Below are positions 1 to 64,000 of a DNA stretch of 64,000 nt, in pieces. Within the stretch, counting starts at the first letter, position 1, and each line of letters opens with the position of its first letter. Origin of the DNA: Arenicellales bacterium (GTDB lineage Bacteria > Pseudomonadota > Gammaproteobacteria > Arenicellales > JAHEKD01). The notes under the pieces were generated by a model. The model worked only from the letters and a program-made list of their open reading frames with translations. It was not told the origin of the DNA and did not search any database. The stretch spans positions 214,805 through 278,804 of the forward strand of contig CBDCFC010000025.1 in assembly GCA_965215945.1 (NCBI GenBank). Reading direction: 5' to 3'. A program made the position numbers and the translations under genes.

Positions 1-740
1 GAAGCGGCGAACCTCTACTCTTAATTCACGGCATTGGTGGGCTAAGAGCCTTATGGCGGTTTATGTTGCCAGAATTGAGCAAGCATTTCACAGTTATTAC
101 CTATGATTTGAGAGGGCATGGTGAATCGTCTGTTCCAGATCAGGAATTCGGACTTGATGAATTAGTCGCTGATTTAGAGCGTGTCAGAGAACGTGCTGGC
201 TTTGAGCAAGCGCATTTTGCCGGTCACTCATTGGGCGGTATGATTGGTCCGGCTTACGCCAGAAAATATCCTGATCGAGTTTTAAGCCTGGGGTTGTTTT
301 CTACCGCAGCAGGCAGAACCGAGGAGGATAGTAAAAAAGTTTGGGGAGTTGTTAAAGCCATGGAGGAAAAGGGAATTCCGCAGGTTTTACCGACACTAGT
401 AGATCGCTGGTTTACCGATGAGTTTGTGGTTGCCCATCCTGAAATGGTCGAAAACAGACTTCAGCAGGTTTTAAATACTGATCCAGATGTATTCATGAAT
501 GTATTCAGAATTTATGCAGGCACAGAAATGTTACCCTGGCTTGATGAAATTAAGGTGCCGTCGCTAGTGCTGACTGGTGAAAATGATGGCGGCTGTAATC
601 CAAGGCTTAATCAACTTATCGCAAGCACGTTACCGAACTCTGAATTAGTAATTCTACCTATGTATAAACATTCTATTCTGGCCGAAGCGCCTAAAGAAGT
701 TGCGAAGCATTTAATCGATTTCATTACTCGACATTGTTAA
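1..740 (+). CDS. alpha/beta-fold hydrolase (3-oxoadipate enol-lactonase-like); 5' end lies outside the window
   Basis: The frame is open back to position 3 (SGEPLLLIHGIGG precedes the listed Met). It has an HG oxyanion motif and a GHSLGG nucleophile elbow. Confidence 0.8.
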   Translation, partial: SGEPLLLIHGIGGLRALWRFMLPELSKHFTVITYDLRGHGESSVPDQEFGLDELVADLERVRERAGFEQAHFAGHSLGGMIGPAYARKYPDRVLSLGLFSTAAGRTEEDSKKVWGVVKAMEEKGIPQVLPTLVDRWFTDEFVVAHPEMVENRLQQVLNTDPDVFMNVFRIYAGTEMLPWLDEIKVPSLVLTGENDGGCNPRLNQLIASTLPNSELVILPMYKHSILAEAPKEVAKHLIDFITRHC

Positions 741-1309
741 AGTATGAGTTCATGCTCCTGTATGTACTCAAGGCTCTGATTGCTCCAATTAAATTCGTAA
801 GCTCGGTTATGGGTAATGTTGACAGTGTGATCTGATTTCATATCCCAATCGGTTGCCAGACTCAGTGCAGCCCGAATTACGCCTCGATGAGTGATAACAC
901 CTATACGATTATAGTCATCTGATAGTGTGTCAAGCCAGGTTTGTAGCCTTGACCTGACCTGACGAGGTGATTCACCACCTGGTGGACATAAATCCAGGCC
1001 TTGACCGTCAAGCCGTTTAACTAACTCTGGATTAGTTTGTCGAATATACTTTAGTGTCTTTCCCTCCCAGTCTCCCCAATTCGCTTCAATTAATTCAGCT
1101 ACTATTGTTTGGGGTCTAAGCTGATGTAAATAAGCTGTCTGAGTCGCCCGACCTAAAGGGCTGACAAACCAATGTTCAATATTCTTAGGGATACGCCAAG
1201 CGGACACCTGTTCTATACCATCGTCAGACAGTGGAATATCAGTATGGCCTTGATATTTTTTAACCTTATTCCAGTGCGTTTCACCGTGACGGATAAAAAA
1301 TATTTTCAT
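737..1309 (-). CDS. histidine phosphatase family protein (phosphoglycerate-mutase-like)
   Basis: N-terminal RHGETHWN catalytic motif. The start overlaps the upstream GT stop by 4 nt (ATGA), which suggests translational coupling. Confidence 0.8.
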   Translation of the reverse strand: MKIFFIRHGETHWNKVKKYQGHTDIPLSDDGIEQVSAWRIPKNIEHWFVSPLGRATQTAYLHQLRPQTIVAELIEANWGDWEGKTLKYIRQTNPELVKRLDGQGLDLCPPGGESPRQVRSRLQTWLDTLSDDYNRIGVITHRGVIRAALSLATDWDMKSDHTVNITHNRAYEFNWSNQSLEYIQEHELIL

Positions 1310-2436
1310 TGGTCTGCAATTGCCTGTTCGATGATTTGATTGATCTGTCGACTGGCAAATTCGAATGAATGTTGTTGCAAAAACTTTTTACGAGCAGCTT
1401 GTGACATTGTGGCTCTAAGCATCTTATGTTCGATCAGATTTTTTATAGCAGCAGTAAATTCATTTTTTAGTTTAGGGTTGGTGACATAACCCGTTTTCTC
1501 ATTCTCAACAATGCTCGACACCCCACCGAAATCCTGCGCGATAACGGGTAAACCATAAGCCTGTGCTTCGAGCAAGGCTAAACCAAAAGCTTCGTTAATG
1601 GCCGGCCAAACAAACACATCACTGACCGAAAGCCAGTTATATATAAAGCCATGATCGAGTTCTCCTAGAAATAGGCAATGATCCGCGACTGATGAAAAAA
1701 GATTTTTGATTTTATCACCAGCCCGTCCATCGCCAATAATAATTAGCTGCCAATTAGTTACACTTAATCGTGAGATTGTTTTTGCAAGTTGTTGATAAGA
1801 TTGTAATTTATCGCCCTCGCGCATCATGGCAACTGTAATCAACCACACTTTGCTTCCATCCAATTTATGTGTCTTTGCAAAGTCGTTTCGTAATTGTTTT
1901 TTATCTTTAGGTATTTTAGGTGTGTTGCCCAGGAAGGGTTTTAAGTATTCGAGTTTTTGCGACTTATTTAAAAGAGATTTTATGCATTCTATGTCATTGG
2001 GGTTTAAGCAAATGATTGTCTGACTTGCTTTAATACACTTCAAAGTTTGTTGGTGACCCATGTCCCAAATTCCATCCGCTTGCTTGGGCGCGTAAGAGGC
2101 TTCGGTGATAATGTAAGGGATTTTAAAATGGTCAGCTAACTCAACGCCGATCCAGTCAGGCGCCTTGTGATAGAGATGATAAGTAAAAATTAAATCTGGT
2201 GGAGCTTGGCTTGAGTAGTATTGTTTCAATCTTAAGATTTCTTTATCCGCTTGTAGTCGGATTTTTATTTGAGCTTCGTTCGAGCCCGTTCCGTCCCAGC
2301 TACGCAATTCTGATAACAGCTCAACGTCGTATCCGCTGTTTTCTAACACCTTGGTTAATAACCTTGCCATTGCCCGATCACCGGAGGGCACTTCATGGTT
2401 AGGTGATTTTAATGGTGCATAAAATCCTATGTGCAC
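1306..2436 (-). CDS. glycosyltransferase, GT4/group-1 type
   Basis: 376 aa. The C-terminal half reads EAFGLALLEAQAYGLPVIA, typical of the GT-B group-1 fold. The N-terminus has YAPLKSPNHEVPSGDR. Confidence 0.8.
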   Translation of the reverse strand: MHIGFYAPLKSPNHEVPSGDRAMARLLTKVLENSGYDVELLSELRSWDGTGSNEAQIKIRLQADKEILRLKQYYSSQAPPDLIFTYHLYHKAPDWIGVELADHFKIPYIITEASYAPKQADGIWDMGHQQTLKCIKASQTIICLNPNDIECIKSLLNKSQKLEYLKPFLGNTPKIPKDKKQLRNDFAKTHKLDGSKVWLITVAMMREGDKLQSYQQLAKTISRLSVTNWQLIIIGDGRAGDKIKNLFSSVADHCLFLGELDHGFIYNWLSVSDVFVWPAINEAFGLALLEAQAYGLPVIAQDFGGVSSIVENEKTGYVTNPKLKNEFTAAIKNLIEHKMLRATMSQAARKKFLQQHSFEFASRQINQIIEQAIADQ

Positions 2437-3650
2437 TATTTAAATCTCTCAATCAGATTTTGAATATTAGTCTCAAGCGAGAACTTGTTAACCACAGTTT
2501 CATGGCCCTTCTCGCCTAGTTTTTGGCGAAGCTGAGGCGATTCAATCAGTTCAATTAGCGCGGCAGATAACTGCTTTGGTTTCTCCGGTTCAACTAACAG
2601 ACCATTTTTTCGATCTGTGATCAATTCAGGTATTCCCGAAATATCGCTGGCAATGCAGGCTAGTTTTTGGGTCATCGCTTCCATCAAGACATTTGGTAAG
2701 CCATCTCTATCACCATCCTTGCTTATTCGAGAAGCCAAGACAAAGATGTCTGCGGCTTGGTAATGTTTAATCACCTGCTTGAAATTTTGGGCCCCAAGCC
2801 AGTTGATTTTGTGGTCTATTTTTAAAGCCTTTGCTTGTTCTCTTAGATTATCTAACAACGGGCCACCGCCGATGTGAGTAAAGCTCCAATGAATGTTATC
2901 CGGCAATGCTGCAAGTGCGTTTAGCAAGACATCATAACCTTTTTTGCTGACGGTACGACCAACTGAAATTATTTGAACCGGTCTGCTGGCATCTGAACCA
3001 TCGATATTATCGAAAGCAGTTGCTTCAGGGAAGCGCGATAAATCAAGACCATGATATAACAGCGAAACTTTGTTCGGATCAGGGCTTAATGCCTTTAAGT
3101 GTTCAGTGTTTGAACGGGTACAAGTCACCAACCATTTAAGTTCTGCCAGTTTTTCTCGGCTATCCCAATCTTTTGAAGTCCAGATGTCTTTAGCATGTGC
3201 CGAGCAACTCCAGGGAAGTTGGGTCATATAGGAGGCATAACGGGCAACTGAAGCTGGAGTGTGTAAAAAATGCACATATAGCCATTCACGATCAGGTTTT
3301 ATTTCCTGTGCCAGGACCAGAGCCTGGCCAAAACGCCGAATTCTATTTGGGCTCAAATCACGTGCTAAATCTTTCAGAAATTTAGGCAAAACTTTATAAA
3401 ATTGTTTATTGAATAATGCTTTGAGTAAGGCGGTCGTCACTTTGACAGGATGTTGATAAAGATACTCAGGCAAATAGTGGACTCTGGCCTTGATTTTTTC
3501 ATGAACCGGATGAACCGAGGAATCAGTAGGGTGTCTTAATGAGTAAATAATAATGTCGACGCCGGCTTGTTCGAGCGCAAGAATTTCCTGGGCAATAAAC
3601 GTTTCAGACAGGCGTGGATAACCTTTAACAATACAGGCGACTTTTTTCAT
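2436..3650 (-). CDS. glycosyltransferase, GT4/group-1 type (WcaL-like N-terminus)
   Basis: 404 aa. It starts KGYPRLSETFI and has C-terminal GLPNVLMEAMTQKLACIASDISGIPELI. Its stop abuts the next GT start at 2436. Confidence 0.8.
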   Translation of the reverse strand: MKKVACIVKGYPRLSETFIAQEILALEQAGVDIIIYSLRHPTDSSVHPVHEKIKARVHYLPEYLYQHPVKVTTALLKALFNKQFYKVLPKFLKDLARDLSPNRIRRFGQALVLAQEIKPDREWLYVHFLHTPASVARYASYMTQLPWSCSAHAKDIWTSKDWDSREKLAELKWLVTCTRSNTEHLKALSPDPNKVSLLYHGLDLSRFPEATAFDNIDGSDASRPVQIISVGRTVSKKGYDVLLNALAALPDNIHWSFTHIGGGPLLDNLREQAKALKIDHKINWLGAQNFKQVIKHYQAADIFVLASRISKDGDRDGLPNVLMEAMTQKLACIASDISGIPELITDRKNGLLVEPEKPKQLSAALIELIESPQLRQKLGEKGHETVVNKFSLETNIQNLIERFK

Positions 3651-3669
3651 GCGGTGGGATCATTCAGAC

Positions 3670-3698
3670 TTGGGTAATATCAGTGCTGGTGCTAGTAT
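3670..3698 (+). promoter_or_regulatory. candidate sigma70-like promoter of the ABC gene
   Basis: TTGGGT (3670-3675), a 17-nt spacer, then TAGTAT (3693-3698). Only 6 nt separate the -10 from ATG 3705 and no Shine-Dalgarno is visible. Confidence 0.25.
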
Positions 3699-3704
3699 CA
3701 AACC

Positions 3705-6395
3705 ATGATGACCGTTGTAGAAACCGTGGTTGAAAAAAACAAGGTGGATGAAAACAAAATAGAACCGTCCATTTATCGCTATATTCTCAAGCATACCAAG
3801 AAAGATCAGCTGTTGCTGCTATTGTTAACGGCTATTTCCATGCCGTTTGTTTATGCTTCCCTAGAAGTACCCAAAGTTATTATCAACAGTGCATTGGGCG
3901 GTGTCGATATTCCCGAACAAATTCTGGGTTACCCGATGGATCAGGTTAAATATCTGTTTTTTCTTTGTGCACTTTTTTTAGTTCTCGTATTGACAAACGG
4001 CGGGCTTAAATACGTGATCAATGTCTACCGAGGTGTGTTGGGTGAACGGATGCTGCGCCGTTTCCGGTTTGATTTATTTGCACGTTTGCTGCGATTTCCG
4101 ATTCCACGTTTCAAGCAGGTTTCCCAAGGTGAAATCATCCCCATGATCACTGCCGAAACGGAGCCTTTAGGTGGCTTCATTGGCGATGCCTTCGCCTTGC
4201 CGGCCTTTCAGGGCGGATTGTTGCTGACTTATTTGTTTTTTATTTTTAACCAGGACTTCTTGCTTGGCCTGGCGGCGATTGCGCTGTATCCGCCACAGCT
4301 TTATATCATCCCAAAATTACAACGGCGCGTTAACGAACTTGCCAAACAAAGAGTACAGGCGGTTCGAACGTTTTCCGATAAAGTCGGTGAAACTGTTTCC
4401 GGCATTTCGGATGTCCACATTAACGCAACGTCCAACTATGAAAAAGCCCACGCCTCGAGTCGTTTAGCCAGAATTTATGATATTCGCTTTAATATTTATA
4501 AAAAGAAATTTTTTATTAAGTTTCTGAATAATTTCCTGGCTCAATTAACGCCTTTTTTCTTTTACGGAATCGGTGGTTATTTTGTCATCACCGGAAAACT
4601 GTCACTCGGTGCATTAGTCGCCGTGCTGGCGGCGTATAAAGATTTGGCCTCACCCTGGAAAGAATTGCTTAAGTACTATCAAATCACCGAGGATGTCAGG
4701 GTCAAATACAAACAAATTATCGATCAGTTCCAAACGGACAAAATGCTAAAGCCATCGTTGCAGGAGCAGCAAGCGGAGACTGGTTATTTCCAAGATTCTT
4801 CAGTTCAAGGTACATCACTCAGCTACAGTGAAGATGAATTTGTTAAGTCTCTAGATGGCGTGAATTTTGAAATTAAAGCGGGGGACCATGTTGGTATTCT
4901 GGGTTTGGGTGGGAGCGGCCGTGGTGTATTGACGCAGTTAGTGGCGAGATTGGTTCAGCCAAATTTTGGCAGCATAAGAATTTCCGGCCAAAACATTGCA
5001 GAATTGCCCGAATCAATGCTGGGAGTGAACATTGCCTATATCGATCAACGATCCTATGTGTTTACCGGTACAGTCAGAGAGAATCTTTTATACGGTCTAA
5101 AAACCAATCCCCAAACTCAAGTCGAGTATTCCGGTGCCGAACAGCAACAACGGCAGAAATATATAGATGACTCTAAAGCGGCAGCGAATTCGATTGACGA
5201 TGTACAGGCGGACTGGGTCAACATCAAAGCCACAGGTGCTGAAGATCTGCAATCCTTTAATCAATATTTATTTAAGACATTACAGATTGCTGGATTGGAA
5301 AACGATGTCTATCAATTGGGCTTATACAGCTCAATCAATGCTTCTGATTATCCTGATTTAGCCCAGGGTATTCTGGACGCAAGGCAAAAGTTGCGACAAC
5401 AATTGCAACAGGATGACTATTCAGAACTGGTCGAGATTCTGGATGCAACTCGATACAACACCAATATGACGGTGGCCGAAAACCTGTTGTTTGGTATGCC
5501 CGTTGAAAGCGGTGTCAGACTGGACAATTTATTGAGTAACCCAGTGATCGACCATGCCATTGAGCAAGCTGATTTAAAAAAATCTCTGTTGGAGAAAGGA
5601 CATCAGGCTGCCAAGGTTATGGTGGATCTTTTTTCTGATGTGCCGGAAGGCAGCCCGATGTTTGAGCGATTCAGTTTTGTCAGTATTGATGATTTGCCAA
5701 ACTTGGCCAGATTATCTAACACTTCTGATGAGTCGTTAGACTCGATTAACAGCGAAGATCAACAGGTATTAATTAACCTGGCATTTAAGTTGAATGTGGC
5801 CAGACATCGCTTGGGTTTAATCACGCCTGAGATCCAGCAAAAAGTGATCAATGCACACGCAATATTGAAAGAAAAGCTGGGCGAAGAAAATGATTTAATT
5901 GAATTCAATAGTGATACAAAAGTTTCCAGCTATTTAACCGTTCAGGATAATATTTTGTTTGGTCGGGTTGTTTACGGACAGGCCAATGCCAACCAGAAAG
6001 TCGGTAAATTAATTCAGAATATGATTGACGAACTGGGGTTGAAAGAAAAAATTATCGAAGTCGGTCTGGATTATTCAGTTGGAGTGGGCGGAGCAAAGCT
6101 AACTTCGGTACAGCGGCAAAAACTCACTATCGCCAGGGCATTAATAAAAAACTCGCAAATCCTGATTGTTAATGAGGCCACGGCAATTTTTGAAGGAAAA
6201 GTTGAAAAAGCGATGATTGAACGAATGCTTGATCTAATGCAGGGTAGAACAGTATTCTGGGTGTTAGATAACACCGATCACATGGATAATTTTGATACAT
6301 TACTGGTTTTGGATAAGGGCAAGCTGGTTGCTGAGGGCAGCGTAGCTGAAATCAAAAACCAAGCCGAAATTATGGATAGGCTTTCACAAGGATAA
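3705..6395 (+). CDS. ABC exporter-type fused permease/ATPase-like protein with degenerate nucleotide-binding motifs and an expanded NBD
   Basis: 896 aa. The N-terminal half is hydrophobic and looks like a TMD. The C-terminal half has a Q-loop-like DQRSYVF, GLGGSGRGV at the Walker A position, LTSVQRQ at the signature position and ILIVNEAT at Walker B. Confidence 0.75.
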   Translation: MMTVVETVVEKNKVDENKIEPSIYRYILKHTKKDQLLLLLLTAISMPFVYASLEVPKVIINSALGGVDIPEQILGYPMDQVKYLFFLCALFLVLVLTNGGLKYVINVYRGVLGERMLRRFRFDLFARLLRFPIPRFKQVSQGEIIPMITAETEPLGGFIGDAFALPAFQGGLLLTYLFFIFNQDFLLGLAAIALYPPQLYIIPKLQRRVNELAKQRVQAVRTFSDKVGETVSGISDVHINATSNYEKAHASSRLARIYDIRFNIYKKKFFIKFLNNFLAQLTPFFFYGIGGYFVITGKLSLGALVAVLAAYKDLASPWKELLKYYQITEDVRVKYKQIIDQFQTDKMLKPSLQEQQAETGYFQDSSVQGTSLSYSEDEFVKSLDGVNFEIKAGDHVGILGLGGSGRGVLTQLVARLVQPNFGSIRISGQNIAELPESMLGVNIAYIDQRSYVFTGTVRENLLYGLKTNPQTQVEYSGAEQQQRQKYIDDSKAAANSIDDVQADWVNIKATGAEDLQSFNQYLFKTLQIAGLENDVYQLGLYSSINASDYPDLAQGILDARQKLRQQLQQDDYSELVEILDATRYNTNMTVAENLLFGMPVESGVRLDNLLSNPVIDHAIEQADLKKSLLEKGHQAAKVMVDLFSDVPEGSPMFERFSFVSIDDLPNLARLSNTSDESLDSINSEDQQVLINLAFKLNVARHRLGLITPEIQQKVINAHAILKEKLGEENDLIEFNSDTKVSSYLTVQDNILFGRVVYGQANANQKVGKLIQNMIDELGLKEKIIEVGLDYSVGVGGAKLTSVQRQKLTIARALIKNSQILIVNEATAIFEGKVEKAMIERMLDLMQGRTVFWVLDNTDHMDNFDTLLVLDKGKLVAEGSVAEIKNQAEIMDRLSQG

Positions 6396-6397
6396 CG

Positions 6398-7456
6398 ATG
6401 CAGTATAGAAAACTCGGTCACACTGACATTGAAGTCAGTTTAATTTGCCTGGGATCAATGACCTGGGGAGAGCAAAACTCCAGAGAACAAGCCTTTGAGC
6501 AGCTCGATTTCTCACTAGAACACGGCATCAATTTCATTGACACCGCAGAAATGTATGCTGTACCACCGCGCAAAGATACCTATGGCCTGACCGAGCAATA
6601 TATCGGTGACTGGTTCAAGCACAGCGGCAAACGCAGCGAAGTTATTCTGGCAACAAAAGTCATGGGAAGGGCCGCGCGTTTTCCTTATGCGCGCCCGCAT
6701 TTACATGATGGTGAAACCCGGCTGGATAAGCAAAGCATATTTGAAGCTTGTGATGCAAGTTTAAAACGGTTACAGACCGATTATATTGATCTTTACCAAC
6801 TGCATTGGCCGGACCGGCAAGTCAATCTATTTGGTCAGTTAGGTTATGTCTATAATCCTGATGACGATCCTGTACCGTTATTGGAAAGTCTTGAAGCGCT
6901 GAATGAATTAATCCAAGCCGGCAAGATCAGATATATCGGCCTATCCAATGAAAGTCCCTGGGGAACCATGGAATGCCTGCGGCTGGCCGAGCAACATGGT
7001 CTGCCCAGAATAGTTTCGGTTCAAAACCCGTATAACTTGCTTAATCGCGCCTATGACTTTGGCATGGCTGAAGTTTCCTGCCTGGAAAAAGTTGGATTGT
7101 TAGCATACTCTCCATTAGCCATGGGCGTGTTGTCTGGTAAGTATGAAAACGGCGCCCGACCCAAAGGTTCACGCATGCAATTGTTTGGCGATTACTTCAC
7201 TAAATATATTTCTGCTGATGTGATGGCTGTAGTCAATCAATATGTCACCATCGCCCGAAAACACGGCCTCGACCCGGCGGTGATGGCACACGCTTTTGTC
7301 AATCAACAGCCATTCACTACCAGTAATATTATCGGTGCAACCAATATTGATCAGATCAAATCGGCACTTGATTCTGTTGAAACCGAATTATCAACTGAAG
7401 TATTAGCCGATATTGCCCGGGTTCATGCAAGGTTTCCCCACCCGTTGAGTATGTGA
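6398..7456 (+). CDS. tas: NADP(H)-dependent aldo-keto reductase, Tas-like
   Basis: 352 aa, collinear with E. coli Tas as I recall it (MQY...LGSMTWGEQNS, DTAEMY, LQTDYIDLYQLHWPDR, IRYIGLSNE). It starts 2 nt after the ABC stop. Confidence 0.85.
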   Translation: MQYRKLGHTDIEVSLICLGSMTWGEQNSREQAFEQLDFSLEHGINFIDTAEMYAVPPRKDTYGLTEQYIGDWFKHSGKRSEVILATKVMGRAARFPYARPHLHDGETRLDKQSIFEACDASLKRLQTDYIDLYQLHWPDRQVNLFGQLGYVYNPDDDPVPLLESLEALNELIQAGKIRYIGLSNESPWGTMECLRLAEQHGLPRIVSVQNPYNLLNRAYDFGMAEVSCLEKVGLLAYSPLAMGVLSGKYENGARPKGSRMQLFGDYFTKYISADVMAVVNQYVTIARKHGLDPAVMAHAFVNQQPFTTSNIIGATNIDQIKSALDSVETELSTEVLADIARVHARFPHPLSM

Positions 7457-7487
7457 TTTTTCGATTGAATTTATATTAGTTAGTTAT

Positions 7488-7516
7488 TTGAAAATATGTC
7501 AGAATTGACATATACT
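7488..7516 (+). promoter_or_regulatory. candidate promoter plus palindromic operator of the toxin-antitoxin operon
   Basis: TTGAAA (7488-7493), a 17-nt spacer, then TATACT (7511-7516). The spacer region carries the perfect inverted repeat ATATGTCA-GAAT-TGACATAT (7494-7513). ATG 7524 lies 7 nt after the -10. Confidence 0.45.
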
Positions 7517-7523
7517 GTTTCTT

Positions 7524-7859
7524 ATGAGCCCAAGAGACAAGGATGTTGTTTGGTTACACGGCGAGGTAAAGACACCGCCATTTTCACCTGAAGCCCGAAT
7601 AGAGGTAGGCTTTCTGCTAAGAAGACTACAAATGGGTGAGAATTTGAATATGCCACATTCCAGGCCTTTGCCGGGTATTGGGAAGCGATGTCACGAATTA
7701 CGAATTAATGACGGAGACGTGACTTGGAGAATTGTCTATAAAATTGATCCTGATACTATAGTCATTCTCGAGGTATTTGATAAAAAAACTAATAAAACAC
7801 CTAAGCAAGTCATAAATGTATGTAAAGATAGATTGAAAGATTATGATGAAATCAGCTAA
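7524..7859 (+). CDS. type II toxin, RelE/ParE superfamily (phage Gp49-like, HigB-like)
   Basis: 111 aa in a toxin-first arrangement. It overlaps the downstream HTH gene by 17 nt. The WRIVYKIDPDTIVILEVFDKKTNKTP segment is typical of Gp49-like toxins. Confidence 0.75.
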   Translation: MSPRDKDVVWLHGEVKTPPFSPEARIEVGFLLRRLQMGENLNMPHSRPLPGIGKRCHELRINDGDVTWRIVYKIDPDTIVILEVFDKKTNKTPKQVINVCKDRLKDYDEIS

Positions 7860-8163
7860 ACGGAAAAAATTAGAAGCTAAAGGTTGGCGAGTCGGCACGA
7901 CCGCTGATTTTCTGAATCTAACACCTGAAGAACAGGCATTCATAAATATGAAACTATCTCTAAGCAAACGCCTTAAAGAAATGAGACGACGAAAACACCT
8001 AAGCCAAGTCGATTTTGCAAGAATGATTAAATCCAGTCAGTCCAGGGTAGCAAAAATGGAAGCAGGAGAAGCCTCGGTATCAATCGATCTGCTTATTAAG
8101 TCATTACTGGCCTTGGGTGCTTCACAACAAGATTTGGCGAAAACAATATCTGCTAAATCTTAA
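7843..8163 (+). CDS. XRE-family helix-turn-helix antitoxin (HigA-like)
   Basis: 106 aa. It carries the HTH segment LSQVDFARMIKSSQSRVAKMEAG and overlaps the toxin gene. Confidence 0.75.
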   Translation: MMKSAKRKKLEAKGWRVGTTADFLNLTPEEQAFINMKLSLSKRLKEMRRRKHLSQVDFARMIKSSQSRVAKMEAGEASVSIDLLIKSLLALGASQQDLAKTISAKS

Positions 8164-8216
8164 AAAACAAAAATGGACTCGAAAAAATTGAGTCTAAGCC
8201 TAATTAATGTTTTTTA

Positions 8217-8576
8217 TCATACCTGCACCCAAAAATGCTTGCTCTCTTCATGAACCGCCTGGTCTGGTTTAGGAAATTCCGGATCAGCGAATGAACCAAC
8301 AGCAACGGCTACGAATTCTGGTTTGCGTTCAGGCTTCCAGTAAACTGTTGAACCACAGTTTGGGCAAAAATAAAAGGATACTTTATATCCATTATCACTA
8401 GTACGCTCATAGCAACTAGCATTGCCTGTAATTTCCACCTTCTCACAAGCGAAGAAAGCCGCAATCCCGTAAGTGCTGCCAGTTCGTTTCTGACACTCTA
8501 AGCAGTGACACAAAGAAACGAGGCTTGGCTCGTCAAAACACTTGACCTTTATTCGTGGACAAGAACAAGTTGCTAT
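8217..8576 (-). CDS. GFA/CENP-V family (glutathione-dependent formaldehyde-activating-like) protein; the start codon is problematic
   Basis: CHCLECQKRTGS plus CPNCGS zinc-Cys motifs. The conserved N-terminal CSC lies upstream of the listed TTG start. The only codon at the expected start is ATA (8574-8576), 3 nt downstream of an AAGGAA Shine-Dalgarno. Confidence 0.6.
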   Translation of the reverse strand: MATCSCPRIKVKCFDEPSLVSLCHCLECQKRTGSTYGIAAFFACEKVEITGNASCYERTSDNGYKVSFYFCPNCGSTVYWKPERKPEFVAVAVGSFADPEFPKPDQAVHEESKHFWVQV

Positions 8577-8638
8577 TCGTTCCTTAATAATATTCTCCGG
8601 TTTTCTATTTGCTCGAATGAAGTATTTGTTAACGTTTG

Positions 8639-9472
8639 TTAGAGATTTTCGAAGTAGGTCTCATCAACAATAATTTCTTCGACTATTTTTTCTTTTTTCT
8701 CAATTCCAATATTTAATTCTTTCAATTTGGCAACTAAATCTTCACCATCAATTAAATCTAATGGTGGCGCACCATCTCTTTGTGCTTCTCTCCTAGCATC
8801 TCGCGTAAACGTACCAGTAGCCATCAATAATCCTTTATCAGCTCGCCCAATCATTGCTCCCCTGAAGTCCCTGACAGTCGAGGGAGAAACTGAGCCTTTG
8901 TAGCGCTTACATTGGAAAATAACATGAAAAGATAAAAGGCCGCCTAAACGCACCACTCCCTTGCCATCAATACCACCATCTCCTGATTTTCCAGTTACCT
9001 CTACAGACGTAAAGCCAGACTCACGTAGTATTCTTTGACAGAGTCGTTCGAAAGCATCTGGAGGTATATTTTTTACTATTTCCAACACATGATCTTCCCA
9101 CTGGAGGTCTTCAATTTCTTCCGGTTCTCTTTTCTTTTTATTTAGATTGCTTTTTTTATCAAGATTTTGAACATATTTTTTTACAGCTTCTTTAGATATG
9201 GTTTTTTGTTTTTGTCCCTGTATGGTTAAGGCCCAAATACCTCTAGACGAATTAGTAATAACACCATATCTCTTCAAATATGTTCTTGCCCATGCAAGCC
9301 GATAACTGAACTTAGTTCTGTTACCTCGGTGAAGCTCTGAAACTTGTTTATCCGATAGCGACATAATTTCAGCAACTTTTTCTTCCTGTTCATCAATTGA
9401 AGCAGAGCCTCCTAATTTACGGATTGCCATAAATAATGGTTCAAGAAGTTCATCATATTTTGGAGAAGTCAT
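8639..9472 (-). CDS. mrr: Mrr-type restriction endonuclease (Mrr N-terminal winged helix plus Mrr_cat)
   Basis: 277 aa. It has an N-terminal PLFMAIRKLGGSASIDE-type domain and a C-terminal GDGGIDGKG...FQCKRY...RDFRGA...GLLMATGTFT PD-(D/E)xK core. Confidence 0.8.
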   Translation of the reverse strand: MTSPKYDELLEPLFMAIRKLGGSASIDEQEEKVAEIMSLSDKQVSELHRGNRTKFSYRLAWARTYLKRYGVITNSSRGIWALTIQGQKQKTISKEAVKKYVQNLDKKSNLNKKKREPEEIEDLQWEDHVLEIVKNIPPDAFERLCQRILRESGFTSVEVTGKSGDGGIDGKGVVRLGGLLSFHVIFQCKRYKGSVSPSTVRDFRGAMIGRADKGLLMATGTFTRDARREAQRDGAPPLDLIDGEDLVAKLKELNIGIEKKEKIVEEIIVDETYFENL

Positions 9473-9702
9473 TTTTACTTCCTAAAAACTCTAACAGTAG
9501 GAAAGGAAATTCATAGTTCCATAAAAATTATGGGAAACTGAACATTAAATCCGTTTTTTCTTTCGTTAATCATGAGTTGATATTTTGTTCATCTTTAATA
9601 TTGTCCGTACTCGTTTATGTTTTCTTTAATTATACAACTTAGTATTTTGATCGCCAATTACAGGTTCGACTAGATATCATAAACATGGAACTGGCTTCAA
9701 GC

Positions 9703-9727
9703 AGATTCAGCTTTCGCCAGAATGACG
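9703..9727. repeat. REP-like palindromic unit (short form)
   Basis: AGATTCAGCTTTCGCCAGAATGACG. It belongs to the same family as the units at 25366-25390 and the unit split by the IS at 11.9/13.2 kb. Confidence 0.5.
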
Positions 9728-9835
9728 GGGTGTTGTTAATGCTAAAATGAAGTCAGATTAGTTTTAAGGGATTTTGGCTCCCTGCATTGTCGGGACTGAC
9801 TTCACTAGAATGACGATAATAAACAGGAGGATTTC

Positions 9836-10690
9836 ATGAGTAAAGTTATTTTATTAATTCATGGGCGCAGTAATAAACCGCAGGAAAGTACATTAACAAG
9901 ATGGTGGTTGAATGCGATTAATGATGGTCAAGAGTTTATTGATCGACCTTTGATTAATGAGGCCGTTACTCCTGTGGAGATGGCGTATTATGCCGATATT
10001 TATCATCCCGCTCCTGAAATAGCAGCTGAAGTCAAGGAGCCGTATAGAAGGCCCAAAGCGGGGGCGATAAAGGTTTATAACGATTCCTTGTTCGATTTTT
10101 TGCGAGATATCGGTGGTGAGGTTATTGGAGCCGGGATTGATGCGTTTGAGTCGTTAACAGGAGTATTGTCGACGCTTGCCGGGCAGGTCATCAAAGAGCT
10201 GCAGGCCGATTTGCATAGTTATTATACCGATCAGGCCAGTCGCGATGCGATTCAGCAACGCCTGATTGATAAGATCGTTCAATATCAAAATCACGAAATC
10301 ATTTTGATATCGCATTCCATGGGGAGTATTGTGGCGTATGACGTTTTGCGGCGCATGGGTAAGGATATTCAGTTTAACGGTATTTTTGTTGAGCATTTTG
10401 TGACACTGGGTTCGCCGCTAGGTTTTGCGCCGGTGAAATCAAGAATATTCGATCAGAACAATGGGCAGTTGCGCACGCCGAGTATCGTCAGTCAAAGCTG
10501 GAGTAATTTTGCTGATGGCCGTGATATTGTCACCCTGGACACAAGGTTGTCTGATGATTTTGCCGAGAATAGTCAGGGCATTAAAGTCGTAGACGACAGG
10601 GTGGCCTGTGATTATCCCGACAATCCGCACAAGTCCTATGGTTATTTACGCACGCCGGAATTTTCAGGTTTGTTGAGCGGGTTGCTTTAG
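9836..10690 (+). CDS. uncharacterised serine hydrolase / lipase-like alpha/beta protein
   Basis: 284 aa with a strong Shine-Dalgarno (AGGAGG), an LIHG start and an SHSMGS nucleophile elbow. I could not assign a closer family. Confidence 0.55.
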   Translation: MSKVILLIHGRSNKPQESTLTRWWLNAINDGQEFIDRPLINEAVTPVEMAYYADIYHPAPEIAAEVKEPYRRPKAGAIKVYNDSLFDFLRDIGGEVIGAGIDAFESLTGVLSTLAGQVIKELQADLHSYYTDQASRDAIQQRLIDKIVQYQNHEIILISHSMGSIVAYDVLRRMGKDIQFNGIFVEHFVTLGSPLGFAPVKSRIFDQNNGQLRTPSIVSQSWSNFADGRDIVTLDTRLSDDFAENSQGIKVVDDRVACDYPDNPHKSYGYLRTPEFSGLLSGLL

Positions 10691-10782
10691 TATGATGGAT
10701 ACTATAAGGACACCAAGATTTCTCGATTTGCTTGAAGCCGGGGCATGTAGGTTTCTTGTTACACTCGAACTGACAGAAGAGT

Positions 10783-11775
10783 TCAAACTTTTTGTATATG
10801 CCCAACGGTTTGCAGGTGGCTGTTGAGAATGGTAGGGTGCAAAAATTGTTCGAGTTCGTTTTTCTCTTGTTGATTCAACAAGCCCAACTCATCCAGCAAA
10901 CTGACCAGCAGAAAATTAATGCCTCGTACTGAGCCGTCAGCTATCTTTAACGCCATGCCAAGTTTTTGGTCGCGGTCAATCGCAATGTGATAACCCTCGG
11001 CACCGATTTTGGCCAGTATTCTGCCGTTTGTCGCATTGGTCAGATGAGCAGCCAGCTCATGTGTGCCGGACATATATTCAGGGTATTTGGCAATCGCCTC
11101 TTGTAGTTTATGTGATGCTTGTGATTTGGATTCCTCCAGATTTTCATGGTCAACAAATCTTGCCATGGCATGCGCCATGTCCTTGAGCTTAATTGCAGGT
11201 GCCGGAAAGGTGCAACCATCTACCTGCCAATTAAGTTTTTTTGAGTCGGATTGAATGAAGTAATCCAGATTTTGCAGAAACAATTGCTGCACGGGATGTT
11301 CTAACTGATTGTAACCCTTGGGTTCAAACCCCAAATACTGGCAGACAGTGAGAAACCCTGTGTGCTTGCCCGAACAGTTATGAAAGATACTGTTGCGATC
11401 TTCCCGATTTCTTAGCCTGTTAAGACAGGAGTCCTGATCTAGCGGGTAATCGGGGCCACAAGCAAGGTCATCCGCACTTAAACCGATCAAGTTCAACCAT
11501 TCACTCACCAGCTCAATATGAAACGGTTCACCCATGTGTGAGGCGCAGGTCAAGGATAAATGTCGATGATCGAGGTTATATGCTTCAGCAGCGCCGGTTT
11601 CGATCAGCGCAACAGCCTGGATGAATTTCAGCGCCGAGCGCGGGAAAGTGACCAGTTCCGGATTACCAATTGAATGAACTAATTCACCGGATGAATTGAC
11701 TACCGCTGCGGCGCCGAAGTGAATGCTTTCTTCGACGTCGCCGCGATAAACGCTTACTCTTTTTTCGTAGTCCAT
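10783..11775 (-). CDS. asparaginase family protein (Asparaginase_II type)
   Basis: 330 aa with FPRSALKFIQA, CASHMGE, HNCSGKHTG and DGC motifs in the order expected for this family. Confidence 0.8.
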   Translation of the reverse strand: MDYEKRVSVYRGDVEESIHFGAAAVVNSSGELVHSIGNPELVTFPRSALKFIQAVALIETGAAEAYNLDHRHLSLTCASHMGEPFHIELVSEWLNLIGLSADDLACGPDYPLDQDSCLNRLRNREDRNSIFHNCSGKHTGFLTVCQYLGFEPKGYNQLEHPVQQLFLQNLDYFIQSDSKKLNWQVDGCTFPAPAIKLKDMAHAMARFVDHENLEESKSQASHKLQEAIAKYPEYMSGTHELAAHLTNATNGRILAKIGAEGYHIAIDRDQKLGMALKIADGSVRGINFLLVSLLDELGLLNQQEKNELEQFLHPTILNSHLQTVGHIQKV

Positions 11776-11931
11776 GTTTAAAGTATATATGTTTTGCTAT
11801 CAGTTATTTATACTGCCTGAAGTGTTCAGACTGTATTTTTTAGAGTCTCTTACAAAAATTCATTAATTTTGCATTTATTCGTAATCATGCTATTTAATTT
11901 AGGAAATACTCTAGGAGATTCTGGCCTTCGC

Positions 11932-13229
11932 CCACTGCTGTCCGGAATAAAAGATGTTGATGGTAGTGAAAGTGTTGCAGTGCGTGGGTTTTAAGGCTAA
12001 AACCCACACTGTCAACTTAAAACTAAGGCACTGCAACATGTATAGTAATACCCGATTTAGTGAATTATTGAAAGGCTTTCCGAAACAAAGTTTTCAGCAA
12101 TGTGTTCAACGCTATCAAGGCGATAAACACAGTAAAGGGTTTCGCTGTTTTGATCAGCTCATGGCGATGATGTACGGTCAATGAGCCGATTGCCGTTCCT
12201 TAAGAGAACTGGAAGCGGGGTTTAATGCCCAATGCGTCCATCATTACCACTTAGGCACCCGATCAATCAAGCGTTCGACCCTTTCCGATGCAAATGCGAA
12301 ACGTAGTGTTGAGATGTATAGTGCGTTCTGCGGTCAGTTACTGACGCAGGTGCATCGTCAATTGAAACGTGAGGTGAGTGATTTGTTGTATGTGCTGGAT
12401 TCAACCCCGATTCGGCTGAGTGGCCGAGGCTATGAGTGGGTACACGGTCATAGTCAACCGCATATTCCAGGCTTAAAGTTACATGTGCTCTATGCTCACG
12501 AGCAGGCCTTGCCTTGTGAGGTACAGATTACGGCATCGAAGGTCAATGATGTTGAGTTTGGCCGGGATATTAGTGCTGACCCTCACGCAACCTATGTGTT
12601 TGACAAAGGCTATTGTGACTATAATTGGTGGCATCAGCTGGATCAAGCGGGCAGTTATTTTGTCACCCGGTTCAAGCGTAATGCCGCGTTACGGCTGATT
12701 GAACAACGTGCCATCGAGTCTCAAGATGCTGAGATTATTTTAGCCGATGAGCTGGTCTGTTTTAAAAACAAACGCCCTGGGGGCGCACGGATCAATCCCT
12801 ATACCCAACCGCTGCGCCGGATTGTGGTGCAGCGGGAAGATCACCAGCAGCCGTTGATTATCGCCACCAATGATCTAACGAGCCGTGCCGGTGAGATCGC
12901 TCAAGTCTACAAACAGCGTTGGGGGATTGAATTGTGGTTTAAATGGTTAAAACAACGTTTGAAGATCAAACAGTTCTTTGGGCGCAGTGACAATGCAGTA
13001 CGAATTCAAATTCTAATCGCTTTAATTACGTATTTATTGCTGTATCAGTACCATCAACGCTCACAGACAACACAGGGTATCTATTTGTGGTTAGCGGCAC
13101 TTAGAGCAACTTTATTCCAACGCCCAGAGAGTGAATATATACGCTATAAAAAACGTCAACGGCAAACTCAATTCAACCTGCAACAACAACACCTATTACC
13201 TATATGAAATTATTCCGGACAGCAGTGGG
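11932..13229 (+). mobile_element. IS4-family insertion sequence (about 1.3 kb)
   Basis: Perfect 20-bp terminal inverted repeats: CCCACTGCTGTCCGGAATAA at 11931-11950 and its reverse complement at 13210-13229. Flanking direct repeat cCTTCGC / aCTTCGC. Single DDE transposase frame. Confidence 0.85.
12038..13207 (+). pseudogene. IS4-family DDE transposase (DUF4372-type N-terminus) interrupted by an in-frame TGA
   Basis: ORFs 11954-12184 and 12314-13207 are in the same frame. The sequence reads ...MAMMYGQ*ADCRSLRELEAGF..., with TGA at 12182-12184 where this family normally continues. Confidence 0.8.
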
Positions 13230-13312
13230 ACTTCGCCAGAATGACTGACGAGTTTGTATAGTTAAATTGACAGTTATCCAATGCAGTTAACTCTGTCAAC
13301 TATTTGCGTTAT

Positions 13313-14458
13313 TTATTTGTACGGATCGGCCGCATCACGAAGTCCATCGCCAAGGAAATTGAATCCTAAGATAACGATGATTACCGGAATTACCGGAATC
13401 ATTAGCCAGGGGTAAAGGGCGACCACATTGATATTTTGCGCTTCGTTGAGCAATACACCCCAACTGGTGATGGGCGGCCGTAGCCCCAGGCCCAGAAAGC
13501 TCAAGGCGGTTTCACCGAGTATCATTCCCGGAATTGACAATGAGGCCGAGGCAATCAAATGGCTCATGAATCCCGGCAATAAATGTTTGCCGATAATACG
13601 TTTTGGTTTCGCGCCCATGAGTTGTGCTGCGGTGCAGTAATCTTCTTCTCTCAGCGCCAATAACTTCGAGCGGACAGCCCGGGCCAAGGATGTCCAGTCG
13701 AGTAACGCCAGGATAATCGTGATTCCAAAAAAGATCAGCAGCGGGCTCCAGGTGACCGGCAAGACAGCTGATAACGCCATCCATAATGGCAGTTCCGGGA
13801 AAGAGCGCAGTATTTCCATGAAGCGTTGAATGACGTTGTCGATCCAGCCGCCGTAATAGCCGGCGATGCCGCCGATAATTATTCCCAAAGTAAAGCTGAC
13901 GATGATACCAATCAGGCCGATGGTCAATGAAATGCGCGCACCATGAAAAATGCGCGAGTACATATCGCGGCCCAGGCGATCTGTTCCCATTAAAAAGAAT
14001 TGCCCGTCCTCAGCGGGGCAAACAAAATGCCTGTCTGTTTCAAATAGACCCCAGAATTTATAATCATCACCCTTGCAGAAAAAACGCAGTTTGTCGATCT
14101 TTTCCGGGTTAGTTGTGTATTCACGTTTAAGGTTTTCCATATTAAGCTGGTAATCCAGACCATAAACAAACGGGCCTATGAATTCCCCTTGATGGAAAAA
14201 ATGAACCTGCTGCGGCGGCGCATAAATATAATCGGTATTGCGGGTATGCAGGTTATACGGGGTTAAAAACTCACAGAATAGCGCACCGAAATACATGAAA
14301 AATAAAACAATGGAAGAAACAACCGCGAGTTTGTGGCGCTTTAGCTTCCACCACATCAACTGCCACTGGGAAGCGAAATAATAGCGTTCTTGCTCTTCGG
14401 TTAGCTGCTCGACCGAATAAGGATCAAAAGGTTTATCTGATACAAAGTGCTGTGTCAT
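13313..14458 (-). CDS. ABC transporter permease (OppC/DppC/YejE-like)
   Basis: 381 aa, multi-TM, with a binding-protein-dependent transport motif region (LMGAKPKRIIGKHLLP). Last gene of the operon. Confidence 0.85.
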   Translation of the reverse strand: MTQHFVSDKPFDPYSVEQLTEEQERYYFASQWQLMWWKLKRHKLAVVSSIVLFFMYFGALFCEFLTPYNLHTRNTDYIYAPPQQVHFFHQGEFIGPFVYGLDYQLNMENLKREYTTNPEKIDKLRFFCKGDDYKFWGLFETDRHFVCPAEDGQFFLMGTDRLGRDMYSRIFHGARISLTIGLIGIIVSFTLGIIIGGIAGYYGGWIDNVIQRFMEILRSFPELPLWMALSAVLPVTWSPLLIFFGITIILALLDWTSLARAVRSKLLALREEDYCTAAQLMGAKPKRIIGKHLLPGFMSHLIASASLSIPGMILGETALSFLGLGLRPPITSWGVLLNEAQNINVVALYPWLMIPVIPVIIVILGFNFLGDGLRDAADPYK

Positions 14459-14468
14459 TTAGTCTGAC

Positions 14469-15467
14469 TCATTTTGTTATTTCACCTTGCAGTCGAATTC
14501 GCGGGTCGGTCACTGCCAGTAGCAGATCGGATATCAATACACCAATAACGGTGAGCATTGCCAAAAACATCAAAAACGATCCGGCCAGGTACATGTCCTG
14601 GCTTTGCAGGGCATTGAGCAGCATCGGACCGGTTGTCGGCAGCGATAAAACAACCGCCGTAATTTCAGCGCCGGAAATAACACTGGGCAATAAGCTACCG
14701 ATATCGGCGATAAAAAAGTTAAGCGCCATTCGCAGCGGATATTTGCGCACCAGTTTGCCCTCTTTCATGCCCTTGGCGCGGGCAGTGGTGACGTATTGTT
14801 TTTGTAATTCATCTAGCAGGTTTGCACGCAAGCGGCGAATCATTCCCGCAGTGCCGGATGTGCCGATAACGATTACCGGAATCCAAAGATGTTCCAGCAC
14901 CGATTTGATCTTGGCCCAGCTCCAGGGTTGGTCGATGAATTCGGGCTCCATCAATCCGCCAATTGAAATGCCAAAATAAACATTGGCCAGATAAAGCATA
15001 ACCAATGCCAACAAAAAATTGGGCGTGGCCAGGCCGATAAAACCAAGCAGGCTCAAACCATAGTCACCCCAACTATATTGATGGGTCGCAGAATAAATGC
15101 CTATGGGAAAGGCAATCATCCAGGTAAATATAATTGTTACAACTGAAATTATGACGGTAAGAAACATTCGGTCGCCGACGACTTCTCTCACCGGCAGATC
15201 GAATTCAAATGAATAACCCAGATCACCTTGTAACAGACCTTTAGCCCAGACGAAATATTGCTCGTACAAGGGTTTGTCCAGCCCATATTCCTGGCGCAGG
15301 AATTGAATTTTGGCATCGTCAACCGACTCTCCCTGGCTTTGTAGTTCGGCAATATAGCTTTCAAGATAATCGCCGGGAGGCAGTTGAATAATAATAAAAA
15401 CCAAAACACTGATCACAAACAGCGTTGGAATCATCAACAACAGTCGCTTAAATACAAAACTCAGCAT
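14469..15467 (-). CDS. ABC transporter permease (OppB/DppB/YejB-like)
   Basis: 332 aa, starting MLSFVFKRLLLMIPTLFVISVLVF, with the TARAKGMKE EAA-loop region. Confidence 0.85.
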   Translation of the reverse strand: MLSFVFKRLLLMIPTLFVISVLVFIIIQLPPGDYLESYIAELQSQGESVDDAKIQFLRQEYGLDKPLYEQYFVWAKGLLQGDLGYSFEFDLPVREVVGDRMFLTVIISVVTIIFTWMIAFPIGIYSATHQYSWGDYGLSLLGFIGLATPNFLLALVMLYLANVYFGISIGGLMEPEFIDQPWSWAKIKSVLEHLWIPVIVIGTSGTAGMIRRLRANLLDELQKQYVTTARAKGMKEGKLVRKYPLRMALNFFIADIGSLLPSVISGAEITAVVLSLPTTGPMLLNALQSQDMYLAGSFLMFLAMLTVIGVLISDLLLAVTDPRIRLQGEITK

Positions 15468-17359
15468 TATTGTTCAAACCAGAAAATGTCCGGACGATAA
15501 ACACCGAAATAAGAAGTGGGTGACCAGGCGTAAATGGCATCCTGCGGAACATTGCGTAAAGCACGATTGACCACAATAGGTTGCGGAACCGAGTTGATGA
15601 TACCGATGCTGTAAACTTGTTCACAATAAGTTTCCAGCATCTGTTGCCAAATCTGTTCCTGTTCAGCCGAACTGGTTGCCTGACGCCATTGTTCATTGAG
15701 TTCAAATAATTTTTTGGCTTCAGCCAGATCAGGCGGCTCACCGCGTTCGCCTTTGGTTTCAAAGAACTGTCCCCACTTGGGCCATTGATATTGATCCTGT
15801 GAGGTCGGAGCTAACTCATGTGGGCTCATGTCGGCTGTTGGGATGCCGTTTTCCAGGCCGCTCCAGATCGACATCATGGCTTCGCCTGAAAAAACCCGTT
15901 CTCTAAAGACTTCACGTTGGGAAGGCTTGGTATAAATTTTGATGCCGAGTTGCAGCCAGCTGTCATGCAGCAGTTCGAGAATATCCGTTTCCTCGGTGCT
16001 CTCACCGGCAGTATGGATAATGATTTCCAGCGGTTTGCCATCCGGACGCAGGCGCAGGCTTTTTTTATTCCGCTTATCCAGTCCAACCTCATCGAGTAAT
16101 TGATTGGCCTGATCGGGATCATAAACTGCCCAACGCTGTTGTAAATCCGGTTTATGGAAAATGTTATCCGGCAAGACAGTATTATTACTTTCGTTGGTCA
16201 GCCCAAAGTAAACAACCTGGTTGATTTCATAACGGTTAACACCCAGAGAAAGTGCACGGCGGAACCTGGCATCCCTAACCAGCTCGCGCCAGACTGGGTC
16301 TTTGCTGTTGAGGTTTGGATATAATGCTTTATGTGCGCCATTAATCGTACGCCATAGCCTGACATCATAGTCGTTACGTTTTTCACCTTCTTTTAAAAAA
16401 GTGTAATTATCCAGGCGCAAATAATGACCCTGAAGATCAGATTCGCCAGAACCGGCTTTTGCTGGAATTAGGCTGCTTGAAACAATATTAATGATAACTT
16501 CGTCAATGTACGGCATTTGTCTGCCGTTAATATCAACGCGATGGAAATACGGGTTGCGTTTGAATACATAACGTTCGGCGGGTTGTTTGGTGGTATTGAC
16601 CCAGGGTTGCAGTGACGGCAGTCTTGGATTGGTTAATTTGTATTGCCTGGCCTTTTTTAAATAATAGCCGGCCCAGTTACGTTTGCCTGATTCTTCTGCT
16701 TGTTGTTGTAATTGCTCAGGGTCGGAATAGTTTGGATGATATTTTTTTAAATAGTGCATGGGTTGATAAATGAACAGAGGCCTTGGGGCAGCCAACTCGG
16801 GTAGAAAATAAGGATTAGGCTGTGACCAGCGATAAATAACGGTATGATCATCAGGAAATTCAACCTCCGGTAATTGCCCGTCAACCAGTAATGCTTTAGG
16901 TGGGCCAAATGGATTCAGATCTTTGTTGTTGGCAACGTCTTCCCAGTAATATTTAAAGTCATCGGCAGTGAGTGGATGGCCATCAGACCAACGATGACCT
17001 TTGCGCAGTTTAAAGATGAATTCTTTGTTATCACGATTTTCGTAAGACTCGGCAATATCTGCAATCAGTTCGAGCTTGGCGTTATAGCCCACAACTCGGG
17101 AATAGCCATAAACCACCATGCGCCTGATGTCTTTGTCCTTGGCCATTAGCATATTGAGCTGACCGCCATAAACACCGGGTGATTTGTTACCTAGCTTTTC
17201 ATCCATCAATAAAGGTGTCTGTGGAAGACGTTCAGCAAGCGGTGGTAACTCTCCGCTGGTTAGCTGTTCATTGAAATAATCGGGTTCCAGCGATGCGCCG
17301 AATACTATCTGGCTAACACAAAGCACTAAAAAGAATGGACCTTTGAGTAACTTGATCAT
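15467..17359 (-). CDS. ABC transporter substrate-binding protein, family 5 (peptide/opine type)
   Basis: 630 aa with an N-terminal signal peptide. Its size and position between the ATPase and permease genes fit this role. The stop/start abuts its neighbours. Confidence 0.85.
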   Translation of the reverse strand: MIKLLKGPFFLVLCVSQIVFGASLEPDYFNEQLTSGELPPLAERLPQTPLLMDEKLGNKSPGVYGGQLNMLMAKDKDIRRMVVYGYSRVVGYNAKLELIADIAESYENRDNKEFIFKLRKGHRWSDGHPLTADDFKYYWEDVANNKDLNPFGPPKALLVDGQLPEVEFPDDHTVIYRWSQPNPYFLPELAAPRPLFIYQPMHYLKKYHPNYSDPEQLQQQAEESGKRNWAGYYLKKARQYKLTNPRLPSLQPWVNTTKQPAERYVFKRNPYFHRVDINGRQMPYIDEVIINIVSSSLIPAKAGSGESDLQGHYLRLDNYTFLKEGEKRNDYDVRLWRTINGAHKALYPNLNSKDPVWRELVRDARFRRALSLGVNRYEINQVVYFGLTNESNNTVLPDNIFHKPDLQQRWAVYDPDQANQLLDEVGLDKRNKKSLRLRPDGKPLEIIIHTAGESTEETDILELLHDSWLQLGIKIYTKPSQREVFRERVFSGEAMMSIWSGLENGIPTADMSPHELAPTSQDQYQWPKWGQFFETKGERGEPPDLAEAKKLFELNEQWRQATSSAEQEQIWQQMLETYCEQVYSIGIINSVPQPIVVNRALRNVPQDAIYAWSPTSYFGVYRPDIFWFEQ

Positions 17360-19216
17360 TTAGTTAACGGTTGTCTGCACGAAATGATCGCTTGCCACAG
17401 CCTGTAGCTGTGTGGGGTTTTTAGGGCCGCAAGTGTAGGGCGATGGCCAGGCGGTAGGCTCGGATGATTTGCCATCCATGACCAGTTCGAAGTCCAGCGG
17501 TTTATCCAAATCAGGAAATGGCACCGCATTCAAAAGTGCCCTGGTATAAGGATGCACAGGATTGTTGAATAGCGCTTCTTTAGGTGCGATTTCCACCAGA
17601 CGTCCCCGGCACATGACTGCAATCCGGTCAGCAATATAATCGACCACGGCCAGATTGTGTGAAATAAAAATATAGGTGAGGTTCAATTCATCTTGTAAAT
17701 CTTTTAGCAGATTTAAGACCTGGGCCTGAATCGAAACATCCAGGGCAGACACAGGTTCATCACAAATAATCAAATCCGGTTTAAGCGCTAACGCGCGGGC
17801 GATGCCAAGTCGTTGTCGTTGACCGCCGGAAAAGCTATGCGGATAACGACTTAAATATCGCGGGTCCAAACCCACTAGCCGCATCAGCTCTTTGACCATT
17901 TTAATTTGATAAGTTTCGTCACCGATGTTATGAATCACCAACGGCTCACGGATGATGTCATACACTGTCATTCTCGGATTTAAAGAACTAAACGGGTCTT
18001 GAAAAATGAATTGCATTTTTGTTCTGAAATCAAACAAAGCCTGATCTTCCAGGGCCAGTACATCAGTGGCATCTTCTGAATCGAAATAACTGATTTGACC
18101 GGAGTCAGGTCGAAGCGCTCTCATCAATATTTTTGACAGCGTGGTTTTTCCGCATCCGCTTTCACCGACAAGACCAAAACATTCGCCTCGTTTAACATCA
18201 AAGCTGACGTCGTCAACGGCACGAATGACCTTGTGTTCAGATTTGCCAAACATTGGCTTATGCCGAATCTGAAAAGTGCGGGTTAAATTTTTTACACTCA
18301 GATGAATCGGGTTCAGTTTCTGGTTTTCAGTTTGCGCTTTATCTTTTAGCAGCACGCCTAACTCCGACTCAAGTTCGCGCACTGGCTTTAGACGTTCGTC
18401 AGGTTTCATGTCGAAGTGAGGAACCGCCTGCATTAACGCTTTTAGATAAGGGTGTTGTGGATTTGTGTAAATATCATTGACATCGCCACTTTCCATTATT
18501 TCCCCGCCATACATGACCACTACCTCATCGGCGACATTTGCGACCACGCCTAAATCATGAGTAATCATTAAAACTGACATCTCAAGTTCTTGCTGTAAGT
18601 CTTTGATTAGTTTTAATATTTGTGCCTGGATAGTTACGTCTAATGCGGTGGTGGGTTCATCGGCTATCAACAGGACCGGTTTGCAGACCAGCGCCATCGC
18701 GATCATGGCTCGCTGGCGTAAACCGCCCGATAACTCAAAAGGATAGGTTTTCAAAGCCCGATCTGGATCCGGAAAACCCACCATGTCCAGCATCTGTCGA
18801 GTAAGTCCGGTCGCTTGTTTTGAATCCACATTTTGATGTAATAAAACTGATTCATTGATTTGGTTGCCGATGGTATGCAATGGCGATAATGACACCATAG
18901 GTTCCTGAAAAATCATTGAGATTTTTCCACCACGAATGTCCCTCATTTGTTCACTGTCTGCTTTTAACTGAGCAATGTCGATAGCAGCTTTGTCTTTATC
19001 GGTTTGCAACAAAATCTGACCGGCGGAGATTTGCCCGGTTTTTGGTAGAATCCGCATAATGGCCTGGGCAGTGACAGATTTGCCCGAGCCGGACTCGCCA
19101 ACAAGTGCCACAGTTTTGCCATGTGGAATTTTGAATGATACATCTCGCACCGCAGCAACTGTTCCACCGTGCAAGGCAAATTCGATTTTTAGATTCCTGA
19201 TATCCAGGACATTCAT
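17360..19216 (-). CDS. fused double ATP-binding protein of the peptide-type ABC importer (YejF/DppDF-like)
   Basis: 618 aa with two complete NBDs: GESGSGKS and GESGCGKT Walker A, LSGGLRQR and FSGGQRQR signatures, and two Walker B motifs. Confidence 0.9.
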
Positions 19217-19263
19217 GAATTGTTAAAACCCATCCGTGTGAGAACTCTAAAGTATATCAATTA

Positions 19264-20175
19264 TTAGCTGTTTTTAGAGTTGAATCGTTGCCAGCTGGAT
19301 TGCAGTTTATCCGGGTAATCGGTGATGATTCCATCGATCCCCCAACGCATTAATTTGTTCAAAGTCAGTTTGTGATTGACAGTCCAGGTCATGACTTGCA
19401 GATCACGATTGTGAGCCTGATTCAATGTTTTTTTAGTCAGGTTCTTGTAGTAGGGAATCCAAAATTCAGCGCCAAGTTCCGCAACCATGTCTGCAACCAG
19501 ATTGTTAAAATCACGAATATCCAATCCCGCATTCCAAGACGAGGCTTTGCCTTTAACAGGCGATAAAGTATCATCTGTGGGATCAATTATGCTCAGGCAA
19601 CCGGTTAGTAATGAGCGATCCATTTCTCTGACGGCTTTGACCACAGCCCAATTGAAGCAGGACACCACACAGCGATCGGCAATGTTCAGACGATGAATTT
19701 CATTGACTACTTTTTTGGCCAATATGCTTGGTCTCGGACATAAATCGGGTTCAAGTGGAGAATGCTTGATTTCAATATTTAACAGTGCATGATTTAAGTT
19801 TTGTTTGTCAAAATACTCAACCAGCTCGGCCAGTGTCGGGATGGTTTGATCTGGCAATGGTTGTTGTTTTCTAAATCGAAAACCATAAGGTGTGTTTTTA
19901 TTTATTGCGCCAAGTTTGTATTGTTTAAGTTGTTTTAGTGTCAAGGATCGAATCGGTGGTCCGACATTTTTAACCCATTTCCCATTCGAGTCTCTGGTGA
20001 TGTTCGATTTGAGTCTGAGATCATGATAAATCACTAGTTGATTGTCTTTGCTGAGTTGAAGATCAAATTCAATTCCATCAGCGCCGAATTCAAACGGCTT
20101 GATCAGTGAGGGTAGGGTGTTTTCCGCCAGTAAGCCGCGAGCACCGCGATGGCCTAGTAATGAAATTTGTCGCAT
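19264..20175 (-). CDS. glycerophosphodiester phosphodiesterase family protein
   Basis: 303 aa with the GDPD N-terminal motifs HRGARGLLAENTL and GADGIEFDLQLSKDNQLVIYHD. Confidence 0.8.
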   Translation of the reverse strand: MRQISLLGHRGARGLLAENTLPSLIKPFEFGADGIEFDLQLSKDNQLVIYHDLRLKSNITRDSNGKWVKNVGPPIRSLTLKQLKQYKLGAINKNTPYGFRFRKQQPLPDQTIPTLAELVEYFDKQNLNHALLNIEIKHSPLEPDLCPRPSILAKKVVNEIHRLNIADRCVVSCFNWAVVKAVREMDRSLLTGCLSIIDPTDDTLSPVKGKASSWNAGLDIRDFNNLVADMVAELGAEFWIPYYKNLTKKTLNQAHNRDLQVMTWTVNHKLTLNKLMRWGIDGIITDYPDKLQSSWQRFNSKNS

Positions 20176-20178
20176 AAT

Positions 20179-20414
20179 CCTAGATTCCTCAGTTGACCGC
20201 TGTGAAATACATTAAAACGTATGAATTCAAATACAAGCACACTTATTTATGCATCCATCTTGTGGATGAACGCGCTACCGGCCTTAAGGCGGGTTAAAAT
20301 CCGCTGCTGCTGTGTTATGGATTTTGTCAGTAGAATAACTACTAACTGCAATCCATGCCTTGCATCAGCACATTTTACCTGTGCCTTAAAATCGGTCCAA
20401 CTGAGGATTCTAGG
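20179..20414. other. element of about 236 bp bounded by 21-bp inverted repeats; MITE-like, or alternatively a 6S-like ncRNA
   Basis: CCTAGATTCCTCAGTTGACCG (20179-20199) pairs with CGGTCCAACTGAGGATTCTAGG (20393-20414). Direct ATAAT on both flanks. Several internal hairpins. No credible CDS. Confidence 0.35.
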
Positions 20415-20461
20415 ATAATCCAGGTTCTTACACGATTTCAATCAGAGTAAAAGTACTTTTT

Positions 20462-21190
20462 ATGGGACAAGTATCACAGATGTACCAAAATATGGTTACT
20501 GAATTAAATGACTGCGGATTAAATCTGGTAGCGGCATTTGATATTTTCGTGTTGCCGGAATCGATTACGGCTACTTTCCCTGAGAATGCAGATAAACACT
20601 ATCAGTCTTTGCTTTTGGTTGGTACCAAGGGAAGTGAATTCTGGCAGCATTTAAAAAGCATTAATAAGACACAAGGTCATTGTTTTGATGAAATGAGTCA
20701 GAAAATTACGGTTGACACTTTTTCTGAAAACTATCCCCAGGCGCAACAGTTGGTTTTATATCCCAGTTCTGAGTATGTATTGCCTTTACAGCAACTGGGT
20801 CGTTTAGTCGGTTGGGGCAGACGGTCAATCTTGGGTCCCGATATCAATGCCGAATATGGCACCTGGTTCGCTTATCGAACAGCTATGCTGGTTTCAGAAG
20901 AGTTACCGCCCACTGAATCTGTTCAGGCAGAGGAAGTCTGTGAGCGTTGCATTGATAAACCATGTCAGCCAGCTTGTCCGGTGGGTGCTGTCAGGGAGAT
21001 AGGAAATTTTGAACTCGATGTGTGTATTGGTCATCGAACGACAGAGAATTCGCCCTGCGCGGACAAGTGTCTGGCCCGCTTAGCCTGTCCGGTTGGCGAG
21101 GAATATTTTTATCAGCCGGATCATCTGACTCATCACGGTTACTTTTCCTTAAGATCAATCAAACGTTATATTGAGAAAGACAATTGTTAA
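20462..21190 (+). CDS. 4Fe-4S ferredoxin-domain protein of unknown function
   Basis: 242 aa. The C-terminus has CERCIDKPCQPACP and CADKCLARLACP cysteine clusters. The N-terminal 150 aa are unassigned. Confidence 0.45.
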   Translation: MGQVSQMYQNMVTELNDCGLNLVAAFDIFVLPESITATFPENADKHYQSLLLVGTKGSEFWQHLKSINKTQGHCFDEMSQKITVDTFSENYPQAQQLVLYPSSEYVLPLQQLGRLVGWGRRSILGPDINAEYGTWFAYRTAMLVSEELPPTESVQAEEVCERCIDKPCQPACPVGAVREIGNFELDVCIGHRTTENSPCADKCLARLACPVGEEYFYQPDHLTHHGYFSLRSIKRYIEKDNC

Positions 21191-21207
21191 ACGATATTGA
21201 ATATGTA

Positions 21208-22206
21208 ATGGATTCGCCGCCTGATTTAGGTGTTCCCTATCAAGTGGCTGATGATATTTACATGCTCAGGTTGCCGCTTCCATTTGCGCTTGATCACGTC
21301 AATGTCTGGTTGCTGGAAGAAAAAAACTCATGGACGATTATTGATACCGGGTTGGGGAGTAGTGATTGTCTTGATATCTGGGAAAATTTGTTAACTTCGT
21401 TTTTATCCAATAAGCCTGTTAGGCAAATCATTCTTACTCATTATCATCCCGATCATGTTGGCCTCAGCGGTGATCTGGTTGACCGTACCGATGCACAAGC
21501 TTTTATGTCTCGTACCGAATGGTTAACGGCTAATATGCTTTATTACGATAGTGGCGGGGAGTTGGGAAAAGAAATGTTGAATCTGTTCAAGCGGCATGGC
21601 TTGCCTGAAGAAGTTTGTGATCAGATAAAAAGTTTTAAGTCATCTTATCGTGACCGCTGTTCAACATTGCCGGCAGGCTTTAACAGAATTAAACACAGTG
21701 ACGAGATTGATATTATCGGATCAATATGGCAATGCCGGGAGGGGCGTGGGCATTCGCCTGAACACATGTCCCTTTATAGCCCGGAGCGAAAAATCTTTAT
21801 TGCAGGTGATCACATTTTGCCCAAGATTACACCAAATATTCCCATGTCGGTACAGGATTTAGATGCCAACCCGATTGCCGATTATCTTGATTCGTTAACA
21901 ACATTTAAAGACATTGGTGATGATGTATTGGTTTTACCTTCTCATCGGTTGCCATTTAAAGGTTTAAAGATACGCATAGATCAATTAACAAATCACCACC
22001 ACGAGCGCTTGCAGACATTGTTAGATGCCTGCGATCAGCCAGTCACTGTTTTTGATGTGCTGCCTGTGTTGTTCAAAAGAACACTTGACGATAATCAAAT
22101 AGTTTTCGCCATGCTGGAAGCTTTGTCGCACCTGGTTTGTTTAGAGAAAAGAGGTGGCCTCAGAAGACAACAAGATAAGCAGCTTATTTGTTGGCAAAAG
22201 TCATAG
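21208..22206 (+). CDS. MBL-fold metallo-hydrolase
   Basis: HYHPDH metal motif. The start is ATG 21208, or alternatively TTG 21184, which overlaps the upstream gene by 7 nt. Confidence 0.75.
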   Translation: MDSPPDLGVPYQVADDIYMLRLPLPFALDHVNVWLLEEKNSWTIIDTGLGSSDCLDIWENLLTSFLSNKPVRQIILTHYHPDHVGLSGDLVDRTDAQAFMSRTEWLTANMLYYDSGGELGKEMLNLFKRHGLPEEVCDQIKSFKSSYRDRCSTLPAGFNRIKHSDEIDIIGSIWQCREGRGHSPEHMSLYSPERKIFIAGDHILPKITPNIPMSVQDLDANPIADYLDSLTTFKDIGDDVLVLPSHRLPFKGLKIRIDQLTNHHHERLQTLLDACDQPVTVFDVLPVLFKRTLDDNQIVFAMLEALSHLVCLEKRGGLRRQQDKQLICWQKS

Positions 22207-22221
22207 CTAAATAAATAATCA

Positions 22222-22264
22222 GGCTCGTCATTCTGGAAGCTCGGAGAGCTATCCAGAATCTCCC
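22222..22264. repeat. REP-like palindromic unit (long form)
   Basis: GCTCGTCATTCTGGAAGCTCGGAGAGCTATCCAGAATCTCC. A near-identical copy lies at 25210-25248. Confidence 0.5.
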
Positions 22265-22345
22265 GACTTGCTCAAGGCACTAGCAGATGGCACCCCAGGT
22301 CGGTGTGATGATCAAGTATTTAATCTTCTGGGGAATTCGTAATAT

Positions 22346-23776
22346 TTAGCTCGCTTGCGAACCGGTAATCGCTTTGAGTTCCAGGAATTCGTGCAAGCCC
22401 CAAACACTTTTTTCACGGCCATTGCCGGATTGTTTATAACCACCGAAAGGGGTGTTAGTGTTGCCGCCAACGTAGTTGATTGCCACTTGACCGGCACGGA
22501 TTTGTCGAGCAACCTGTTTGGCGTGCTCCATATCTCCTGACGATACATAGCCGGCCAGGCCGTATTCGGTATCATTGGCAATTTCTATGGCTTCTTCTTC
22601 GGTGTTATAAGCCAGGATGCAAACCACCGGGCCGAAAATTTCTTCACGGGCAATCGTCATATCGTTAGTGACATTGGCAAATACTGTTGGTTTCACATAG
22701 TAGCCAGTTTCCAACCCTTCAGGTTTTTCCGGTCCACCGGCAACCAGGGTTGCGCCTTCATCAATTCCTTTTTGAATTAAACCGGTAATTTTCTCATATT
22801 GGACATCGCTTACCACTGGACCAATTTCAGTGTCTTCTGAAGATGGATCACCAACAGGAATTTTATTAGCAGCTTCTCTGGCAGCTTGAATAGCGATATC
22901 CATTTGATCAGTCGGGACCAACATCCGTGTCGGTGCGTTACAGGATTGACCACTGTTGTCCATGACATAATCAATGCCATCAGCAACCGCTTTAGCAACA
23001 TCAGTATCTGCCAAAATAATATTCGCCGATTTACCGCCTAATTCCTGACCGACACGTTTAACTGTGTCGGCAGACGCTTTGGCAACGGCTATGCCGCCAC
23101 GGGTTGAACCTGTAAACGACATCATATCGATATCAGAATGGCGCGACATGTGCTCACCCACATCCGGGCCGTTACCATTGATCAAATTGCAAACACCTGC
23201 AGGCACGCCGGCCTCATGCATGATCTCAGTCCAGACAATGCCGGTGATCGGCGAGATTTCACTGGGTTTTAAAATCATTGTACAGCCAGCGGCCAGGGCG
23301 GGTGAGACTTTGGCTGAAATTTGATTCAACGGCCAGTTCCAGGGCGTAATCAAGCCGCATACTCCGATGGGCTCATAACGCAAAATCATGTCGTCCTTAA
23401 CGGTTTCGAATTCAAAATTCTTAAGCGCATTCAAAGTGCTTTTTATGTGGCCTAAACCCAGAGCGGCCTGGGCGCCGCGTGCGTGTTTAATCGGTGACCC
23501 CATTTCCATTGAAGTTGCTTCAGCCAAATCGTCCCAGCGTTTTTTGTAAACGTCGATAATGTTTTGCATAAGTTCGATACGTTCTTGTACGCTGTAATTA
23601 GAATAGCTATTGAATGCTTTGCGGGCTACTGCAACCGCCTTATCAACATCGGCTTTTGAACCCATGCTGATCTCGGCGAAAGCTAATTCGGTGGCGGGGT
23701 TGATGACATCCATTTTTTTTGGCTCAGTTGGATCAACCCACTGACCATCAATATAGAACTGTAAATATTGTTTCAT
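22346..23776 (-). CDS. NAD(P)-dependent aldehyde dehydrogenase
   Basis: I placed the start at MKQYLQFYIDGQWV (ATG 23774-23776). It has ELGGKSA and the catalytic CNAPTR segment. The 99 extra N-terminal codons in the track have no homology-like content. Confidence 0.9.
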   Translation of the reverse strand: MKQYLQFYIDGQWVDPTEPKKMDVINPATELAFAEISMGSKADVDKAVAVARKAFNSYSNYSVQERIELMQNIIDVYKKRWDDLAEATSMEMGSPIKHARGAQAALGLGHIKSTLNALKNFEFETVKDDMILRYEPIGVCGLITPWNWPLNQISAKVSPALAAGCTMILKPSEISPITGIVWTEIMHEAGVPAGVCNLINGNGPDVGEHMSRHSDIDMMSFTGSTRGGIAVAKASADTVKRVGQELGGKSANIILADTDVAKAVADGIDYVMDNSGQSCNAPTRMLVPTDQMDIAIQAAREAANKIPVGDPSSEDTEIGPVVSDVQYEKITGLIQKGIDEGATLVAGGPEKPEGLETGYYVKPTVFANVTNDMTIAREEIFGPVVCILAYNTEEEAIEIANDTEYGLAGYVSSGDMEHAKQVARQIRAGQVAINYVGGNTNTPFGGYKQSGNGREKSVWGLHEFLELKAITGSQAS

Positions 23777-23866
23777 GTTGAAATTCCTGCCAGGTGAAAA
23801 TGGTGCAATTATCTGGCTGTCAATATTAATTCTATTTATGCCTATTTTCCAATAAAATTCAAAAGC

Positions 23867-24469
23867 ATGGAAAATCACTGTCATAATTTTAAAAACTGGA
23901 TTTTTGACATGGACGGCACACTTACAATGGCCTGCCATGATTTCGCTGCAATCCGTCGCCAGCTTGGCATGCCCGAGAATAAACCCATCCTTGAAGAGAT
24001 TAATAAGTTGCCGGCTGAACAAGCTCAACGGATTCATCAACAGCTGTATGATATTGAGCTTGAGCTGGCTCATCAGGCCCGGCCGCAGCCAGGTGTGGAA
24101 CGACTATTAAATCATTTAAGCGTGACAGGGCATAACCTGGGCATTCTTACTCGTAATGATTTAGAGATTGCATTTACCACCTTGCAAGCTTGTGGTTTGA
24201 TTGATTACTTTGAACCAGAAAATGTGCTTGGTAGGGAATGCTGCGCACCCAAACCTGATCCTGAAGGTGTTTTAAAACTGATGCACAAATGGAATGCTGA
24301 AGCGTATAAAACAGTTATGGTCGGAGATTACTGGTTTGATTTAAAAAGCGGTTATGATGCAGGCGCTCATACTATTCATTTTGATGTGGATGGTTCAAGG
24401 TCATGGCCGGATGTCACTCACTTTCGCATCAATACTTTCAGTGAAGTAACAGACCTTATCATTCACTGA
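23867..24469 (+). CDS. HAD-superfamily hydrolase
   Basis: 200 aa with motif I FDMDGTL, motif II LTRN and motif III/IV MVGDYWFDL. Confidence 0.75.
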   Translation: MENHCHNFKNWIFDMDGTLTMACHDFAAIRRQLGMPENKPILEEINKLPAEQAQRIHQQLYDIELELAHQARPQPGVERLLNHLSVTGHNLGILTRNDLEIAFTTLQACGLIDYFEPENVLGRECCAPKPDPEGVLKLMHKWNAEAYKTVMVGDYWFDLKSGYDAGAHTIHFDVDGSRSWPDVTHFRINTFSEVTDLIIH

Positions 24470-24487
24470 TAATTTTGAAAAAACCTA

Positions 24488-24994
24488 TTAAGAAGGAGGA
24501 ATATAAATATATGTTTGACCTGATTTAAAACTTTTGAACTCACTTTCATATATTTCTGTTTGTGATTTGCCCGTTTTTTTATCTGTTATCCAAAATTTCA
24601 TGTTTTTACCATCTACTTCTCCCTGCAATAAATAATGCTTGCCTTTTTCAATTTTGAATTTAGTTTTCCAAAAAGCTCTACAAGGACACGAATCAAATAG
24701 CGACTTCCCATTGGTTTCACCTACAAAAATAAATTCATGTTCTCCTTTATTAACTCTTATACCATCCTGAAAAAGGTCTCTGTAGGCTGGTGGCAGTATA
24801 GGCTTTCCATCGATTGCGGCGATTTTATAATATTGAATATCTAATAATGCTTTACCGTTGGAAGTACCTTCGATGAAAGAAATATCAGACCTTGATTTGT
24901 CTGGCTCCTCGTAATGATTTTCCCTGTATTCATTTGTTGTGACACAGCCTGTTAAATAAATAATCATCACTATAGCTGTCAATCTTAAAAGCAT
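24488..24994 (-). CDS. hypothetical lipoprotein
   Basis: 168 aa with a signal peptide ending in the lipobox LTGC. Confidence 0.5.
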   Translation of the reverse strand: MLLRLTAIVMIIYLTGCVTTNEYRENHYEEPDKSRSDISFIEGTSNGKALLDIQYYKIAAIDGKPILPPAYRDLFQDGIRVNKGEHEFIFVGETNGKSLFDSCPCRAFWKTKFKIEKGKHYLLQGEVDGKNMKFWITDKKTGKSQTEIYESEFKSFKSGQTYIYIPPS

Positions 24995-25122
24995 TTTATT
25001 GTCCTTGTATTTAGTTAAATTCGGGCATTAATTCCTTGCACTATTATATTTTGAAGCTCATTTTTTAACTAGTGAGCATCCCACGGATTTATTGCAAGGC
25101 AGCTATTTACGGGAGTGCATTT

Positions 25123-25390
25123 GGAGATCCCGCAACAAGCCTGTGCCGGATACTGAATCGAGTTCAGCACAGGCTTTGATCCGGTATGCGGGACAGGGAT
25201 TCCAGTTTACGTCATTCTGGAAGCTCAAAGAGCTATCCAGAATCTCCCTAAAATAAGCGAGGAGTCACTAAGGAGATCCCGGAATAAATCCGGGAAAAGT
25301 TCTTTCCTTAAGTAAAGGTGTCATACTGGCGTAGGCCAGTATCTCCATGATGCCATGAGTTTAGTAGATTCGGCTTTCGCCGGAATGACG
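25123..25390. repeat. array of five short palindromic repeat modules (REP/MITE-like)
   Basis: Modules: GGAGATCCCGCAA...GCGGGA nested palindrome (25123-25198), GTCATTCTGG...CCAGAATCTCC (25210-25248), GGAGATCCCGGAATAAATCCGGG (25272-25294), GTCATACTGGCGTAGGCCAGTATCTCC (25320-25346), and an inverted short unit (25366-25390). Confidence 0.6.
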
Positions 25391-25438
25391 AGGGTTCAAA
25401 AGAAAGCATCGGTCTCCATCTGTATGAAACTGTAGGTC

Positions 25439-27901
25439 TTACGCCGCCTCAGAGGTGACTAACGGAGCAGTTTGTTGACCTTTAGCTATTTCGCTAGTTT
25501 CAAAATGATCAACATGAATCACTTCCATCAGCTCTTTGTCGAATTGAAATAACTGATCGGCTTCATCATCAGTAATTACACCTGCCTGTTGAGCTAACTC
25601 AATTTGCTCTTTACCCAGGGCCTTTTCCAGCTTTTCAGCTTTAATAGCATCGCGAATCTTTTTATAAATAGGTGCTAGCTCAAGGCTTTGCATAAACACT
25701 GCGTTGACATGGCCCACAGGGTTTGTTGGCAGATTTTGATCGAATGTGCCTTGTAACAAGCGTTCCCGGGTTTCGCTTGCCGTGGTGAACAATTTAACCA
25801 GTTTCTTGTCCTGATAGTCCCTTGGCATGTCAAACCTGGCGCCCAAAGGAAAAATAATAAATCGCATTTTCATCGCCAGGAATTTGCTGGGATAGTTTTG
25901 CAAGATTTCCTGCATGGCGATTTGATACTGATGGGTTAAATAATTCATCGTCCACTCAACTAACGGGTATTCTTCCTCAGGGCAACCCTCTGATTCATAG
26001 TGTTTCAATACCATGCTAGCCAGATACAAGTAGCTCAATAGATCACCCAGACGAGCTGACAGCATTTCCTTGAATTTGAGTTTAGACTGTAATGTCAGCA
26101 TGGAAACGTCGGCAATTAAGGCAAAAGCTGCGCTTAAGCGATTTAAATCGCGATAGTGCTTGGTTAATTTGGCATTGCCAGTCGTGGTGGCGAAGCGACC
26201 GCCTGTTACACCTAATACTAAAGAGCGAACAGCATTCGAGATTGAGAAACCAACGTGACCGAAGAAAACCTTGTCAAATTCGGATACAGTTGAATCGTTT
26301 ATTTCCTGACCAGCCAGTTCCATTTCTTTTAAGACATATGGATGGCTGCGAGTCGCACCCTGACCGAATATCATCAGGTTGCGAGTCATGATGTTTGCGC
26401 CCTCTACAGTGATGGCGACAGGAATGGAGCTGTAGGCATCGGCGATATAGTTTTTGGGGCCAAGCATAACGGCTTTACCCCCATGAATATCCATCGCGTC
26501 CAGGGCAACTTGACGGCCCATTTCGGTCAGATGATATTTAAGAATTGCAGACGGCACACTGGGTTTTTCGCCATAAGACAGCGATTGAGCTGTGTGCAAC
26601 CGTGCTGCATTCATAATGTAGGTCAGGCCGATAATACGCGCCAATGGCTTTTGTACACCTTCAAACATTGCAATCGGCAAACCAAACTGCTGGCGAACCG
26701 CGCTGTAGGCAGAGGTGCCAAGCAGCATGTGTTTAGCCAGTGAAGTGGAAATACTGGGCAGGGTGATACAACGGCCGACTGACAGGCAGTTGACCAACAT
26801 GGTCCAGCCTTTACCGGCCATTTCCGGCCCCCCGATAATGTAATCAAGTGGCACGAACACGTCTTCACCTTCGATTGGGCCATTTAAGAATGGATCACCA
26901 ATTGGGCGATGACGACGGCCAATTTTAATACCTTTGGTTTCGCGCGGAATCAAAGCACAGGTAATTCCATAATCGTCAACGTCACCAAGTAAATGATCGG
27001 GATCTTCCAGTCTGAATGCCAAACCGATTAATGTGGCAACCGGCGCCAGGGTGATATAACGTTTTTTGAAGTTAAGCTTCATGCCAAGTACTTCTTTGCC
27101 TTCAAATTCACCTTTGCAGATCACACCGGTGTCGGGTAATGAGGTGGCATCTGAACCCGCTAGCGGGCCAGTCAAGGCGAAGCAGGGCACATCAATGCCT
27201 TTGGCAAGTCGAGGCAGGTAGTAATTCTTTTGTTCCTCGGTGCCATATTTGATTAATAATTCGCCGGGGCCGAGCGAATTGGGTACGGTAATATAGTTGG
27301 CAATACAACCGCCGGCTGAGCCCAGCAAGCTGATAACTTCAGTCTGGGCCATGCCGGAGAAATCATGGCCGCCATATTCTTTGGGAATAATCATGCCCAA
27401 AAAGCCATTGTCTTTAATGAACTTTTCAATCTTGGGTGGAATGACAGTGGTATTGTGATTGACTTCCCAATTGTCAACCATGGCACATAATTCTTTTACG
27501 GGTCCATCGATAAAGACTTGCTCTTCTTCGCTGAAAGAGGGTTTAGGCAGGGAAAGCAATTTATTCCACTGAGGGTTGCCGCTGAATAATTCCCCGTCCC
27601 ACCAGACCGTGCCAGCATCAATGGCTTCTTGCTCAGTTTCAGAAATTTCTGGCAAAACATTTTTGAACCAGGCAAAAATGGGTTTGCTCAAATGTTTTTC
27701 TCTCAAGCTGTCTATTGATAACAGTCCTATCGCTGCTGCCGCAATAATCAGCAAAAAGGAAAGTATTCCACTTGCACCTGCAATCAACGAGAGTAACGCA
27801 GTAGCCGCCATCGCAATTGCCGAAGTACGCAGTGACATTTGCTTAAAGCTAAGGGTGAAAAACACGGCTAAAGCAATCAATAAAACGATAAATGTAGTCA
27901 T
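25439..27901 (-). CDS. fadE: acyl-CoA dehydrogenase FadE
   Basis: 820 aa with an N-terminal membrane segment followed by EQEAIDAGTVWWDGELFSGNPQW, collinear with E. coli FadE as I recall it. Confidence 0.9.
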   Translation of the reverse strand: MTTFIVLLIALAVFFTLSFKQMSLRTSAIAMAATALLSLIAGASGILSFLLIIAAAAIGLLSIDSLREKHLSKPIFAWFKNVLPEISETEQEAIDAGTVWWDGELFSGNPQWNKLLSLPKPSFSEEEQVFIDGPVKELCAMVDNWEVNHNTTVIPPKIEKFIKDNGFLGMIIPKEYGGHDFSGMAQTEVISLLGSAGGCIANYITVPNSLGPGELLIKYGTEEQKNYYLPRLAKGIDVPCFALTGPLAGSDATSLPDTGVICKGEFEGKEVLGMKLNFKKRYITLAPVATLIGLAFRLEDPDHLLGDVDDYGITCALIPRETKGIKIGRRHRPIGDPFLNGPIEGEDVFVPLDYIIGGPEMAGKGWTMLVNCLSVGRCITLPSISTSLAKHMLLGTSAYSAVRQQFGLPIAMFEGVQKPLARIIGLTYIMNAARLHTAQSLSYGEKPSVPSAILKYHLTEMGRQVALDAMDIHGGKAVMLGPKNYIADAYSSIPVAITVEGANIMTRNLMIFGQGATRSHPYVLKEMELAGQEINDSTVSEFDKVFFGHVGFSISNAVRSLVLGVTGGRFATTTGNAKLTKHYRDLNRLSAAFALIADVSMLTLQSKLKFKEMLSARLGDLLSYLYLASMVLKHYESEGCPEEEYPLVEWTMNYLTHQYQIAMQEILQNYPSKFLAMKMRFIIFPLGARFDMPRDYQDKKLVKLFTTASETRERLLQGTFDQNLPTNPVGHVNAVFMQSLELAPIYKKIRDAIKAEKLEKALGKEQIELAQQAGVITDDEADQLFQFDKELMEVIHVDHFETSEIAKGQQTAPLVTSEAA

Positions 27902-28029
27902 TTTTGTTTCCTGGTCGTGACCGTTATAAAATGTTTGCGTTTTTTAAAAAATAAAACGAGCGTTCGTTCTTTTTTTATGTTAATCTATTTCTTATCCCAT
28001 AGCAAGTTAAATATTTAAAGCTTAATCGT

Positions 28030-28761
28030 ATGACAGCGCTGGCAGCCAAAGTTTCAGATTTTCCCGATATTTCCTGTTTTGATTCCTATCAAAAAGCTTT
28101 TCCATACAAAGGGGAGAAATTGTTTGAAAAGATTTATGAACAAAACAAAGACGATATAAAAATCAAAAAAAGTCATGTTGCCATCGCTAACTTAAAAAAG
28201 ATTTTTAAGGCGGCGTTTAAGTTGTCTTCGCAAATTGGTTTTCACGAAATGTCGGTGCGTGATTTGTCCAATTCCACCGGAGTAAGCATGGGTAGTATTT
28301 ATTCTTGTATTTCTAAAAAAGAGAATATTGCCGTTATCGTCAAAAATTTTGTCAGTGAAGTGTCCGAACAATATATGCAGATCGGTCGCCAACAAACGGA
28401 TGCCTGGTCCAAGTTGGAAACGACCATCCGTTTGCAGTTTTATAATAGTTGTATTTTGCAACCGTGGTTATTCTTTTTGTATTTCGAAACCCGCAGTTTG
28501 CCTGAAAAGCATCAGGTGGACTCAAAACAGATTGAACTTAATACTATCGCGAACTACAAAGCCATTATTGATGATGGTGTTGCACAAGGTGCTTTTGAGA
28601 CTCAACAATCCTCATTCATCGCACACAATATTCTGGTTTTAATCCAGGACTGGTATCTAAAGCCCTGGAAAAACAAACAGCAGCAGATTGATCGCGAACA
28701 GTACCTGGAAGATATTTTGCTAATGGTTAAGACATCTTTAATCGCAAAACAGCCGGTCTAA
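28030..28761 (+). CDS. TetR-family transcriptional regulator (probable fad cluster regulator)
   Basis: 243 aa with the HTH FHEMSVRDLSNSTGVSMGSIYSCI. It is divergent from fadE and lies upstream of fadD. Confidence 0.8.
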   Translation: MTALAAKVSDFPDISCFDSYQKAFPYKGEKLFEKIYEQNKDDIKIKKSHVAIANLKKIFKAAFKLSSQIGFHEMSVRDLSNSTGVSMGSIYSCISKKENIAVIVKNFVSEVSEQYMQIGRQQTDAWSKLETTIRLQFYNSCILQPWLFFLYFETRSLPEKHQVDSKQIELNTIANYKAIIDDGVAQGAFETQQSSFIAHNILVLIQDWYLKPWKNKQQQIDREQYLEDILLMVKTSLIAKQPV

Positions 28762-28806
28762 AATTTTATACAATAGGAACCGTACAGAGTTTAAAGAGGT
28801 AATGTA

Positions 28807-30465
28807 ATGGAACGATTTTGGTTGAAATCATACCCTGAAGGGGTGCCACACGATATAGATTACGGGGATTACACATCCGTTTTTGATTTTTTTAAAAATA
28901 CCTGTGAGCGGTTTGGCAACAGTCCGGGCTATTCAAACTTCGGCAAAGTTCTAACATTTGCTGAAATCGACCAACTAAGTCAGCAGTTTGGTGCTTATTT
29001 GCAAAACGATCTGGGTATGAAGAAAGGTCAGCGCCTTGGCATTATGCTGCCGAACGTTTTGCAGTATCCAATAGCGCTATTTGGTGCCATGCGGGCGGGC
29101 ATTGTGGTCGTTAACATCGATCCGTTGTATACAGTGCGCGAATTAACCCATCAATTAAATGACTCAGGTGCTGATGCGATTTTATTTTTAGAGAATTTTG
29201 GCGATACGGTCCAGAAAACCCTACCCAATACTAAGGTAAAACACGTTATTTCAACCAAGTTGGGTGATTGCCTGGATTTTCCGAAGTCAGCATTAATAAA
29301 TTTCGTTCTTAAACATGTCAAGAAAGTTGTACCGAAATTTAATATTCCACAGGCAGTGCGTTTCATTGATGCTTTGAAGATTGGATCACAATCCACATGC
29401 ACAGATGCAAAATTGAGTTTTGATGATATCTTGTTCTTGCAATATACCGGCGGTACTACCGGTGTTTCTAAAGGTGCAGTATTAACTCACGGAAACATCG
29501 TTGCCAACGTGCTGCAAGCCAATGCCTGGATCAGTAGTGACTTTGAACATGGTAAAGACAAGGCCATTATGGCGTTGCCGGCGTATCATATCTTCTGTAT
29601 GACGGCCAATATGCTGACCATGATGAGCATGGGGATCGAAAACATTATGATTACTAATCCCCGTGACTTTGAAGGATTCGTCAAGATACTGCAAAAAACC
29701 GACTTTAATATCATCTTGGGCGTAAATACCTTATTCAGAAAGCTGCTTAATACACCCGGATTTGAACAGATCAAGTTTAAAGATATGAAGCTCAGTTTCG
29801 CTGGTGGTATGGCAGTCACTCAGGATGTGGCCAAAGAATGGGAGGCGGCGAGCGGTACGGTCGTGGTTGAAGCCTATGGACTGACGGAAACTTCCCCGGC
29901 GGTTTGTATCAATCCTCTAGATATCAGCGAATTCATGGGCAGCATTGGTTTGCCGATCTCATCCACTTATGTACAAATCAAGGATGATAACGGAAAGGAT
30001 GTAGGCATCAACGCCGAGGGTGAGCTATGTGTAAAAGGCCCGCAGGTGACCCAAGGTTACTGGAATAGACCCGATGCCAATAAAGAGTCTTTCACAGCGG
30101 ACGGTTATTTTCGCACCGGCGATTTTGCCAGCATTGATGAGGAAGGTTACGTGCGTATTTTAGACCGCAAGAAAAATATGATCCTGGTGTCCGGTTTTAA
30201 TGTTTTTCCCAATGAGGTCGAGGACGTGGTCAGCCAGCACCCAGATATTGTCGAAGCCGCGGCCATCGGTGTTCCGGATGAAGATGCCGGTGAAGTAGTG
30301 AAATTATTCGTAGTCAAGTCTAATGATGCTCTAACCGAAGATGATGTTAAAGCTTACTGTAAGGAACAGTTAACCGGCTACAAACGTCCTAAAGTGGTGG
30401 AGTTTATTGATGAGATTCCCAAGACTAATGTGGGGAAGATTTCACACAAAGATTTGAGAGATTGA
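28807..30465 (+). CDS. fadD: long-chain-fatty-acid--CoA ligase
   Basis: 552 aa with the AMP-binding motif YTGGTTGVSKGA, YGLTETSP and the C-terminal GKISHKDLRD. Confidence 0.9.
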   Translation: MERFWLKSYPEGVPHDIDYGDYTSVFDFFKNTCERFGNSPGYSNFGKVLTFAEIDQLSQQFGAYLQNDLGMKKGQRLGIMLPNVLQYPIALFGAMRAGIVVVNIDPLYTVRELTHQLNDSGADAILFLENFGDTVQKTLPNTKVKHVISTKLGDCLDFPKSALINFVLKHVKKVVPKFNIPQAVRFIDALKIGSQSTCTDAKLSFDDILFLQYTGGTTGVSKGAVLTHGNIVANVLQANAWISSDFEHGKDKAIMALPAYHIFCMTANMLTMMSMGIENIMITNPRDFEGFVKILQKTDFNIILGVNTLFRKLLNTPGFEQIKFKDMKLSFAGGMAVTQDVAKEWEAASGTVVVEAYGLTETSPAVCINPLDISEFMGSIGLPISSTYVQIKDDNGKDVGINAEGELCVKGPQVTQGYWNRPDANKESFTADGYFRTGDFASIDEEGYVRILDRKKNMILVSGFNVFPNEVEDVVSQHPDIVEAAAIGVPDEDAGEVVKLFVVKSNDALTEDDVKAYCKEQLTGYKRPKVVEFIDEIPKTNVGKISHKDLRD

Positions 30466-30524
30466 AATGATTTATCTAATTATTCAATCTCTTTGTAGTG
30501 GCAGGAATTATTTAAGGAAATACA

Positions 30525-30591
30525 TTTCCCGCACTTGTTGCGGGATCTTTTAGTGCAACTCTTTCTTTGGAGACCCGGAATAAATCCGGGG
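30525..30591. repeat. two palindromic repeat modules between fadD and fadH
   Basis: TTTCCCGCACTTGTTGCGGGATC (30525-30547) and GGAGACCCGGAATAAATCCGGGG (30569-30591). Both families recur at 25.1-25.3 kb and 36.4-36.5 kb. Confidence 0.5.
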
Positions 30592-30638
30592 AACGTAGTC
30601 TTGATCAAACGCATCTTGAATTTGGTTTAGTGCAATAG

Positions 30639-32675
<2,037 letters not shown>

Positions 32676-32728
32676 TTAAAGTAATAATTTAGTTATATGT
32701 TCTAATTAATTGATATATTGAGGAAAAA

Positions 32729-35089
32729 ATGAAACGAAATATTCGAAAAGTGGCCGTGCTAGGTGCCGGTGTAATGGGCGCGCAGATTGCAGCACATCTG
32801 GCCAATTCAAATGTGGATACTATCCTGTTTGATCTGCCGGCAAAGGAGGGCGATAAGTCGGGGATTGCTAAAGCCGCTATTCAGAAAATGGCAAAACTCA
32901 AACCAGCCCCGTTAACCACATCGGGTTTAGAGTCGAGAATTAAACCCGCAAATTATGATGAGCATCTGGAAGAACTTAAAAGTTGTGATTTATTAATCGA
33001 AGCGATATCCGAGCGCATGGACTGGAAAAAGGATCTGTATGACAAGATCGAACCTTATGTTGCTAACCACGCTATCTTGGCAACCAATACATCCGGTTTG
33101 GGTATTAATGAGCTGGCGAGCGTGTTAAATGAAAAATTGCGCGAGCGATTTTTGTGTTTGCATTTCTTCAATCCGCCGCGTTACATGCATTTAGTCGAGG
33201 TCATTCCTTGTAACCAAACCAAGCCTGAAGTCTTAGAAGTGCTGGAACCATTTTTTGTCAGCACATTAGGAAAAGGATTAGTGGTTGCCAAAGACACGCC
33301 TAATTTTATTGGTAATCGAATCGGTATTTTCAGCCTTCTGGCGACCATGCACCATGCCGACGAGTTAGGTATTCCGCTTGAGGTGGTAGATCAGATTACA
33401 GGCAAGCCTTTAGGGCGTCCAAAATCGGGCACCTATCGAACCATGGACGTGGTCGGCCTGGATACCATAAAGCACGCCATCAATACGATGGATGTTGGTC
33501 TGAAGGATGATCCCTGGAGTCAATATTACAAAACACCAGCCTATATCGCAGACATGGTAGAACAAGGAGTGTTAGGCCAAAAAACCGGCAAGGGAATTTA
33601 TGCTGAGAAAGGTAAGCTGGTTTTCAGTCCCGCTAAAGGTGACTATGTCACTGCTGACAATAAATTCGATAATGATATTGCAGCGATGCTCAATAGCCCT
33701 AACTGGTCAGAAAATTTCCAGGCGCTAAGAGAATCAGATCACCCACAAGCACAATTCATTTATCGAAGCTTACGTGATTTATTCCACTATTGTTTAGTGA
33801 CGCTGGAAGAGATTGCCAACTGTGCTCGTGATGTTGATCTGGCGATTCGCTGGGGATTTGGCTGGATGATGGGACCGTTTGAAATTATCCAGGCAACGGG
33901 CTTAAAAAACGTCGTCAAAATGCTCAACGAAGAAAGCCAAGCCGGAAACTTGATGGCGAATGTGGAACTTCCGAGTTGGGTTGATGAGATTGATGATATT
34001 CACAACGCTGAAGGTTCTTACTCGCCATTACAAAGAGCGTATATTCCGCTTTCTTCAAGTTCTGTTTATGAGCGTCAGATCCTGCGTGAAAACGTGGTCG
34101 GCTCGATGCCCAATAAACCACTGGGTGAAACCGTATTTGAAACCGATTCTGTGCGCATGTGGCATCAGGGTGATGATGTTGGGATTCTGACATTCAAGAG
34201 CAAGATGCATACGGTTGGAATGGGTGTGATTGAAGGTATTTTGCAGGCAACAGAAGAAGCGGAAAAGAATTTTTCGTCTTTGGTTGTTTGGCATCCTACA
34301 GCGCCATTTAGCTTTGGTGCAGATTTAAAGGAAGCCATGGGTTTTCATCAGGCCGATGAGTTTGAAAAAATTGGCCAGATGATTAACCAGTTTCAGCAGG
34401 CAACAATGTCATTGAAACATTGTTATGTTCCCACAGTCGCAGCGGTGCAAGGCATGGCATTAGGTGGCGGTTGTGAAGTGCAAATGCACTGTGATGTGAC
34501 TGTTGCTGCCCAAGAATCGTATATCGGCTTGGTTGAAGCGGGTATTGGTTTATTGCCGGCGGCCAGTGGTTCCAAAGAAATGGCCACACGTGCAGTTGAC
34601 CTGGCCAAAGGTGGTGATTTAATGCCGCACATTCAGCGTGCTTTCCAGGCCTTAGCGATGGCTAAAGTCTCTGCCAGTGGGCTTGATGCCATTAAACTGG
34701 GATTGATGACTGATCAGGATATGGTGATTGGTAATGCCCATGAACTATTACATGTCGCCAAAGCCCAGGCCAAGGCGCTTGCCGAAGCAGGTTATCGACC
34801 GGTATCCAGAAACCAAAGAGTGAAGGTGGCGGGCAAGCCCGGTAAAGCTACCTTGATGATGATGGCGGTAAACATGCTGGAAGGTAATTTCATTTCGGAA
34901 CACGATTACACGATTGCGGATCGAATTGCGGCGGTATTGACCGGTGGTGATGTGGAAGAAGGCAGTTACGTCACCAATGAGTGGTTATTGAAGCTTGAGG
35001 TTGATGCGTTTGTTGAATTGCTGCAAACCGAGAAAACCCAGGCGCGCATTGCGCATACTTTAACGACTGGCAAGCCACTTAGAAATTAA
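32729..35089 (+). CDS. bifunctional 3-hydroxyacyl-CoA dehydrogenase / enoyl-CoA hydratase (dehydrogenase domain first)
   Basis: 786 aa with an N-terminal Rossmann motif VLGAGVMGAQIA and a C-terminal crotonase-like region (AAVQGMALGGGCE). Confidence 0.85.
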   Translation: MKRNIRKVAVLGAGVMGAQIAAHLANSNVDTILFDLPAKEGDKSGIAKAAIQKMAKLKPAPLTTSGLESRIKPANYDEHLEELKSCDLLIEAISERMDWKKDLYDKIEPYVANHAILATNTSGLGINELASVLNEKLRERFLCLHFFNPPRYMHLVEVIPCNQTKPEVLEVLEPFFVSTLGKGLVVAKDTPNFIGNRIGIFSLLATMHHADELGIPLEVVDQITGKPLGRPKSGTYRTMDVVGLDTIKHAINTMDVGLKDDPWSQYYKTPAYIADMVEQGVLGQKTGKGIYAEKGKLVFSPAKGDYVTADNKFDNDIAAMLNSPNWSENFQALRESDHPQAQFIYRSLRDLFHYCLVTLEEIANCARDVDLAIRWGFGWMMGPFEIIQATGLKNVVKMLNEESQAGNLMANVELPSWVDEIDDIHNAEGSYSPLQRAYIPLSSSSVYERQILRENVVGSMPNKPLGETVFETDSVRMWHQGDDVGILTFKSKMHTVGMGVIEGILQATEEAEKNFSSLVVWHPTAPFSFGADLKEAMGFHQADEFEKIGQMINQFQQATMSLKHCYVPTVAAVQGMALGGGCEVQMHCDVTVAAQESYIGLVEAGIGLLPAASGSKEMATRAVDLAKGGDLMPHIQRAFQALAMAKVSASGLDAIKLGLMTDQDMVIGNAHELLHVAKAQAKALAEAGYRPVSRNQRVKVAGKPGKATLMMMAVNMLEGNFISEHDYTIADRIAAVLTGGDVEEGSYVTNEWLLKLEVDAFVELLQTEKTQARIAHTLTTGKPLRN

Positions 35090-35114
35090 CCTAAGGAAAC
35101 CTAGGAGAACGAAC

Positions 35115-36302
35115 ATGACTAATCAACGAGATGCATATATTGTAAAAGCCGTACGTACGCCAGTGGCTAAATATAAAGGTGCTTTTAAACATGTGCGGCC
35201 GGACGATATGCTGGCCCATGTGCTTAAAGGTGTGGTGGCTGATCAGCCCGAAATAGCCAACGATGTTGAAGATGTCGTTGTTGGCTGTGCAATGCCTGAA
35301 GCCGAGCAGGGTATGAACGTGGCTCGAATCGGTGTGTTACTGGCGGGTTTTCCGGATAACGTACCCGCAGTCACAATCAACCGTTTTTGTTCTTCCGGTT
35401 CCCAGGCTGTCGCCATGGCGGCAGATAAAATTCGTCTTGGTGAAGCAGACGTAATGATCGGTGCTGGAACCGAATCGATGTCCATGGTGCCGATGATGGG
35501 CAACAAGGTCTCATTGAATCCAAAAGTGTTTGCTGATGACAATGTCGCCATTGCCTACGGTATGGGCATAACCGCTGAAAAAGTCGCAGAACGCTGGAAA
35601 GTCAATCGTGAAGACCAGGATGCGTTCGCGGCTGAATCTCATGCTCGTGCTATAAATGCCACTCAAAATGGCTGGTTCAAAGACGAAATTCTGCCTTATG
35701 AAATAGTGACGTCACATCCATCTGCAGACGGGCTGGGCGTTGATACTAAATCTCGAACTATGACTGATGACGAAGGCCCACGCCCCGGTTCAACACCAGA
35801 AGTATTAGGTAAGCTTCGAACTGTATTCAAAGTGAATGGTTCCGTGACAGCCGGTAATTCCTCGCAAATGTCAGATGGCGCAGGTGCTGTGTTACTGGCC
35901 AGTGAAGCAGCGCTGAAAAAATATAACCTTGAACCTATCGGCAGATTTGTCACCTCAGCGGTTGCAGGTGTCGAACCCGAGGTCATGGGAATCGGCCCTA
36001 AGGAAGCAATTCCAATTTGCTTAAACAAGGCAGGTATGACGCTTGACCAACTTGACTGGATCGAGCTCAACGAAGCATTTGCCGCACAGGCGCTGGCTGT
36101 CTGTAATGAACTTGATCTGGACAAATCCAAAGTCAATCCCAACGGCGGTGCCATCGCACTCGGTCATCCGCTTGGCGCAACCGGAGCCATCCGTACAGCG
36201 ACCCTGATGAACGGCCTTCAACGTACCGGCGGTAAATACGGCATGGTGACGATGTGTATTGGTACGGGTATGGGCTTTGCAATGATTATTGAAGCAATTT
36301 AA
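35115..36302 (+). CDS. fadA: acetyl-CoA C-acyltransferase (3-ketoacyl-CoA thiolase)
   Basis: 395 aa with the NRFCSSG active-site Cys, NEAFAAQ, GGAIALGHPLGATG and CIGTGMG. Confidence 0.9.
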   Translation: MTNQRDAYIVKAVRTPVAKYKGAFKHVRPDDMLAHVLKGVVADQPEIANDVEDVVVGCAMPEAEQGMNVARIGVLLAGFPDNVPAVTINRFCSSGSQAVAMAADKIRLGEADVMIGAGTESMSMVPMMGNKVSLNPKVFADDNVAIAYGMGITAEKVAERWKVNREDQDAFAAESHARAINATQNGWFKDEILPYEIVTSHPSADGLGVDTKSRTMTDDEGPRPGSTPEVLGKLRTVFKVNGSVTAGNSSQMSDGAGAVLLASEAALKKYNLEPIGRFVTSAVAGVEPEVMGIGPKEAIPICLNKAGMTLDQLDWIELNEAFAAQALAVCNELDLDKSKVNPNGGAIALGHPLGATGAIRTATLMNGLQRTGGKYGMVTMCIGTGMGFAMIIEAI

Positions 36303-36310
36303 AAAGCAGT

Positions 36311-36499
36311 TGTCATTCTGAAAGTACCTAAGGCGCTATCCAGAATCTCCCAACCTCTACCCCCAAATAAAATTCGTCATTCCGGAAACACCGTAAGGCG
36401 TTATCCGGAATCTCTTGAAGTTGTAAATTCCCCGGATTTATTCTGGGGTCTCCCAAATGTGGCGATAAACCACAAAGATCCCGCAAAGTGTGCGGGAAA
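36311..36499. repeat. array of four palindromic repeat modules downstream of fadA
   Basis: GTCATTCTGAAAG...CCAGAATCTCC (36311-36351), GTCATTCCGGAAAC...CCGGAATCTC (36375-36414), CCCCGGATTTATTCTGGGGTCTCC (36430-36453, inverted) and GATCCCGCAAAGTGTGCGGGAAA (36477-36499). Confidence 0.6.
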
Positions 36500-36559
36500 T
36501 ACCAGTCTAGTTATCCCGAGTGCATTGGATAGATATTTGTTTCCGATAAAATAACCTAT

Positions 36560-36838
36560 ATGACCCAAACATCAAGCAACTGGTACGTTTACATTCTCCG
36601 CTGTGCAGACGACACCTTGTACACAGGTATTACCACCGACTTAAAACGCCGTATTCATGAACACAATAATGGTGACTCAAAAGCTGCACGTTACACAAAA
36701 TCTCGCAGGCCGGTAAAACTAATTTTTCATGAATCATTTACAAGCAGAGCTACGGCGAGTCAAAGAGAATGCGAAATAAAACAACTTAGACGACAACAAA
36801 AACTGGAATTGATAACAAAATTTGAAATGAAAGTTTGA
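36560..36838 (+). CDS. GIY-YIG nuclease-domain protein (small, UPF0213/YhbQ-like)
   Basis: 92 aa with WYVYILRCADDTLYTGITTDLKRRIHEHN. Confidence 0.75.
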   Translation: MTQTSSNWYVYILRCADDTLYTGITTDLKRRIHEHNNGDSKAARYTKSRRPVKLIFHESFTSRATASQRECEIKQLRRQQKLELITKFEMKV

Positions 36839-37081
36839 CTTTGACTTAAGCTTCCTTCTAATAAAATACATTAACAGATGTTGTGAAATTAGAAGAATAT
36901 CTGCCTGATGTGTGCTTTATCATTTTCTTGAAAACTTTCGCATGAATTGGATTTGGAATAGTCTAGTTTCTATTGCTAATTGGTCAAATTAAATCAAGCA
37001 ATCGAAAATTATGCTAAACTGCTGCGATACCGAATTAATGTTTTCGGTAACAAATAAAACCAATTAATAGAGGAGAACGCT

Positions 37082-37519
37082 ATGTCACATAAATATTCAG
37101 GCGGTTGCGACCACATACACTCTAATTCTGATAACGAACCGGTTGATAACCATACTTGTCACTGTTCAGTTTGTAAAAGTGTAACGGGACAAGATACAAC
37201 CCACGTTGTTTTTTTTAAACACTCAGACCTTGCAGTGGATAACCCGGATCAGTTGAATCGCCAGCCTTTTAATGTTAATAATCCCGATGGACCATTGGAG
37301 CTATGTACTTGTTCAACCTGTGGAACGCCTATAATGCTTGATGATAAGCAGCGAAGAATACGCGCGATTGTTCCGAATTTAATGGGGTATGATTCAGAAA
37401 AATTGCCGGCAACATATCATGCTTTTTATGACCCATCTACTGGAGTAGAACGTCCGGATGATGGTCGTCCGGTACATGAAGGTTTGCGCCCGGATTTTGT
37501 TTGGCCGGATGCTGCTTAA
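37082..37519 (+). CDS. GFA/CENP-V family protein
   Basis: 145 aa with CHCSVCKSVTG and CSTCGTP zinc-Cys motifs and a good Shine-Dalgarno (AGAGGAGAA). Confidence 0.7.
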   Translation: MSHKYSGGCDHIHSNSDNEPVDNHTCHCSVCKSVTGQDTTHVVFFKHSDLAVDNPDQLNRQPFNVNNPDGPLELCTCSTCGTPIMLDDKQRRIRAIVPNLMGYDSEKLPATYHAFYDPSTGVERPDDGRPVHEGLRPDFVWPDAA

Positions 37520-37540
37520 TTTGAACTAAAAGTTTTTCGG

Positions 37541-37564
37541 CAGACTTGCGGAAAGTCTGTTTTG
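37541..37564 (+). terminator. rho-independent terminator candidate
   Basis: CAGACTT-GCGGA-AAGTCTG hairpin followed by TTTT, 22 nt after the stop at 37519. Confidence 0.55.
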
Positions 37565-37691
37565 GGTTATTAGCCCTCGAAGAAATAATTCAATCTATTG
37601 AGTTATTAAGGCTGTACTCGAGTAGAAAGTAATAAGTGTCACTATTCAAAATACAGAATATCTTTTTCTAAGAAGAGTATTGATTCTACTT

Positions 37692-38006
37692 ATGCAAAAG
37701 ACCACTAAATACCTAGCCATTATATCTATATGTTTTTTAGTTTTTTATGTCACTAGCATTTTAGGCTGCAAATTCTTCCCGTCATTAGCGCAAGGTTGTA
37801 GCGAAGAAAGCCTATTGTTTAGCTTGCTTTATGGTTTACTTTATTTGCTTGTAGCCGCATCGCTGGTGATTATTCCTTTGATCGCAATTGTTTATATCAG
37901 AGTGACGATCATCATGCCGATCTCAAAATTTATTTATGGTGACGGCAATGTGCTTGATGCCAAGTTATTCGGTTGGTTTGATAAGTGCTGGAATTTGTGC
38001 AAGTAA
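37692..38006 (+). CDS. hypothetical small membrane protein
   Basis: Two predicted hydrophobic helices. Start chosen at ATG 37692 rather than TTG 37680. I recognise no family. Confidence 0.35.
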   Translation: MQKTTKYLAIISICFLVFYVTSILGCKFFPSLAQGCSEESLLFSLLYGLLYLLVAASLVIIPLIAIVYIRVTIIMPISKFIYGDGNVLDAKLFGWFDKCWNLCK

Positions 38007-38024
38007 AAATACTTGTGTCAATAA

Positions 38025-38354
38025 TTAATCTTTCCGGCTGGCAAACGGATTTTGATAAAGTTGATCATGTGACTCGACGCCATCTTCGATCACACAATCG
38101 GTTTTTGGCCGCGCTATACAGAGCAGTATGTAACCTGCTTGGGATTGGCGTTTGTTAATAGCAGTTGCTCCAGGTTGACGCACTTTGCCGGAAATCAATT
38201 TGGCAGCGCAGGTAATGCAACCACCGTATTCACAGCCGATAGGCAGTTGTATGCCGGCTTTTAAGCCGGCATTGTAAATCGGTTCATCTATACCTACATC
38301 AATGGTGGCACCACTATTTTTAAGTTCAACTTTGAAGATTTTATCTTTAATCAC
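38025..38354 (-). CDS. 2Fe-2S ferredoxin (plant-type fold)
   Basis: 109 aa with CEYGGCITCAAKL plus the downstream LLCIARP cysteine pattern. Confidence 0.8.
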   Translation of the reverse strand: MIKDKIFKVELKNSGATIDVGIDEPIYNAGLKAGIQLPIGCEYGGCITCAAKLISGKVRQPGATAINKRQSQAGYILLCIARPKTDCVIEDGVESHDQLYQNPFASRKD

Positions 38355-38370
38355 GCATCCTGTTTAATAT

Positions 38371-39015
38371 TTATTTGCTTTGTGACTCCAGCCACTCGTT
38401 TAAACAAGGGCGGTAACTGGCTAACTCATCACTCACCGCTTTATGTTGGCAAAGATTTTCCTTATATTGAATTATTGAATCAGGCCATTCAATCTCAAGA
38501 TCCAAAAAAGGTGTTAATGACTCGATCCAGGCGAATGTTATTGGAAAACCGCACTCACCGAGCGTTAACTGATGACTCGTGTTGTTTCGATTACAAAACA
38601 ATCGGGAAAATTGATTTAAACGAAGTGAAATTTGCTCTGATTGTTTACCAATGATTTTGTTATTACCTTTTACTTCATCGATGAAGGGAAATAGTTTTCG
38701 CACCTCTGGTTCCAGTCGTGTGTCGTGAAACCGTGAGCGTTCACGGACTTTTGCTCTGAGAGCAATATCTTCTGGTAGCATTGATGGGGTTGGGTATTTT
38801 TCGTTCAAATATTCGGCGATGGCCTCCGAGTCAGCCAGCACTAAATCTCCATCGATTAATGTCGGCAAATTGCCTGATGGAATAATTTTTTTATACTCAT
38901 CCGAGCCGTAACCACCAGGAGGTAGAATTTCTTTCCATTTAAGGTTCTTATGACGTAATAGAATACGAAGCTTTGCACAATAAAGACTCAGTGGAATGGT
39001 ATATATCGTAAGCAT
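38371..39015 (-). CDS. glutathione S-transferase family protein
   Basis: Start set at MLTIYTIPLSLYCAKLR (ATG 39013-39015). It has NLPTLIDGDLVLADSEAIAEYL, a GST N-domain signature. The 45 upstream codons in the track look like read-through. Confidence 0.7.
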   Translation of the reverse strand: MLTIYTIPLSLYCAKLRILLRHKNLKWKEILPPGGYGSDEYKKIIPSGNLPTLIDGDLVLADSEAIAEYLNEKYPTPSMLPEDIALRAKVRERSRFHDTRLEPEVRKLFPFIDEVKGNNKIIGKQSEQISLRLNQFSRLFCNRNNTSHQLTLGECGFPITFAWIESLTPFLDLEIEWPDSIIQYKENLCQHKAVSDELASYRPCLNEWLESQSK

Positions 39016-39193
39016 ATCCTGGATTATGGGCTTTTCTTGGTCTTGATGAAAGCCGGTTGAGAAAATGACGAATCGGGTTGAGCGAAATGATTGAAGAATT
39101 CCCTCAAGAAAGCTTGGTATTGATTGCCTTGTTGACATATCACCAGTCAAATTTAGGTAAACTACTTTAGAAATACACTGTCATCTAATTACT

Positions 39194-39319
39194 ATGAGCC
39201 AAGGAACTTGTTTATGTGAAAATATACGCTGGTCAATTTCCGGTCAGCCTAAAGCGTCTTATCATTGTCACTGTTCGATGTGCCGCGAGGCTTATGAATT
39301 CGGTGAAATGCCGAAATAA
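39194..39319 (+). pseudogene. truncated GFA/CENP-V family gene fragment (41 codons)
   Basis: MSQGTCLCENIRWSISGQPKASYHCHCSMCRE matches the GFA N-terminus and then runs into a stop. It was too short to appear in the ORF track. Confidence 0.55.
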
Positions 39320-39334
39320 CTAAAGGAGAGTGTT

Positions 39335-39739
39335 GTGAGTACAGTTAAAGCACCAGAAAATCCCGAGTCGGACCTGCGGGTCAAAGCGGTATTTGATGAA
39401 ATCCGTGAACTCAGAGGGACAGATTATATAAATAATCTGTGGAGATATTTAGCTTTTGATCCGCCGCTGTTAGAAGAAATTTGGCAGGGTGTCCGAGATG
39501 TGATGGCGGCCGAAACACTGATCGATTTCAAAACTAAAGAAATGATTTATGTAGCTGTATCCATAGCTAATTCCTGCAAATACTGCATTCACTCACATAC
39601 CGCTGCCGCAAAATCGCACGGCATGACCGACGACGAACATGCTGAGTTATTACGTATTGTTACCACTGCTGGAAGAACAAACCATCTTTTGAATGGATTG
39701 AACATTCCAGTCGATGATGTTTTTGATATGGATGTTTGA
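39335..39739 (+). CDS. carboxymuconolactone decarboxylase / AhpD-like family protein
   Basis: 134 aa with a GTG start after AAGGAGAG and a CKYCIHSH CxxC-type motif. Confidence 0.7.
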   Translation: MSTVKAPENPESDLRVKAVFDEIRELRGTDYINNLWRYLAFDPPLLEEIWQGVRDVMAAETLIDFKTKEMIYVAVSIANSCKYCIHSHTAAAKSHGMTDDEHAELLRIVTTAGRTNHLLNGLNIPVDDVFDMDV

Positions 39740-40363
39740 TTATTCTTCTTGTGATGTTGAAGTGCTAATTTCAGAAGTATCAGGTTCTTCTTGAGTAAGA
39801 ATCACTTCGCCTTGTAATTCTGTTTCAGTTTCTTCTAACTCAGTGACTTGTTCAGCTTCACCTTCCAATATAGTTTCCGTGCCTTCTTCAACCAATAATA
39901 GGTGAACCGGATTTGGAGTCAGGTCCTTTGCGGCGCCTGTGGCAGCGTCAACACCGAGTCCTATCACTCCTCCTAATATTATGTTTCCGGCCATTCCCGT
40001 TGCACCGGCTCCTACAACTTTGTTGCCTACTAATACTTCCTGGCTTTGATAACCTTGTTTTGAAATGACAAGTGTATACTCACCTTTTCTGGGCACTACG
40101 AAAGTTGTTGGGGTAGTTTTAGAGATAGGGCCTTCATAGGTTTTTTCCCCATCAAGTAATTCGAGCGCTTGCTCCTCTCCAATTGCTTTGATTAGTTGCT
40201 TGTCAGTAAATTTACCCTTTGTTCTTGTCAATTCCACAGTTGCGCCTGGTGGCTCGGTAGTAATTTCCAATTTATCATCGGTGCCTCGTGTGATGGAAGC
40301 ACAACCTGTTGTGAGCGCAAGTGTCAAGACAACACTCATACTTCTAAAAAATGAAAAGTTCAT
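39740..40363 (-). CDS. lipoprotein with PEGA-like domain and acidic C-terminal tail
   Basis: Lipobox LTTGC, a PPGATVEL segment, a Gly-rich hydrophobic stretch and an E/T-rich tail. Confidence 0.5.
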   Translation of the reverse strand: MNFSFFRSMSVVLTLALTTGCASITRGTDDKLEITTEPPGATVELTRTKGKFTDKQLIKAIGEEQALELLDGEKTYEGPISKTTPTTFVVPRKGEYTLVISKQGYQSQEVLVGNKVVGAGATGMAGNIILGGVIGLGVDAATGAAKDLTPNPVHLLLVEEGTETILEGEAEQVTELEETETELQGEVILTQEEPDTSEISTSTSQEE

Positions 40364-40625
40364 GTATTTTTTCCCCTAAATTTAAAGGTTGAGAAATTTA
40401 AAATCGGTCAAACTCAGAAAAGCGCGCAACATTAAATATATTTAATTACTTTGTCAAGTTAAAATTATGACCGAATCACGAATTTTCGTGACAGGTTTTA
40501 GCTTGATCCTGATAGACATTGAGATGATTCGTCATCAGATGGACTAAGTATGTGGATTAGTTAACAGATTTATTTATAAAAGCTGGTTATTATCTGGGGA
40601 AATAATAATAAATAGGTACGGCGTT

Positions 40626-41195
40626 ATGAAGGGAATAATTAAATTTACAGTATTACTTGCTGCGTGCTTTTTGTTTTTTACAACCTTGGTGATGGCTGAA
40701 GAATCTTTTACAAAAGTACAGCCTATGGAGAACCTAAATAATGTTAATGACGAATTTGACTCACGTCACGATGAGCTGACTGGATTGTTGAACTGGGCTG
40801 CATATTTGTCCGGCTATAAAACTAATGGCGACAACCCAAAGTTACAATTCAAGCCACATCAGTTCTTTGTCGATAATGCTTGTTATGGTAATGATAAATG
40901 TAGAGTAGTAGGTTGGTACAATGATCAAGGCATTGTATATATTGATAAGAAACTAGATGCACTGAATTCCAGATTTGAGCGTAGCTTGGTTGTTCACGAG
41001 TTTGTTCATTATTTGCAACATATCAGCGGCAAATTCAAAACCGGTACTTGTGAAGAGTTTATTCAGCGTGAGCGAGAAGCCTATACGGCACAACGTGACT
41101 TCATCATGGCATACGGCTCAATGCCGAGCATGAGTTTTTATCAACATTCATGTGCCTTGAATACGGTTGAGGTTGGAAATTTGGTTTCAAACTAA
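40626..41195 (+). CDS. secreted hypothetical protein with HExxH motif (possible small zincin)
   Basis: Signal peptide ending VMAEE, then HEFVHYLQH at about residues 134-142. Confidence 0.45.
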   Translation: MKGIIKFTVLLAACFLFFTTLVMAEESFTKVQPMENLNNVNDEFDSRHDELTGLLNWAAYLSGYKTNGDNPKLQFKPHQFFVDNACYGNDKCRVVGWYNDQGIVYIDKKLDALNSRFERSLVVHEFVHYLQHISGKFKTGTCEEFIQREREAYTAQRDFIMAYGSMPSMSFYQHSCALNTVEVGNLVSN

Positions 41196-41304
41196 ATCGC
41201 TTCATTAAAATATTTTTACTAACACAAGTTATGACTTTAATAACAATATGTGTAATGTTAGTATTATGCTGTATTTATGCCATTGAAGGATAAGGAGGCT
41301 TAGT

Positions 41305-41808
41305 ATGGAAAACAGACGAGAATTAGTTAAAAAAATAGCACTGGGAGTAACCTGGAGTACACCAGTTGTTCAGTCAATAGTTTTGCCTGCTCATGCGCAA
41401 ACATCTGTTACAACAACTCTAGCACCTACAACAACCTCAGCCCCAACGACTACCCCGGCCCCAACGACTACTCCGGCACCTACTACAACACCGGCTCCAG
41501 AATTATCGGTGTCTTGTGCTATGACAGTAGATCAATGTTTTATGCAAAGTGATACGGGTGTAAATTTAGTTGCTACAGTTACATCCAGTCCACCCGGAGG
41601 AATGATTTCAGGTGTCAACGTAACAGCAGATATTACTTTTAATGGTAATCCTCTGGCGACAGGAATCATGGCAACTACTGATGCCTCGGGTGTTGCGACA
41701 TTTGCCCAGCAGGTTGTTGTTCTGGATCCGGCCGGCCCGTTGGTAGCCAACGTTTCAATACCATCAGGAGCGATGAGCACCTGTAATGCTATGACGACAG
41801 GATGTTGA
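41305..41808 (+). CDS. secreted hypothetical protein with Pro/Thr-rich linker
   Basis: The N-terminus MENRRELVKKIALG...AHAQ resembles a Tat/Sec signal. It is followed by four 18-nt APTTTx repeats (41422-41499). Confidence 0.45.
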   Translation: MENRRELVKKIALGVTWSTPVVQSIVLPAHAQTSVTTTLAPTTTSAPTTTPAPTTTPAPTTTPAPELSVSCAMTVDQCFMQSDTGVNLVATVTSSPPGGMISGVNVTADITFNGNPLATGIMATTDASGVATFAQQVVVLDPAGPLVANVSIPSGAMSTCNAMTTGC

Positions 41809-41863
41809 TGCTACTAGTGTAGCTAGGAGAAACAATTCTCGTTTATCACAGACTGTTTGGAAG

Positions 41864-42736
41864 TTAACCGGCAGAAAGACTTAATAGCGTTTCCCGGGTT
41901 TGTTGTAGCCGATCAACCAAACTTTGTTTTTGCTTGTTGTCTAGACTAACGATAATGTCGGTAACAAGTTGCACGACAATTTCTTGATTATGTTGGTATT
42001 GCTCCAGATCGGCGAGCCTTATTTGATCTTGATAGATGCTGAGGTGGCCTTTGATCTTGGCGATAAAGTTCGATTCTTTCCTTTGCTGTAGGGTTTCAAT
42101 AAATTCGGCTTGCCAACGATTATAAATTTCATGTCGCTGGAGCGGCCTGCCTTTAATTCCAGCCAAGCCTTTTCTGATTATTTGCTGTTGTTCGTCATTA
42201 AGATTTATACCAGCAAATCGCTTGGTGTTCTGAACAATCCGCTTAAGCCTGGCGTCGTCACCACTCGTCAGTGGTTCTTGATACCACTTTTGAAACTCTT
42301 CATTTTGTTCTGAAAAATGATTTTCAATTTCATCGACTTGTTGATTGGATAAGTTTTTTAAAAAATCAGCCGAATCATAAAAAGGAGAATGTTCAAAACT
42401 AGTTTTTGCAAATCCCCGGGCTTTGTCGAAATTAGCCAAAACAGTTTTGGTTGTTATATTTGCCGATGAAATTTGATTACTAATCTCATCGAGAAAGGTT
42501 ATATACCGAGGCAACTCATTTTGCTGATGCCACTGTTTATATTCATCCACAGATTGCTTTATTTGTGCTTTTTGAGCCTCAGTGAACGACGCATAAGCAA
42601 GAATTCGATCATACAATTTGTCATCCATTTCGCCATAAAAGTAGCGAATTAACAGCCCATTAGTGCCACAACCTACTAAAATCTGTGTAACCAGAATTAG
42701 CAAGAGTGTAATTTCGATTTTTCGTCTGTTGCTCAT
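41864..42736 (-). CDS. hypothetical lipoprotein
   Basis: 290 aa with the lipobox ILVGCG. The remainder looks helix-rich. Confidence 0.5.
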   Translation of the reverse strand: MSNRRKIEITLLLILVTQILVGCGTNGLLIRYFYGEMDDKLYDRILAYASFTEAQKAQIKQSVDEYKQWHQQNELPRYITFLDEISNQISSANITTKTVLANFDKARGFAKTSFEHSPFYDSADFLKNLSNQQVDEIENHFSEQNEEFQKWYQEPLTSGDDARLKRIVQNTKRFAGINLNDEQQQIIRKGLAGIKGRPLQRHEIYNRWQAEFIETLQQRKESNFIAKIKGHLSIYQDQIRLADLEQYQHNQEIVVQLVTDIIVSLDNKQKQSLVDRLQQTRETLLSLSAG

Positions 42737-42854
42737 ATAGCCTAAATTGGTTATGTGACTATTTTAGTCAAGCCATTGAAGAATCAGTTGTGTATTTTGA
42801 CTAAAACAATTAGCAATAAATACATGAGACTATCATGGACTTAATTAGAGGTTC

Positions 42855-42889
42855 CTTAAATAAGAAAGGCATGGTCGTAAGACCATGCC
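42855..42889 (-). terminator. rho-independent terminator candidate for the gene at 43072-43692
   Basis: GGCATGGTC-GTAA-GACCATGCC 9-bp stem (42868-42889). On the minus strand it is followed by TTTCTTATTT. Confidence 0.45.
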
Positions 42890-43071
42890 GATCACACAGA
42901 GAGGAGAGAAACGTTAACGAAACGACTTTCGGTTCATCAACAGTGCTAATTTTATACCAAGCTCTCTTTTCTAACTGTTAATAATAGTTACATGAGGATG
43001 AGATAAAGATCGAGTTGGCTGTGAAGATTTGATAATATGGGGACCTGTAAAAATGAAATTGAATAGTTTAG

Positions 43072-43692
43072 TCAGCTATTAAGGTTCATCATTAAAAATC
43101 CCCCAAAAGCGGCATTATTTGGCGCGATTGATTTATCGACCTTGGCTCTCATCTCGGCGATGGCATCTCGATATTTTTGATAAAACTCCCAGGTTGGAGC
43201 AGGTTTGTAAGCTAGATCTTCGAGTTCAAAATATTGGATCACTCCCTTGGCGGTTGTTGGTTTAACAAAAACTTCTTTATCAGGGTGGTAGTAATTCGGA
43301 ATTATTGTTACCAATGACCATTTTGCCAACTTGATCGGCTTGAGAACATCGACCATTGTTTCAAATCCTCTTTGTTGATTGCCATGTAAAAAATTTTTTA
43401 AACCAGAGCTAAGCAGCTTGGTATCCTTTTCAGAAAATCCCTTGGTCGCATCGCGGAATTTAGGTTTTTCAAACATCGAAACCATCGAGGAGCGGCTGAT
43501 TATCTTAACCATGTTTTCGGCAATTGTCTGGGGATCCCGAAATCGGTTTTTGGAAAAGCTCTCCTGCGCCAATGCAATCATCTGCTCCATTTTGTGCTTC
43601 TTGCCCAGCGCTTGAAGATCGGGGTGCATAAATCCTTCCGGGTATTTATCCAAAAACTGAGTTTCAGCCTGTTTTAGTTTGGCAAGATTCAT
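43072..43692 (-). CDS. hypothetical protein
   Basis: A clean 206-aa ORF. I recognise no family. Confidence 0.5.
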   Translation of the reverse strand: MNLAKLKQAETQFLDKYPEGFMHPDLQALGKKHKMEQMIALAQESFSKNRFRDPQTIAENMVKIISRSSMVSMFEKPKFRDATKGFSEKDTKLLSSGLKNFLHGNQQRGFETMVDVLKPIKLAKWSLVTIIPNYYHPDKEVFVKPTTAKGVIQYFELEDLAYKPAPTWEFYQKYRDAIAEMRAKVDKSIAPNNAAFGGFLMMNLNS

Positions 43693-43769
43693 TGACGTGT
43701 TAATACAATGCTAAAAACGTAAATAGTAGCATACCTGCCGGATAAACCATTTAAACGATGGTGTGCATG

Positions 43770-43794
43770 ATATATTTCGAATATTCTAGAAATA
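43770..43794. promoter_or_regulatory. candidate ArsR/SmtB operator, copy 1
   Basis: ATATATTTCGAATATTCTAGAAATA contains the dyad TATTTC-N10-GAAATA. It is immediately upstream of TTGACA (43798-43803), 17 nt, TAGATT (43821-43826). Confidence 0.4.
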
Positions 43795-43832
43795 TAGTTG
43801 ACAATGATAAATAACTGCGCTAGATTCAAATT

Positions 43833-44144
43833 GTGAAATTAACTAACGAACAAGCAGCAGATATTTTCGCCCAATTGGGCAATGACACTCGATTGTGCAT
43901 TATCAAGATTTTGGTGGAAGCAGGTGATGATGGATTGAGAGTAGGTGAGATTCAAAAGGAGCTTAATATTCCCGGTTCAACCTTGTCGCACCATTTATTG
44001 CATTTGCGCAATGTGGGTTTAATTGAACAGTGCCGGGTGGGTAGTGCTTTAGTTTGTTCGGTGAATTATGAGAAGCTTAACCAATCAATTGATTATCTCA
44101 AAGCCGAGTGTTGTATTCGTGTTGATATGAAAAAAGTGGGTTGA
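43833..44144 (+). CDS. ArsR/SmtB-family metalloregulator
   Basis: 103 aa with FAQLGNDTRLCIIKIL and the winged-HTH segment GEIQKELNIPGSTLSHHLLHLRNVGLI. GTG start. Confidence 0.8.
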   Translation: MKLTNEQAADIFAQLGNDTRLCIIKILVEAGDDGLRVGEIQKELNIPGSTLSHHLLHLRNVGLIEQCRVGSALVCSVNYEKLNQSIDYLKAECCIRVDMKKVG

Positions 44145-44156
44145 GTTTTTTTGAGT

Positions 44157-44181
44157 ATATATTTGGATAATTCTAGAAATA
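44157..44181. promoter_or_regulatory. candidate ArsR/SmtB operator, copy 2
   Basis: ATATATTTGGATAATTCTAGAAATA is 22/25 identical to copy 1. It lies between the regulator and the permease gene. Confidence 0.4.
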
Positions 44182-44200
44182 AAGTATTAAGAAACCGATC

Positions 44201-45250
44201 ATGAGTGTCAAAACATTAATCTCGGCAGCAGGTTTAAACCCTTTTGGGTTTAAACCGGATAAAGTAATTTTAGCTTTGTTGCTGGCGCTGTTAGCTCTGG
44301 GCCTGATTAATCCGGCTCAGGCCGTCGCCAGTCTGAAGTTTATTGCCGACGCAATTATAAGTATTGCGCCATTTTTCTTGCTCGCCGTTAGCCTGGCGGC
44401 GGCAATTAAAGCCAGCGGTGCCGATAAAATAGTGGCTCAGGTATTTTCCGGTCATCCGCTTAAGACGATTGTTATTGCTTCAGTTTTTGGGGCGTTGTCG
44501 CCGTTTTGTTCTTGTGGTGTGATTCCTTTAATCGCGTCTTTACTGGCAGCGGGTGTGCCGCTGGCGCCGGTGATGTCGTTCTGGATTGCATCTCCGGTAA
44601 TGGATCCGGAGATGTTTATTCTTACCGCTGCGGGTATCAGTTTTGATTTTGCTTTAGCCAAAGCAGTTTTTGCTATTTGTTTAGGTTTGTTTGCCGGAAT
44701 TACGGTGCTTTTGGTTCAACGAACAGGTTTAATGCAAAATGTCTTGCTTAATCAACAACCCGGAGGTTGTGGTTCCAGCTGTAGTTCAGTTGAAAACGCT
44801 TCTGTGCAGTTTAAATTCTGGAGTGACCCTGCCCGTGTGGCCTTATTCAAAGATGAATTTATCTCTATTAGCCTGTTTCTCGGCAAATGGCTAGCATTGG
44901 CTTTTTTCATCGAAAGCTTGATGGTGGCCTATATTAATCCACAGTGGGTACAAACTTACATCGGTGGCGATGAGGCCTATGTTATTCCGCTGGCAGCATT
45001 AATTGGTATGCCGTCATACCTTAATGGCTATGCGGCAATACCATTGGTCGGTGGTCTAATGGACATGGGTATGTCTGCCGGCGCGGCAATGGCCTTTATG
45101 CTAACCGGCGCCGTTTCTTCCATACCGGCAGCCATCGCCGTTTATGCACTGGTTCGAAAAACCATATTTATGTTCTACTTGTTGATCGGTTTAACCGGTT
45201 CGATTGTATTTGGCTATATTTACCAGTTTTTGATTGCTAATGTGATTTGA
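44201..45250 (+). CDS. permease of the UPF0718/YraQ (ArsP-like) family
   Basis: 349 aa, polytopic, with the SPFCSCGVIPL vicinal-cysteine motif. Confidence 0.7.
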   Translation: MSVKTLISAAGLNPFGFKPDKVILALLLALLALGLINPAQAVASLKFIADAIISIAPFFLLAVSLAAAIKASGADKIVAQVFSGHPLKTIVIASVFGALSPFCSCGVIPLIASLLAAGVPLAPVMSFWIASPVMDPEMFILTAAGISFDFALAKAVFAICLGLFAGITVLLVQRTGLMQNVLLNQQPGGCGSSCSSVENASVQFKFWSDPARVALFKDEFISISLFLGKWLALAFFIESLMVAYINPQWVQTYIGGDEAYVIPLAALIGMPSYLNGYAAIPLVGGLMDMGMSAGAAMAFMLTGAVSSIPAAIAVYALVRKTIFMFYLLIGLTGSIVFGYIYQFLIANVI

Positions 45251-45292
45251 ACTATTGTTACTGGCTTGTCAGCGATATGATGGTTGATTCAC

Positions 45293-47050
45293 TTAAATCG
45301 ATAAAACTCGTCCGTTTCGTATATTAATTTTCTCGCCGCTAAATCGAGTTAGATAGAATCCATCAAAGTCGACTAATCTGGAATGATCTTGCAGCATGGA
45401 GACCGCCATCTGTTCACCGGCCTTAAGTCCCTGGATGCCATCCTGGCGGTAGTGGACACCGGCGGCATTGCGGCCGATTGAAATATTGTTGGCGAGTTTG
45501 TTGATTTCACCGCCAATGGTCAGGTCAGGGCCAAAATAAGGTTCCAGCGCTGTGCCGGTATCGTTGGTGGTGACGGGTTCCGGGAATACGAAATCTTCAT
45601 TAAACATCGCTTTTAATACCGTAGAGCATGCCCCGGCCACACAGGCATGACCGGCCGGATAAGATGGGTGCGTGGGGGAACCTTCGGTAAAGGCCTGTGG
45701 CAACAAGAAGCTGCCGTTTTGATTATAAATAAGCCTGAGTGCATCGCAGTTAAGGATTTCGTCATGGAGTTCGTATGAGCGTTGACCATTAATATGAAAA
45801 TGGATCCGGCCGGCAAAAACTTCGGGTCTTAAATACCGGTGTGCAACCCACTTTTGATACCATGCGGCACACAAACTCAGATTTGCCGCACGCGAGACTA
45901 AATCCAGAATATAGGCAACACCGAAAGAGGTAAACGGCACTCGATTTTTATTGCCCAAATGGTATGGATTGCCGGGGTTTAACGCTTCACGACCAAACTC
46001 CAATAAAATCAATGCCGCCTGACAATAAGCCTGATAGGGTAGGTCACGGTGCACATATTCACCCAGTGAACGATGGTTAAAAATATATCGGGGCTGACTT
46101 TCAAACTGAATTTGTTCTAGTGGCTGTGCGCCTTGCTGCACATTTAACCAGTTAGCCACACTGGTCATAAAATCAATTGCCGGCCAGAGGAGTTTGATAT
46201 TGTTGCTCAATAATAGTAGGGCCCCCAGGGTACAATTTGCCATAACAACTGGCTGATGTATGGGCCAACCAGATCGCCATCGGTTTCACCGCGAAACAGA
46301 GTTTGGCTGCTGATTTGACCATTAATTTTAGGTCCCGGCACTACGCTGAATGCGTTCAAATCAGTCACGGCAGCACCGACTTCAGGGGCAGATGCATATT
46401 GTCGGTAGGGTAAATCTCGCAGTAGCGCTTGCCAGTAAAGTTCTCCCATTTCACTGGCTAGCGAGCTGCTTCGAAAAGTATGGGCCGGGTCAATTCGTGT
46501 TGCATTGCTATCAAGGGCCTCGATTGAATACATATAGGCCGCTTCTGGGTTTACCAGCCCGCGTTGTGAATGTTGAGATAAACGGATGGCTTCAAAATCC
46601 CTTTCTCGACCTGTTCGCATCGCTTTAACCAGTTGCTCAAACGCCGCACTTTTGACCTCACCAAATTGATTGTGAGGCAATGCCTTGGTATAGCTTGCAT
46701 AATAATGCTGATCAGCATAACGTTCTTCATCGCCATTAGTGCTTTGAGCGGGCACGTGCGTTTGCCTGGCGCCACTGTTCCAGCATGGCATCAAAGCGTT
46801 TTCTGAGCGTGATGAAATACCTTCGCTTGTTTGTATCTCTAATCTTTCTGAAGTGATTTTTGTAATTATAATTGTAGGCATAAGCATTGTTGCTGGAGTC
46901 GGAAACAGGCGTCAAGACACCAGTAGTTGCGGCCCCTGCAAAAACACCTGCTTTTAAAAATTTTCGTCTGGAGCTGTTTGTTTGATCACGATTGGATGGA
47001 TATGCTTTAGTTTTAAGTCGTGGCAATAAATTGCGGCAATAATTTATCAT
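45293..47050 (-). pseudogene. vanadium-dependent haloperoxidase / PAP2-like protein with Tat signal, split over three frames
   Basis: The Tat motif SRRKFLKAG is in frame A (46736-47050). NGDEERY...TKALPH is in frame B (46207-46887). HPSYPAGHA and GRNAAGVHYRQD active-site motifs are in frame C (45293-46243). Confidence 0.65.
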
Positions 47051-47283
47051 CTTACTTTGTCCCTATTTTTATTTGGTTAAGGTTTTCGTTTTAGAACTGG
47101 CAGATTAGGGCGAGTTTTTGATTCATTGTCCTCAAGCTGCACTGTCAATCATTTTATAATTATTATTTAGTATTATTTTACTTTTAGCTAAAGAGTCTAG
47201 ACAAGCACGAATAAAATTTCTGTGAAACAATTCACACTGGCCTTGTCGAATAAAACTGCTCTGAGCTGGATGCAGTATTCCGA

Positions 47284-49023
47284 CTAGCTGTTTAAGTTTT
47301 TTTCAATGGCATCCAGAAAACCATACATATCGACAATTTTTTCTGATTCAGGATTCGTGGTTTTGCCTTTAATATCCGGAGTAACGGTGCCCTGGTCAAC
47401 CGTATCGATCAATGCGGTTTTTAAAGCGTTTGAATAATCAACCAGTGGTTGGTTATCCTCTCGCTTGCCCAAAGTTTCCAGTGCATTAGCGACGGCATAG
47501 ATTAAAGCCGATGAATTAAAGTGTGCCTGTTTGCCATCGGACTCAAGATAACGTAAATAAAGATCATGCGCTGTGCCGTGCGGCGCCTCATAGAGCATGG
47601 TGCCATCTTTACTCTCGATAATCGAGCTGGCAGTGGCCAGACTGCCGCCCAGCGCCGCTGAAATATCGGAGAAAATATCGCCGTCCAGGTTCTGAGCTGG
47701 GTACAGGGCATTGCGCGGCGGATCGGTAATCATTTTTCTAAGTTGTTTAGACGGACGCATAATCATAAATGAGGGAGGTGGTGTAGCTGCTTTTGCAAGT
47801 TTTTGACGTACCTCATGAATTGCATAACTAAATACCTCATCGTATTCCATGTATTCACGCTTTAAACCGAAATAGACTTCTTTATTTTTGATGGAAGCAT
47901 CGCGAAACACCTGGGTGATCCAGTCGGTGATTGCTTCCAGATCGTTAGACATAAACAGCAGCGGGTCGCCTTTTTTGACTTCACGTGCGTGTTTTTCTTC
48001 GCCGTCTACGATGATTTTTATGATTCCATCTTCTTCCATCGGTGCGTTGTAGCTGCCATATTGATCACCGCCGCCGGCGCTCATGCGCGAAATAGAGACG
48101 TGATACTTGCGTGTGGGAATGCCGTATTTTTTTAATTCCTCGACCAGTTTGAATAACTTGCGACCGGTGTTGTTGTCGGGCACGCCCCACAACGCGCGCT
48201 CGGGAGGATTGGCAACAATCCGAGCGGCTTGGGCATCGATTAATCCATAATAGTATGAAAGTCCAGCTTGCTCGACTTTATCTTTATAGTCAGATTCATA
48301 AATATCTTCAATGGCTTTGCGCATGGTGCCGTCATAACCAGCGATGACTGTATCTTTCAAGCCCAGATAAATATCCCGTTTTTCACTAATTGCGCGCTTA
48401 AAGAAATGATGGGCCCAAGCTTTGACTTCTTCAATGCTGTTAGTAGCCAGTAACCAAGGGTCGCCGCGCTTGATAAAGCGTCGATGAAGTTCTACCGGAT
48501 CACCGCTGGGGCCCACAAACATGACTTTGGCTACACCGGTGGATTTGGATAACTGGTTAAAACTGTCCTTGATACCACCGCTTTCCATGGTATCGACTTC
48601 GATGTCACGACCTACCCAGCCCGGGCGCTTGACTTCAAGATTACGAAACTCAATATCCTCGCGGGTAATATTGCCACCGATACCTTTGCGGATGGCCCCG
48701 TTAGGCGATTTAGTGGCTAACCGATGTAAATCATCTTCCTTAATTGACGGATGTTTGGCTAGTAGCTCGTCTAATTGTTCACGATTTACAGTCATTCCCG
48801 CATTTTTGATGCCAACACCATGTTCTTTCAAAGCATCTATTGCATTCAGAACGGCCTGGCCGTTGGTAAGTAGACGATTTTCAGCCGTTAGATCAATTTC
48901 GACTAAATTAATATCAAGCCGATTGGTAATGAATTGCTCAATGATTCGTGTAAACGCGATTTGCGCCATTTCATCACCGTGCAGAATGACTAACGGTTTT
49001 TCAACTGCAATCTTTTCGCCCAT
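47284..49023 (-). CDS. isocitrate dehydrogenase-family protein (eukaryote-like type) with internal duplication
   Basis: Start set at MGEKIAV (ATG 49021-49023, GGAGA Shine-Dalgarno). It has HGDEM, KSPNGAIRKGIGGNITRE, GGGDQYG and NLDGDIFSD...EAPHGTAHD motifs. At 579 aa it is longer than the roughly 410 aa that is usual. Confidence 0.7.
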   Translation of the reverse strand: MGEKIAVEKPLVILHGDEMAQIAFTRIIEQFITNRLDINLVEIDLTAENRLLTNGQAVLNAIDALKEHGVGIKNAGMTVNREQLDELLAKHPSIKEDDLHRLATKSPNGAIRKGIGGNITREDIEFRNLEVKRPGWVGRDIEVDTMESGGIKDSFNQLSKSTGVAKVMFVGPSGDPVELHRRFIKRGDPWLLATNSIEEVKAWAHHFFKRAISEKRDIYLGLKDTVIAGYDGTMRKAIEDIYESDYKDKVEQAGLSYYYGLIDAQAARIVANPPERALWGVPDNNTGRKLFKLVEELKKYGIPTRKYHVSISRMSAGGGDQYGSYNAPMEEDGIIKIIVDGEEKHAREVKKGDPLLFMSNDLEAITDWITQVFRDASIKNKEVYFGLKREYMEYDEVFSYAIHEVRQKLAKAATPPPSFMIMRPSKQLRKMITDPPRNALYPAQNLDGDIFSDISAALGGSLATASSIIESKDGTMLYEAPHGTAHDLYLRYLESDGKQAHFNSSALIYAVANALETLGKREDNQPLVDYSNALKTALIDTVDQGTVTPDIKGKTTNPESEKIVDMYGFLDAIEKNLNS

Positions 49024-49168
49024 GAATTCTCCGCGAATGTTATGTGAATATCTTGGGGCTAGTTTAGTGGAAAACACCCCGGAATTAAAACAGGGCTGTA
49101 GTTTTTGCTTAATCGATTCGTTGGATAATAGTATGCTCTTAGTTATCCATCTGCATTATAGTTTTTAA

Positions 49169-49594
49169 ATGTATAAAATATTGTTAATAGTAGTGAGTAA
49201 TTTTTTCATTAGCGTTCAGGCAGGGCCAATAATTTCGATTCCGCCAGGTCAGTATCAAATGATCAGTAAAACATTATTACCGCATCTTGAAGAAAATTTA
49301 AGCAATACGATTAAAAAAGAAATTCGTTGTTTGGGTCACGTGGAAATAAACACACTGTTTCCAATTCTAGAGCACTCGTCATTCAATCAGTGTGACTTGT
49401 TCCAGTTAAAAACCGAGATGAATTCTTATGAGCTACGATGTGAAAATACGGGTGCAGCTTCTGGCAATGCTGTTATGCTGATTGATGAGAACCAATTTTT
49501 GGCACGGCTGAATATAAAAATGGGTGCAAAAAATATGACGATGACTCAAAGGGTTGAGGCTAAAAAATTATCAGACTGCGATTCCAACAGTTAA
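49169..49594 (+). CDS. hypothetical secreted protein
   Basis: 141 aa with an N-terminal signal-like hydrophobic segment. Family uncertain. Confidence 0.45.
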   Translation: MYKILLIVVSNFFISVQAGPIISIPPGQYQMISKTLLPHLEENLSNTIKKEIRCLGHVEINTLFPILEHSSFNQCDLFQLKTEMNSYELRCENTGAASGNAVMLIDENQFLARLNIKMGAKNMTMTQRVEAKKLSDCDSNS

Positions 49595-49604
49595 GTATAT
49601 GAAG

Positions 49605-50015
49605 TCAGTGCTGTCCCATTAAAGTCATGAGATTAAAGTGTAAGCTCCTGTAAATCAAAGGATAAACAGAGAAATACCAGAATGAGACATGCATCAGAGA
49701 AATCCCAGCATCATTCCGGAACCGCCACAGGTGGTATCCGGACGAAGTGCCCTTTGGGTGATCCAGGGGCATTTATTTGAAAACAAATATATCAGAGATC
49801 AATGACCTGATTCAAGCGCACGCCGTAACGGGCTTGTGTCGGGACAATCAGGTTTTTGCAATCCCGGCCCTGTCAGGCCAACGATACATTTCATTGCCTG
49901 TTTTAACTTTCATCTTGAACAAGATGGTACTGACTGAAAGAATTGATGACAGAGATGCCGCTGGATGCCGGATCGAGTCCGGCATGACGAAATAATGTTA
50001 ACAGGACAGCACTGA
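49605..50015. mobile_element. 411-bp MITE-like non-autonomous element
   Basis: Terminal inverted repeats TCAGTGCTGTCC (49605-49616) and GGACAGCACTGA (50004-50015). Perfect 7-bp direct repeat TATGAAG at 49598-49604 and 50016-50022. No credible CDS inside. Confidence 0.6.
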
Positions 50016-50016
50016 T

Positions 50017-50520
50017 ATGAAGTATAAACTCAAACAAGGTACAGCAAAAAAACTACGCGAACAGTATTACTTGATTATGTTGTTTTGGGTGGTTATCTGG
50101 ATGTTGATGGCTGCCTTATTTTATGCCGATGAAAATAGACAGACATTTTTAATCTACTTGGCTGGATCGGTTCTGTTAATACCGTTTTTGTATATAAGGA
50201 AAATAAAACCATACCTCAACAATTTGACCGACAATGTTAGTAACGCGTACCTGGAGTTTGTTGATAATAAAATTATCTTTAATCACTTTGAGAATTTAAA
50301 AAAATTCGGCCAGGAGAAAATCGAATTCGATATTGCAGATATAGTTAACCTTAAAAAAGCATTTCGAAAAGATGATTCTGTCAACAAGGTGACGCTGACT
50401 CTTAAAAACAAATCAAAAATCACGCTCGAAGATTTTGAAAATATGACAGATTTGCTGGAAGCAATTTTTTCAAAATCAGAAGTGATTCATGGTCAAGCGA
50501 CAGGTTCTAATTCGGAATAA
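50017..50520 (+). CDS. hypothetical membrane protein (two TM helices plus a bacterial PH-like C-terminal domain)
   Basis: 167 aa. Its ATG lies inside the right-hand copy of the MITE target-site duplication. Confidence 0.5.
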   Translation: MKYKLKQGTAKKLREQYYLIMLFWVVIWMLMAALFYADENRQTFLIYLAGSVLLIPFLYIRKIKPYLNNLTDNVSNAYLEFVDNKIIFNHFENLKKFGQEKIEFDIADIVNLKKAFRKDDSVNKVTLTLKNKSKITLEDFENMTDLLEAIFSKSEVIHGQATGSNSE

Positions 50521-50916
50521 ACCTGTTATTTATCTGAAGCAAAAATTTATTTTCCGATCCTGATGGTAATGGTTTAGAGATGTATTGTAATACCCGTGCA
50601 GAATACTCAACTAAAAATTGGAACGGTATTGACAAAAACCTAACTGAGGAAATTTTGTTAGCCACGCTAAATTAATTCTCGAATTAACTATCTTTAAATG
50701 CCTGATTTTCGACTAAAATAAAAATAATGAATCCAGAATAATTTATTAATAACAATAACTTAAATTCAATATTTAATTTTATTTCTAGACAAAGTGACAA
50801 TTGTTCACAAAGTCTTCCCATAAAAAACTTAAAATTCGCCGCTGGTTTATATCAAGCAATAACGCTTAAACCCCTAGGTTCTAAATACCCTAAGACTCAA
50901 ATTGGAGATCGTAATA

Positions 50917-52395
50917 ATGCACAAAAATATTCTTGAAACTAAGCTGCTATTGGCTCTTTTAATTGCCACAGCATTACTTTCTGGATGTTCGACTTTTTCG
51001 AAGGTTCAAGAAGAGGAACTGCAAGACGAAAATGCTACTTTAGCACAAGCAACGACAGAAGCAGCCGCAGCCTCAACTGAAACGGCATCAATTGATTCCT
51101 CCTTGTTTCCACCGAACCCTCAACCAGGTCATTGCTATGCGCGTGTTTTAATTCCAGCTCAATATGAAACTGTAACTGAGGAAGTTGTTGTTCAGGAAGC
51201 AAGTGAAGAGATTGAAGTTATTCCAGCTGAATATGATTGGGTGGAAGAAACCGTTTTAGTAAAAGAAGAATCTGTCACGCTCGAAACTGTTCCGGCCGAA
51301 TACGAGCAAGTTACTGAAGAAGTCCTGATCAAACCTGAAACTGTAAAACTCATTCCTGTTCCGGCTGAATATGAAGAAGTTATGGAAGAAGTAATGGTTA
51401 AACCTGAAACCGTAAAACTGGTCGAAGTTCCAGCTGAATATGAAACTGTAACTGAAGAAGTGTTGGTCAAACCTGAAACCGTAAAACTGATTGCAGTTCC
51501 GGCCGAATATGAAGAAGTTATGGAAGAAGTAATGGTTAAACCTGAAACCGTAAAATTAGTTGAAGTTCCCGCACAATACGAAACTATTACCGAAGAAGTG
51601 CTAGATAAGCCAGCTCATACTGTGTGGAAAAGCGGTTCCGGCTTAATTGATAATGCTTTGCAAACTCGTACAAATGAAAGCACTGGTGAAATCATGTGCT
51701 TAGTCGAGGTGCCGGCCACTTACAAAATGGTTACTAAAAAGGTTCTAGTTGCTGCAGCTACCACTCGAGAAGAAGTAATTCCAGCAGAGTACAACACAGT
51801 GACAAAAACTGTTGTAAAAACACCAGCGACAACCCGTGAGGAAATTATTCCTGCTGAATACGGAAGTGTGACAAAAACTGTTGTAAAAACACCAGCAACA
51901 ACCCGTGAAGAGATTATTCCGGCCGAATACAAAACGGTGACGAAAACTGTTGTAAAAACACCAGCGACAACTCGTGAGGAAATTATTCCTGCTGAATACG
52001 GAACCGTAACCAAAACTGTGGTCAAAACCCCGGCAACGACTCGCGAAGTTACCGTTCCAGCAGAGTACGCAACTGTCCGCAAACAAGTTGAAGTTTCTCC
52101 AGCCAAGGAGAACAAGACAATTATTCCTGCGGAAGTGGCAACTGTCGAGAAACGTAATAAAGTTTCTGAAGAATCGTTGTTATGGCGTGAAGTTCTGTGT
52201 GATGTAAATATGACGCCAGCACTAGTTTCTGACTTACAGGAAAAACTACAGGGTGTTGGTTATTACAATGGCCCTGTTGATGGTATCTACGGTCCAATGA
52301 CACAGCGTGCGGTTAACAGTTATGCTTCGTCTCAAGGTCTGCCAACGGGAACCAACTATGTTTCAATGGATACAGCAGAGGCTTTGGGTTTGTAA
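50917..52395 (+). CDS. repeat-rich lipoprotein with C-terminal peptidoglycan-binding domain
   Basis: Start set at MHKNIL (ATG 50917) with lipobox LLSGCS. About thirteen 23-aa PAEY repeats. The C-terminus LQEKLQGVGYYNGPVDGIYGPMTQRAV is PG_binding_1-like. Confidence 0.7.
   Translation: MHKNILETKLLLALLIATALLSGCSTFSKVQEEELQDENATLAQATTEAAAASTETASIDSSLFPPNPQPGHCYARVLIPAQYETVTEEVVVQEASEEIEVIPAEYDWVEETVLVKEESVTLETVPAEYEQVTEEVLIKPETVKLIPVPAEYEEVMEEVMVKPETVKLVEVPAEYETVTEEVLVKPETVKLIAVPAEYEEVMEEVMVKPETVKLVEVPAQYETITEEVLDKPAHTVWKSGSGLIDNALQTRTNESTGEIMCLVEVPATYKMVTKKVLVAAATTREEVIPAEYNTVTKTVVKTPATTREEIIPAEYGSVTKTVVKTPATTREEIIPAEYKTVTKTVVKTPATTREEIIPAEYGTVTKTVVKTPATTREVTVPAEYATVRKQVEVSPAKENKTIIPAEVATVEKRNKVSEESLLWREVLCDVNMTPALVSDLQEKLQGVGYYNGPVDGIYGPMTQRAVNSYASSQGLPTGTNYVSMDTAEALGL
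51151..52122 (+). repeat. in-frame 69-nt tandem repeats (two diverged blocks)
   Basis: Units start at 51151, 51220, 51289, 51358, 51427, 51496 and 51565 (acidic type), and at 51709, 51778, 51847, 51916, 51985 and 52054 (basic/Thr type). The units at 51358 and 51496 are nearly identical, giving a 138-nt super-period. Confidence 0.85.
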
Positions 52396-52417
52396 TACAA
52401 ACTTTCCAAGCATTTTT

Positions 52418-52446
52418 AAAGGCGGCTTTCAGCCGCCTTTTTGTTT
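52418..52446 (+). terminator. rho-independent terminator
   Basis: AAAGGCGGC-TTTCA-GCCGCCTTT hairpin followed by a T-run, 23 nt after the stop at 52395. Confidence 0.7.
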
Positions 52447-52507
52447 GGTTTACTATTCATTGTTAAAGTAGAATTCGAAATTTAAGAAACTCGGAATAAA
52501 AATCATT

Positions 52508-53035
52508 ATGAAAGTATTAGCATTTGCTGCCAGCAGCAGCACACAATCGATTAATAAAAAACTGGTTACATATGCATGCAGCCTGTTAGAAAACGCCGAA
52601 GTGGAAATTCTAGATTTAAACGATTTTGAGATGCCGCTATTCAGTGTTGATTGGGAAAAAGAAATTGGCCATCATGAATTGGCCAAAGCTTTTCTGGATA
52701 AAATTGCGAACGGCGATGCGGTGATGATTTCGTTTGCTGAACATAATGGTTCTTATTCTGCCGCTTATAAAAATCTTTTTGACTGGTGTTCTCGAATTAA
52801 TCCTAAAGTGTATCAGGGCAAGCCTATGGTTTTGCTCTCAACATCTCCCGGACCGAGAGGGGCAGGCAATGTTTTGGCTTTAGCGACCAATTCAATGAAG
52901 TTTTTTGACGGCGATGTGAAAGCAACATTTTCCATGCCCAGCTTTAACGAAAATTTCAATGTTGAAAAGGGAATAGTCTGTAACAATGAACTGGACTTAA
53001 AGTTACGCGAAGTTGTAGCTAATTTGACCAGTTAA
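52508..53035 (+). CDS. NAD(P)H-dependent FMN reductase family protein
   Basis: 175 aa with MKVLAFAASSSTQSINKKL and HNGSYSAAYKNLFDW. Confidence 0.8.
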   Translation: MKVLAFAASSSTQSINKKLVTYACSLLENAEVEILDLNDFEMPLFSVDWEKEIGHHELAKAFLDKIANGDAVMISFAEHNGSYSAAYKNLFDWCSRINPKVYQGKPMVLLSTSPGPRGAGNVLALATNSMKFFDGDVKATFSMPSFNENFNVEKGIVCNNELDLKLREVVANLTS

Positions 53036-53339
53036 TACCCAAGCGCCAAATAAGCTGGTCAAATCGGTCCTGACCATAAAACGCTTCATTATTGTAGACA
53101 TAGCAGGGTACTCCCCAATGGCCTGCTTTGATCATTTTTTCATGATTGGTGGCAAAAATGTCGTTATACAAGTGCTTGTTGTTTTCCATCTGTTCAATGA
53201 GCTTAATATAATCAATACCCGCTCGTTCAACTGCCCGTTCAAGATGCTTATCCGTGTACCAGTTTTTAGTCTTCCCATTCCAGATTAAACGCGTGACCTG
53301 GTTTAAGAATTCCCAGCCTGAACCCAGTCCGTTTGCAGC
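53019..53339 (-). pseudogene. 3' remnant of a DsbA-like / 2-hydroxychromene-2-carboxylate isomerase family gene
   Basis: Minus-strand frame reads ...WYTDKHLERAVERAGIDYIKL...MIKAGHWGVPCYVYNNEAFYGQDRFDQLIWRLG. It has no start codon or N-terminal thioredoxin CxxC part. It is absent from the ORF track. Confidence 0.55.
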
Positions 53340-54123
53340 TCATGTGCTTGAAAAACAAGGTGTCACCATTGTTGACGGTCAGGCAGCGGTTTACGAAGCA
53401 CGATCAATCAAAAGCCAAGACGAAATTACAGCAATGAAAATCGCCATGGCCGCCTGTGACGATGGCTTTAAACGCATGCGTGAGCAACTCAAATCCGGTA
53501 TGACCGAGGTCGAATTATGGGCGTTATTGCATCAGGCCAATATCGAGTGGGAAGGCGAATGGATTAATGCCCGTTTGTTAGCGTCAGGTCCGCGTACCAA
53601 CCCCTGGAGCCAGGAGGCCTCCTTGCGGGTGATCGAACCGGGCGATATTGTGGGTTGCGACAGTGACTTGATTGGACCTTACGGCTACGCCGCTGATATT
53701 TCTAGAACCTGGGTGGCCGACGGCAGGCCCACCGATCGGCACCGAAAACTGTATTCGCTATCCTATGAGCATGTTCAGGCGAATATCGAAATGTGTAAAC
53801 CAGGTGTGACTTTTTTTGAATTAATGGAGCGCAACTATAAACTTCCCAAAGGTTTGAGTGAGTAAATGTTTACCTCTTATGCCCACGGTATAGGACTTGG
53901 GAATGAATGGCCGATTATCAAATATGCTGACAAAGCCGATTTGCATGGCGGCTACGGCGGCGGTTACGACGGTGTATTGCAATCGGGCATGACGCTGTGT
54001 ATCGAAAGCTATGTGGGCGAAGTCGGTGGCCCAGACGGAATAAAACTAGAAGAACAAATACTTATCACCGAAAATGGACCAGAGTCACTCTCTCAATCCG
54101 AGTTTGAAGAAGATTGGTTCTGA
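53332..54123 (+). pseudogene. M24-family metallopeptidase-fold gene (creatinase/prolidase-like), 5'-truncated and with an in-frame TAA
   Basis: Homology begins near the end of the N-domain (AAHVLEKQGVTIVDG...ARSIKSQDEI). ORFs 53254-53865 and 53866-54123 share a frame and are separated only by TAA (53863-53865): ...KGLSE*MFTSYAHGIGLGNEWP. Confidence 0.65.
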
Positions 54124-54333
54124 TAACCTTCGTAGCCGGGTCTGACAGACAGCTTTTTGCCCAAACTTGTTTATGGACAAAATAACTCGGCGGTCCAATC
54201 GGTTAAGTCGCGTTGCTTACTGCATCTGCTTGACGAACTGGCAACAAAACCACAAGCAATACCACCCAAACGGATTTTTGAAAATATTTCATAAGACACC
54301 CCTGTGAAACATTCAAGCAAACGGGTCAATTTA

Positions 54334-54762
54334 TTATTCGTTATTATTGTGCAGAAAATCTTCCTTACATTTCCGCTGTGTCTCCTCATCCATCAAAAAC
54401 GTTAACTGCAACCAGATTATATCATAACGTAATGGAGTGGACTCTGTGCTCAAAACTCGTTCATAATGTGTTGGCTGAGATTGTTTATCTTCTATTAAAA
54501 TTCGCCCACCATTCACAGAACTTTTTGATTTCATTGTGAGGTCGTCGCAAATTGAATCAATCTCAGTGATGATGTCTGGAAGTGTGCTGCTCCTTAATTC
54601 GATGACAGTGCTGACATCACTATGGCCTCCCAGCTTTGTGTAAGAATTCCACCAAACTGTCTTACCAGCGCAATAACCGAGTTTGTTAAGTATATTACGA
54701 AACAACTCGGTCGCTTTATCTTGGAATTCTTGATTGAGTATTAACCTAAAAGTTAGATACAT
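54334..54762 (-). CDS. hypothetical protein
   Basis: 142-aa ORF in an AT-rich stretch. I recognise no family. A 72-aa ORF (54171-54389) overlaps its 3' end in another frame. Confidence 0.35.
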   Translation of the reverse strand: MYLTFRLILNQEFQDKATELFRNILNKLGYCAGKTVWWNSYTKLGGHSDVSTVIELRSSTLPDIITEIDSICDDLTMKSKSSVNGGRILIEDKQSQPTHYERVLSTESTPLRYDIIWLQLTFLMDEETQRKCKEDFLHNNNE

Positions 54763-55041
54763 ATCGGTTTAGACTTTATAAAGATCATAATGTTTGATAT
54801 AGTAGTACGAAGCACTTAATTGACGGGGTTTGTGTTATGGTGGTCATTTCAATTTTACGGGATTTGAAGTATAGATCGTCTAGTTTCTTATTCGCGGTAT
54901 TTTTACAGTTTTTCATTATCATTGGAATAATAAAACCGGTTTGAGCAACTGATTTTGTAATCGTAAGAGATGAGGCAAGCGCATTATCCTATGCGCAAGC
55001 ATGTTGCCCGGATGCATCAAACTTAAGGTCAAGACGATCTG

Positions 55042-55425
55042 ATGGTAATTGGGATGTTAGTTGTGTTGGTCCAGAGTATGTGTGGTGGAAGTCTTGATGA
55101 GGCTAATCGTAGATTGGGAATATTCAATTCGAATAATAGTAATTCTACTCAACAAAGAACAGGGGGCACCTCATCTTCGGGCGGAACTAGATTTTCCAAC
55201 CCTCGTCTATCAAGCGGAAGACGACTTGATATATGTCTCACTTGGGGATCAAGTTGTGGAGAACCAGCAGCCTTAGAATTCTGTAGAATAAACGGATTTA
55301 GTTCTGTTGTTGACTGGAATAGTGATGGAAACATTGGCACACATGATCCAACAGAAGTAATTACTTCAAGACAGGTTTGTAACCGAAGTTTTTGTGGTGG
55401 TTTTAGCTATATCGTCTGTAATTAA
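55042..55425 (+). CDS. hypothetical small Cys-rich (PAN/Apple-like) secreted protein
   Basis: C-terminal pattern CLTWGSSCGEPAALEFC...VCNRSFCGGFSYIVC, a Ser/Gly/Asn-rich linker and a possible lipoprotein-like N-terminus (VLVQSMCGG). Confidence 0.4.
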   Translation: MVIGMLVVLVQSMCGGSLDEANRRLGIFNSNNSNSTQQRTGGTSSSGGTRFSNPRLSSGRRLDICLTWGSSCGEPAALEFCRINGFSSVVDWNSDGNIGTHDPTEVITSRQVCNRSFCGGFSYIVCN

Positions 55426-55485
55426 GATTTACTGAGATGAATTCTTACTGTCTTTCTGGATGTGTCGACGCCCACCAAATTTAGT

Positions 55486-55540
55486 TAATTATCGTTTTTA
55501 CAATATTTGCTTTTCGCAGTAAATAAAAAAGCGATAATTA
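55486..55540. terminator. AT-rich hairpin between convergent genes (possible bidirectional terminator)
   Basis: TAATTATCGTTTTT (55486-55499) pairs with AAAAAAGCGATAATTA (55525-55540) around a loop of about 25 nt. Confidence 0.35.
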
Positions 55541-55632
55541 TCTAAATGGCATCATCGAGTATAAATGTGCGTTGTCAGGCTTCATCTCAACTGACAACTT
55601 TAGATGTCAAACGCAATCCAAGCTTTTATAAA

Positions 55633-56943
55633 TTATCCCAATACCGAAAAGCTGCTTTCCTCATTTATCACTCGTCTTCTGGAATAGAACCCTGTGTCGA
55701 AGTTTCGATTCAAGTAGGGCAGGTTGAATTGCAATGGATTATTATCGTGATCATTGCCGTTTTCACAGTATTCGACTAGCTCGGCCATCAGCTTGCCTGC
55801 AATCGGCGCATTTTTGTATTGATTACCGCTGCTGCCGCAGGCCATGTAAAAACCGGGCAGTTGTGACTTGTCGTAGATCGGAATCCAGTCGTCACTGACA
55901 TCGTATAAATCAACTACGCCTTTGAGTCGACTCGGAATGCCTACGGTCGGTACTCGTTGAGCATAACGCATGGCCTGGGTTTGCCACTGATCGGTGAACT
56001 CACGATCATAGTCTGTATCATCTTCAACCCAGGTGTGATCGTCGCAAGGTGGATCCTCACTACCGATTAAAATATGGCCGCCTTTTTCCGGGCGCATGTA
56101 GCAGGATATATCGCTGTCCGACACCACCATGCCAACACCATCAGCAAACATACCTTCGGGTTGTGGGACGTGCACAACCTCCTGGCGTAAGGCCCGGGTT
56201 TTAATATTCATATCATCCAGCACACCGGCCATATTATTGATCTGTGCTGAAGCTGGGCCGCCTACATTGATCACCACTGGAGCTGAAATTTCTTGTCCAT
56301 CGTCAAGTTTGACACCGCTTACTCGTCCGTCCGGTTGCAATATTTCCACCACGGTGCGATTGAATAAAAATTCTGCACCTTTGTTTTCCGCTGCACGCTG
56401 TAAATTATGACTTGAAAGCGCGGGGTCGCTCACGTAACCAGCTGTTGGGAAGAACACGCCGCCGTTAACTTGACTGCCAGTGGTTTTGCCAAATGCGGGA
56501 TCATCCATCCGTTTGGCAGGTGAAAATGTTCGCAGATCAATACCCGGGATGTGCGCTTTGATTTGATCAGCATCCCAATGCTCATAGGGGATACCAATTT
56601 CATCACAGTTGTTGATATGCGATTGCAGATAACCATTGGCTTCGGTTTTCATGACCAGGCAGCCTACATTGTAATAATCGGCCAGGCCACGTTCGTCGGT
56701 AAACTCCAGGTAATCGGCCCAGTCACGCCAGTAATGAAAACCTTCGTAAGCGAACTCAGTGCCTTCGAGGGTTGAATAATGCACACGAATAATCGCACAT
56801 GATCCCGAAGTAGAGCCATGGCCGGCTTCGCCGTTGCGGTCGATGGATAAGGTTTTCCAGCCTTTTTTAGCCAGCTCAAAAGCCGTTGCCGTGCCAATGA
56901 CACCTGCTCCAATTATGATTGCGTCATAGTTTTTACTCATCAT
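55633..56943 (-). CDS. FAD-dependent oxidoreductase (DAO family, sarcosine oxidase beta-like)
   Basis: 436 aa with the N-terminal YDAIIIGAGVIGTATAFELAKKG dinucleotide fold. Confidence 0.8.
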   Translation of the reverse strand: MMSKNYDAIIIGAGVIGTATAFELAKKGWKTLSIDRNGEAGHGSTSGSCAIIRVHYSTLEGTEFAYEGFHYWRDWADYLEFTDERGLADYYNVGCLVMKTEANGYLQSHINNCDEIGIPYEHWDADQIKAHIPGIDLRTFSPAKRMDDPAFGKTTGSQVNGGVFFPTAGYVSDPALSSHNLQRAAENKGAEFLFNRTVVEILQPDGRVSGVKLDDGQEISAPVVINVGGPASAQINNMAGVLDDMNIKTRALRQEVVHVPQPEGMFADGVGMVVSDSDISCYMRPEKGGHILIGSEDPPCDDHTWVEDDTDYDREFTDQWQTQAMRYAQRVPTVGIPSRLKGVVDLYDVSDDWIPIYDKSQLPGFYMACGSSGNQYKNAPIAGKLMAELVEYCENGNDHDNNPLQFNLPYLNRNFDTGFYSRRRVINEESSFSVLG

Positions 56944-56982
56944 TATCTCCTGTTAACCCTGTTTCAATTAACCCTTGTTGTA

Positions 56983-58526
56983 TTAACTAACGGGCGGCGC
57001 ACCGCCTTGTTGCGTTCGCTTTTCAATATAAGCATCTAATTCTTCAACGATTGATTCGTCGATCTTAGGTGCTTCAAATTCATTCAATTTTTGTTTCCAA
57101 ATAGTGGTGGCACGTTCGGTTGCAGTTTTTGAACCGGCTTCGGTCCAATTACCAAAATTTGACCAGTCAGCGACTAATGGCTGATAAAAAGCGTTCTTGT
57201 AGCGCTGCATGGTGTGTTCAGTCGAAAAAAAATGTCCACCAGGCTGAACATCCTTAATCGCTTCAAAACCGATTTCATCAGCACTAGCGGAAGTGGGTGC
57301 ACACAGTTCCGCGATACCCTGCACGACTTCCATATCGCAAATAAATTTTTCAAATGAAATCGTCAAACCGCCTTCAAGCCAGCCGGCGGTGTGAATTGGC
57401 GTGGTCGCACCGGCCAAGACTGAGGCCCAGATACCCATCTGGTTTTCATTGGCGCCTTGTGCATCACAAATATTGGAAGCACTGCCGGCACCCGCGCGCC
57501 AGGGTAAGCCAATATATCGAGCCAGTTGGCCTGAGCCCAAAGTAGCCTTAACATGTTCAGGCGTACCAAAAGCCGGTGCTCCCGATTTCATATCGACATT
57601 TGAGCTGAAGTTACCATACATAACCGGGCTAGCCGGATTAGTGATTTGTGCCAAGGTAATACCGGCTAATGATTCAGCATGTTGTAATGTAATGGCGCCG
57701 GCAACTGTAATTGGAGCCATGGCACCGGATAAACAGAACGGCGTAATAATCGAAAGCTGTCCCCATCTGGCAAAATCGATAATGCCCTGAGCCATTGGAA
57801 TGTCCAACTGGCGCGGCGAATTGGTGTTAATTATCGTGTAACAATAAACATTTTGTCTGAATTGTTCAGCATCTACGCTCCGGGCAATCTGGAACATTTC
57901 AAAAGCTTGTTCAACCTGGGGCGTGCCTCTGGAAAATAAAAATGGAAACTTGTCCGACAGCAGGATTTGAGCACGTACCGTCGCGTAGTGTCTTAAGTGA
58001 GTTGGTATATCCTGTGGCTCCACAAACGGAACGATAATATGTAAGGCATCGAAGCTTTGTGTTAATCGGAGCAGGTCTTCAAAGTCTTCAAGAGTGCCTG
58101 CACGACGCCCGCGTTCACAATCTGTCACGTTGGGGCAGCCGGCCCCAGCTCCAAACATCAACGCACCGAGTTCCAGAGTGAAGTTGCGCTCCTCCACTCC
58201 AGTGACAACAGGAATTGATTTTGGTGCCGTTTCTAATGCCTGAGTAACAATATCCCGGCCTATACGAACCATTTGCGTTTCTTCATCGACAATTGCGCCA
58301 GCTTTTTGTATATTTCAATCGCTTCAGGTAATAAGACTTTGATACCTAACTCTTCCAGCACTCTTAGAGCAGTATCGTGAATTGCAGCGATCTCGTCGTG
58401 CGAAAAAACTGTTTGTGGCGTAAAGGGGTTACGAAGCAGTCGATAATTTTTTTGTCTCGCCGTTGAACCGGCATTATCTTGATGACTCGTTCGACCGCGC
58501 CTGCGTCTTGCCTGAGCGACCATCAA
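56983..58526 (-). pseudogene. MttB-superfamily (non-pyrrolysine, MtgB-like) methyltransferase, frameshifted in this sequence
   Basis: ORFs 58260-58526 and 56983-58272 are collinear with MttB-family proteins. The frames join if one A is added to the run at 58304-58308 (minus strand TAC AAA AAG CTG becomes YKKAGAIVDEETQMVRIGRD). Confidence 0.75.
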
Positions 58527-59191
58527 ATTCTCCGACCCTTTGTTGTTTGATTTAATACACCTGATCGGATTATTTTACGGCCTTCGTGAGCTTGTTTTTT
58601 TGTGGGCTTCACGCCGGCAAATGAAACGACGTAGTCTTCAAAATAAGACAACCGGGTTTCAAAAGGCTCTTGAATTTCCAGGGCGTAATAACCGATTTGC
58701 ATAAAATACAAAACCCTGGCTCGGATGAATGCCTCTTTTTTGGGATAACCGTGGGCGGTAAACATGGTTTTGATTGCGTCTAAGCGTTTATTATCTTCAT
58801 CGTCAACTAATTGATTGATGGATTTATCCTGATGAGCCCAGGCACGAATGGCGGCATCTAATCGTGGATTGAAACTTTTGATGTCCATCCAGCAACTAAA
58901 GACATTGGCAATGGCCTCAACAATACCGGATGCAGGTTTGCCGGCTTGTTCGAGCATGCTGCGGGTGTTGGTATTCCGCCAGATGTTAACCAGTTCATCA
59001 AGCAGTTCTTTCCTGCCTTCAAAATACCAATAAAAACTGGCCCGTGAGACACCAAGTTTTTTTGCCAGAATCATCACCTTGGTCTGCTCGATGCCTTCCT
59101 CGATCAAAGTATTCAAGGCAACTTGTATCCAATCATCGCGAGTAACTTTTGTCTGTGGTCGAGGTTGTAATTTGTGAACGTTTTCTGCCAT
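58523..59191 (-). CDS. TetR-family transcriptional regulator (BetI-like context)
   Basis: 222 aa with the HTH VMILAKKLGVSRASFYWYF. Its stop overlaps the MttB start by 4 nt. Confidence 0.8.
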   Translation of the reverse strand: MAENVHKLQPRPQTKVTRDDWIQVALNTLIEEGIEQTKVMILAKKLGVSRASFYWYFEGRKELLDELVNIWRNTNTRSMLEQAGKPASGIVEAIANVFSCWMDIKSFNPRLDAAIRAWAHQDKSINQLVDDEDNKRLDAIKTMFTAHGYPKKEAFIRARVLYFMQIGYYALEIQEPFETRLSYFEDYVVSFAGVKPTKKQAHEGRKIIRSGVLNQTTKGRRI

Positions 59192-59207
59192 GGATCAAAT
59201 GTAAATC

Positions 59208-59229
59208 ATCTAGACACGTATGTCTAGAT
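59208..59229. promoter_or_regulatory. candidate TetR operator in the divergent promoter region
   Basis: Perfect 9-bp arms ATCTAGACA-CGTA-TGTCTAGAT, 17 nt upstream of the TetR start and 66 nt upstream of the DMGDH-like start. Confidence 0.4.
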
Positions 59230-59294
59230 TATGTATGATTCAGCTTTACTTTGCAAAGCGATTCATCATCTATGGTGAAAAAAGAGGAGTCAAT

Positions 59295-61718
59295 ATGAAA
59301 TCAAATTATCAGGTCGTGGTCATCGGCGGCGGTGTGGTCGGTGCCTCGGTTATATATCACCTGGCTAAATACGGCTGGACGGATGTTTGTATTATCGAGC
59401 GCAATGTTCTGACGGCTGGTTCGTCCTGGCATGCGGCAGGTGGCATACACGCCTTGAACGCGGATCCAAACATGGCCGCGCTTCAGGCTTACACCATCGA
59501 CTTGCTGTCAGAAATTGAAGAGGAAAGCGGCCAGGACATCAACTTGCACATGACCGGCGGCATTACTGTTGCATCGGCACCCGCGCGCTGGGAATGGCTG
59601 CAATCGGCTTACCGTATCTTTCAGACCATCGGTATTGAAGACTGTTATTTGATGACTCCTCAAGAAATAAAAGAAAAATGTCCCATCATGGATACCGAGG
59701 GTGTAATTGGCGGTTTATGGGCAGATCGTGAAGGTTATATTGACACCACTGGAACCGTGCACGCCTATGCCAGGGCCGCTAAAAAAAGAGGAGCCGATGT
59801 CATTGAACACAATCGAGTACTTGAACTTAACCAACGTAATGATGGCAGCTGGGATGTGGTGACTGAAAAAGGAAATGTTCATGCTGAGCATGTTGTTAAT
59901 GCCGGCGGGCTTTGGGCCAAACAAGTAGGCCGTATGGTTGGGTTGGAATTGCCTGTTTCGCCGCTTGAGCATCATTACTTAGTGACGGAAACTATTCCGG
60001 AAGTGGCTGCGTTAGATTTTGAAGTGCCAATGACAGTTGACCTGGAAGGCTTCACCTACATGCGCCAGGATCAACATGGCATTTTGGTCGGTATTTATGA
60101 GATTAATCACAAGCACTGGAATGTCGATGGTGCGCCCTGGAGTTACGGCATCGAGTTGATTCAGGAAGACACAGATCGCATTGCTGATGAATTGACTATG
60201 GCCTTTAACCGCTATCCCTGTCTGCAAGAAGTGGGAATTAAAAACTGGGTCAACGGTGCGTTTACATTTTCACCGGATGGTAATCCTTTGGTTGGACCGG
60301 TTCGAAGTGTTAAAAACTACTGGTTGGCCTGTGGTGTTATGGCAGGTTTCCTACAAGGCGGCGGTGTCGGTAAGACATTAGCAGAATGGATGATTCATGG
60401 TGATACTGAAGCAGATGCCTGGTCTATGGATATTGCCCGTTATGGTGACTTCGCCTCTAACCGTGAATACATCAAACAAACAACCGGTCAATTCTATTCC
60501 CGCCGTTTTGTGATGACGTATCCGAATGAGCAATTGCCCGCAGGTCGTCCACTGAAAAAGTCATCAGCTTATGATGCCATGACCAAAGCGGGTGCTTTAT
60601 GGGGATGTAGTTGGGGACTGGAAGTGCCCTTAATGTTTGGGCCTGAAGGGTTTGTTGAAGAACCAACTCTTAAGCGTTCTAATGCCTTTGATGTAGTGGC
60701 TGAAGAATGTAAAGCAGTTCGTGAGAAAGTTGGCTTATTGGATATTTCCGGTTTTTCCCGTTATGAAGTCTCTGGCGTTGATGCCGAAGCTTGGTTGAAT
60801 AAAATGATGTCTACCCGATTGCCTAAACCAGGTCGAGCGCGTTTAGCCGTCATGCTGTCACCGGAGGGTAAGCTCAAAGGTGATTTAACGCTGTTTAACT
60901 GGGGTGATGGCAGTTGGTGGATCATGGGTTCCTATTATTTGCGTGAATGGCACATGCGCTGGTTTGAAGACCATATTACAGCCGATGACGGGGATGTGAC
61001 GGTACGTGATATTTCTGATGCGGTGGTCGGCTTTTCGATTTCCGGGCCTAATGCTAGAGATGTTCTCGCCAAACTCACTCACGAAGACGTCAGCAATGAA
61101 GCCCTGCCATTTATGGGTTGTAAAACCATGGATGTTGGATTGATTCGCGCCAAAGTAGGTCGGCTTTCAGTGGTGGGTGAGCGCGGATACGAGATCAACT
61201 GCAGTGCTGCGGAACATATCACGCTGCGGGAAATTCTGCTTGAAACTGGGGCCGAGTTTGATATTCGTGAAGTCGGTTATTACGCATTAAACTCATTACG
61301 TCTGGAAAAAAGTTTCGGTATCTGGTCGTGCGAATTCCGCCAGGAATATACACCCGGCATGACCAGTATGGATCGCTGGATCGACTTCAGCAAAGAAGAC
61401 TTTCATGGTCGCGAAGCGGCTCTAAAAGAGAAAGAAGAAAATTCGGCTTCGATGAAATTAGTGACGCTTGAAATTGACAGTAAAGATGCGGATGCCAGCG
61501 GTTATGAGCCAATCTGGAAAGACGGCAAGCGCATCGGTTATGTCACCTCAGGTGGTTATGGCCATACAATTGGCAAAAGCTTGGCTATGGCTTTGGTTGA
61601 ACCTGATCTTGCAACACCCGGCACGGAGTTGAGTGCTCACATTGTCGGTGTTGAATGCGGTGCCAGGGTCATCGAGCCTTCGCCTTATGATCCAAGTGGT
61701 CAAAATATGCGCGGCTAA
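59295..61718 (+). CDS. dimethylglycine dehydrogenase-like FAD oxidoreductase fused to a GcvT-type folate-binding aminomethyltransferase domain
   Basis: Start set at MKSNYQVVVIGGGVVGAS (ATG 59295, AAGAGGAG Shine-Dalgarno). 807 aa. The C-terminal half is GcvT-like (GYEINCSAAE, YYALNSLRLEKSF). Confidence 0.85.
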   Translation: MKSNYQVVVIGGGVVGASVIYHLAKYGWTDVCIIERNVLTAGSSWHAAGGIHALNADPNMAALQAYTIDLLSEIEEESGQDINLHMTGGITVASAPARWEWLQSAYRIFQTIGIEDCYLMTPQEIKEKCPIMDTEGVIGGLWADREGYIDTTGTVHAYARAAKKRGADVIEHNRVLELNQRNDGSWDVVTEKGNVHAEHVVNAGGLWAKQVGRMVGLELPVSPLEHHYLVTETIPEVAALDFEVPMTVDLEGFTYMRQDQHGILVGIYEINHKHWNVDGAPWSYGIELIQEDTDRIADELTMAFNRYPCLQEVGIKNWVNGAFTFSPDGNPLVGPVRSVKNYWLACGVMAGFLQGGGVGKTLAEWMIHGDTEADAWSMDIARYGDFASNREYIKQTTGQFYSRRFVMTYPNEQLPAGRPLKKSSAYDAMTKAGALWGCSWGLEVPLMFGPEGFVEEPTLKRSNAFDVVAEECKAVREKVGLLDISGFSRYEVSGVDAEAWLNKMMSTRLPKPGRARLAVMLSPEGKLKGDLTLFNWGDGSWWIMGSYYLREWHMRWFEDHITADDGDVTVRDISDAVVGFSISGPNARDVLAKLTHEDVSNEALPFMGCKTMDVGLIRAKVGRLSVVGERGYEINCSAAEHITLREILLETGAEFDIREVGYYALNSLRLEKSFGIWSCEFRQEYTPGMTSMDRWIDFSKEDFHGREAALKEKEENSASMKLVTLEIDSKDADASGYEPIWKDGKRIGYVTSGGYGHTIGKSLAMALVEPDLATPGTELSAHIVGVECGARVIEPSPYDPSGQNMRG

Positions 61719-61805
61719 AATCATGTGATGGGATATAAAGTCTCTATTATTTTAATGTTTAACCCGTTGTGTATTTAGATTTATATATTTAAGCTACTAT
61801 TGCCA

Positions 61806-61847
61806 GGCTCGTCATTGTGGAATTTCCAAAGGAAATATCCGCAATCC
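61806..61847. repeat. REP-like palindromic unit (diverged)
   Basis: GGCTCGTCATTGTGGAATTTCCAAAGGAAATATCCGCAATCC has the same GTCAT...stem-loop...ATCC layout as the other units. Confidence 0.45.
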
Positions 61848-62107
61848 AACGGCTTTTCTTACTACTCAGTGAATACAGTGGAGATTAACCCTTTGAAGAA
61901 GTACGTTGAAACGGGCGTGAGTTGAAATCAGTGTTCTACAAGTTCTTGCTATTCTTTAGTGATTTAACCGCGTTGAGATTTTTCTGATCCATGCTAATGA
62001 GTCCTGGTAGCATATCAATTTTTTCCAGGCCTAATTCACCGTACATTTTGAAACACCAACTTGGCGTCTGTGATTATGGTGTTGTTAGAAATGTCAATGA
62101 ATGCCGG

Positions 62108-62150
62108 ATTCGTCATCCTGAACTTGATTCAGGACCGGCATGACGAAAAT
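62108..62150. repeat. REP-like palindromic unit (variant)
   Basis: TTCGTCATCCTGAACTTGATTCAGGACCGGCATGACGAA. Its CCGGCATGACGAA tail also occurs at 49978-49990 inside the MITE. Confidence 0.4.
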
Positions 62151-62292
62151 GTAGTTAACGGGGCAGCCGTGAAATCAAGTAGAATGATACACCATTAAGT
62201 TTGAGGTAATAAACTATCGGAATTCAATGTGACAAGGGAGATTTGAAAATACCACTACCAGAAAAAACAAGTCAGTAACACAGAGGAGTTGT

Positions 62293-63705
62293 GTGAATTT
62301 TTTTAATGAAATGTATGAGGGTGACGTGATTCGTTCACCCTACGCTTCGATTATTGAATGGGTTAACTCGGCTGACCCGGCAGAATTAAAACAGCGCCAG
62401 CAGGAAGCCGAAGTTATATTTCATGAATTGGGCATCACCTTCTCGGTTTACGGTGAAGACGGTGGTGATACCGAGCGCTTGATTCCTTTTGACATCATGC
62501 CGCGTATTTTTACTGCACAGGAATGGCGGCGCCTGGAACGAGGAGTGAAGCAGCGCGCCCGGGCTCTTAATGCCTTTATCTGGGATGTTTATCATAGAGG
62601 GGAAATTATTCGTTCCGGAAAAATCCCGGCAAGCCTAGTATATAAAAACAAAGCCTATGAACCCAGTGTTGTCGGTGTATCGCCGGCTCGCAATGTGTTT
62701 TCACATGTGGTTGGGATCGACCTGGTGCGCACCGGTCCGGATGAGTTTTATGTGCTGGAGGATAATTGTCGAACCCCGTCCGGGGTCTCCTATATGCTGG
62801 AAAATCGTGAAGTGATGATGCGTTTGCTGCCTAATTTATTTCACTCATCGCGAATAAGGCCGATAGATGATTATGCTGTACAACTGCGTAGAACACTATG
62901 CTCGGTTGCACCGATAAAATGTGAGGGGGAGCCTACGGTGGTCGTGCTGACTCCTGGCATCTACAACTCAGCTTATTATGAACATTCTTTTCTTGCCAAT
63001 CAGATGGGTATTGAACTGGTCGAAGGCCGGGATTTGTTTGTCGAGGGTGATTTTGTCTACATGCGTACCACGCAGGGGCCGCAGCGGGTCGATGTGATCT
63101 ATCGCCGCATTGATGATGATTTTATTGATCAGTTATGTTTCCGTGCGGACTCTATGCTGGGTGTCGCGGGCTTGATGAATGTGTATCGTACAGGTGGTGT
63201 GCAAATTTGTTCCGCGCCGGGTACCGGGATTGCGGATGATAAAGCTGTTTATACATATATCCCCGATATGATCCGCTTTTATCTGGGCGAGCAGCCGATC
63301 TTGAATAATGTCCAGACATGGCGTTGTTCCGAAGCGGATGAACTGAGCTATGTGCTTGAGCATCTGTCTGAATTAGTGGTCAAAGAAGTGCATGGATCAG
63401 GAGGTTATGGCATGTTGGTGGGTCCTGCCTCGACAAAGGCTGAAATTGATGCTTATGCACTGCGTATCAAGCAGGACCCGAGTAACTTTATTGCTCAACC
63501 AACACTGTCCTTATCAACTTGCCCGACATTTGTTGATCAGGAACTGGCCCCGCGTCATGTTGATTTACGCCCATACTGTCTGGTGGGTGAAAAAGTCCAT
63601 CTATGCCCGGGCGGTTTGACACGTGTGGCCTTGAACGAAGGATCGTTAGTGGTTAACTCGTCACAGGGTGGAGGCGTCAAAGACACCTGGGTGTTGGCAG
63701 AATGA
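62293..63705 (+). CDS. circularly permuted ATP-grasp type 2 protein (DUF404-like)
   Basis: 470 aa with a GTG start after GAGGAG. The sequence and the alpha-E gene immediately downstream match the known gene pair. Confidence 0.8.
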   Translation: MNFFNEMYEGDVIRSPYASIIEWVNSADPAELKQRQQEAEVIFHELGITFSVYGEDGGDTERLIPFDIMPRIFTAQEWRRLERGVKQRARALNAFIWDVYHRGEIIRSGKIPASLVYKNKAYEPSVVGVSPARNVFSHVVGIDLVRTGPDEFYVLEDNCRTPSGVSYMLENREVMMRLLPNLFHSSRIRPIDDYAVQLRRTLCSVAPIKCEGEPTVVVLTPGIYNSAYYEHSFLANQMGIELVEGRDLFVEGDFVYMRTTQGPQRVDVIYRRIDDDFIDQLCFRADSMLGVAGLMNVYRTGGVQICSAPGTGIADDKAVYTYIPDMIRFYLGEQPILNNVQTWRCSEADELSYVLEHLSELVVKEVHGSGGYGMLVGPASTKAEIDAYALRIKQDPSNFIAQPTLSLSTCPTFVDQELAPRHVDLRPYCLVGEKVHLCPGGLTRVALNEGSLVVNSSQGGGVKDTWVLAE

Positions 63706-63721
63706 GTTCAGGTATGAATTT

Positions 63722-64000
63722 ATGTTAAGTCGAACGGCAGAATCACTTTACTGGGCGGCACGCTATATGGAGCGGGCGGATACTGTCGCCAGCTTGCTTG
63801 ATGTGGGCTATCGAATGTCGATGATGCCGGCTGAACAAGGTGGATTGAATAACGAATGGGAATCAGTGCTGATTTCGGCCGGCGTCCTGAAACTTTTTAA
63901 CGAGAAATATTCCGAGATCAGCCAGCAAAATGTCACTGATTTTTTATTTTTTGAGCGGGATAACCCATCCAGTGTAATCTCATGTATTACTGCGGCGCGT
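63722..64000 (+). CDS. alpha-E domain protein (DUF403-like); 3' end lies outside the window
   Basis: MLSRTAESLYWAARYMERADTVASLLDVGY is the typical N-terminus of the alpha-E partner of CP ATP-grasp proteins. The frame is open to the window end. Confidence 0.7.
   Translation, partial: MLSRTAESLYWAARYMERADTVASLLDVGYRMSMMPAEQGGLNNEWESVLISAGVLKLFNEKYSEISQQNVTDFLFFERDNPSSVISCITAAR

Follow-up and report, generated by a model that had tools for sequence, protein, structure and literature searches.

Two genes in a 64-kb window (the whole stretch of DNA analysed here), encoding proteins of 141 and 167 residues, are read from the forward strand with 422 nt between them, and the first codons of the second gene are found at both borders of the intervening segment. 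What is this segment, how did a start codon come to lie on either side of it, and what might its presence do to the downstream gene? Comparison with insertion sequences, small elements and gene neighborhoods of other genomes makes it very probable that a MITE whose ends are those of a single IS4-family clade was placed here in trans by a transposase of the same clade, and that this event duplicated the start codon and split the gene pair.

Boundaries of the element and the duplicated start codon

The MITE occupies 49606-50014 on the forward strand, a non-coding segment of 409 bp and 45.7% G+C with the ends CAGTG...CACTG. Based on an inverted-repeat search and the clade comparison described below, its left terminal inverted repeat is CAGTGCTGTCCCATTAA (49606-49622, forward strand) and its right one lies at 49998-50014 on the reverse strand (reverse complement CAGTGCTGTCCTGTTAA). 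When the arms are taken as 49605-49622 and 49998-50015, they are 18 nt long, imperfect and 89% complementary, in agreement with the earlier description of repeats extending imperfectly to about 18 bp. The 12-mer TCAGTGCTGTCC at the core of the repeat is present twice in the 64-kb window, once at each end of the MITE, against a chance expectation of about 0.17. The element is flanked by a perfect 9-bp target-site duplication, ATATGAAGT, without assigned strand, whose left copy (49597-49605) includes an orphan ATG at 49599 and whose right copy (50015-50023) is the source of the working start codon. A sequence-only reading of this DNA had delimited a 411-bp element at 49605-50015 between 7-bp direct repeats, TATGAAG. 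Since the family copies and the full-length IS elements of the clade end in CA...TG and are bordered by 9-bp duplications, the outermost T/A belongs to the duplication; the repeat had to be lengthened to 9 bp and the element shortened to 409 bp.

The length of 409 bp, together with the lack of transposase coding capacity, places the element within the usual bounds of a MITE (about 50-1000 bp). Its longest ORF, of 72 aa, had no Pfam match. There was no transposase remnant or IS subterminal DNA in it, as blastx against six transposases of the clade gave only alignments with E ≥ 0.96. A six-frame translation, meant to reveal other copies of the MITE through spuriously called ORFs, returned nothing at E ≤ 1 from 5.8 billion predicted proteins. 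As RNA, the MITE is strongly structured (-136 kcal/mol, z = -5.4 as compared with shuffled controls). No Rfam family reached its gathering score anywhere in the window, and the MITE gave far sub-threshold noise alone. A foreign origin on the basis of G+C content was considered and rejected, the 45.7% of the MITE being close to the window mean of 43.5%. The AT-rich parts of the locus are the two flanking genes, with 36% and 33% G+C. A full-text literature search for the end sequences retrieved unrelated PCR primers alone. The MITE is apparently an undescribed element of a well-known kind, and a clean example of an ordinary process.

The upstream 141-aa gene (49169-49594, forward strand) encodes a protein with a signal-peptide-like N-terminus and a match to Pfam DUF3617 that stays under the curated cut-off (E = 0.0013); its stop codon TAA is at 49592-49594. 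The 167-aa gene (50017-50520, forward strand) encodes two predicted membrane helices, belongs to no Pfam family and has its start codon inside the right copy of the duplication. Deletion of the MITE and one repeat copy gives ...AAC AGT TAA GTAT ATG AAG TAT AAA CTC..., and the junction of the reconstructed empty allele is ...CAACAGTTAAGTATATGAAGTATAAACTCAAAC. Before the insertion, 4 nt in place of the present 422 nt would have separated the stop of the 141-aa gene from the 167-aa start codon, in agreement with the reconstruction from AGT to AAA that had been drawn from the letters. In this allele the 9-bp target extends from -2 to +7 relative to the 167-aa start. The reading frame of the 167-aa gene remained intact because the target was duplicated, and the left copy of the start codon, noted earlier as an orphan at 49599, by direct reading opens a 7-codon mini-ORF, MKSVLSH* (49599-49622, forward strand), that runs into the left inverted repeat.

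That the duplicated target contains the start codon was borne out by comparison with homologues. All ten 167-aa homologues, with 55-75% identity, begin with MK[YF][KR]LK at one position of the alignment, and an in-frame upstream extension of the gene is impossible because of the TAA at 49999-50001. Judged from the alignment, the genuine initiation codon is the ATG at 50017. The nearest relative (75% identity) has a different gene upstream. The two most distant ones (L021 and L022, 55% identity) have a homologue of the 141-aa gene in that position (158 aa and 169 aa, 40-42% identity), whose end shares ATGA with the downstream gene, leaving no spacer. The other neighborhoods vary. In L002 the 141-aa homologue is present (144 aa, 57% identity) and is followed by a 316-aa gene, which itself overlaps the downstream gene by ATGA; L014 and L016 carry this gene (316-319 aa) upstream and are without the 141-aa homologue; an unrelated 417-445-aa gene takes this place in L001 and L023, and an AsnC-type regulator gene in L015. 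Of the 8 relatives examined for gene context, 6 therefore have another gene immediately upstream in place of the 141-aa homologue, and the interval from the isocitrate dehydrogenase gene to the 167-aa gene is, by this comparison of gene orders, a variable spot. Tightly coupled 141-aa and 167-aa homologues nevertheless recur in distant lineages, which supports the reconstruction of a tight pair, and the pair appears from these neighborhoods to be ancestral. The claim of a split two-gene unit was supported in this way, the adjacency being that of two distant relatives (L021 and L022) and not of a conspecific empty site.

The IS4 clade of the ends and candidate sources of the transposase

Both ends of the MITE are CAGTGCTGT, and in type they belong to a single IS4-family clade (NCBIfam NF033592; ISRm16, ISGme2 and ISAbe18). 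They fit the signature CA------T with a relaxed third base, which is published for the IS4Sa subgroup together with direct repeats of 8-10 bp (PMC2266710, Table 1, 'IS4 family goes genomic'). We use the IS4Sa label for the ends of the clade in the sense of a match to this published signature, not of the ISfinder filing of ISRm16, ISGme2 or ISAbe18. The 9-bp duplication of the MITE falls inside the IS4Sa range.

The ends of annotated relatives were taken from plasmid records. ISRm16 ends in CAGGGCTGTCCGGGG with no duplication evident, ISGme2 in CACTACTGTCCGG with a duplication of 9 bp, and ISAbe18 in CACTGCTGTCCCATA with a perfect duplication of 10 bp. An IS4 element of a Bacteroides plasmid (CATTGTTGTCCCATTAAAAT) and one of Rhodoferax (CAGTAGTGTCCCAACG) are each flanked by 9 bp. 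Positions 1-2, 4 and 7-11 of the end (CA.T..TGTCC) are invariant or nearly so among these five IS elements and the MITE. To this set we added IMG/VR, searched with an alignment of six transposases of the clade. The search returned 68 loci, 41 of which had recognizable end pairs; these reduced to 25 distinct pairs, all with the motif, and the best pairs were identical to the MITE ends at 18 of 20 positions. When the end was taken from CA, perfect 9-bp duplications were found in 20 of the 36 distinct full-length clade insertions that could be scored. Because the IMG/VR and plasmid elements show the same motif and the same 9-bp duplications, the MITE can be said to carry the ends of the clade and to obey its duplication rule. 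Many insertion sites of the clade are AT-rich.

As compared with IS elements of the ISRm16/ISGme2/ISAbe18 type, the MITE has in common the motif CA.T..TGTCC[C/G], an end identity of up to 17-18 in 20, the relaxed third base and a 9-bp duplication (9-10 bp in the named elements). In contrast, it has no transposase gene and measures 409 bp rather than 1260-1334 bp, and none of the full-length IS elements examined has its interior or its subterminal hairpin with CATGACGAAA. The 41 full-length IS elements of the clade all lacked the subterminal motif, and a search of the JGI metagenomes, the viral contigs and these 41 elements gave no full-length IS with both the exact MITE ends and CATGACGAAA.

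Could the transposase have come from the IS4-family element that resides in the same window, or from an intact sister copy elsewhere in the genome? The resident IS (11933-13227, forward strand, 1295 bp) has inverted repeats CACTGCTGTCCGGAATAA that are identical over the first 18 nt, or 20 nt if the flanking CC/GG is counted. Its duplication, which the sequence-only reading had put at about 7 bp, measures 10 bp with one mismatch (9/10; GGCCTTCGCC at 11923-11932 and GGACTTCGCC at 13228-13237). The transposase ORF (12038-13207, 389 codons) matches Pfam DDE_Tnp_1 and NCBIfam NF033592 'IS4 family transposase' (E = 1e-71), is 42-44% identical to ISRm16, and contains a single in-frame TGA at 12182-12184. 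In favor of such a source, the resident IS is of the same clade and lies in the same genome, and the outer 11 nt of the MITE end agree with the resident IS at 10 positions (11 of 11 for the 223-bp relatives described below), as expected from the one-position difference in the repeat core noted earlier. Past position 11, however, the ends diverge (GGAATAA versus CATTAA or TGTTAA). Over 20 nt the left end of the MITE has 12-13 matches with the resident IS, fewer than with the Sinorhizobium IS4, ISRm16 (15), or with the Bacteroides plasmid IS4 (17). The likeness between the MITE and the resident IS is, on these end alignments, a property of the clade and not evidence of a parent-offspring relation.

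In the characterized IS4-family transposases, those of Tn5 and Tn10, recognition covers the inner part of the ~19-bp end, a further point against the resident element. Since the ends diverge and the gene has an in-frame TGA, mobilization by the resident copy is unsupported, and we consider a resident or sister-copy source improbable. The earlier proposal that the MITE had been mobilized by the transposase family of the resident IS is supported, with the clade ends and the 9-bp rule behind it.

Relatives of the MITE and its hairpin modules

Three hairpin features were located within the MITE, all on the forward strand. An internal module at 49709-49745 (CATCATTCCGGA-stem/loop-ATCCGGA) is one copy of a dispersed REP-like hairpin family. 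It is followed by a terminator-like hairpin of 8 pairs (49751-49769) and then CATTTATTTG, extending to 49779 and identified by consensus match only. The right subterminal region (49958-49997) consists of the hairpin GCCGGA-TCGAG-TCCGGC and then CATGACGAAA, and is conserved in all family members. The two REP-like modules recognized earlier in the MITE are thus real hairpins. In the window the REP-like family gave 12 pattern matches as compared with 1.6-1.9 expected, with compensatory changes at 7 of 14 pairs. Similar mosaics of hairpins lie at 25100-25480 and 36280-36520.

In the species-representative genomes, the pair of 11-nt ends at a spacing of 372-402 nt was matched three times, about the chance estimate, with a single true relative among these matches. 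The matches in Mediterraneibacter (L003) and Actinokineospora (L004) were rejected, having only the 11-mers in common with the MITE. The true relative (L005) is a 396-bp element with the same ends in the Ectothiorhodospiraceae MAG NORP100, a name that appears in work on the subseafloor aquifer at North Pond (ISME J; PMC5739024). This element shows 82% identity to the window MITE over the right 55 nt and has an unrelated interior, and its flanks are identical at 8 of 9 positions. From the window MITE and this relative we derived a right-end pattern, CATGACGAAA-N3-8-TTAAC-N0-2-GGACAGCA, and scanned it against the JGI metagenomes. Four contigs (L006-L009) were found to carry one element of 220-223 bp each, in four different contexts and with mutual identities of 90-96%. 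The ends of the best-preserved 223-bp copies are perfect 18-nt inverted repeats, CACTGCTGTCCCGTTAAC. Two of the four are flanked by perfect 9-bp duplications (GCAAAAAGA and ATACTTAAT), a third by one of 8/9, and one by none. As RNA the 223-bp elements are even more structured than the window MITE (z = -11.2).

The ends shared across the MITE family are CA[C/G]TGCTGTCCC[G/A]TTAA, the third base being C in the 223-bp elements and G in both the window MITE and the 396-bp element. All members have a right subterminal hairpin, whose stem sequence varies by size class, followed by the invariant CATGACGAAA. The right 37-56 nt of the window MITE are common to the 223- and 396-bp elements, which are themselves non-coding. 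A 60-nt profile of the right end (nhmmer) recovered all five relatives and, in addition, a decayed right end of a second family element in the window (CCGGCATGACGAAAATGTAGTTAACGGGGCAGCCGTG; 62112-62172, forward strand, E = 6e-13), which lies in the 574-bp intergenic region 61719-62292. The window therefore holds one intact MITE and one decayed right end. Compared directly, the window MITE and these relatives share the family ends, the right subterminal hairpin with CCGGCATGACGAAA and 9-bp duplications, and the internal GTCATTCCGGA hairpin module is also present in the 223-bp elements. In contrast, their lengths differ and the interior of the MITE is unrelated to those of both other size classes. 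As far as we found, the 223-bp and 396-bp elements are undescribed.

No further copy of the 409-bp MITE was found in the remainder of the window, in the JGI metagenomes or, at the level of the pattern, in the species-representative genomes. The exact 26-mer of the left end had no match in the species-representative genomes, nor had the 411-bp query in the plasmid collection. In the viral contigs the right-end pattern was not found; the 17-nt end gave three isolated matches, all lacking the partner end and attributed to chance. The 12-mer reported earlier at 3677-3688 is present, and its proposed significance did not survive: other exact matches of 12-14 nt scatter through the window (E 0.08 to 1.3), and this one is attributed to chance.

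Small non-coding elements with IS-type ends have precedents in Porphyromonas gingivalis, in which BrickBuilt, MITE293 and MITE700 share only the inverted repeats with the resident IS elements (PMC4596501). The window MITE is like these in being small and non-coding, in having IS-like inverted repeats and no transposase remnant, and in belonging to sub-families with common ends and different interiors. It differs in that the ends are of IS4 type here and of IS5 type there; the duplications are a regular 9 bp, whereas those of BrickBuilt are short and irregular, and there is no internal minisatellite.

These comparisons bear on whether the 409 bp ever moved as a MITE. A full-length IS of the clade could have been inserted between the two genes and have lost its interior in place. 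One copy of the 409-bp sequence is known, and the resident IS shows that elements of this clade decay in this genome, both as such a history would have it. Against it, the interior shows neither remnants of a transposase gene nor subterminal IS sequence. Furthermore, the right 37-56 nt are those of non-coding elements, the 223-bp set having clearly transposed as small units, and the subterminal motif occurs in 0 of 41 full-length IS elements. We regard a remnant formed in situ as very improbable. A MITE insertion, as the sequence-only reading had proposed, agrees with the inverted repeats, the perfect duplication, the absence of a coding signal, the RNA structure, and relatives in independent contexts that mostly have their own 9-bp duplications.

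REP and BIME sequences are short palindromes of extragenic DNA that a RAYT transposase spreads and that have neither inverted terminal repeats nor target duplications; the MITE as a whole has both of these features and falls outside this class. A native intergenic cluster of REP-like (BIME-like) hairpins bounded by a chance short inverted repeat could account for the two modules of a dispersed family with its excess of matches and its compensatory changes, and for the similar mosaics elsewhere in the window, but is close to excluded by the perfect 9-bp duplication, through which a conserved start codon is regenerated, by the match of the ends to an IS4 clade that obeys the same rule of 9 bp, by related elements elsewhere with duplications of their own, and by relatives in which the gene pair abuts without a spacer.

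The hairpin modules (GTCATTCYGGA-variable stem-ATCCRGAAT, with a shortened inverted form by the right end, then CATGACGAAA) are found both free in intergenic DNA and in every size class of the MITE family. It is conceivable, though in our view doubtful, that the modules are more than passengers: REP-like hairpins and IS4-type ends may have been joined repeatedly into new MITEs de novo, without deletion of a parent IS, or the hairpin may be a functional site for a host factor or the transposase, or a signal acting at the RNA level on the adjacent gene. De novo assembly, if true, would explain why a parent with the subterminal motif was not found and why the interiors are unrelated.

Proposed insertion in trans and its expected effects on the downstream gene

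For the MITE insertion, we infer the acting transposase, its timing and the course of events as follows. A DDE transposase of clade NF033592, related to those of ISRm16, ISGme2 and ISAbe18 and acting on IS4Sa-type ends (CA------T), would have inserted the non-autonomous MITE in trans, making 9-bp staggered cuts across ATATGAAGT at the start of the 167-aa gene. Repair would have duplicated the 9 bp, so that the 167-aa gene keeps an intact ATG-AAG-T... frame and the orphan ATG stays 4 nt past the stop of the 141-aa gene. The two genes, 4 nt apart and probably translationally coupled before the insertion, would have come to lie 422 nt apart after it. The right end of the MITE would have become the 5' leader of the 167-aa gene, and transcription of this gene would have to cross a highly structured 409-nt spacer.

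The new leader could supply a ribosome binding site of its own. A candidate Shine-Dalgarno sequence, AGGA at 50003-50006, lies in the right inverted repeat, with its last base 10 nt before the ATG. Translational coupling has likely been lost, since the orphan mini-ORF would be the only place for ribosomes to restart after the 141-aa ORF. In a promoter scan of 48900-50700, no sigma-70-like site passed on the forward strand. An outward promoter from the right end of the MITE was considered and rejected: the scan was negative, and the sole TTAACA/TATAAA pair, found by eye, is separated by 19 nt and would place the transcription start beyond the ATG. Because no forward-strand promoter was found and a terminator-like hairpin lies inside the MITE, the 167-aa gene most likely relies on read-through from the promoter of the 141-aa gene, with some polarity. 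The likely effect of the insertion would thus be lost coupling and some polarity, not inactivation.

The Correia (CREE) elements of Neisseria and MITEs of the RUP/ERIC type are small and structured, lie near or between genes, and can alter the transcription, RNA stability or translation of a neighbor; those of the Correia type have a TA duplication and contain defined IHF and promoter sites. The window MITE resembles them as a small structured element inserted between genes. It is not known to be related to them in sequence, however, and no outward promoter was detected in it.

The locus suggests how an insertion with a 9-bp stagger can hit a start codon without destroying the gene, the pair being uncoupled and the leader replaced. 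The understanding of MITEs in general is unchanged by it. The ends tie this MITE to one particular IS4 clade, in which the duplication is strictly 9 bp, a correspondence that should be useful for the annotation of uncultured bacteria.

A dispersed hairpin module

A hairpin module of about 40 nt is dispersed through this DNA. It opens with (C/T)GTCATTCYGGA, continues through a variable stem and loop, and closes with ATCCRGAATCTCCC. In the window, copies were located at 22224-22266, 25208-25250, 36309-36353, 36373-36418 and 49707-49751, together with a decayed copy at 61807-61851. Further copies are found at 6636-6680 of L006 and 381-425 of L009, two metagenome contigs that each hold one 220-223-bp relative of the window MITE. 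The module is found both within MITEs and free-standing in intergenic DNA. A search of the window for GTCATKCCGGA with at most one mismatch returned 12 matches where 1.9 were expected, and a looser hairpin pattern also returned 12, against an expectation of 1.6. When eight copies were aligned, compensatory changes were observed in 7 of the 14 predicted pairs. Rfam gave no match for the module.

Two intergenic stretches of the window, 25100-25480 and 36280-36520, appear to have a mosaic organization in which several distinct short G+C-rich hairpins are combined, resembling BIMEs. Part of these mosaics is a tandem pair of the module (36309-36418).

Other MITE copies and the resident IS

The 574-bp intergenic region at 61719-62292 contains a decayed right end of the MITE family (62112-62172) as well as the decayed hairpin module, and no recognizable left end of the family remains there. 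This remnant is probably an old, eroded insertion. The 223-bp copy at 282-504 of L009 has intact ends and flanks that do not match (TTGAACACTGGA / ATAAAATTACTA); two copies may have recombined, the assembly may be chimeric, or a deletion may have occurred next to the element.

The two ends of the resident IS4-family IS (11923-13237 with flanks) are identical across 18-20 nt, its target duplication is 10 bp with one mismatch, and its transposase ORF is broken at a single place, by an in-frame TGA (12182-12184) at a position that encodes Leu in relatives. The identical ends, the lone TGA and the duplication suggest either that this copy was inactivated recently or that there is a sequencing error.

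The neighbourhood of the 141-aa and 167-aa genes

Both genes (49169-50520) are markedly AT-rich, with a G+C content of 36% for the 141-aa gene and 33% for the 167-aa gene against 43.5% for the window; the pair may have been laterally acquired or may be evolving fast. Downstream lies a predicted lipoprotein-like ORF of 497 aa (50902-52395) made up of a tandemly repeated 69-nt unit (23 aa, type PAEYxxVTEEV), and by eye its C-terminal region looks like a putative peptidoglycan-binding domain.

We compared window 47284-50520 with the loci of relatives carrying a homologue of the 167-aa gene (L001, L002, L014, L015, L016, L021, L022 and L023). In nearly every relative, the interval that separates the 167-aa gene from the isocitrate dehydrogenase gene has a different gene content: a 445-aa gene, 144- and 316-aa genes, 440- and 319-aa genes, an IS fragment with a 316-aa gene, an AsnC regulator, or a 158/169-aa gene. 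IS genes also occur near this interval in L016 and L002. The interval from the isocitrate dehydrogenase gene to the 167-aa gene is a rearrangement hot spot.

What the first reader, a model, noticed from the sequence alone, without database searches (positions are those of the whole stretch)
55633..61718. Putative complete betaine-to-glycine demethylation locus using an MttB/MtgB-like enzyme with no corrinoid partner, and with that gene frameshifted
One operon on the minus strand encodes a TetR regulator (58523-59191) and an MttB-superfamily methyltransferase without a pyrrolysine codon (56983-58526). The methyltransferase start overlaps the TetR stop by 4 nt. The same operon also encodes a SoxB-like FAD oxidase (55633-56943). 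A DMGDH-like FAD/GcvT fusion (59295-61718) is transcribed divergently. From established knowledge, the characterised non-Pyl MttB members (MtgB, MtcB, MtpB, MtyB) demethylate quaternary amines in anaerobes and pass the methyl group to a separate corrinoid protein. DMGDH converts dimethylglycine to sarcosine, and SoxB-type oxidases convert sarcosine to glycine. As inference, the three enzymes would cover glycine betaine (or a related betaine) to dimethylglycine to sarcosine to glycine in one locus. I see no B12-binding protein or corrinoid:THF methyltransferase anywhere in the window, so the methyl acceptor for the first step is unexplained. The MttB reading frame is broken at an A5 run (plus-strand T-run 58304-58308). 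With one more A it reads continuously …EAIEIYKKAGAIVDEETQMVRIGRDIV…. This may be a sequencing error, a recent inactivation or slippage-prone expression.
Basis: partly seen in the sequence, partly recalled or inferred. Interest (0 to 1): 0.6.

Follow-up and report, generated by a model that had tools for sequence, protein, structure and literature searches.

The report
Frameshifted betaine-type methyltransferase gene cluster
This is an ordinary TetR-controlled gene cluster for stripping methyl groups from a betaine-like compound; its vitamin-B12 helper proteins are most likely encoded elsewhere in the genome, as in other aerobic marine bacteria, and its first gene has a one-base deletion that may be a sequencing error or a very recent knockout.

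Summary
The minus strand carries tetR, a frameshifted MttB-family gene and a DAO-type FAD oxidase. A DMGDH-type gene is transcribed divergently. Restoring one base gives a 513-aa protein that matches PF06253 end to end.

The closest relatives are Arenicellales MAGs (89-90% identity). They carry the same four genes with mttB intact. The DMGDH-like/MttB/TetR trio recurs in Mesorhizobium and Leisingera.

The "missing corrinoid partner" is not a puzzle:
- Aerobic marine bacteria are known to run MtgB enzymes with unlinked MtgC (B12-binding) and MtgD (pterin-binding) proteins (PMC12478193).
- Six metagenome loci of this same MttB subclade carry B12-binding, DUF1638, MTHFR and Pterin_bind genes next to mttB.

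The substrate is unproven. The carboxylate-binding Arg and His of MtgB are invariant. The two aromatic residues that hold glycine betaine are replaced by small residues across the subclade.

The frameshift shows no relaxed constraint, no stimulatory RNA structure and no conservation. It is either an assembly error or a very recent inactivation. The same window holds two more 1-nt indels in another gene and true gene remnants.

This is a new member of a known kind, of low to moderate interest.

The parts
59295..61718 (+). DMGDH-type FAD dehydrogenase fused to a THF-binding GcvT domain (807 aa). Proposed to demethylate the tertiary amine.
   Evidence: Pfam DAO+FAO_M+GCV_T+GCV_T_C. 537 bits over the full length to human and rat DMGDH structures 5l46 and 4pab. 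96% identical to the Arenicellales orthologue. A homologue lies within 4 kb of the subclade's mttB in at least 69 of 86 loci. GAGGAG lies 5 nt before the ATG at 59295.
59208..59229 (.). Perfect palindrome ATCTAGACA-N4-TGTCTAGAT in the divergent promoter region; the probable TetR operator.
   Evidence: Inverted-repeat and pattern scans. It overlaps the -35-like hexamers of both divergent promoter-like sites. The arms are identical in L004, L005 and L002, and differ by one base in L003 and L086. The central 4 nt vary.
58523..59191 (-). TetR-family regulator (222 aa), translationally coupled to mttB.
   Evidence: PF00440. Weak BetI and AcuR similarity only. The orthologue sits immediately upstream of mttB in all Arenicellales loci, and a TetR orthologue lies near mttB in 49 of 86 loci.
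56983..58523 (-). MttB-superfamily (non-pyrrolysine) methyltransferase gene, disrupted by a 1-nt deletion. The repaired product is 513 aa.
   Evidence: Repaired translation matches PF06253 1-500/500 at 626.7 bits. 89-90% identical to intact 513-aa Arenicellales proteins. 260-280 bits to the structures 4yyc, 2qne and 9yce. The pyrrolysine position of MttB 7xcl aligns to Gly.
58303..58307 (-). Frameshift site: minus-strand TAC AAA AAG CTG, where relatives have TAY AAA AAR GCN.
   Evidence: The downstream RNA is no more structured than shuffled controls.
58260..58262 (-). Premature TAG that ends the shifted frame after 88 codons.
55633..56940 (-). 435-aa DAO-family FAD amine oxidase/dehydrogenase. 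Proposed to act on the secondary amine. It is not a bona fide SoxB.
   Evidence: PF01266 at 182 bits. SoxB and N-methyltryptophan-oxidase models fall far below their cutoffs. 92% identical to the Arenicellales orthologue. The family is 67-73% conserved across marine Proteobacteria. It sits beside an MttB gene in L089-L091.

Best explanation
This is a TetR-controlled catabolic module for stepwise N-demethylation of a carboxylated quaternary amine. Glycine betaine is the simplest candidate. The module belongs to an Arenicellales (Gammaproteobacteria) genome.

Inferred regulation: TetR binds the conserved palindrome between the two divergent promoters, and an unidentified effector releases it.

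Inferred pathway:
1. The MttB-family enzyme takes one methyl group from the quaternary amine. It hands it to a cobalamin-binding protein of the MtgC type.
2. A pterin-binding methyltransferase (MtgD type) passes the methyl group on to tetrahydrofolate. Both helpers are encoded outside this window, as in Ruegeria and Phaeobacter.
3. The DMGDH-type enzyme oxidatively demethylates the resulting tertiary amine onto THF.
4. The 435-aa DAO enzyme oxidises the secondary amine.

In this assembly mttB carries a single-base deletion in a short homopolymer. That would abolish the first step and probably lower DAO expression by polarity. I cannot tell whether this is an assembly error (about 50%) or a very recent real inactivation (about 45%). 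It is not an old pseudogene and not a conserved recoding site.

Shown: gene identities, synteny, the operator, the lesion, and the conservation pattern. Inferred: the substrate, the order of the steps, and the use of unlinked MtgC and MtgD in this genome.
For: - Gene identities.
- The four-gene module is conserved with intact mttB in Arenicellales loci L001/L005, L004 and L002. L003 and L086 lack the DAO.
- DMGDH-like, MttB and TetR are linked in Mesorhizobium and on Leisingera plasmids.
- DAO and MttB are linked in pelagic contigs.
- The operator palindrome is conserved.
- Literature precedent: aerobic MtgB works with unlinked MtgC and MtgD (PMC12478193). The mtgB1 and mtgC knockout phenotypes in P. 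inhibens agree.
- Subclade members at 57% identity with the same active-site signature sit next to B12-binding (PF02310+PF02607), DUF1638, MTHFR and Pterin_bind genes.
- The Arg312 and His348 equivalents (R343 and H378 here) are invariant in 121 plus 81 subclade sequences.
- The lesion is recent or artefactual. dN/dS is about 0.02, and the window lineage has 11 unique residue changes against 10 and 17 in its relatives.
Against: - No MtgC or MtgD could be shown for this genome or for any Arenicellales genome.
- The aromatic pair that cages the trimethylammonium group in D. hafniense MtgB (Y97, F356) is replaced by A/S/C/G and by Gly in the whole subclade. Glycine betaine is therefore not secured.
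- The GBT-induced R. pomeroyi MtgB1 and MtgB2 are not DMGDH-linked. This subclade may correspond to one of the uncharacterised paralogues.
- The DAO is absent from most loci of the subclade (4 of 86).
- No transporter is linked.
Confidence: 0.7

Rival explanations
1. The pathway logic is the same, but the substrate is not glycine betaine. It would be another carboxylated quaternary amine, such as proline betaine, gamma-butyrobetaine, carnitine or another amino-acid betaine. The DMGDH-like and DAO enzymes would act on the corresponding tertiary and secondary amines.
For: - Y97 and F356 of MtgB are replaced by small residues in all 200-odd subclade sequences. Y97A and F356L raise the Km of MtgB by more than 300-fold.
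- The paper notes that the aromatic pair is not conserved in MtcB, MtpB, MthB or MtyB, whereas Arg312 is.
- Aerobic genomes carry up to seven pfam06253 paralogues of unknown substrate.
- The GBT-induced R. pomeroyi MtgB1 and MtgB2 lie in different gene contexts.
- The core module has only two demethylases in most lineages.
Against: - The linked enzyme is a full-length DMGDH homologue at 537 bits to mammalian DMGDH.
- Choline sulfatase and GDPD genes lie near the module in relatives, which points to choline and betaine metabolism.
- Glycine betaine is the most abundant marine betaine.
- The residues of the validated aerobic MtgB1 are unknown, so the aromatic-pair rule may not hold for aerobic enzymes.
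Confidence: 0.4
2. The frameshift is a sequencing or assembly artefact, and the organism has an intact, functional mttB.
For: - It is a single-base loss in an A6/GG context.
- The gene is otherwise under the same strong purifying selection as its intact orthologues.
- The regulatory region and all partner genes are intact.
- The same 64-kb window has two more 1-nt indels at short runs in a haloperoxidase gene. That is about one indel per 20 kb, typical of low-coverage long-read assemblies.
- The nearest relatives come from long-read metagenome assemblies at 7-12x, judging from their record names.
Against: - The sequencing technology and coverage of this contig are unknown.
- The window also holds lesions that indel errors cannot produce. 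These are an in-frame TAA plus a 5' truncation in an M24 gene, and a dsbA remnant. Real gene decay therefore occurs here.
- Two indels 50 nt apart in one gene look more like decay of an already dead gene than like independent errors.
Confidence: 0.5
3. The frameshift is a real, very recent inactivating mutation, so mttB is a young pseudogene. The organism has lost the first demethylation step but keeps the DMGDH-type enzyme.
For: - The lesion is in the deposited assembly, where the 429-aa fragment is a called gene.
- Neighbouring genes show bona fide decay and rearrangement, and there is an IS4 transposase nearby.
- The module sits in different genomic contexts in relatives, which suggests a dispensable accessory trait.
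Against: - There is no second lesion and no excess of amino-acid changes on this lineage.
- Homopolymer indels are the commonest assembly error.
Confidence: 0.45
4. The site is a functional -1 ribosomal frameshift or other slippage site that regulates MttB output.
For: In the zero frame the site reads C AAA AAG. This differs only at the first base from the dnaX-type A AAA AAG heptamer (established knowledge). A -1 slip there would regenerate exactly the ancestral ...YKKAGAIV... sequence.
Against: - Every relative is in frame at this site.
- The downstream 87 nt fold no better than shuffled controls, with z = +0.87.
- There is no Shine-Dalgarno-like stimulator upstream.
- A5 is too short for transcriptional slippage.
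- Any deletion inside a run trivially creates such an apparent rescue.
Confidence: 0.04
5. The enzyme works without a corrinoid protein in this lineage, for example by direct methyl transfer to THF in concert with the DMGDH-like partner.
For: No B12-binding or pterin-binding gene lies within 10 kb of mttB in the window or in 87 loci from Arenicellales, Mesorhizobium and Leisingera. The DMGDH-like THF-binding partner is almost always adjacent.
Against: - Six metagenome loci of the same subclade do carry the full B12-binding, DUF1638, MTHFR and Pterin_bind set beside mttB.
- Unlinked MtgC and MtgD are experimentally shown to serve MtgB in roseobacters.
- Every characterised family member is corrinoid-dependent.
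Confidence: 0.03

Closest known systems
Aerobic MtgBCD glycine betaine demethylase of Ruegeria pomeroyi and Phaeobacter inhibens (Mausz et al. 2025, PMC12478193; bioRxiv 10.64898/2025.12.19.695462)
   Same: - A pfam06253 methyltransferase in an aerobic marine proteobacterium.
- The corrinoid (MtgC) and pterin (MtgD) components are not encoded beside it.
- There are several paralogues per genome.
- Downstream DMG and sarcosine demethylation genes are often nearby in other marine bacteria.
   Different: - The GBT-induced R. pomeroyi MtgB1 and MtgB2 lie next to guaA and an outer-membrane protein gene, not next to DMGDH and TetR.
- Orthology to the validated MtgB1 could not be tested.
- MtgC and MtgD are not demonstrated for this genome.
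- The gene here is frameshifted.
Desulfitobacterium hafniense MtgB (PDB 2QNE and 9YCE; PMC13080624)
   Same: - The same fold family, at 260 bits over the full length.
- It is a non-pyrrolysine member.
- The carboxylate-binding Arg312 and His348 are conserved.
   Different: - Only about 32% identity.
- Y97 is replaced by Ala and F356 by Gly.
- The host is aerobic.
- There is no adjacent MtgC or MtgA.
Sinorhizobium meliloti putative trimethylamine methyltransferase (PDB 4YYC)
   Same: It is the best-scoring solved structure, at 280 bits. It comes from an aerobic proteobacterium, and it shares the AGWLEGGL motif with Gly at the F356 position.
   Different: It keeps Tyr at the Y97 position. Its function is unknown. 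S. meliloti plasmid homologues are about 46% identical to the window protein.
Mammalian dimethylglycine dehydrogenase (PDB 5L46, 4PAB) and Arthrobacter dimethylglycine oxidase (1PJ5)
   Same: The domain architecture is identical, and the 807-aa protein aligns over its full length at 537 and 280 bits respectively.
   Different: Substrate specificity was not tested. Bacteria carry many paralogues of this fusion with other amine substrates.
Heterotetrameric sarcosine oxidase beta subunit (SoxB) and monomeric sarcosine oxidase
   Same: They share the DAO-family FAD fold, and SoxB gives the best PDB hits for the 435-aa protein.
   Different: - Similarity is very weak: 41 bits to PDB SoxB, and 76 bits against the 529-bit cutoff of TIGR01373.
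- There are no soxA, soxD or soxG genes.
- It belongs to its own highly conserved 435-aa family.

Membership tests
MttB superfamily (PF06253) | Full-length match to the family profile | tested here: met
   The repaired protein matches profile positions 1-500 of 500 at 626.7 bits, E = 2e-188. The unrepaired gene encodes only fragments of 88 and 429 aa.
Non-pyrrolysine MttB members (MtgB, MtcB, MtpB, MtyB type) | No in-frame UAG at the pyrrolysine position of MttB | tested here: met
   The X (Pyl) of M. barkeri MttB 7xcl aligns to Gly in AGAGSAS. The repaired frame has no internal stop.
Non-pyrrolysine MttB members acting on acidic quaternary amines | Conserved Arg (MtgB R312), and usually His (H348), that bind the substrate carboxylate | tested here: met
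   R343 and H378 of the window protein align to R312 and H348. Both are invariant in 121 database and 81 metagenome subclade sequences. The residue roles come from PMC13080624.
Glycine betaine methyltransferase MtgB, D. hafniense type | Aromatic pair (Y97, F356) giving cation-pi contacts to the trimethylammonium group | tested here: not met
   The Y97 position is Ala here and A/S/C/G across the subclade. The F356 position is Gly in all.
Glycine betaine methyltransferase MtgB, D. hafniense type | Adjacent cognate corrinoid protein and corrinoid:THF methyltransferase | tested here: not met
   None in the 64-kb window.
Aerobic MtgBCD system (PMC12478193) | MtgC (B12-binding) and MtgD (pterin-binding) present somewhere in the genome, with a DUF1638 or RamA reactivation factor | not testable with these tools
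   Only 64 kb of the genome is visible, and the source contig is masked from look-ups. Indirect support: subclade members in L154, L155, L158, L160, L167 and L169 have these genes next to mttB.
Aerobic MtgBCD system (PMC12478193) | Orthology to a genetically validated MtgB1 (P. inhibens PGA1_RS07270) or to the GBT-induced R. pomeroyi SPO2108; induction by glycine betaine | not testable with these tools
   Those sequences could not be retrieved. Their gene neighbourhoods differ from this one.
Dimethylglycine dehydrogenase family | DAO + FAO_M + GCV_T + GCV_T_C architecture and full-length similarity to DMGDH | tested here: met
   (537 bits to 5l46_A over residues 3-794). Substrate specificity was not tested.
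Sarcosine oxidase beta subunit (SoxB, TIGR01373) | Score above the family cutoff, and accompanying soxA, soxD and soxG genes | tested here: not met
   76 bits against a cutoff of 529. No other sox subunits are in the window.
Programmed -1 ribosomal frameshift site (dnaX type) | X XXY YYZ heptamer, a downstream stimulatory structure, and conservation of the shifted arrangement in relatives | tested here: not met
   The heptamer is C AAA AAG, with a mismatch at the first base. The downstream fold has z = +0.87. All relatives are in frame.
TetR-family repressor with divergent operator | N-terminal TetR HTH, and a palindromic site in the regulated promoter region | tested here: met
   PF00440. The 9+4+9 palindrome at 59208-59229 is conserved in five related loci. 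Binding was not tested.

The most novel reading that the evidence does not exclude
In Arenicellales this DMGDH-linked MttB subclade, which lacks the aromatic betaine cage of MtgB, might work without any dedicated corrinoid protein. It would pass the methyl group to tetrahydrofolate directly or through its ever-present DMGDH-like, THF-binding neighbour. That would be a cobalamin-independent quaternary-amine demethylase.
Probability: 0.03. Interest if true: 0.8.

Novelty: new member of a known kind. Interest (0 to 1): 0.25.

Why it matters
The locus adds an Arenicellales example to the recently recognised use of MttB-family, cobalamin-dependent demethylases by aerobic marine bacteria.

More usefully, it draws attention to a large, uncharacterised subclade found in Mesorhizobium, roseobacters, Arenicellales and pelagic lineages. 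This subclade is defined by two features:
- tight linkage to a DMGDH-type gene and a TetR regulator;
- small residues in place of the two aromatic residues that bind glycine betaine in MtgB.

If the subclade turns out to take a different betaine, it would mark a further route of osmolyte turnover and of cobalamin demand in soil and sea.

The frameshift itself matters mainly as a quality flag for this assembly.

Tried and rejected
- **Arenicellales corrinoid partner:** I could not look for MtgC or MtgD in the source or relatives' genomes. Exact look-ups of window proteins are masked.
- **Loose B12-motif regex on the 86 loci:** it gave only implausible chance hits.
- **Supplement of PMC12478193:** it has no Arenicella entries. 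The Arenicellales UBA868 preprint and the sponge-symbiont paper gave nothing decisive on B12.
- **Rfam scan of the window:** no cobalamin riboswitch or any other family.
- **Extra gene in the two closest relatives:** it follows the DAO and turned out to be an ordinary biosynthetic-type acetolactate synthase large subunit. It is absent here and gives no clue to the substrate.
- **Old pseudogene:** rejected, because there is no excess of amino-acid changes.
- **Programmed frameshift:** rejected.
- **Functional N-terminally truncated product from the 429-aa ORF:** considered unlikely. It would lack 84 conserved residues that match about the first 80 profile positions, and no good ribosome-binding site precedes Met85. 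This was not tested.
- **Possible link between CAATTG motifs and the indels:** dropped, because the motif occurs 28 times in the window.

Full report
**What is there**

On the minus strand lie three genes:
- a TetR-family gene at 58523-59191;
- an MttB-family gene split into an 88-codon ORF (58260-58526) and a 429-codon ORF (56983-58272);
- a DAO-family FAD oxidoreductase at 55633-56943.

On the plus strand, transcribed divergently, an 807-aa protein (59295-61718) has the domains DAO, FAO_M, GCV_T and GCV_T_C.

Inserting one A into the minus-strand A5 run (plus-strand T-run 58303-58307) gives a continuous 513-aa protein. It matches PF06253 over all 500 profile positions at 626.7 bits.

Minor corrections:
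- MttB most likely starts at the ATG at 58523-58521, behind a GGAG, and overlaps the tetR TGA by one base. The TTG start gives the 4-nt overlap.
- The DAO most likely starts at its second ATG (56940) and is 435 aa long, as in its homologues.

**Where it comes from**

The nearest MttB relatives are intact 513-aa proteins from Arenicellales (Gammaproteobacteria) MAGs at 89-90% identity. The next group, at 65-69%, is Mesorhizobium. Exact-sequence look-up shows that the window belongs to a 297,841-bp contig held by NCBI and ENA. The 429-aa fragment is a called gene there, so the lesion is in the deposited assembly.

**Conserved anatomy**

- Arenicellales loci L001/L005, L004 and L002 carry the same four genes in the same arrangement. 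L003 and L086 lack the DAO.
- In 86 loci of this MttB subclade, a DMGDH-like gene lies within 4 kb in at least 69. A TetR orthologue does so in 49, and the DAO in only 4.
- In Mesorhizobium the DMGDH-like gene ends 13 nt before mttB.
- On a Leisingera plasmid the order is DMGDH-like, P450, MttB, TetR.
- The 435-aa DAO belongs to a very conserved family, 67-73% identical across marine Proteobacteria.
- In pelagic contigs L089-L091 the DAO sits divergently beside another MttB, 58% identical to P0001. GFA, TauD and GcvT genes are nearby.
- The tetR/DMGDH intergenic region holds a perfect 9+4+9 palindrome, ATCTAGACA-N4-TGTCTAGAT (59208-59229). It overlaps the -35-like boxes of both divergent promoter-like sites. 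Its arms are conserved in all five related loci while the centre varies. This is the probable TetR operator.

**The "missing corrinoid partner"**

The window really has none. The evidence:
- Pfam scans of most ORFs of 100 aa or more.
- phmmer with the four E. coli MetH domains against every six-frame ORF of 60 aa or more.
- phmmer with a subclade-linked MtgC/MtgD/MTHFR/DUF1638 set.
- A motif scan.

This is the known arrangement, not an anomaly.
- Mausz et al. 2025 (PMC12478193) showed that R. pomeroyi grows on glycine betaine using pfam06253 proteins together with MtgC (SPO2160) and MtgD (SPO1863). These are unlinked and shared with a split methionine synthase. Such genomes carry up to seven pfam06253 paralogues.
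- A P. inhibens study confirmed this with mtgB1 and mtgC knockouts.

The metagenome scan then gave direct comparative support for this subclade. In L154, L155, L158, L160, L167 and L169 the MttB is 57% identical to the window protein and has the same active-site signature. The mttB gene there is divergently adjacent to:
- an MFS transporter;
- a 232-aa protein with B12-binding_2 and B12-binding domains;
- DUF1638;
- PF13769;
- an MTHFR;
- a Pterin_bind protein.

The same searches detect these proteins easily. The negative result for the window and for the 87 Arenicellales, Mesorhizobium and Leisingera flanks is therefore meaningful. In those lineages the helpers are simply encoded elsewhere. 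Whether this particular genome has them could not be tested.

**Substrate**

- The protein is a non-pyrrolysine member. The Pyl position of MttB 7xcl aligns to Gly.
- Picking et al. 2026 (PMC13080624) define four glycine-betaine contacts in D. hafniense MtgB. R312 and H348 hold the carboxylate. Y97 and F356 cage the trimethylammonium group. Y97A and F356L raise the Km several hundred-fold.
- In the window protein, and in all 121 plus 81 subclade sequences examined, the Arg and His are invariant (R343 and H378 here). The Y97 position is A/S/C/G and the F356 position is always Gly.
- The enzyme therefore very probably acts on a carboxylated quaternary amine. It fails the test for the D. hafniense-type betaine pocket.
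- The linked 807-aa enzyme is a full-length DMGDH homologue at 537 bits to human and rat DMGDH.
- Choline sulfatase and GDPD genes lie near the module in relatives. Glycine betaine therefore remains the simplest candidate. I put it at roughly 45%, another betaine at about 40%, and the remainder on something else.
- The GBT-induced R. pomeroyi MtgB1 and MtgB2 lie in other gene contexts. Their sequences, and that of P. inhibens MtgB1, could not be retrieved for a phylogeny.
- The DAO is not a SoxB. It scores 76 bits against a cutoff of 529, and 41 bits to PDB SoxB. Its role as the secondary-amine oxidase is inferred from linkage only.

**The frameshift**

- Relatives read TAT AAA AAA GCA (L004) or TAC AAA AAG GCG (L005). 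The window reads TAC AAA AAG CTG, so one A or one G is missing.
- Against L004, L005 and L002, dN/dS for mttB is 0.02-0.05, the same as for the neighbouring genes. The window lineage has 11 unique residue changes, against 10 and 17 in its two closest relatives. There is no sign of relaxed constraint. The lesion is therefore either very recent or not real.
- A -1 slip on C AAA AAG would recreate the ancestral peptide. That is trivially true of any deletion inside a run.
- The downstream 87 nt fold no better than shuffled controls (z = +0.87). No relative has the shift. A5 is too short for transcriptional slippage. I give functional recoding about 4%.

Context cuts both ways.
- A vanadium haloperoxidase homologue (45293-46887) is broken by two further 1-nt insertions about 50 nt apart. 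My conceptual repair aligns without gaps to a 577-aa relative across the junction. Three indels in 64 kb fits a low-coverage long-read assembly. The nearest relatives come from assemblies at 7-12x.
- The 53.0-54.1 kb segment also holds lesions that indel errors cannot make. These are a dsbA 3' remnant fused to a 5'-truncated DddP-like M24 gene, which in addition has an in-frame TAA. An IS4 transposase is present.

My estimate is about 50% artefact and 45% real recent inactivation. If the lesion is real, step one is lost, and the DAO downstream is probably under-expressed through polarity. The divergently transcribed DMGDH-type gene is untouched.

**Verdict**

The locus is a new member of a known kind of system. 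The only moderately novel aspect is that it belongs to a widespread, uncharacterised, DMGDH-linked MttB subclade with an altered substrate pocket.

Noticed in passing
window 45293-46887 (-), lesions at 46222-46226 and within 46171-46185: A vanadium-dependent haloperoxidase homologue is split into 226-aa and 316-aa ORFs by two separate 1-nt insertions about 50 nt apart (a G4 to G5 run, and an extra A in GGCAATTGAT).
   Followed up: yes
window 53034-54123: This is a gene-remnant patch. The 3' half of a dsbA homologue (53034-53345, minus strand) abuts a 5'-truncated DddP-like M24 peptidase (53254-53865, plus strand). The M24 gene also has an in-frame TAA at 53863-53865, and the rest of its domain continues in 53866-54123. 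In relative L002 an intact dsbA and a PhoH/PIN gene occupy this position.
   Followed up: partly
L154, L155, L158, L160, L167, L169 (e.g. L169 337-7409): Soil and peat metagenome contigs carry a full MtgBCD-like cluster around an MttB of the same subclade. The genes are Pterin_bind, MTHFR, PF13769, DUF1638, a 232-aa B12-binding protein and an MFS transporter, divergent from mttB.
   Followed up: yes
L089-L091 (e.g. L089 5078-8141): In abundant pelagic contigs, whose DAO cluster has 121 member sequences including TARA data, the conserved 435-aa DAO family is divergent from an MttB (58% identical to P0001). FA_hydroxylase, GFA, TauD, LysE and a stand-alone GcvT gene are nearby. No DMGDH fusion is present.
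   Followed up: partly
L001 12920-14794 and L004 12900-14741: In the two closest Arenicellales relatives the tetR-mttB-DAO operon is followed by a biosynthetic-type acetolactate synthase large subunit (TIGR00118, 679 bits). This gene is absent from the window. The four-gene module sits in different genomic contexts in different relatives.
   Followed up: partly
window 12314-13207 (+): An IS4-type DDE transposase (PF01609) lies next to an Opp-like ABC transporter operon (13313-19216) and a glycerophosphodiester phosphodiesterase (19264-20175).
   Followed up: no
window 50902-52395 (+): A 497-aa predicted lipoprotein is built from many tandem copies of a PAEYE-[TE]-V-[TM]-EEV-type motif.
   Followed up: no
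window 25439-36302: A fatty-acid beta-oxidation cluster: a FadE-type acyl-CoA dehydrogenase, a putative TetR-type regulator (identified by eye only; no Pfam match), an acyl-CoA ligase, a 2,4-dienoyl-CoA reductase-like enzyme, FadB and a thiolase. It is unrelated to the finding.
   Followed up: no
P0003 (ENA contig, 6.5 kb): A 720-aa call fuses the TetR and MttB domains in a 76%-identical relative. This is probably another indel or lost stop at the overlapping tetR-mttB junction in a metagenome assembly.
   Followed up: no
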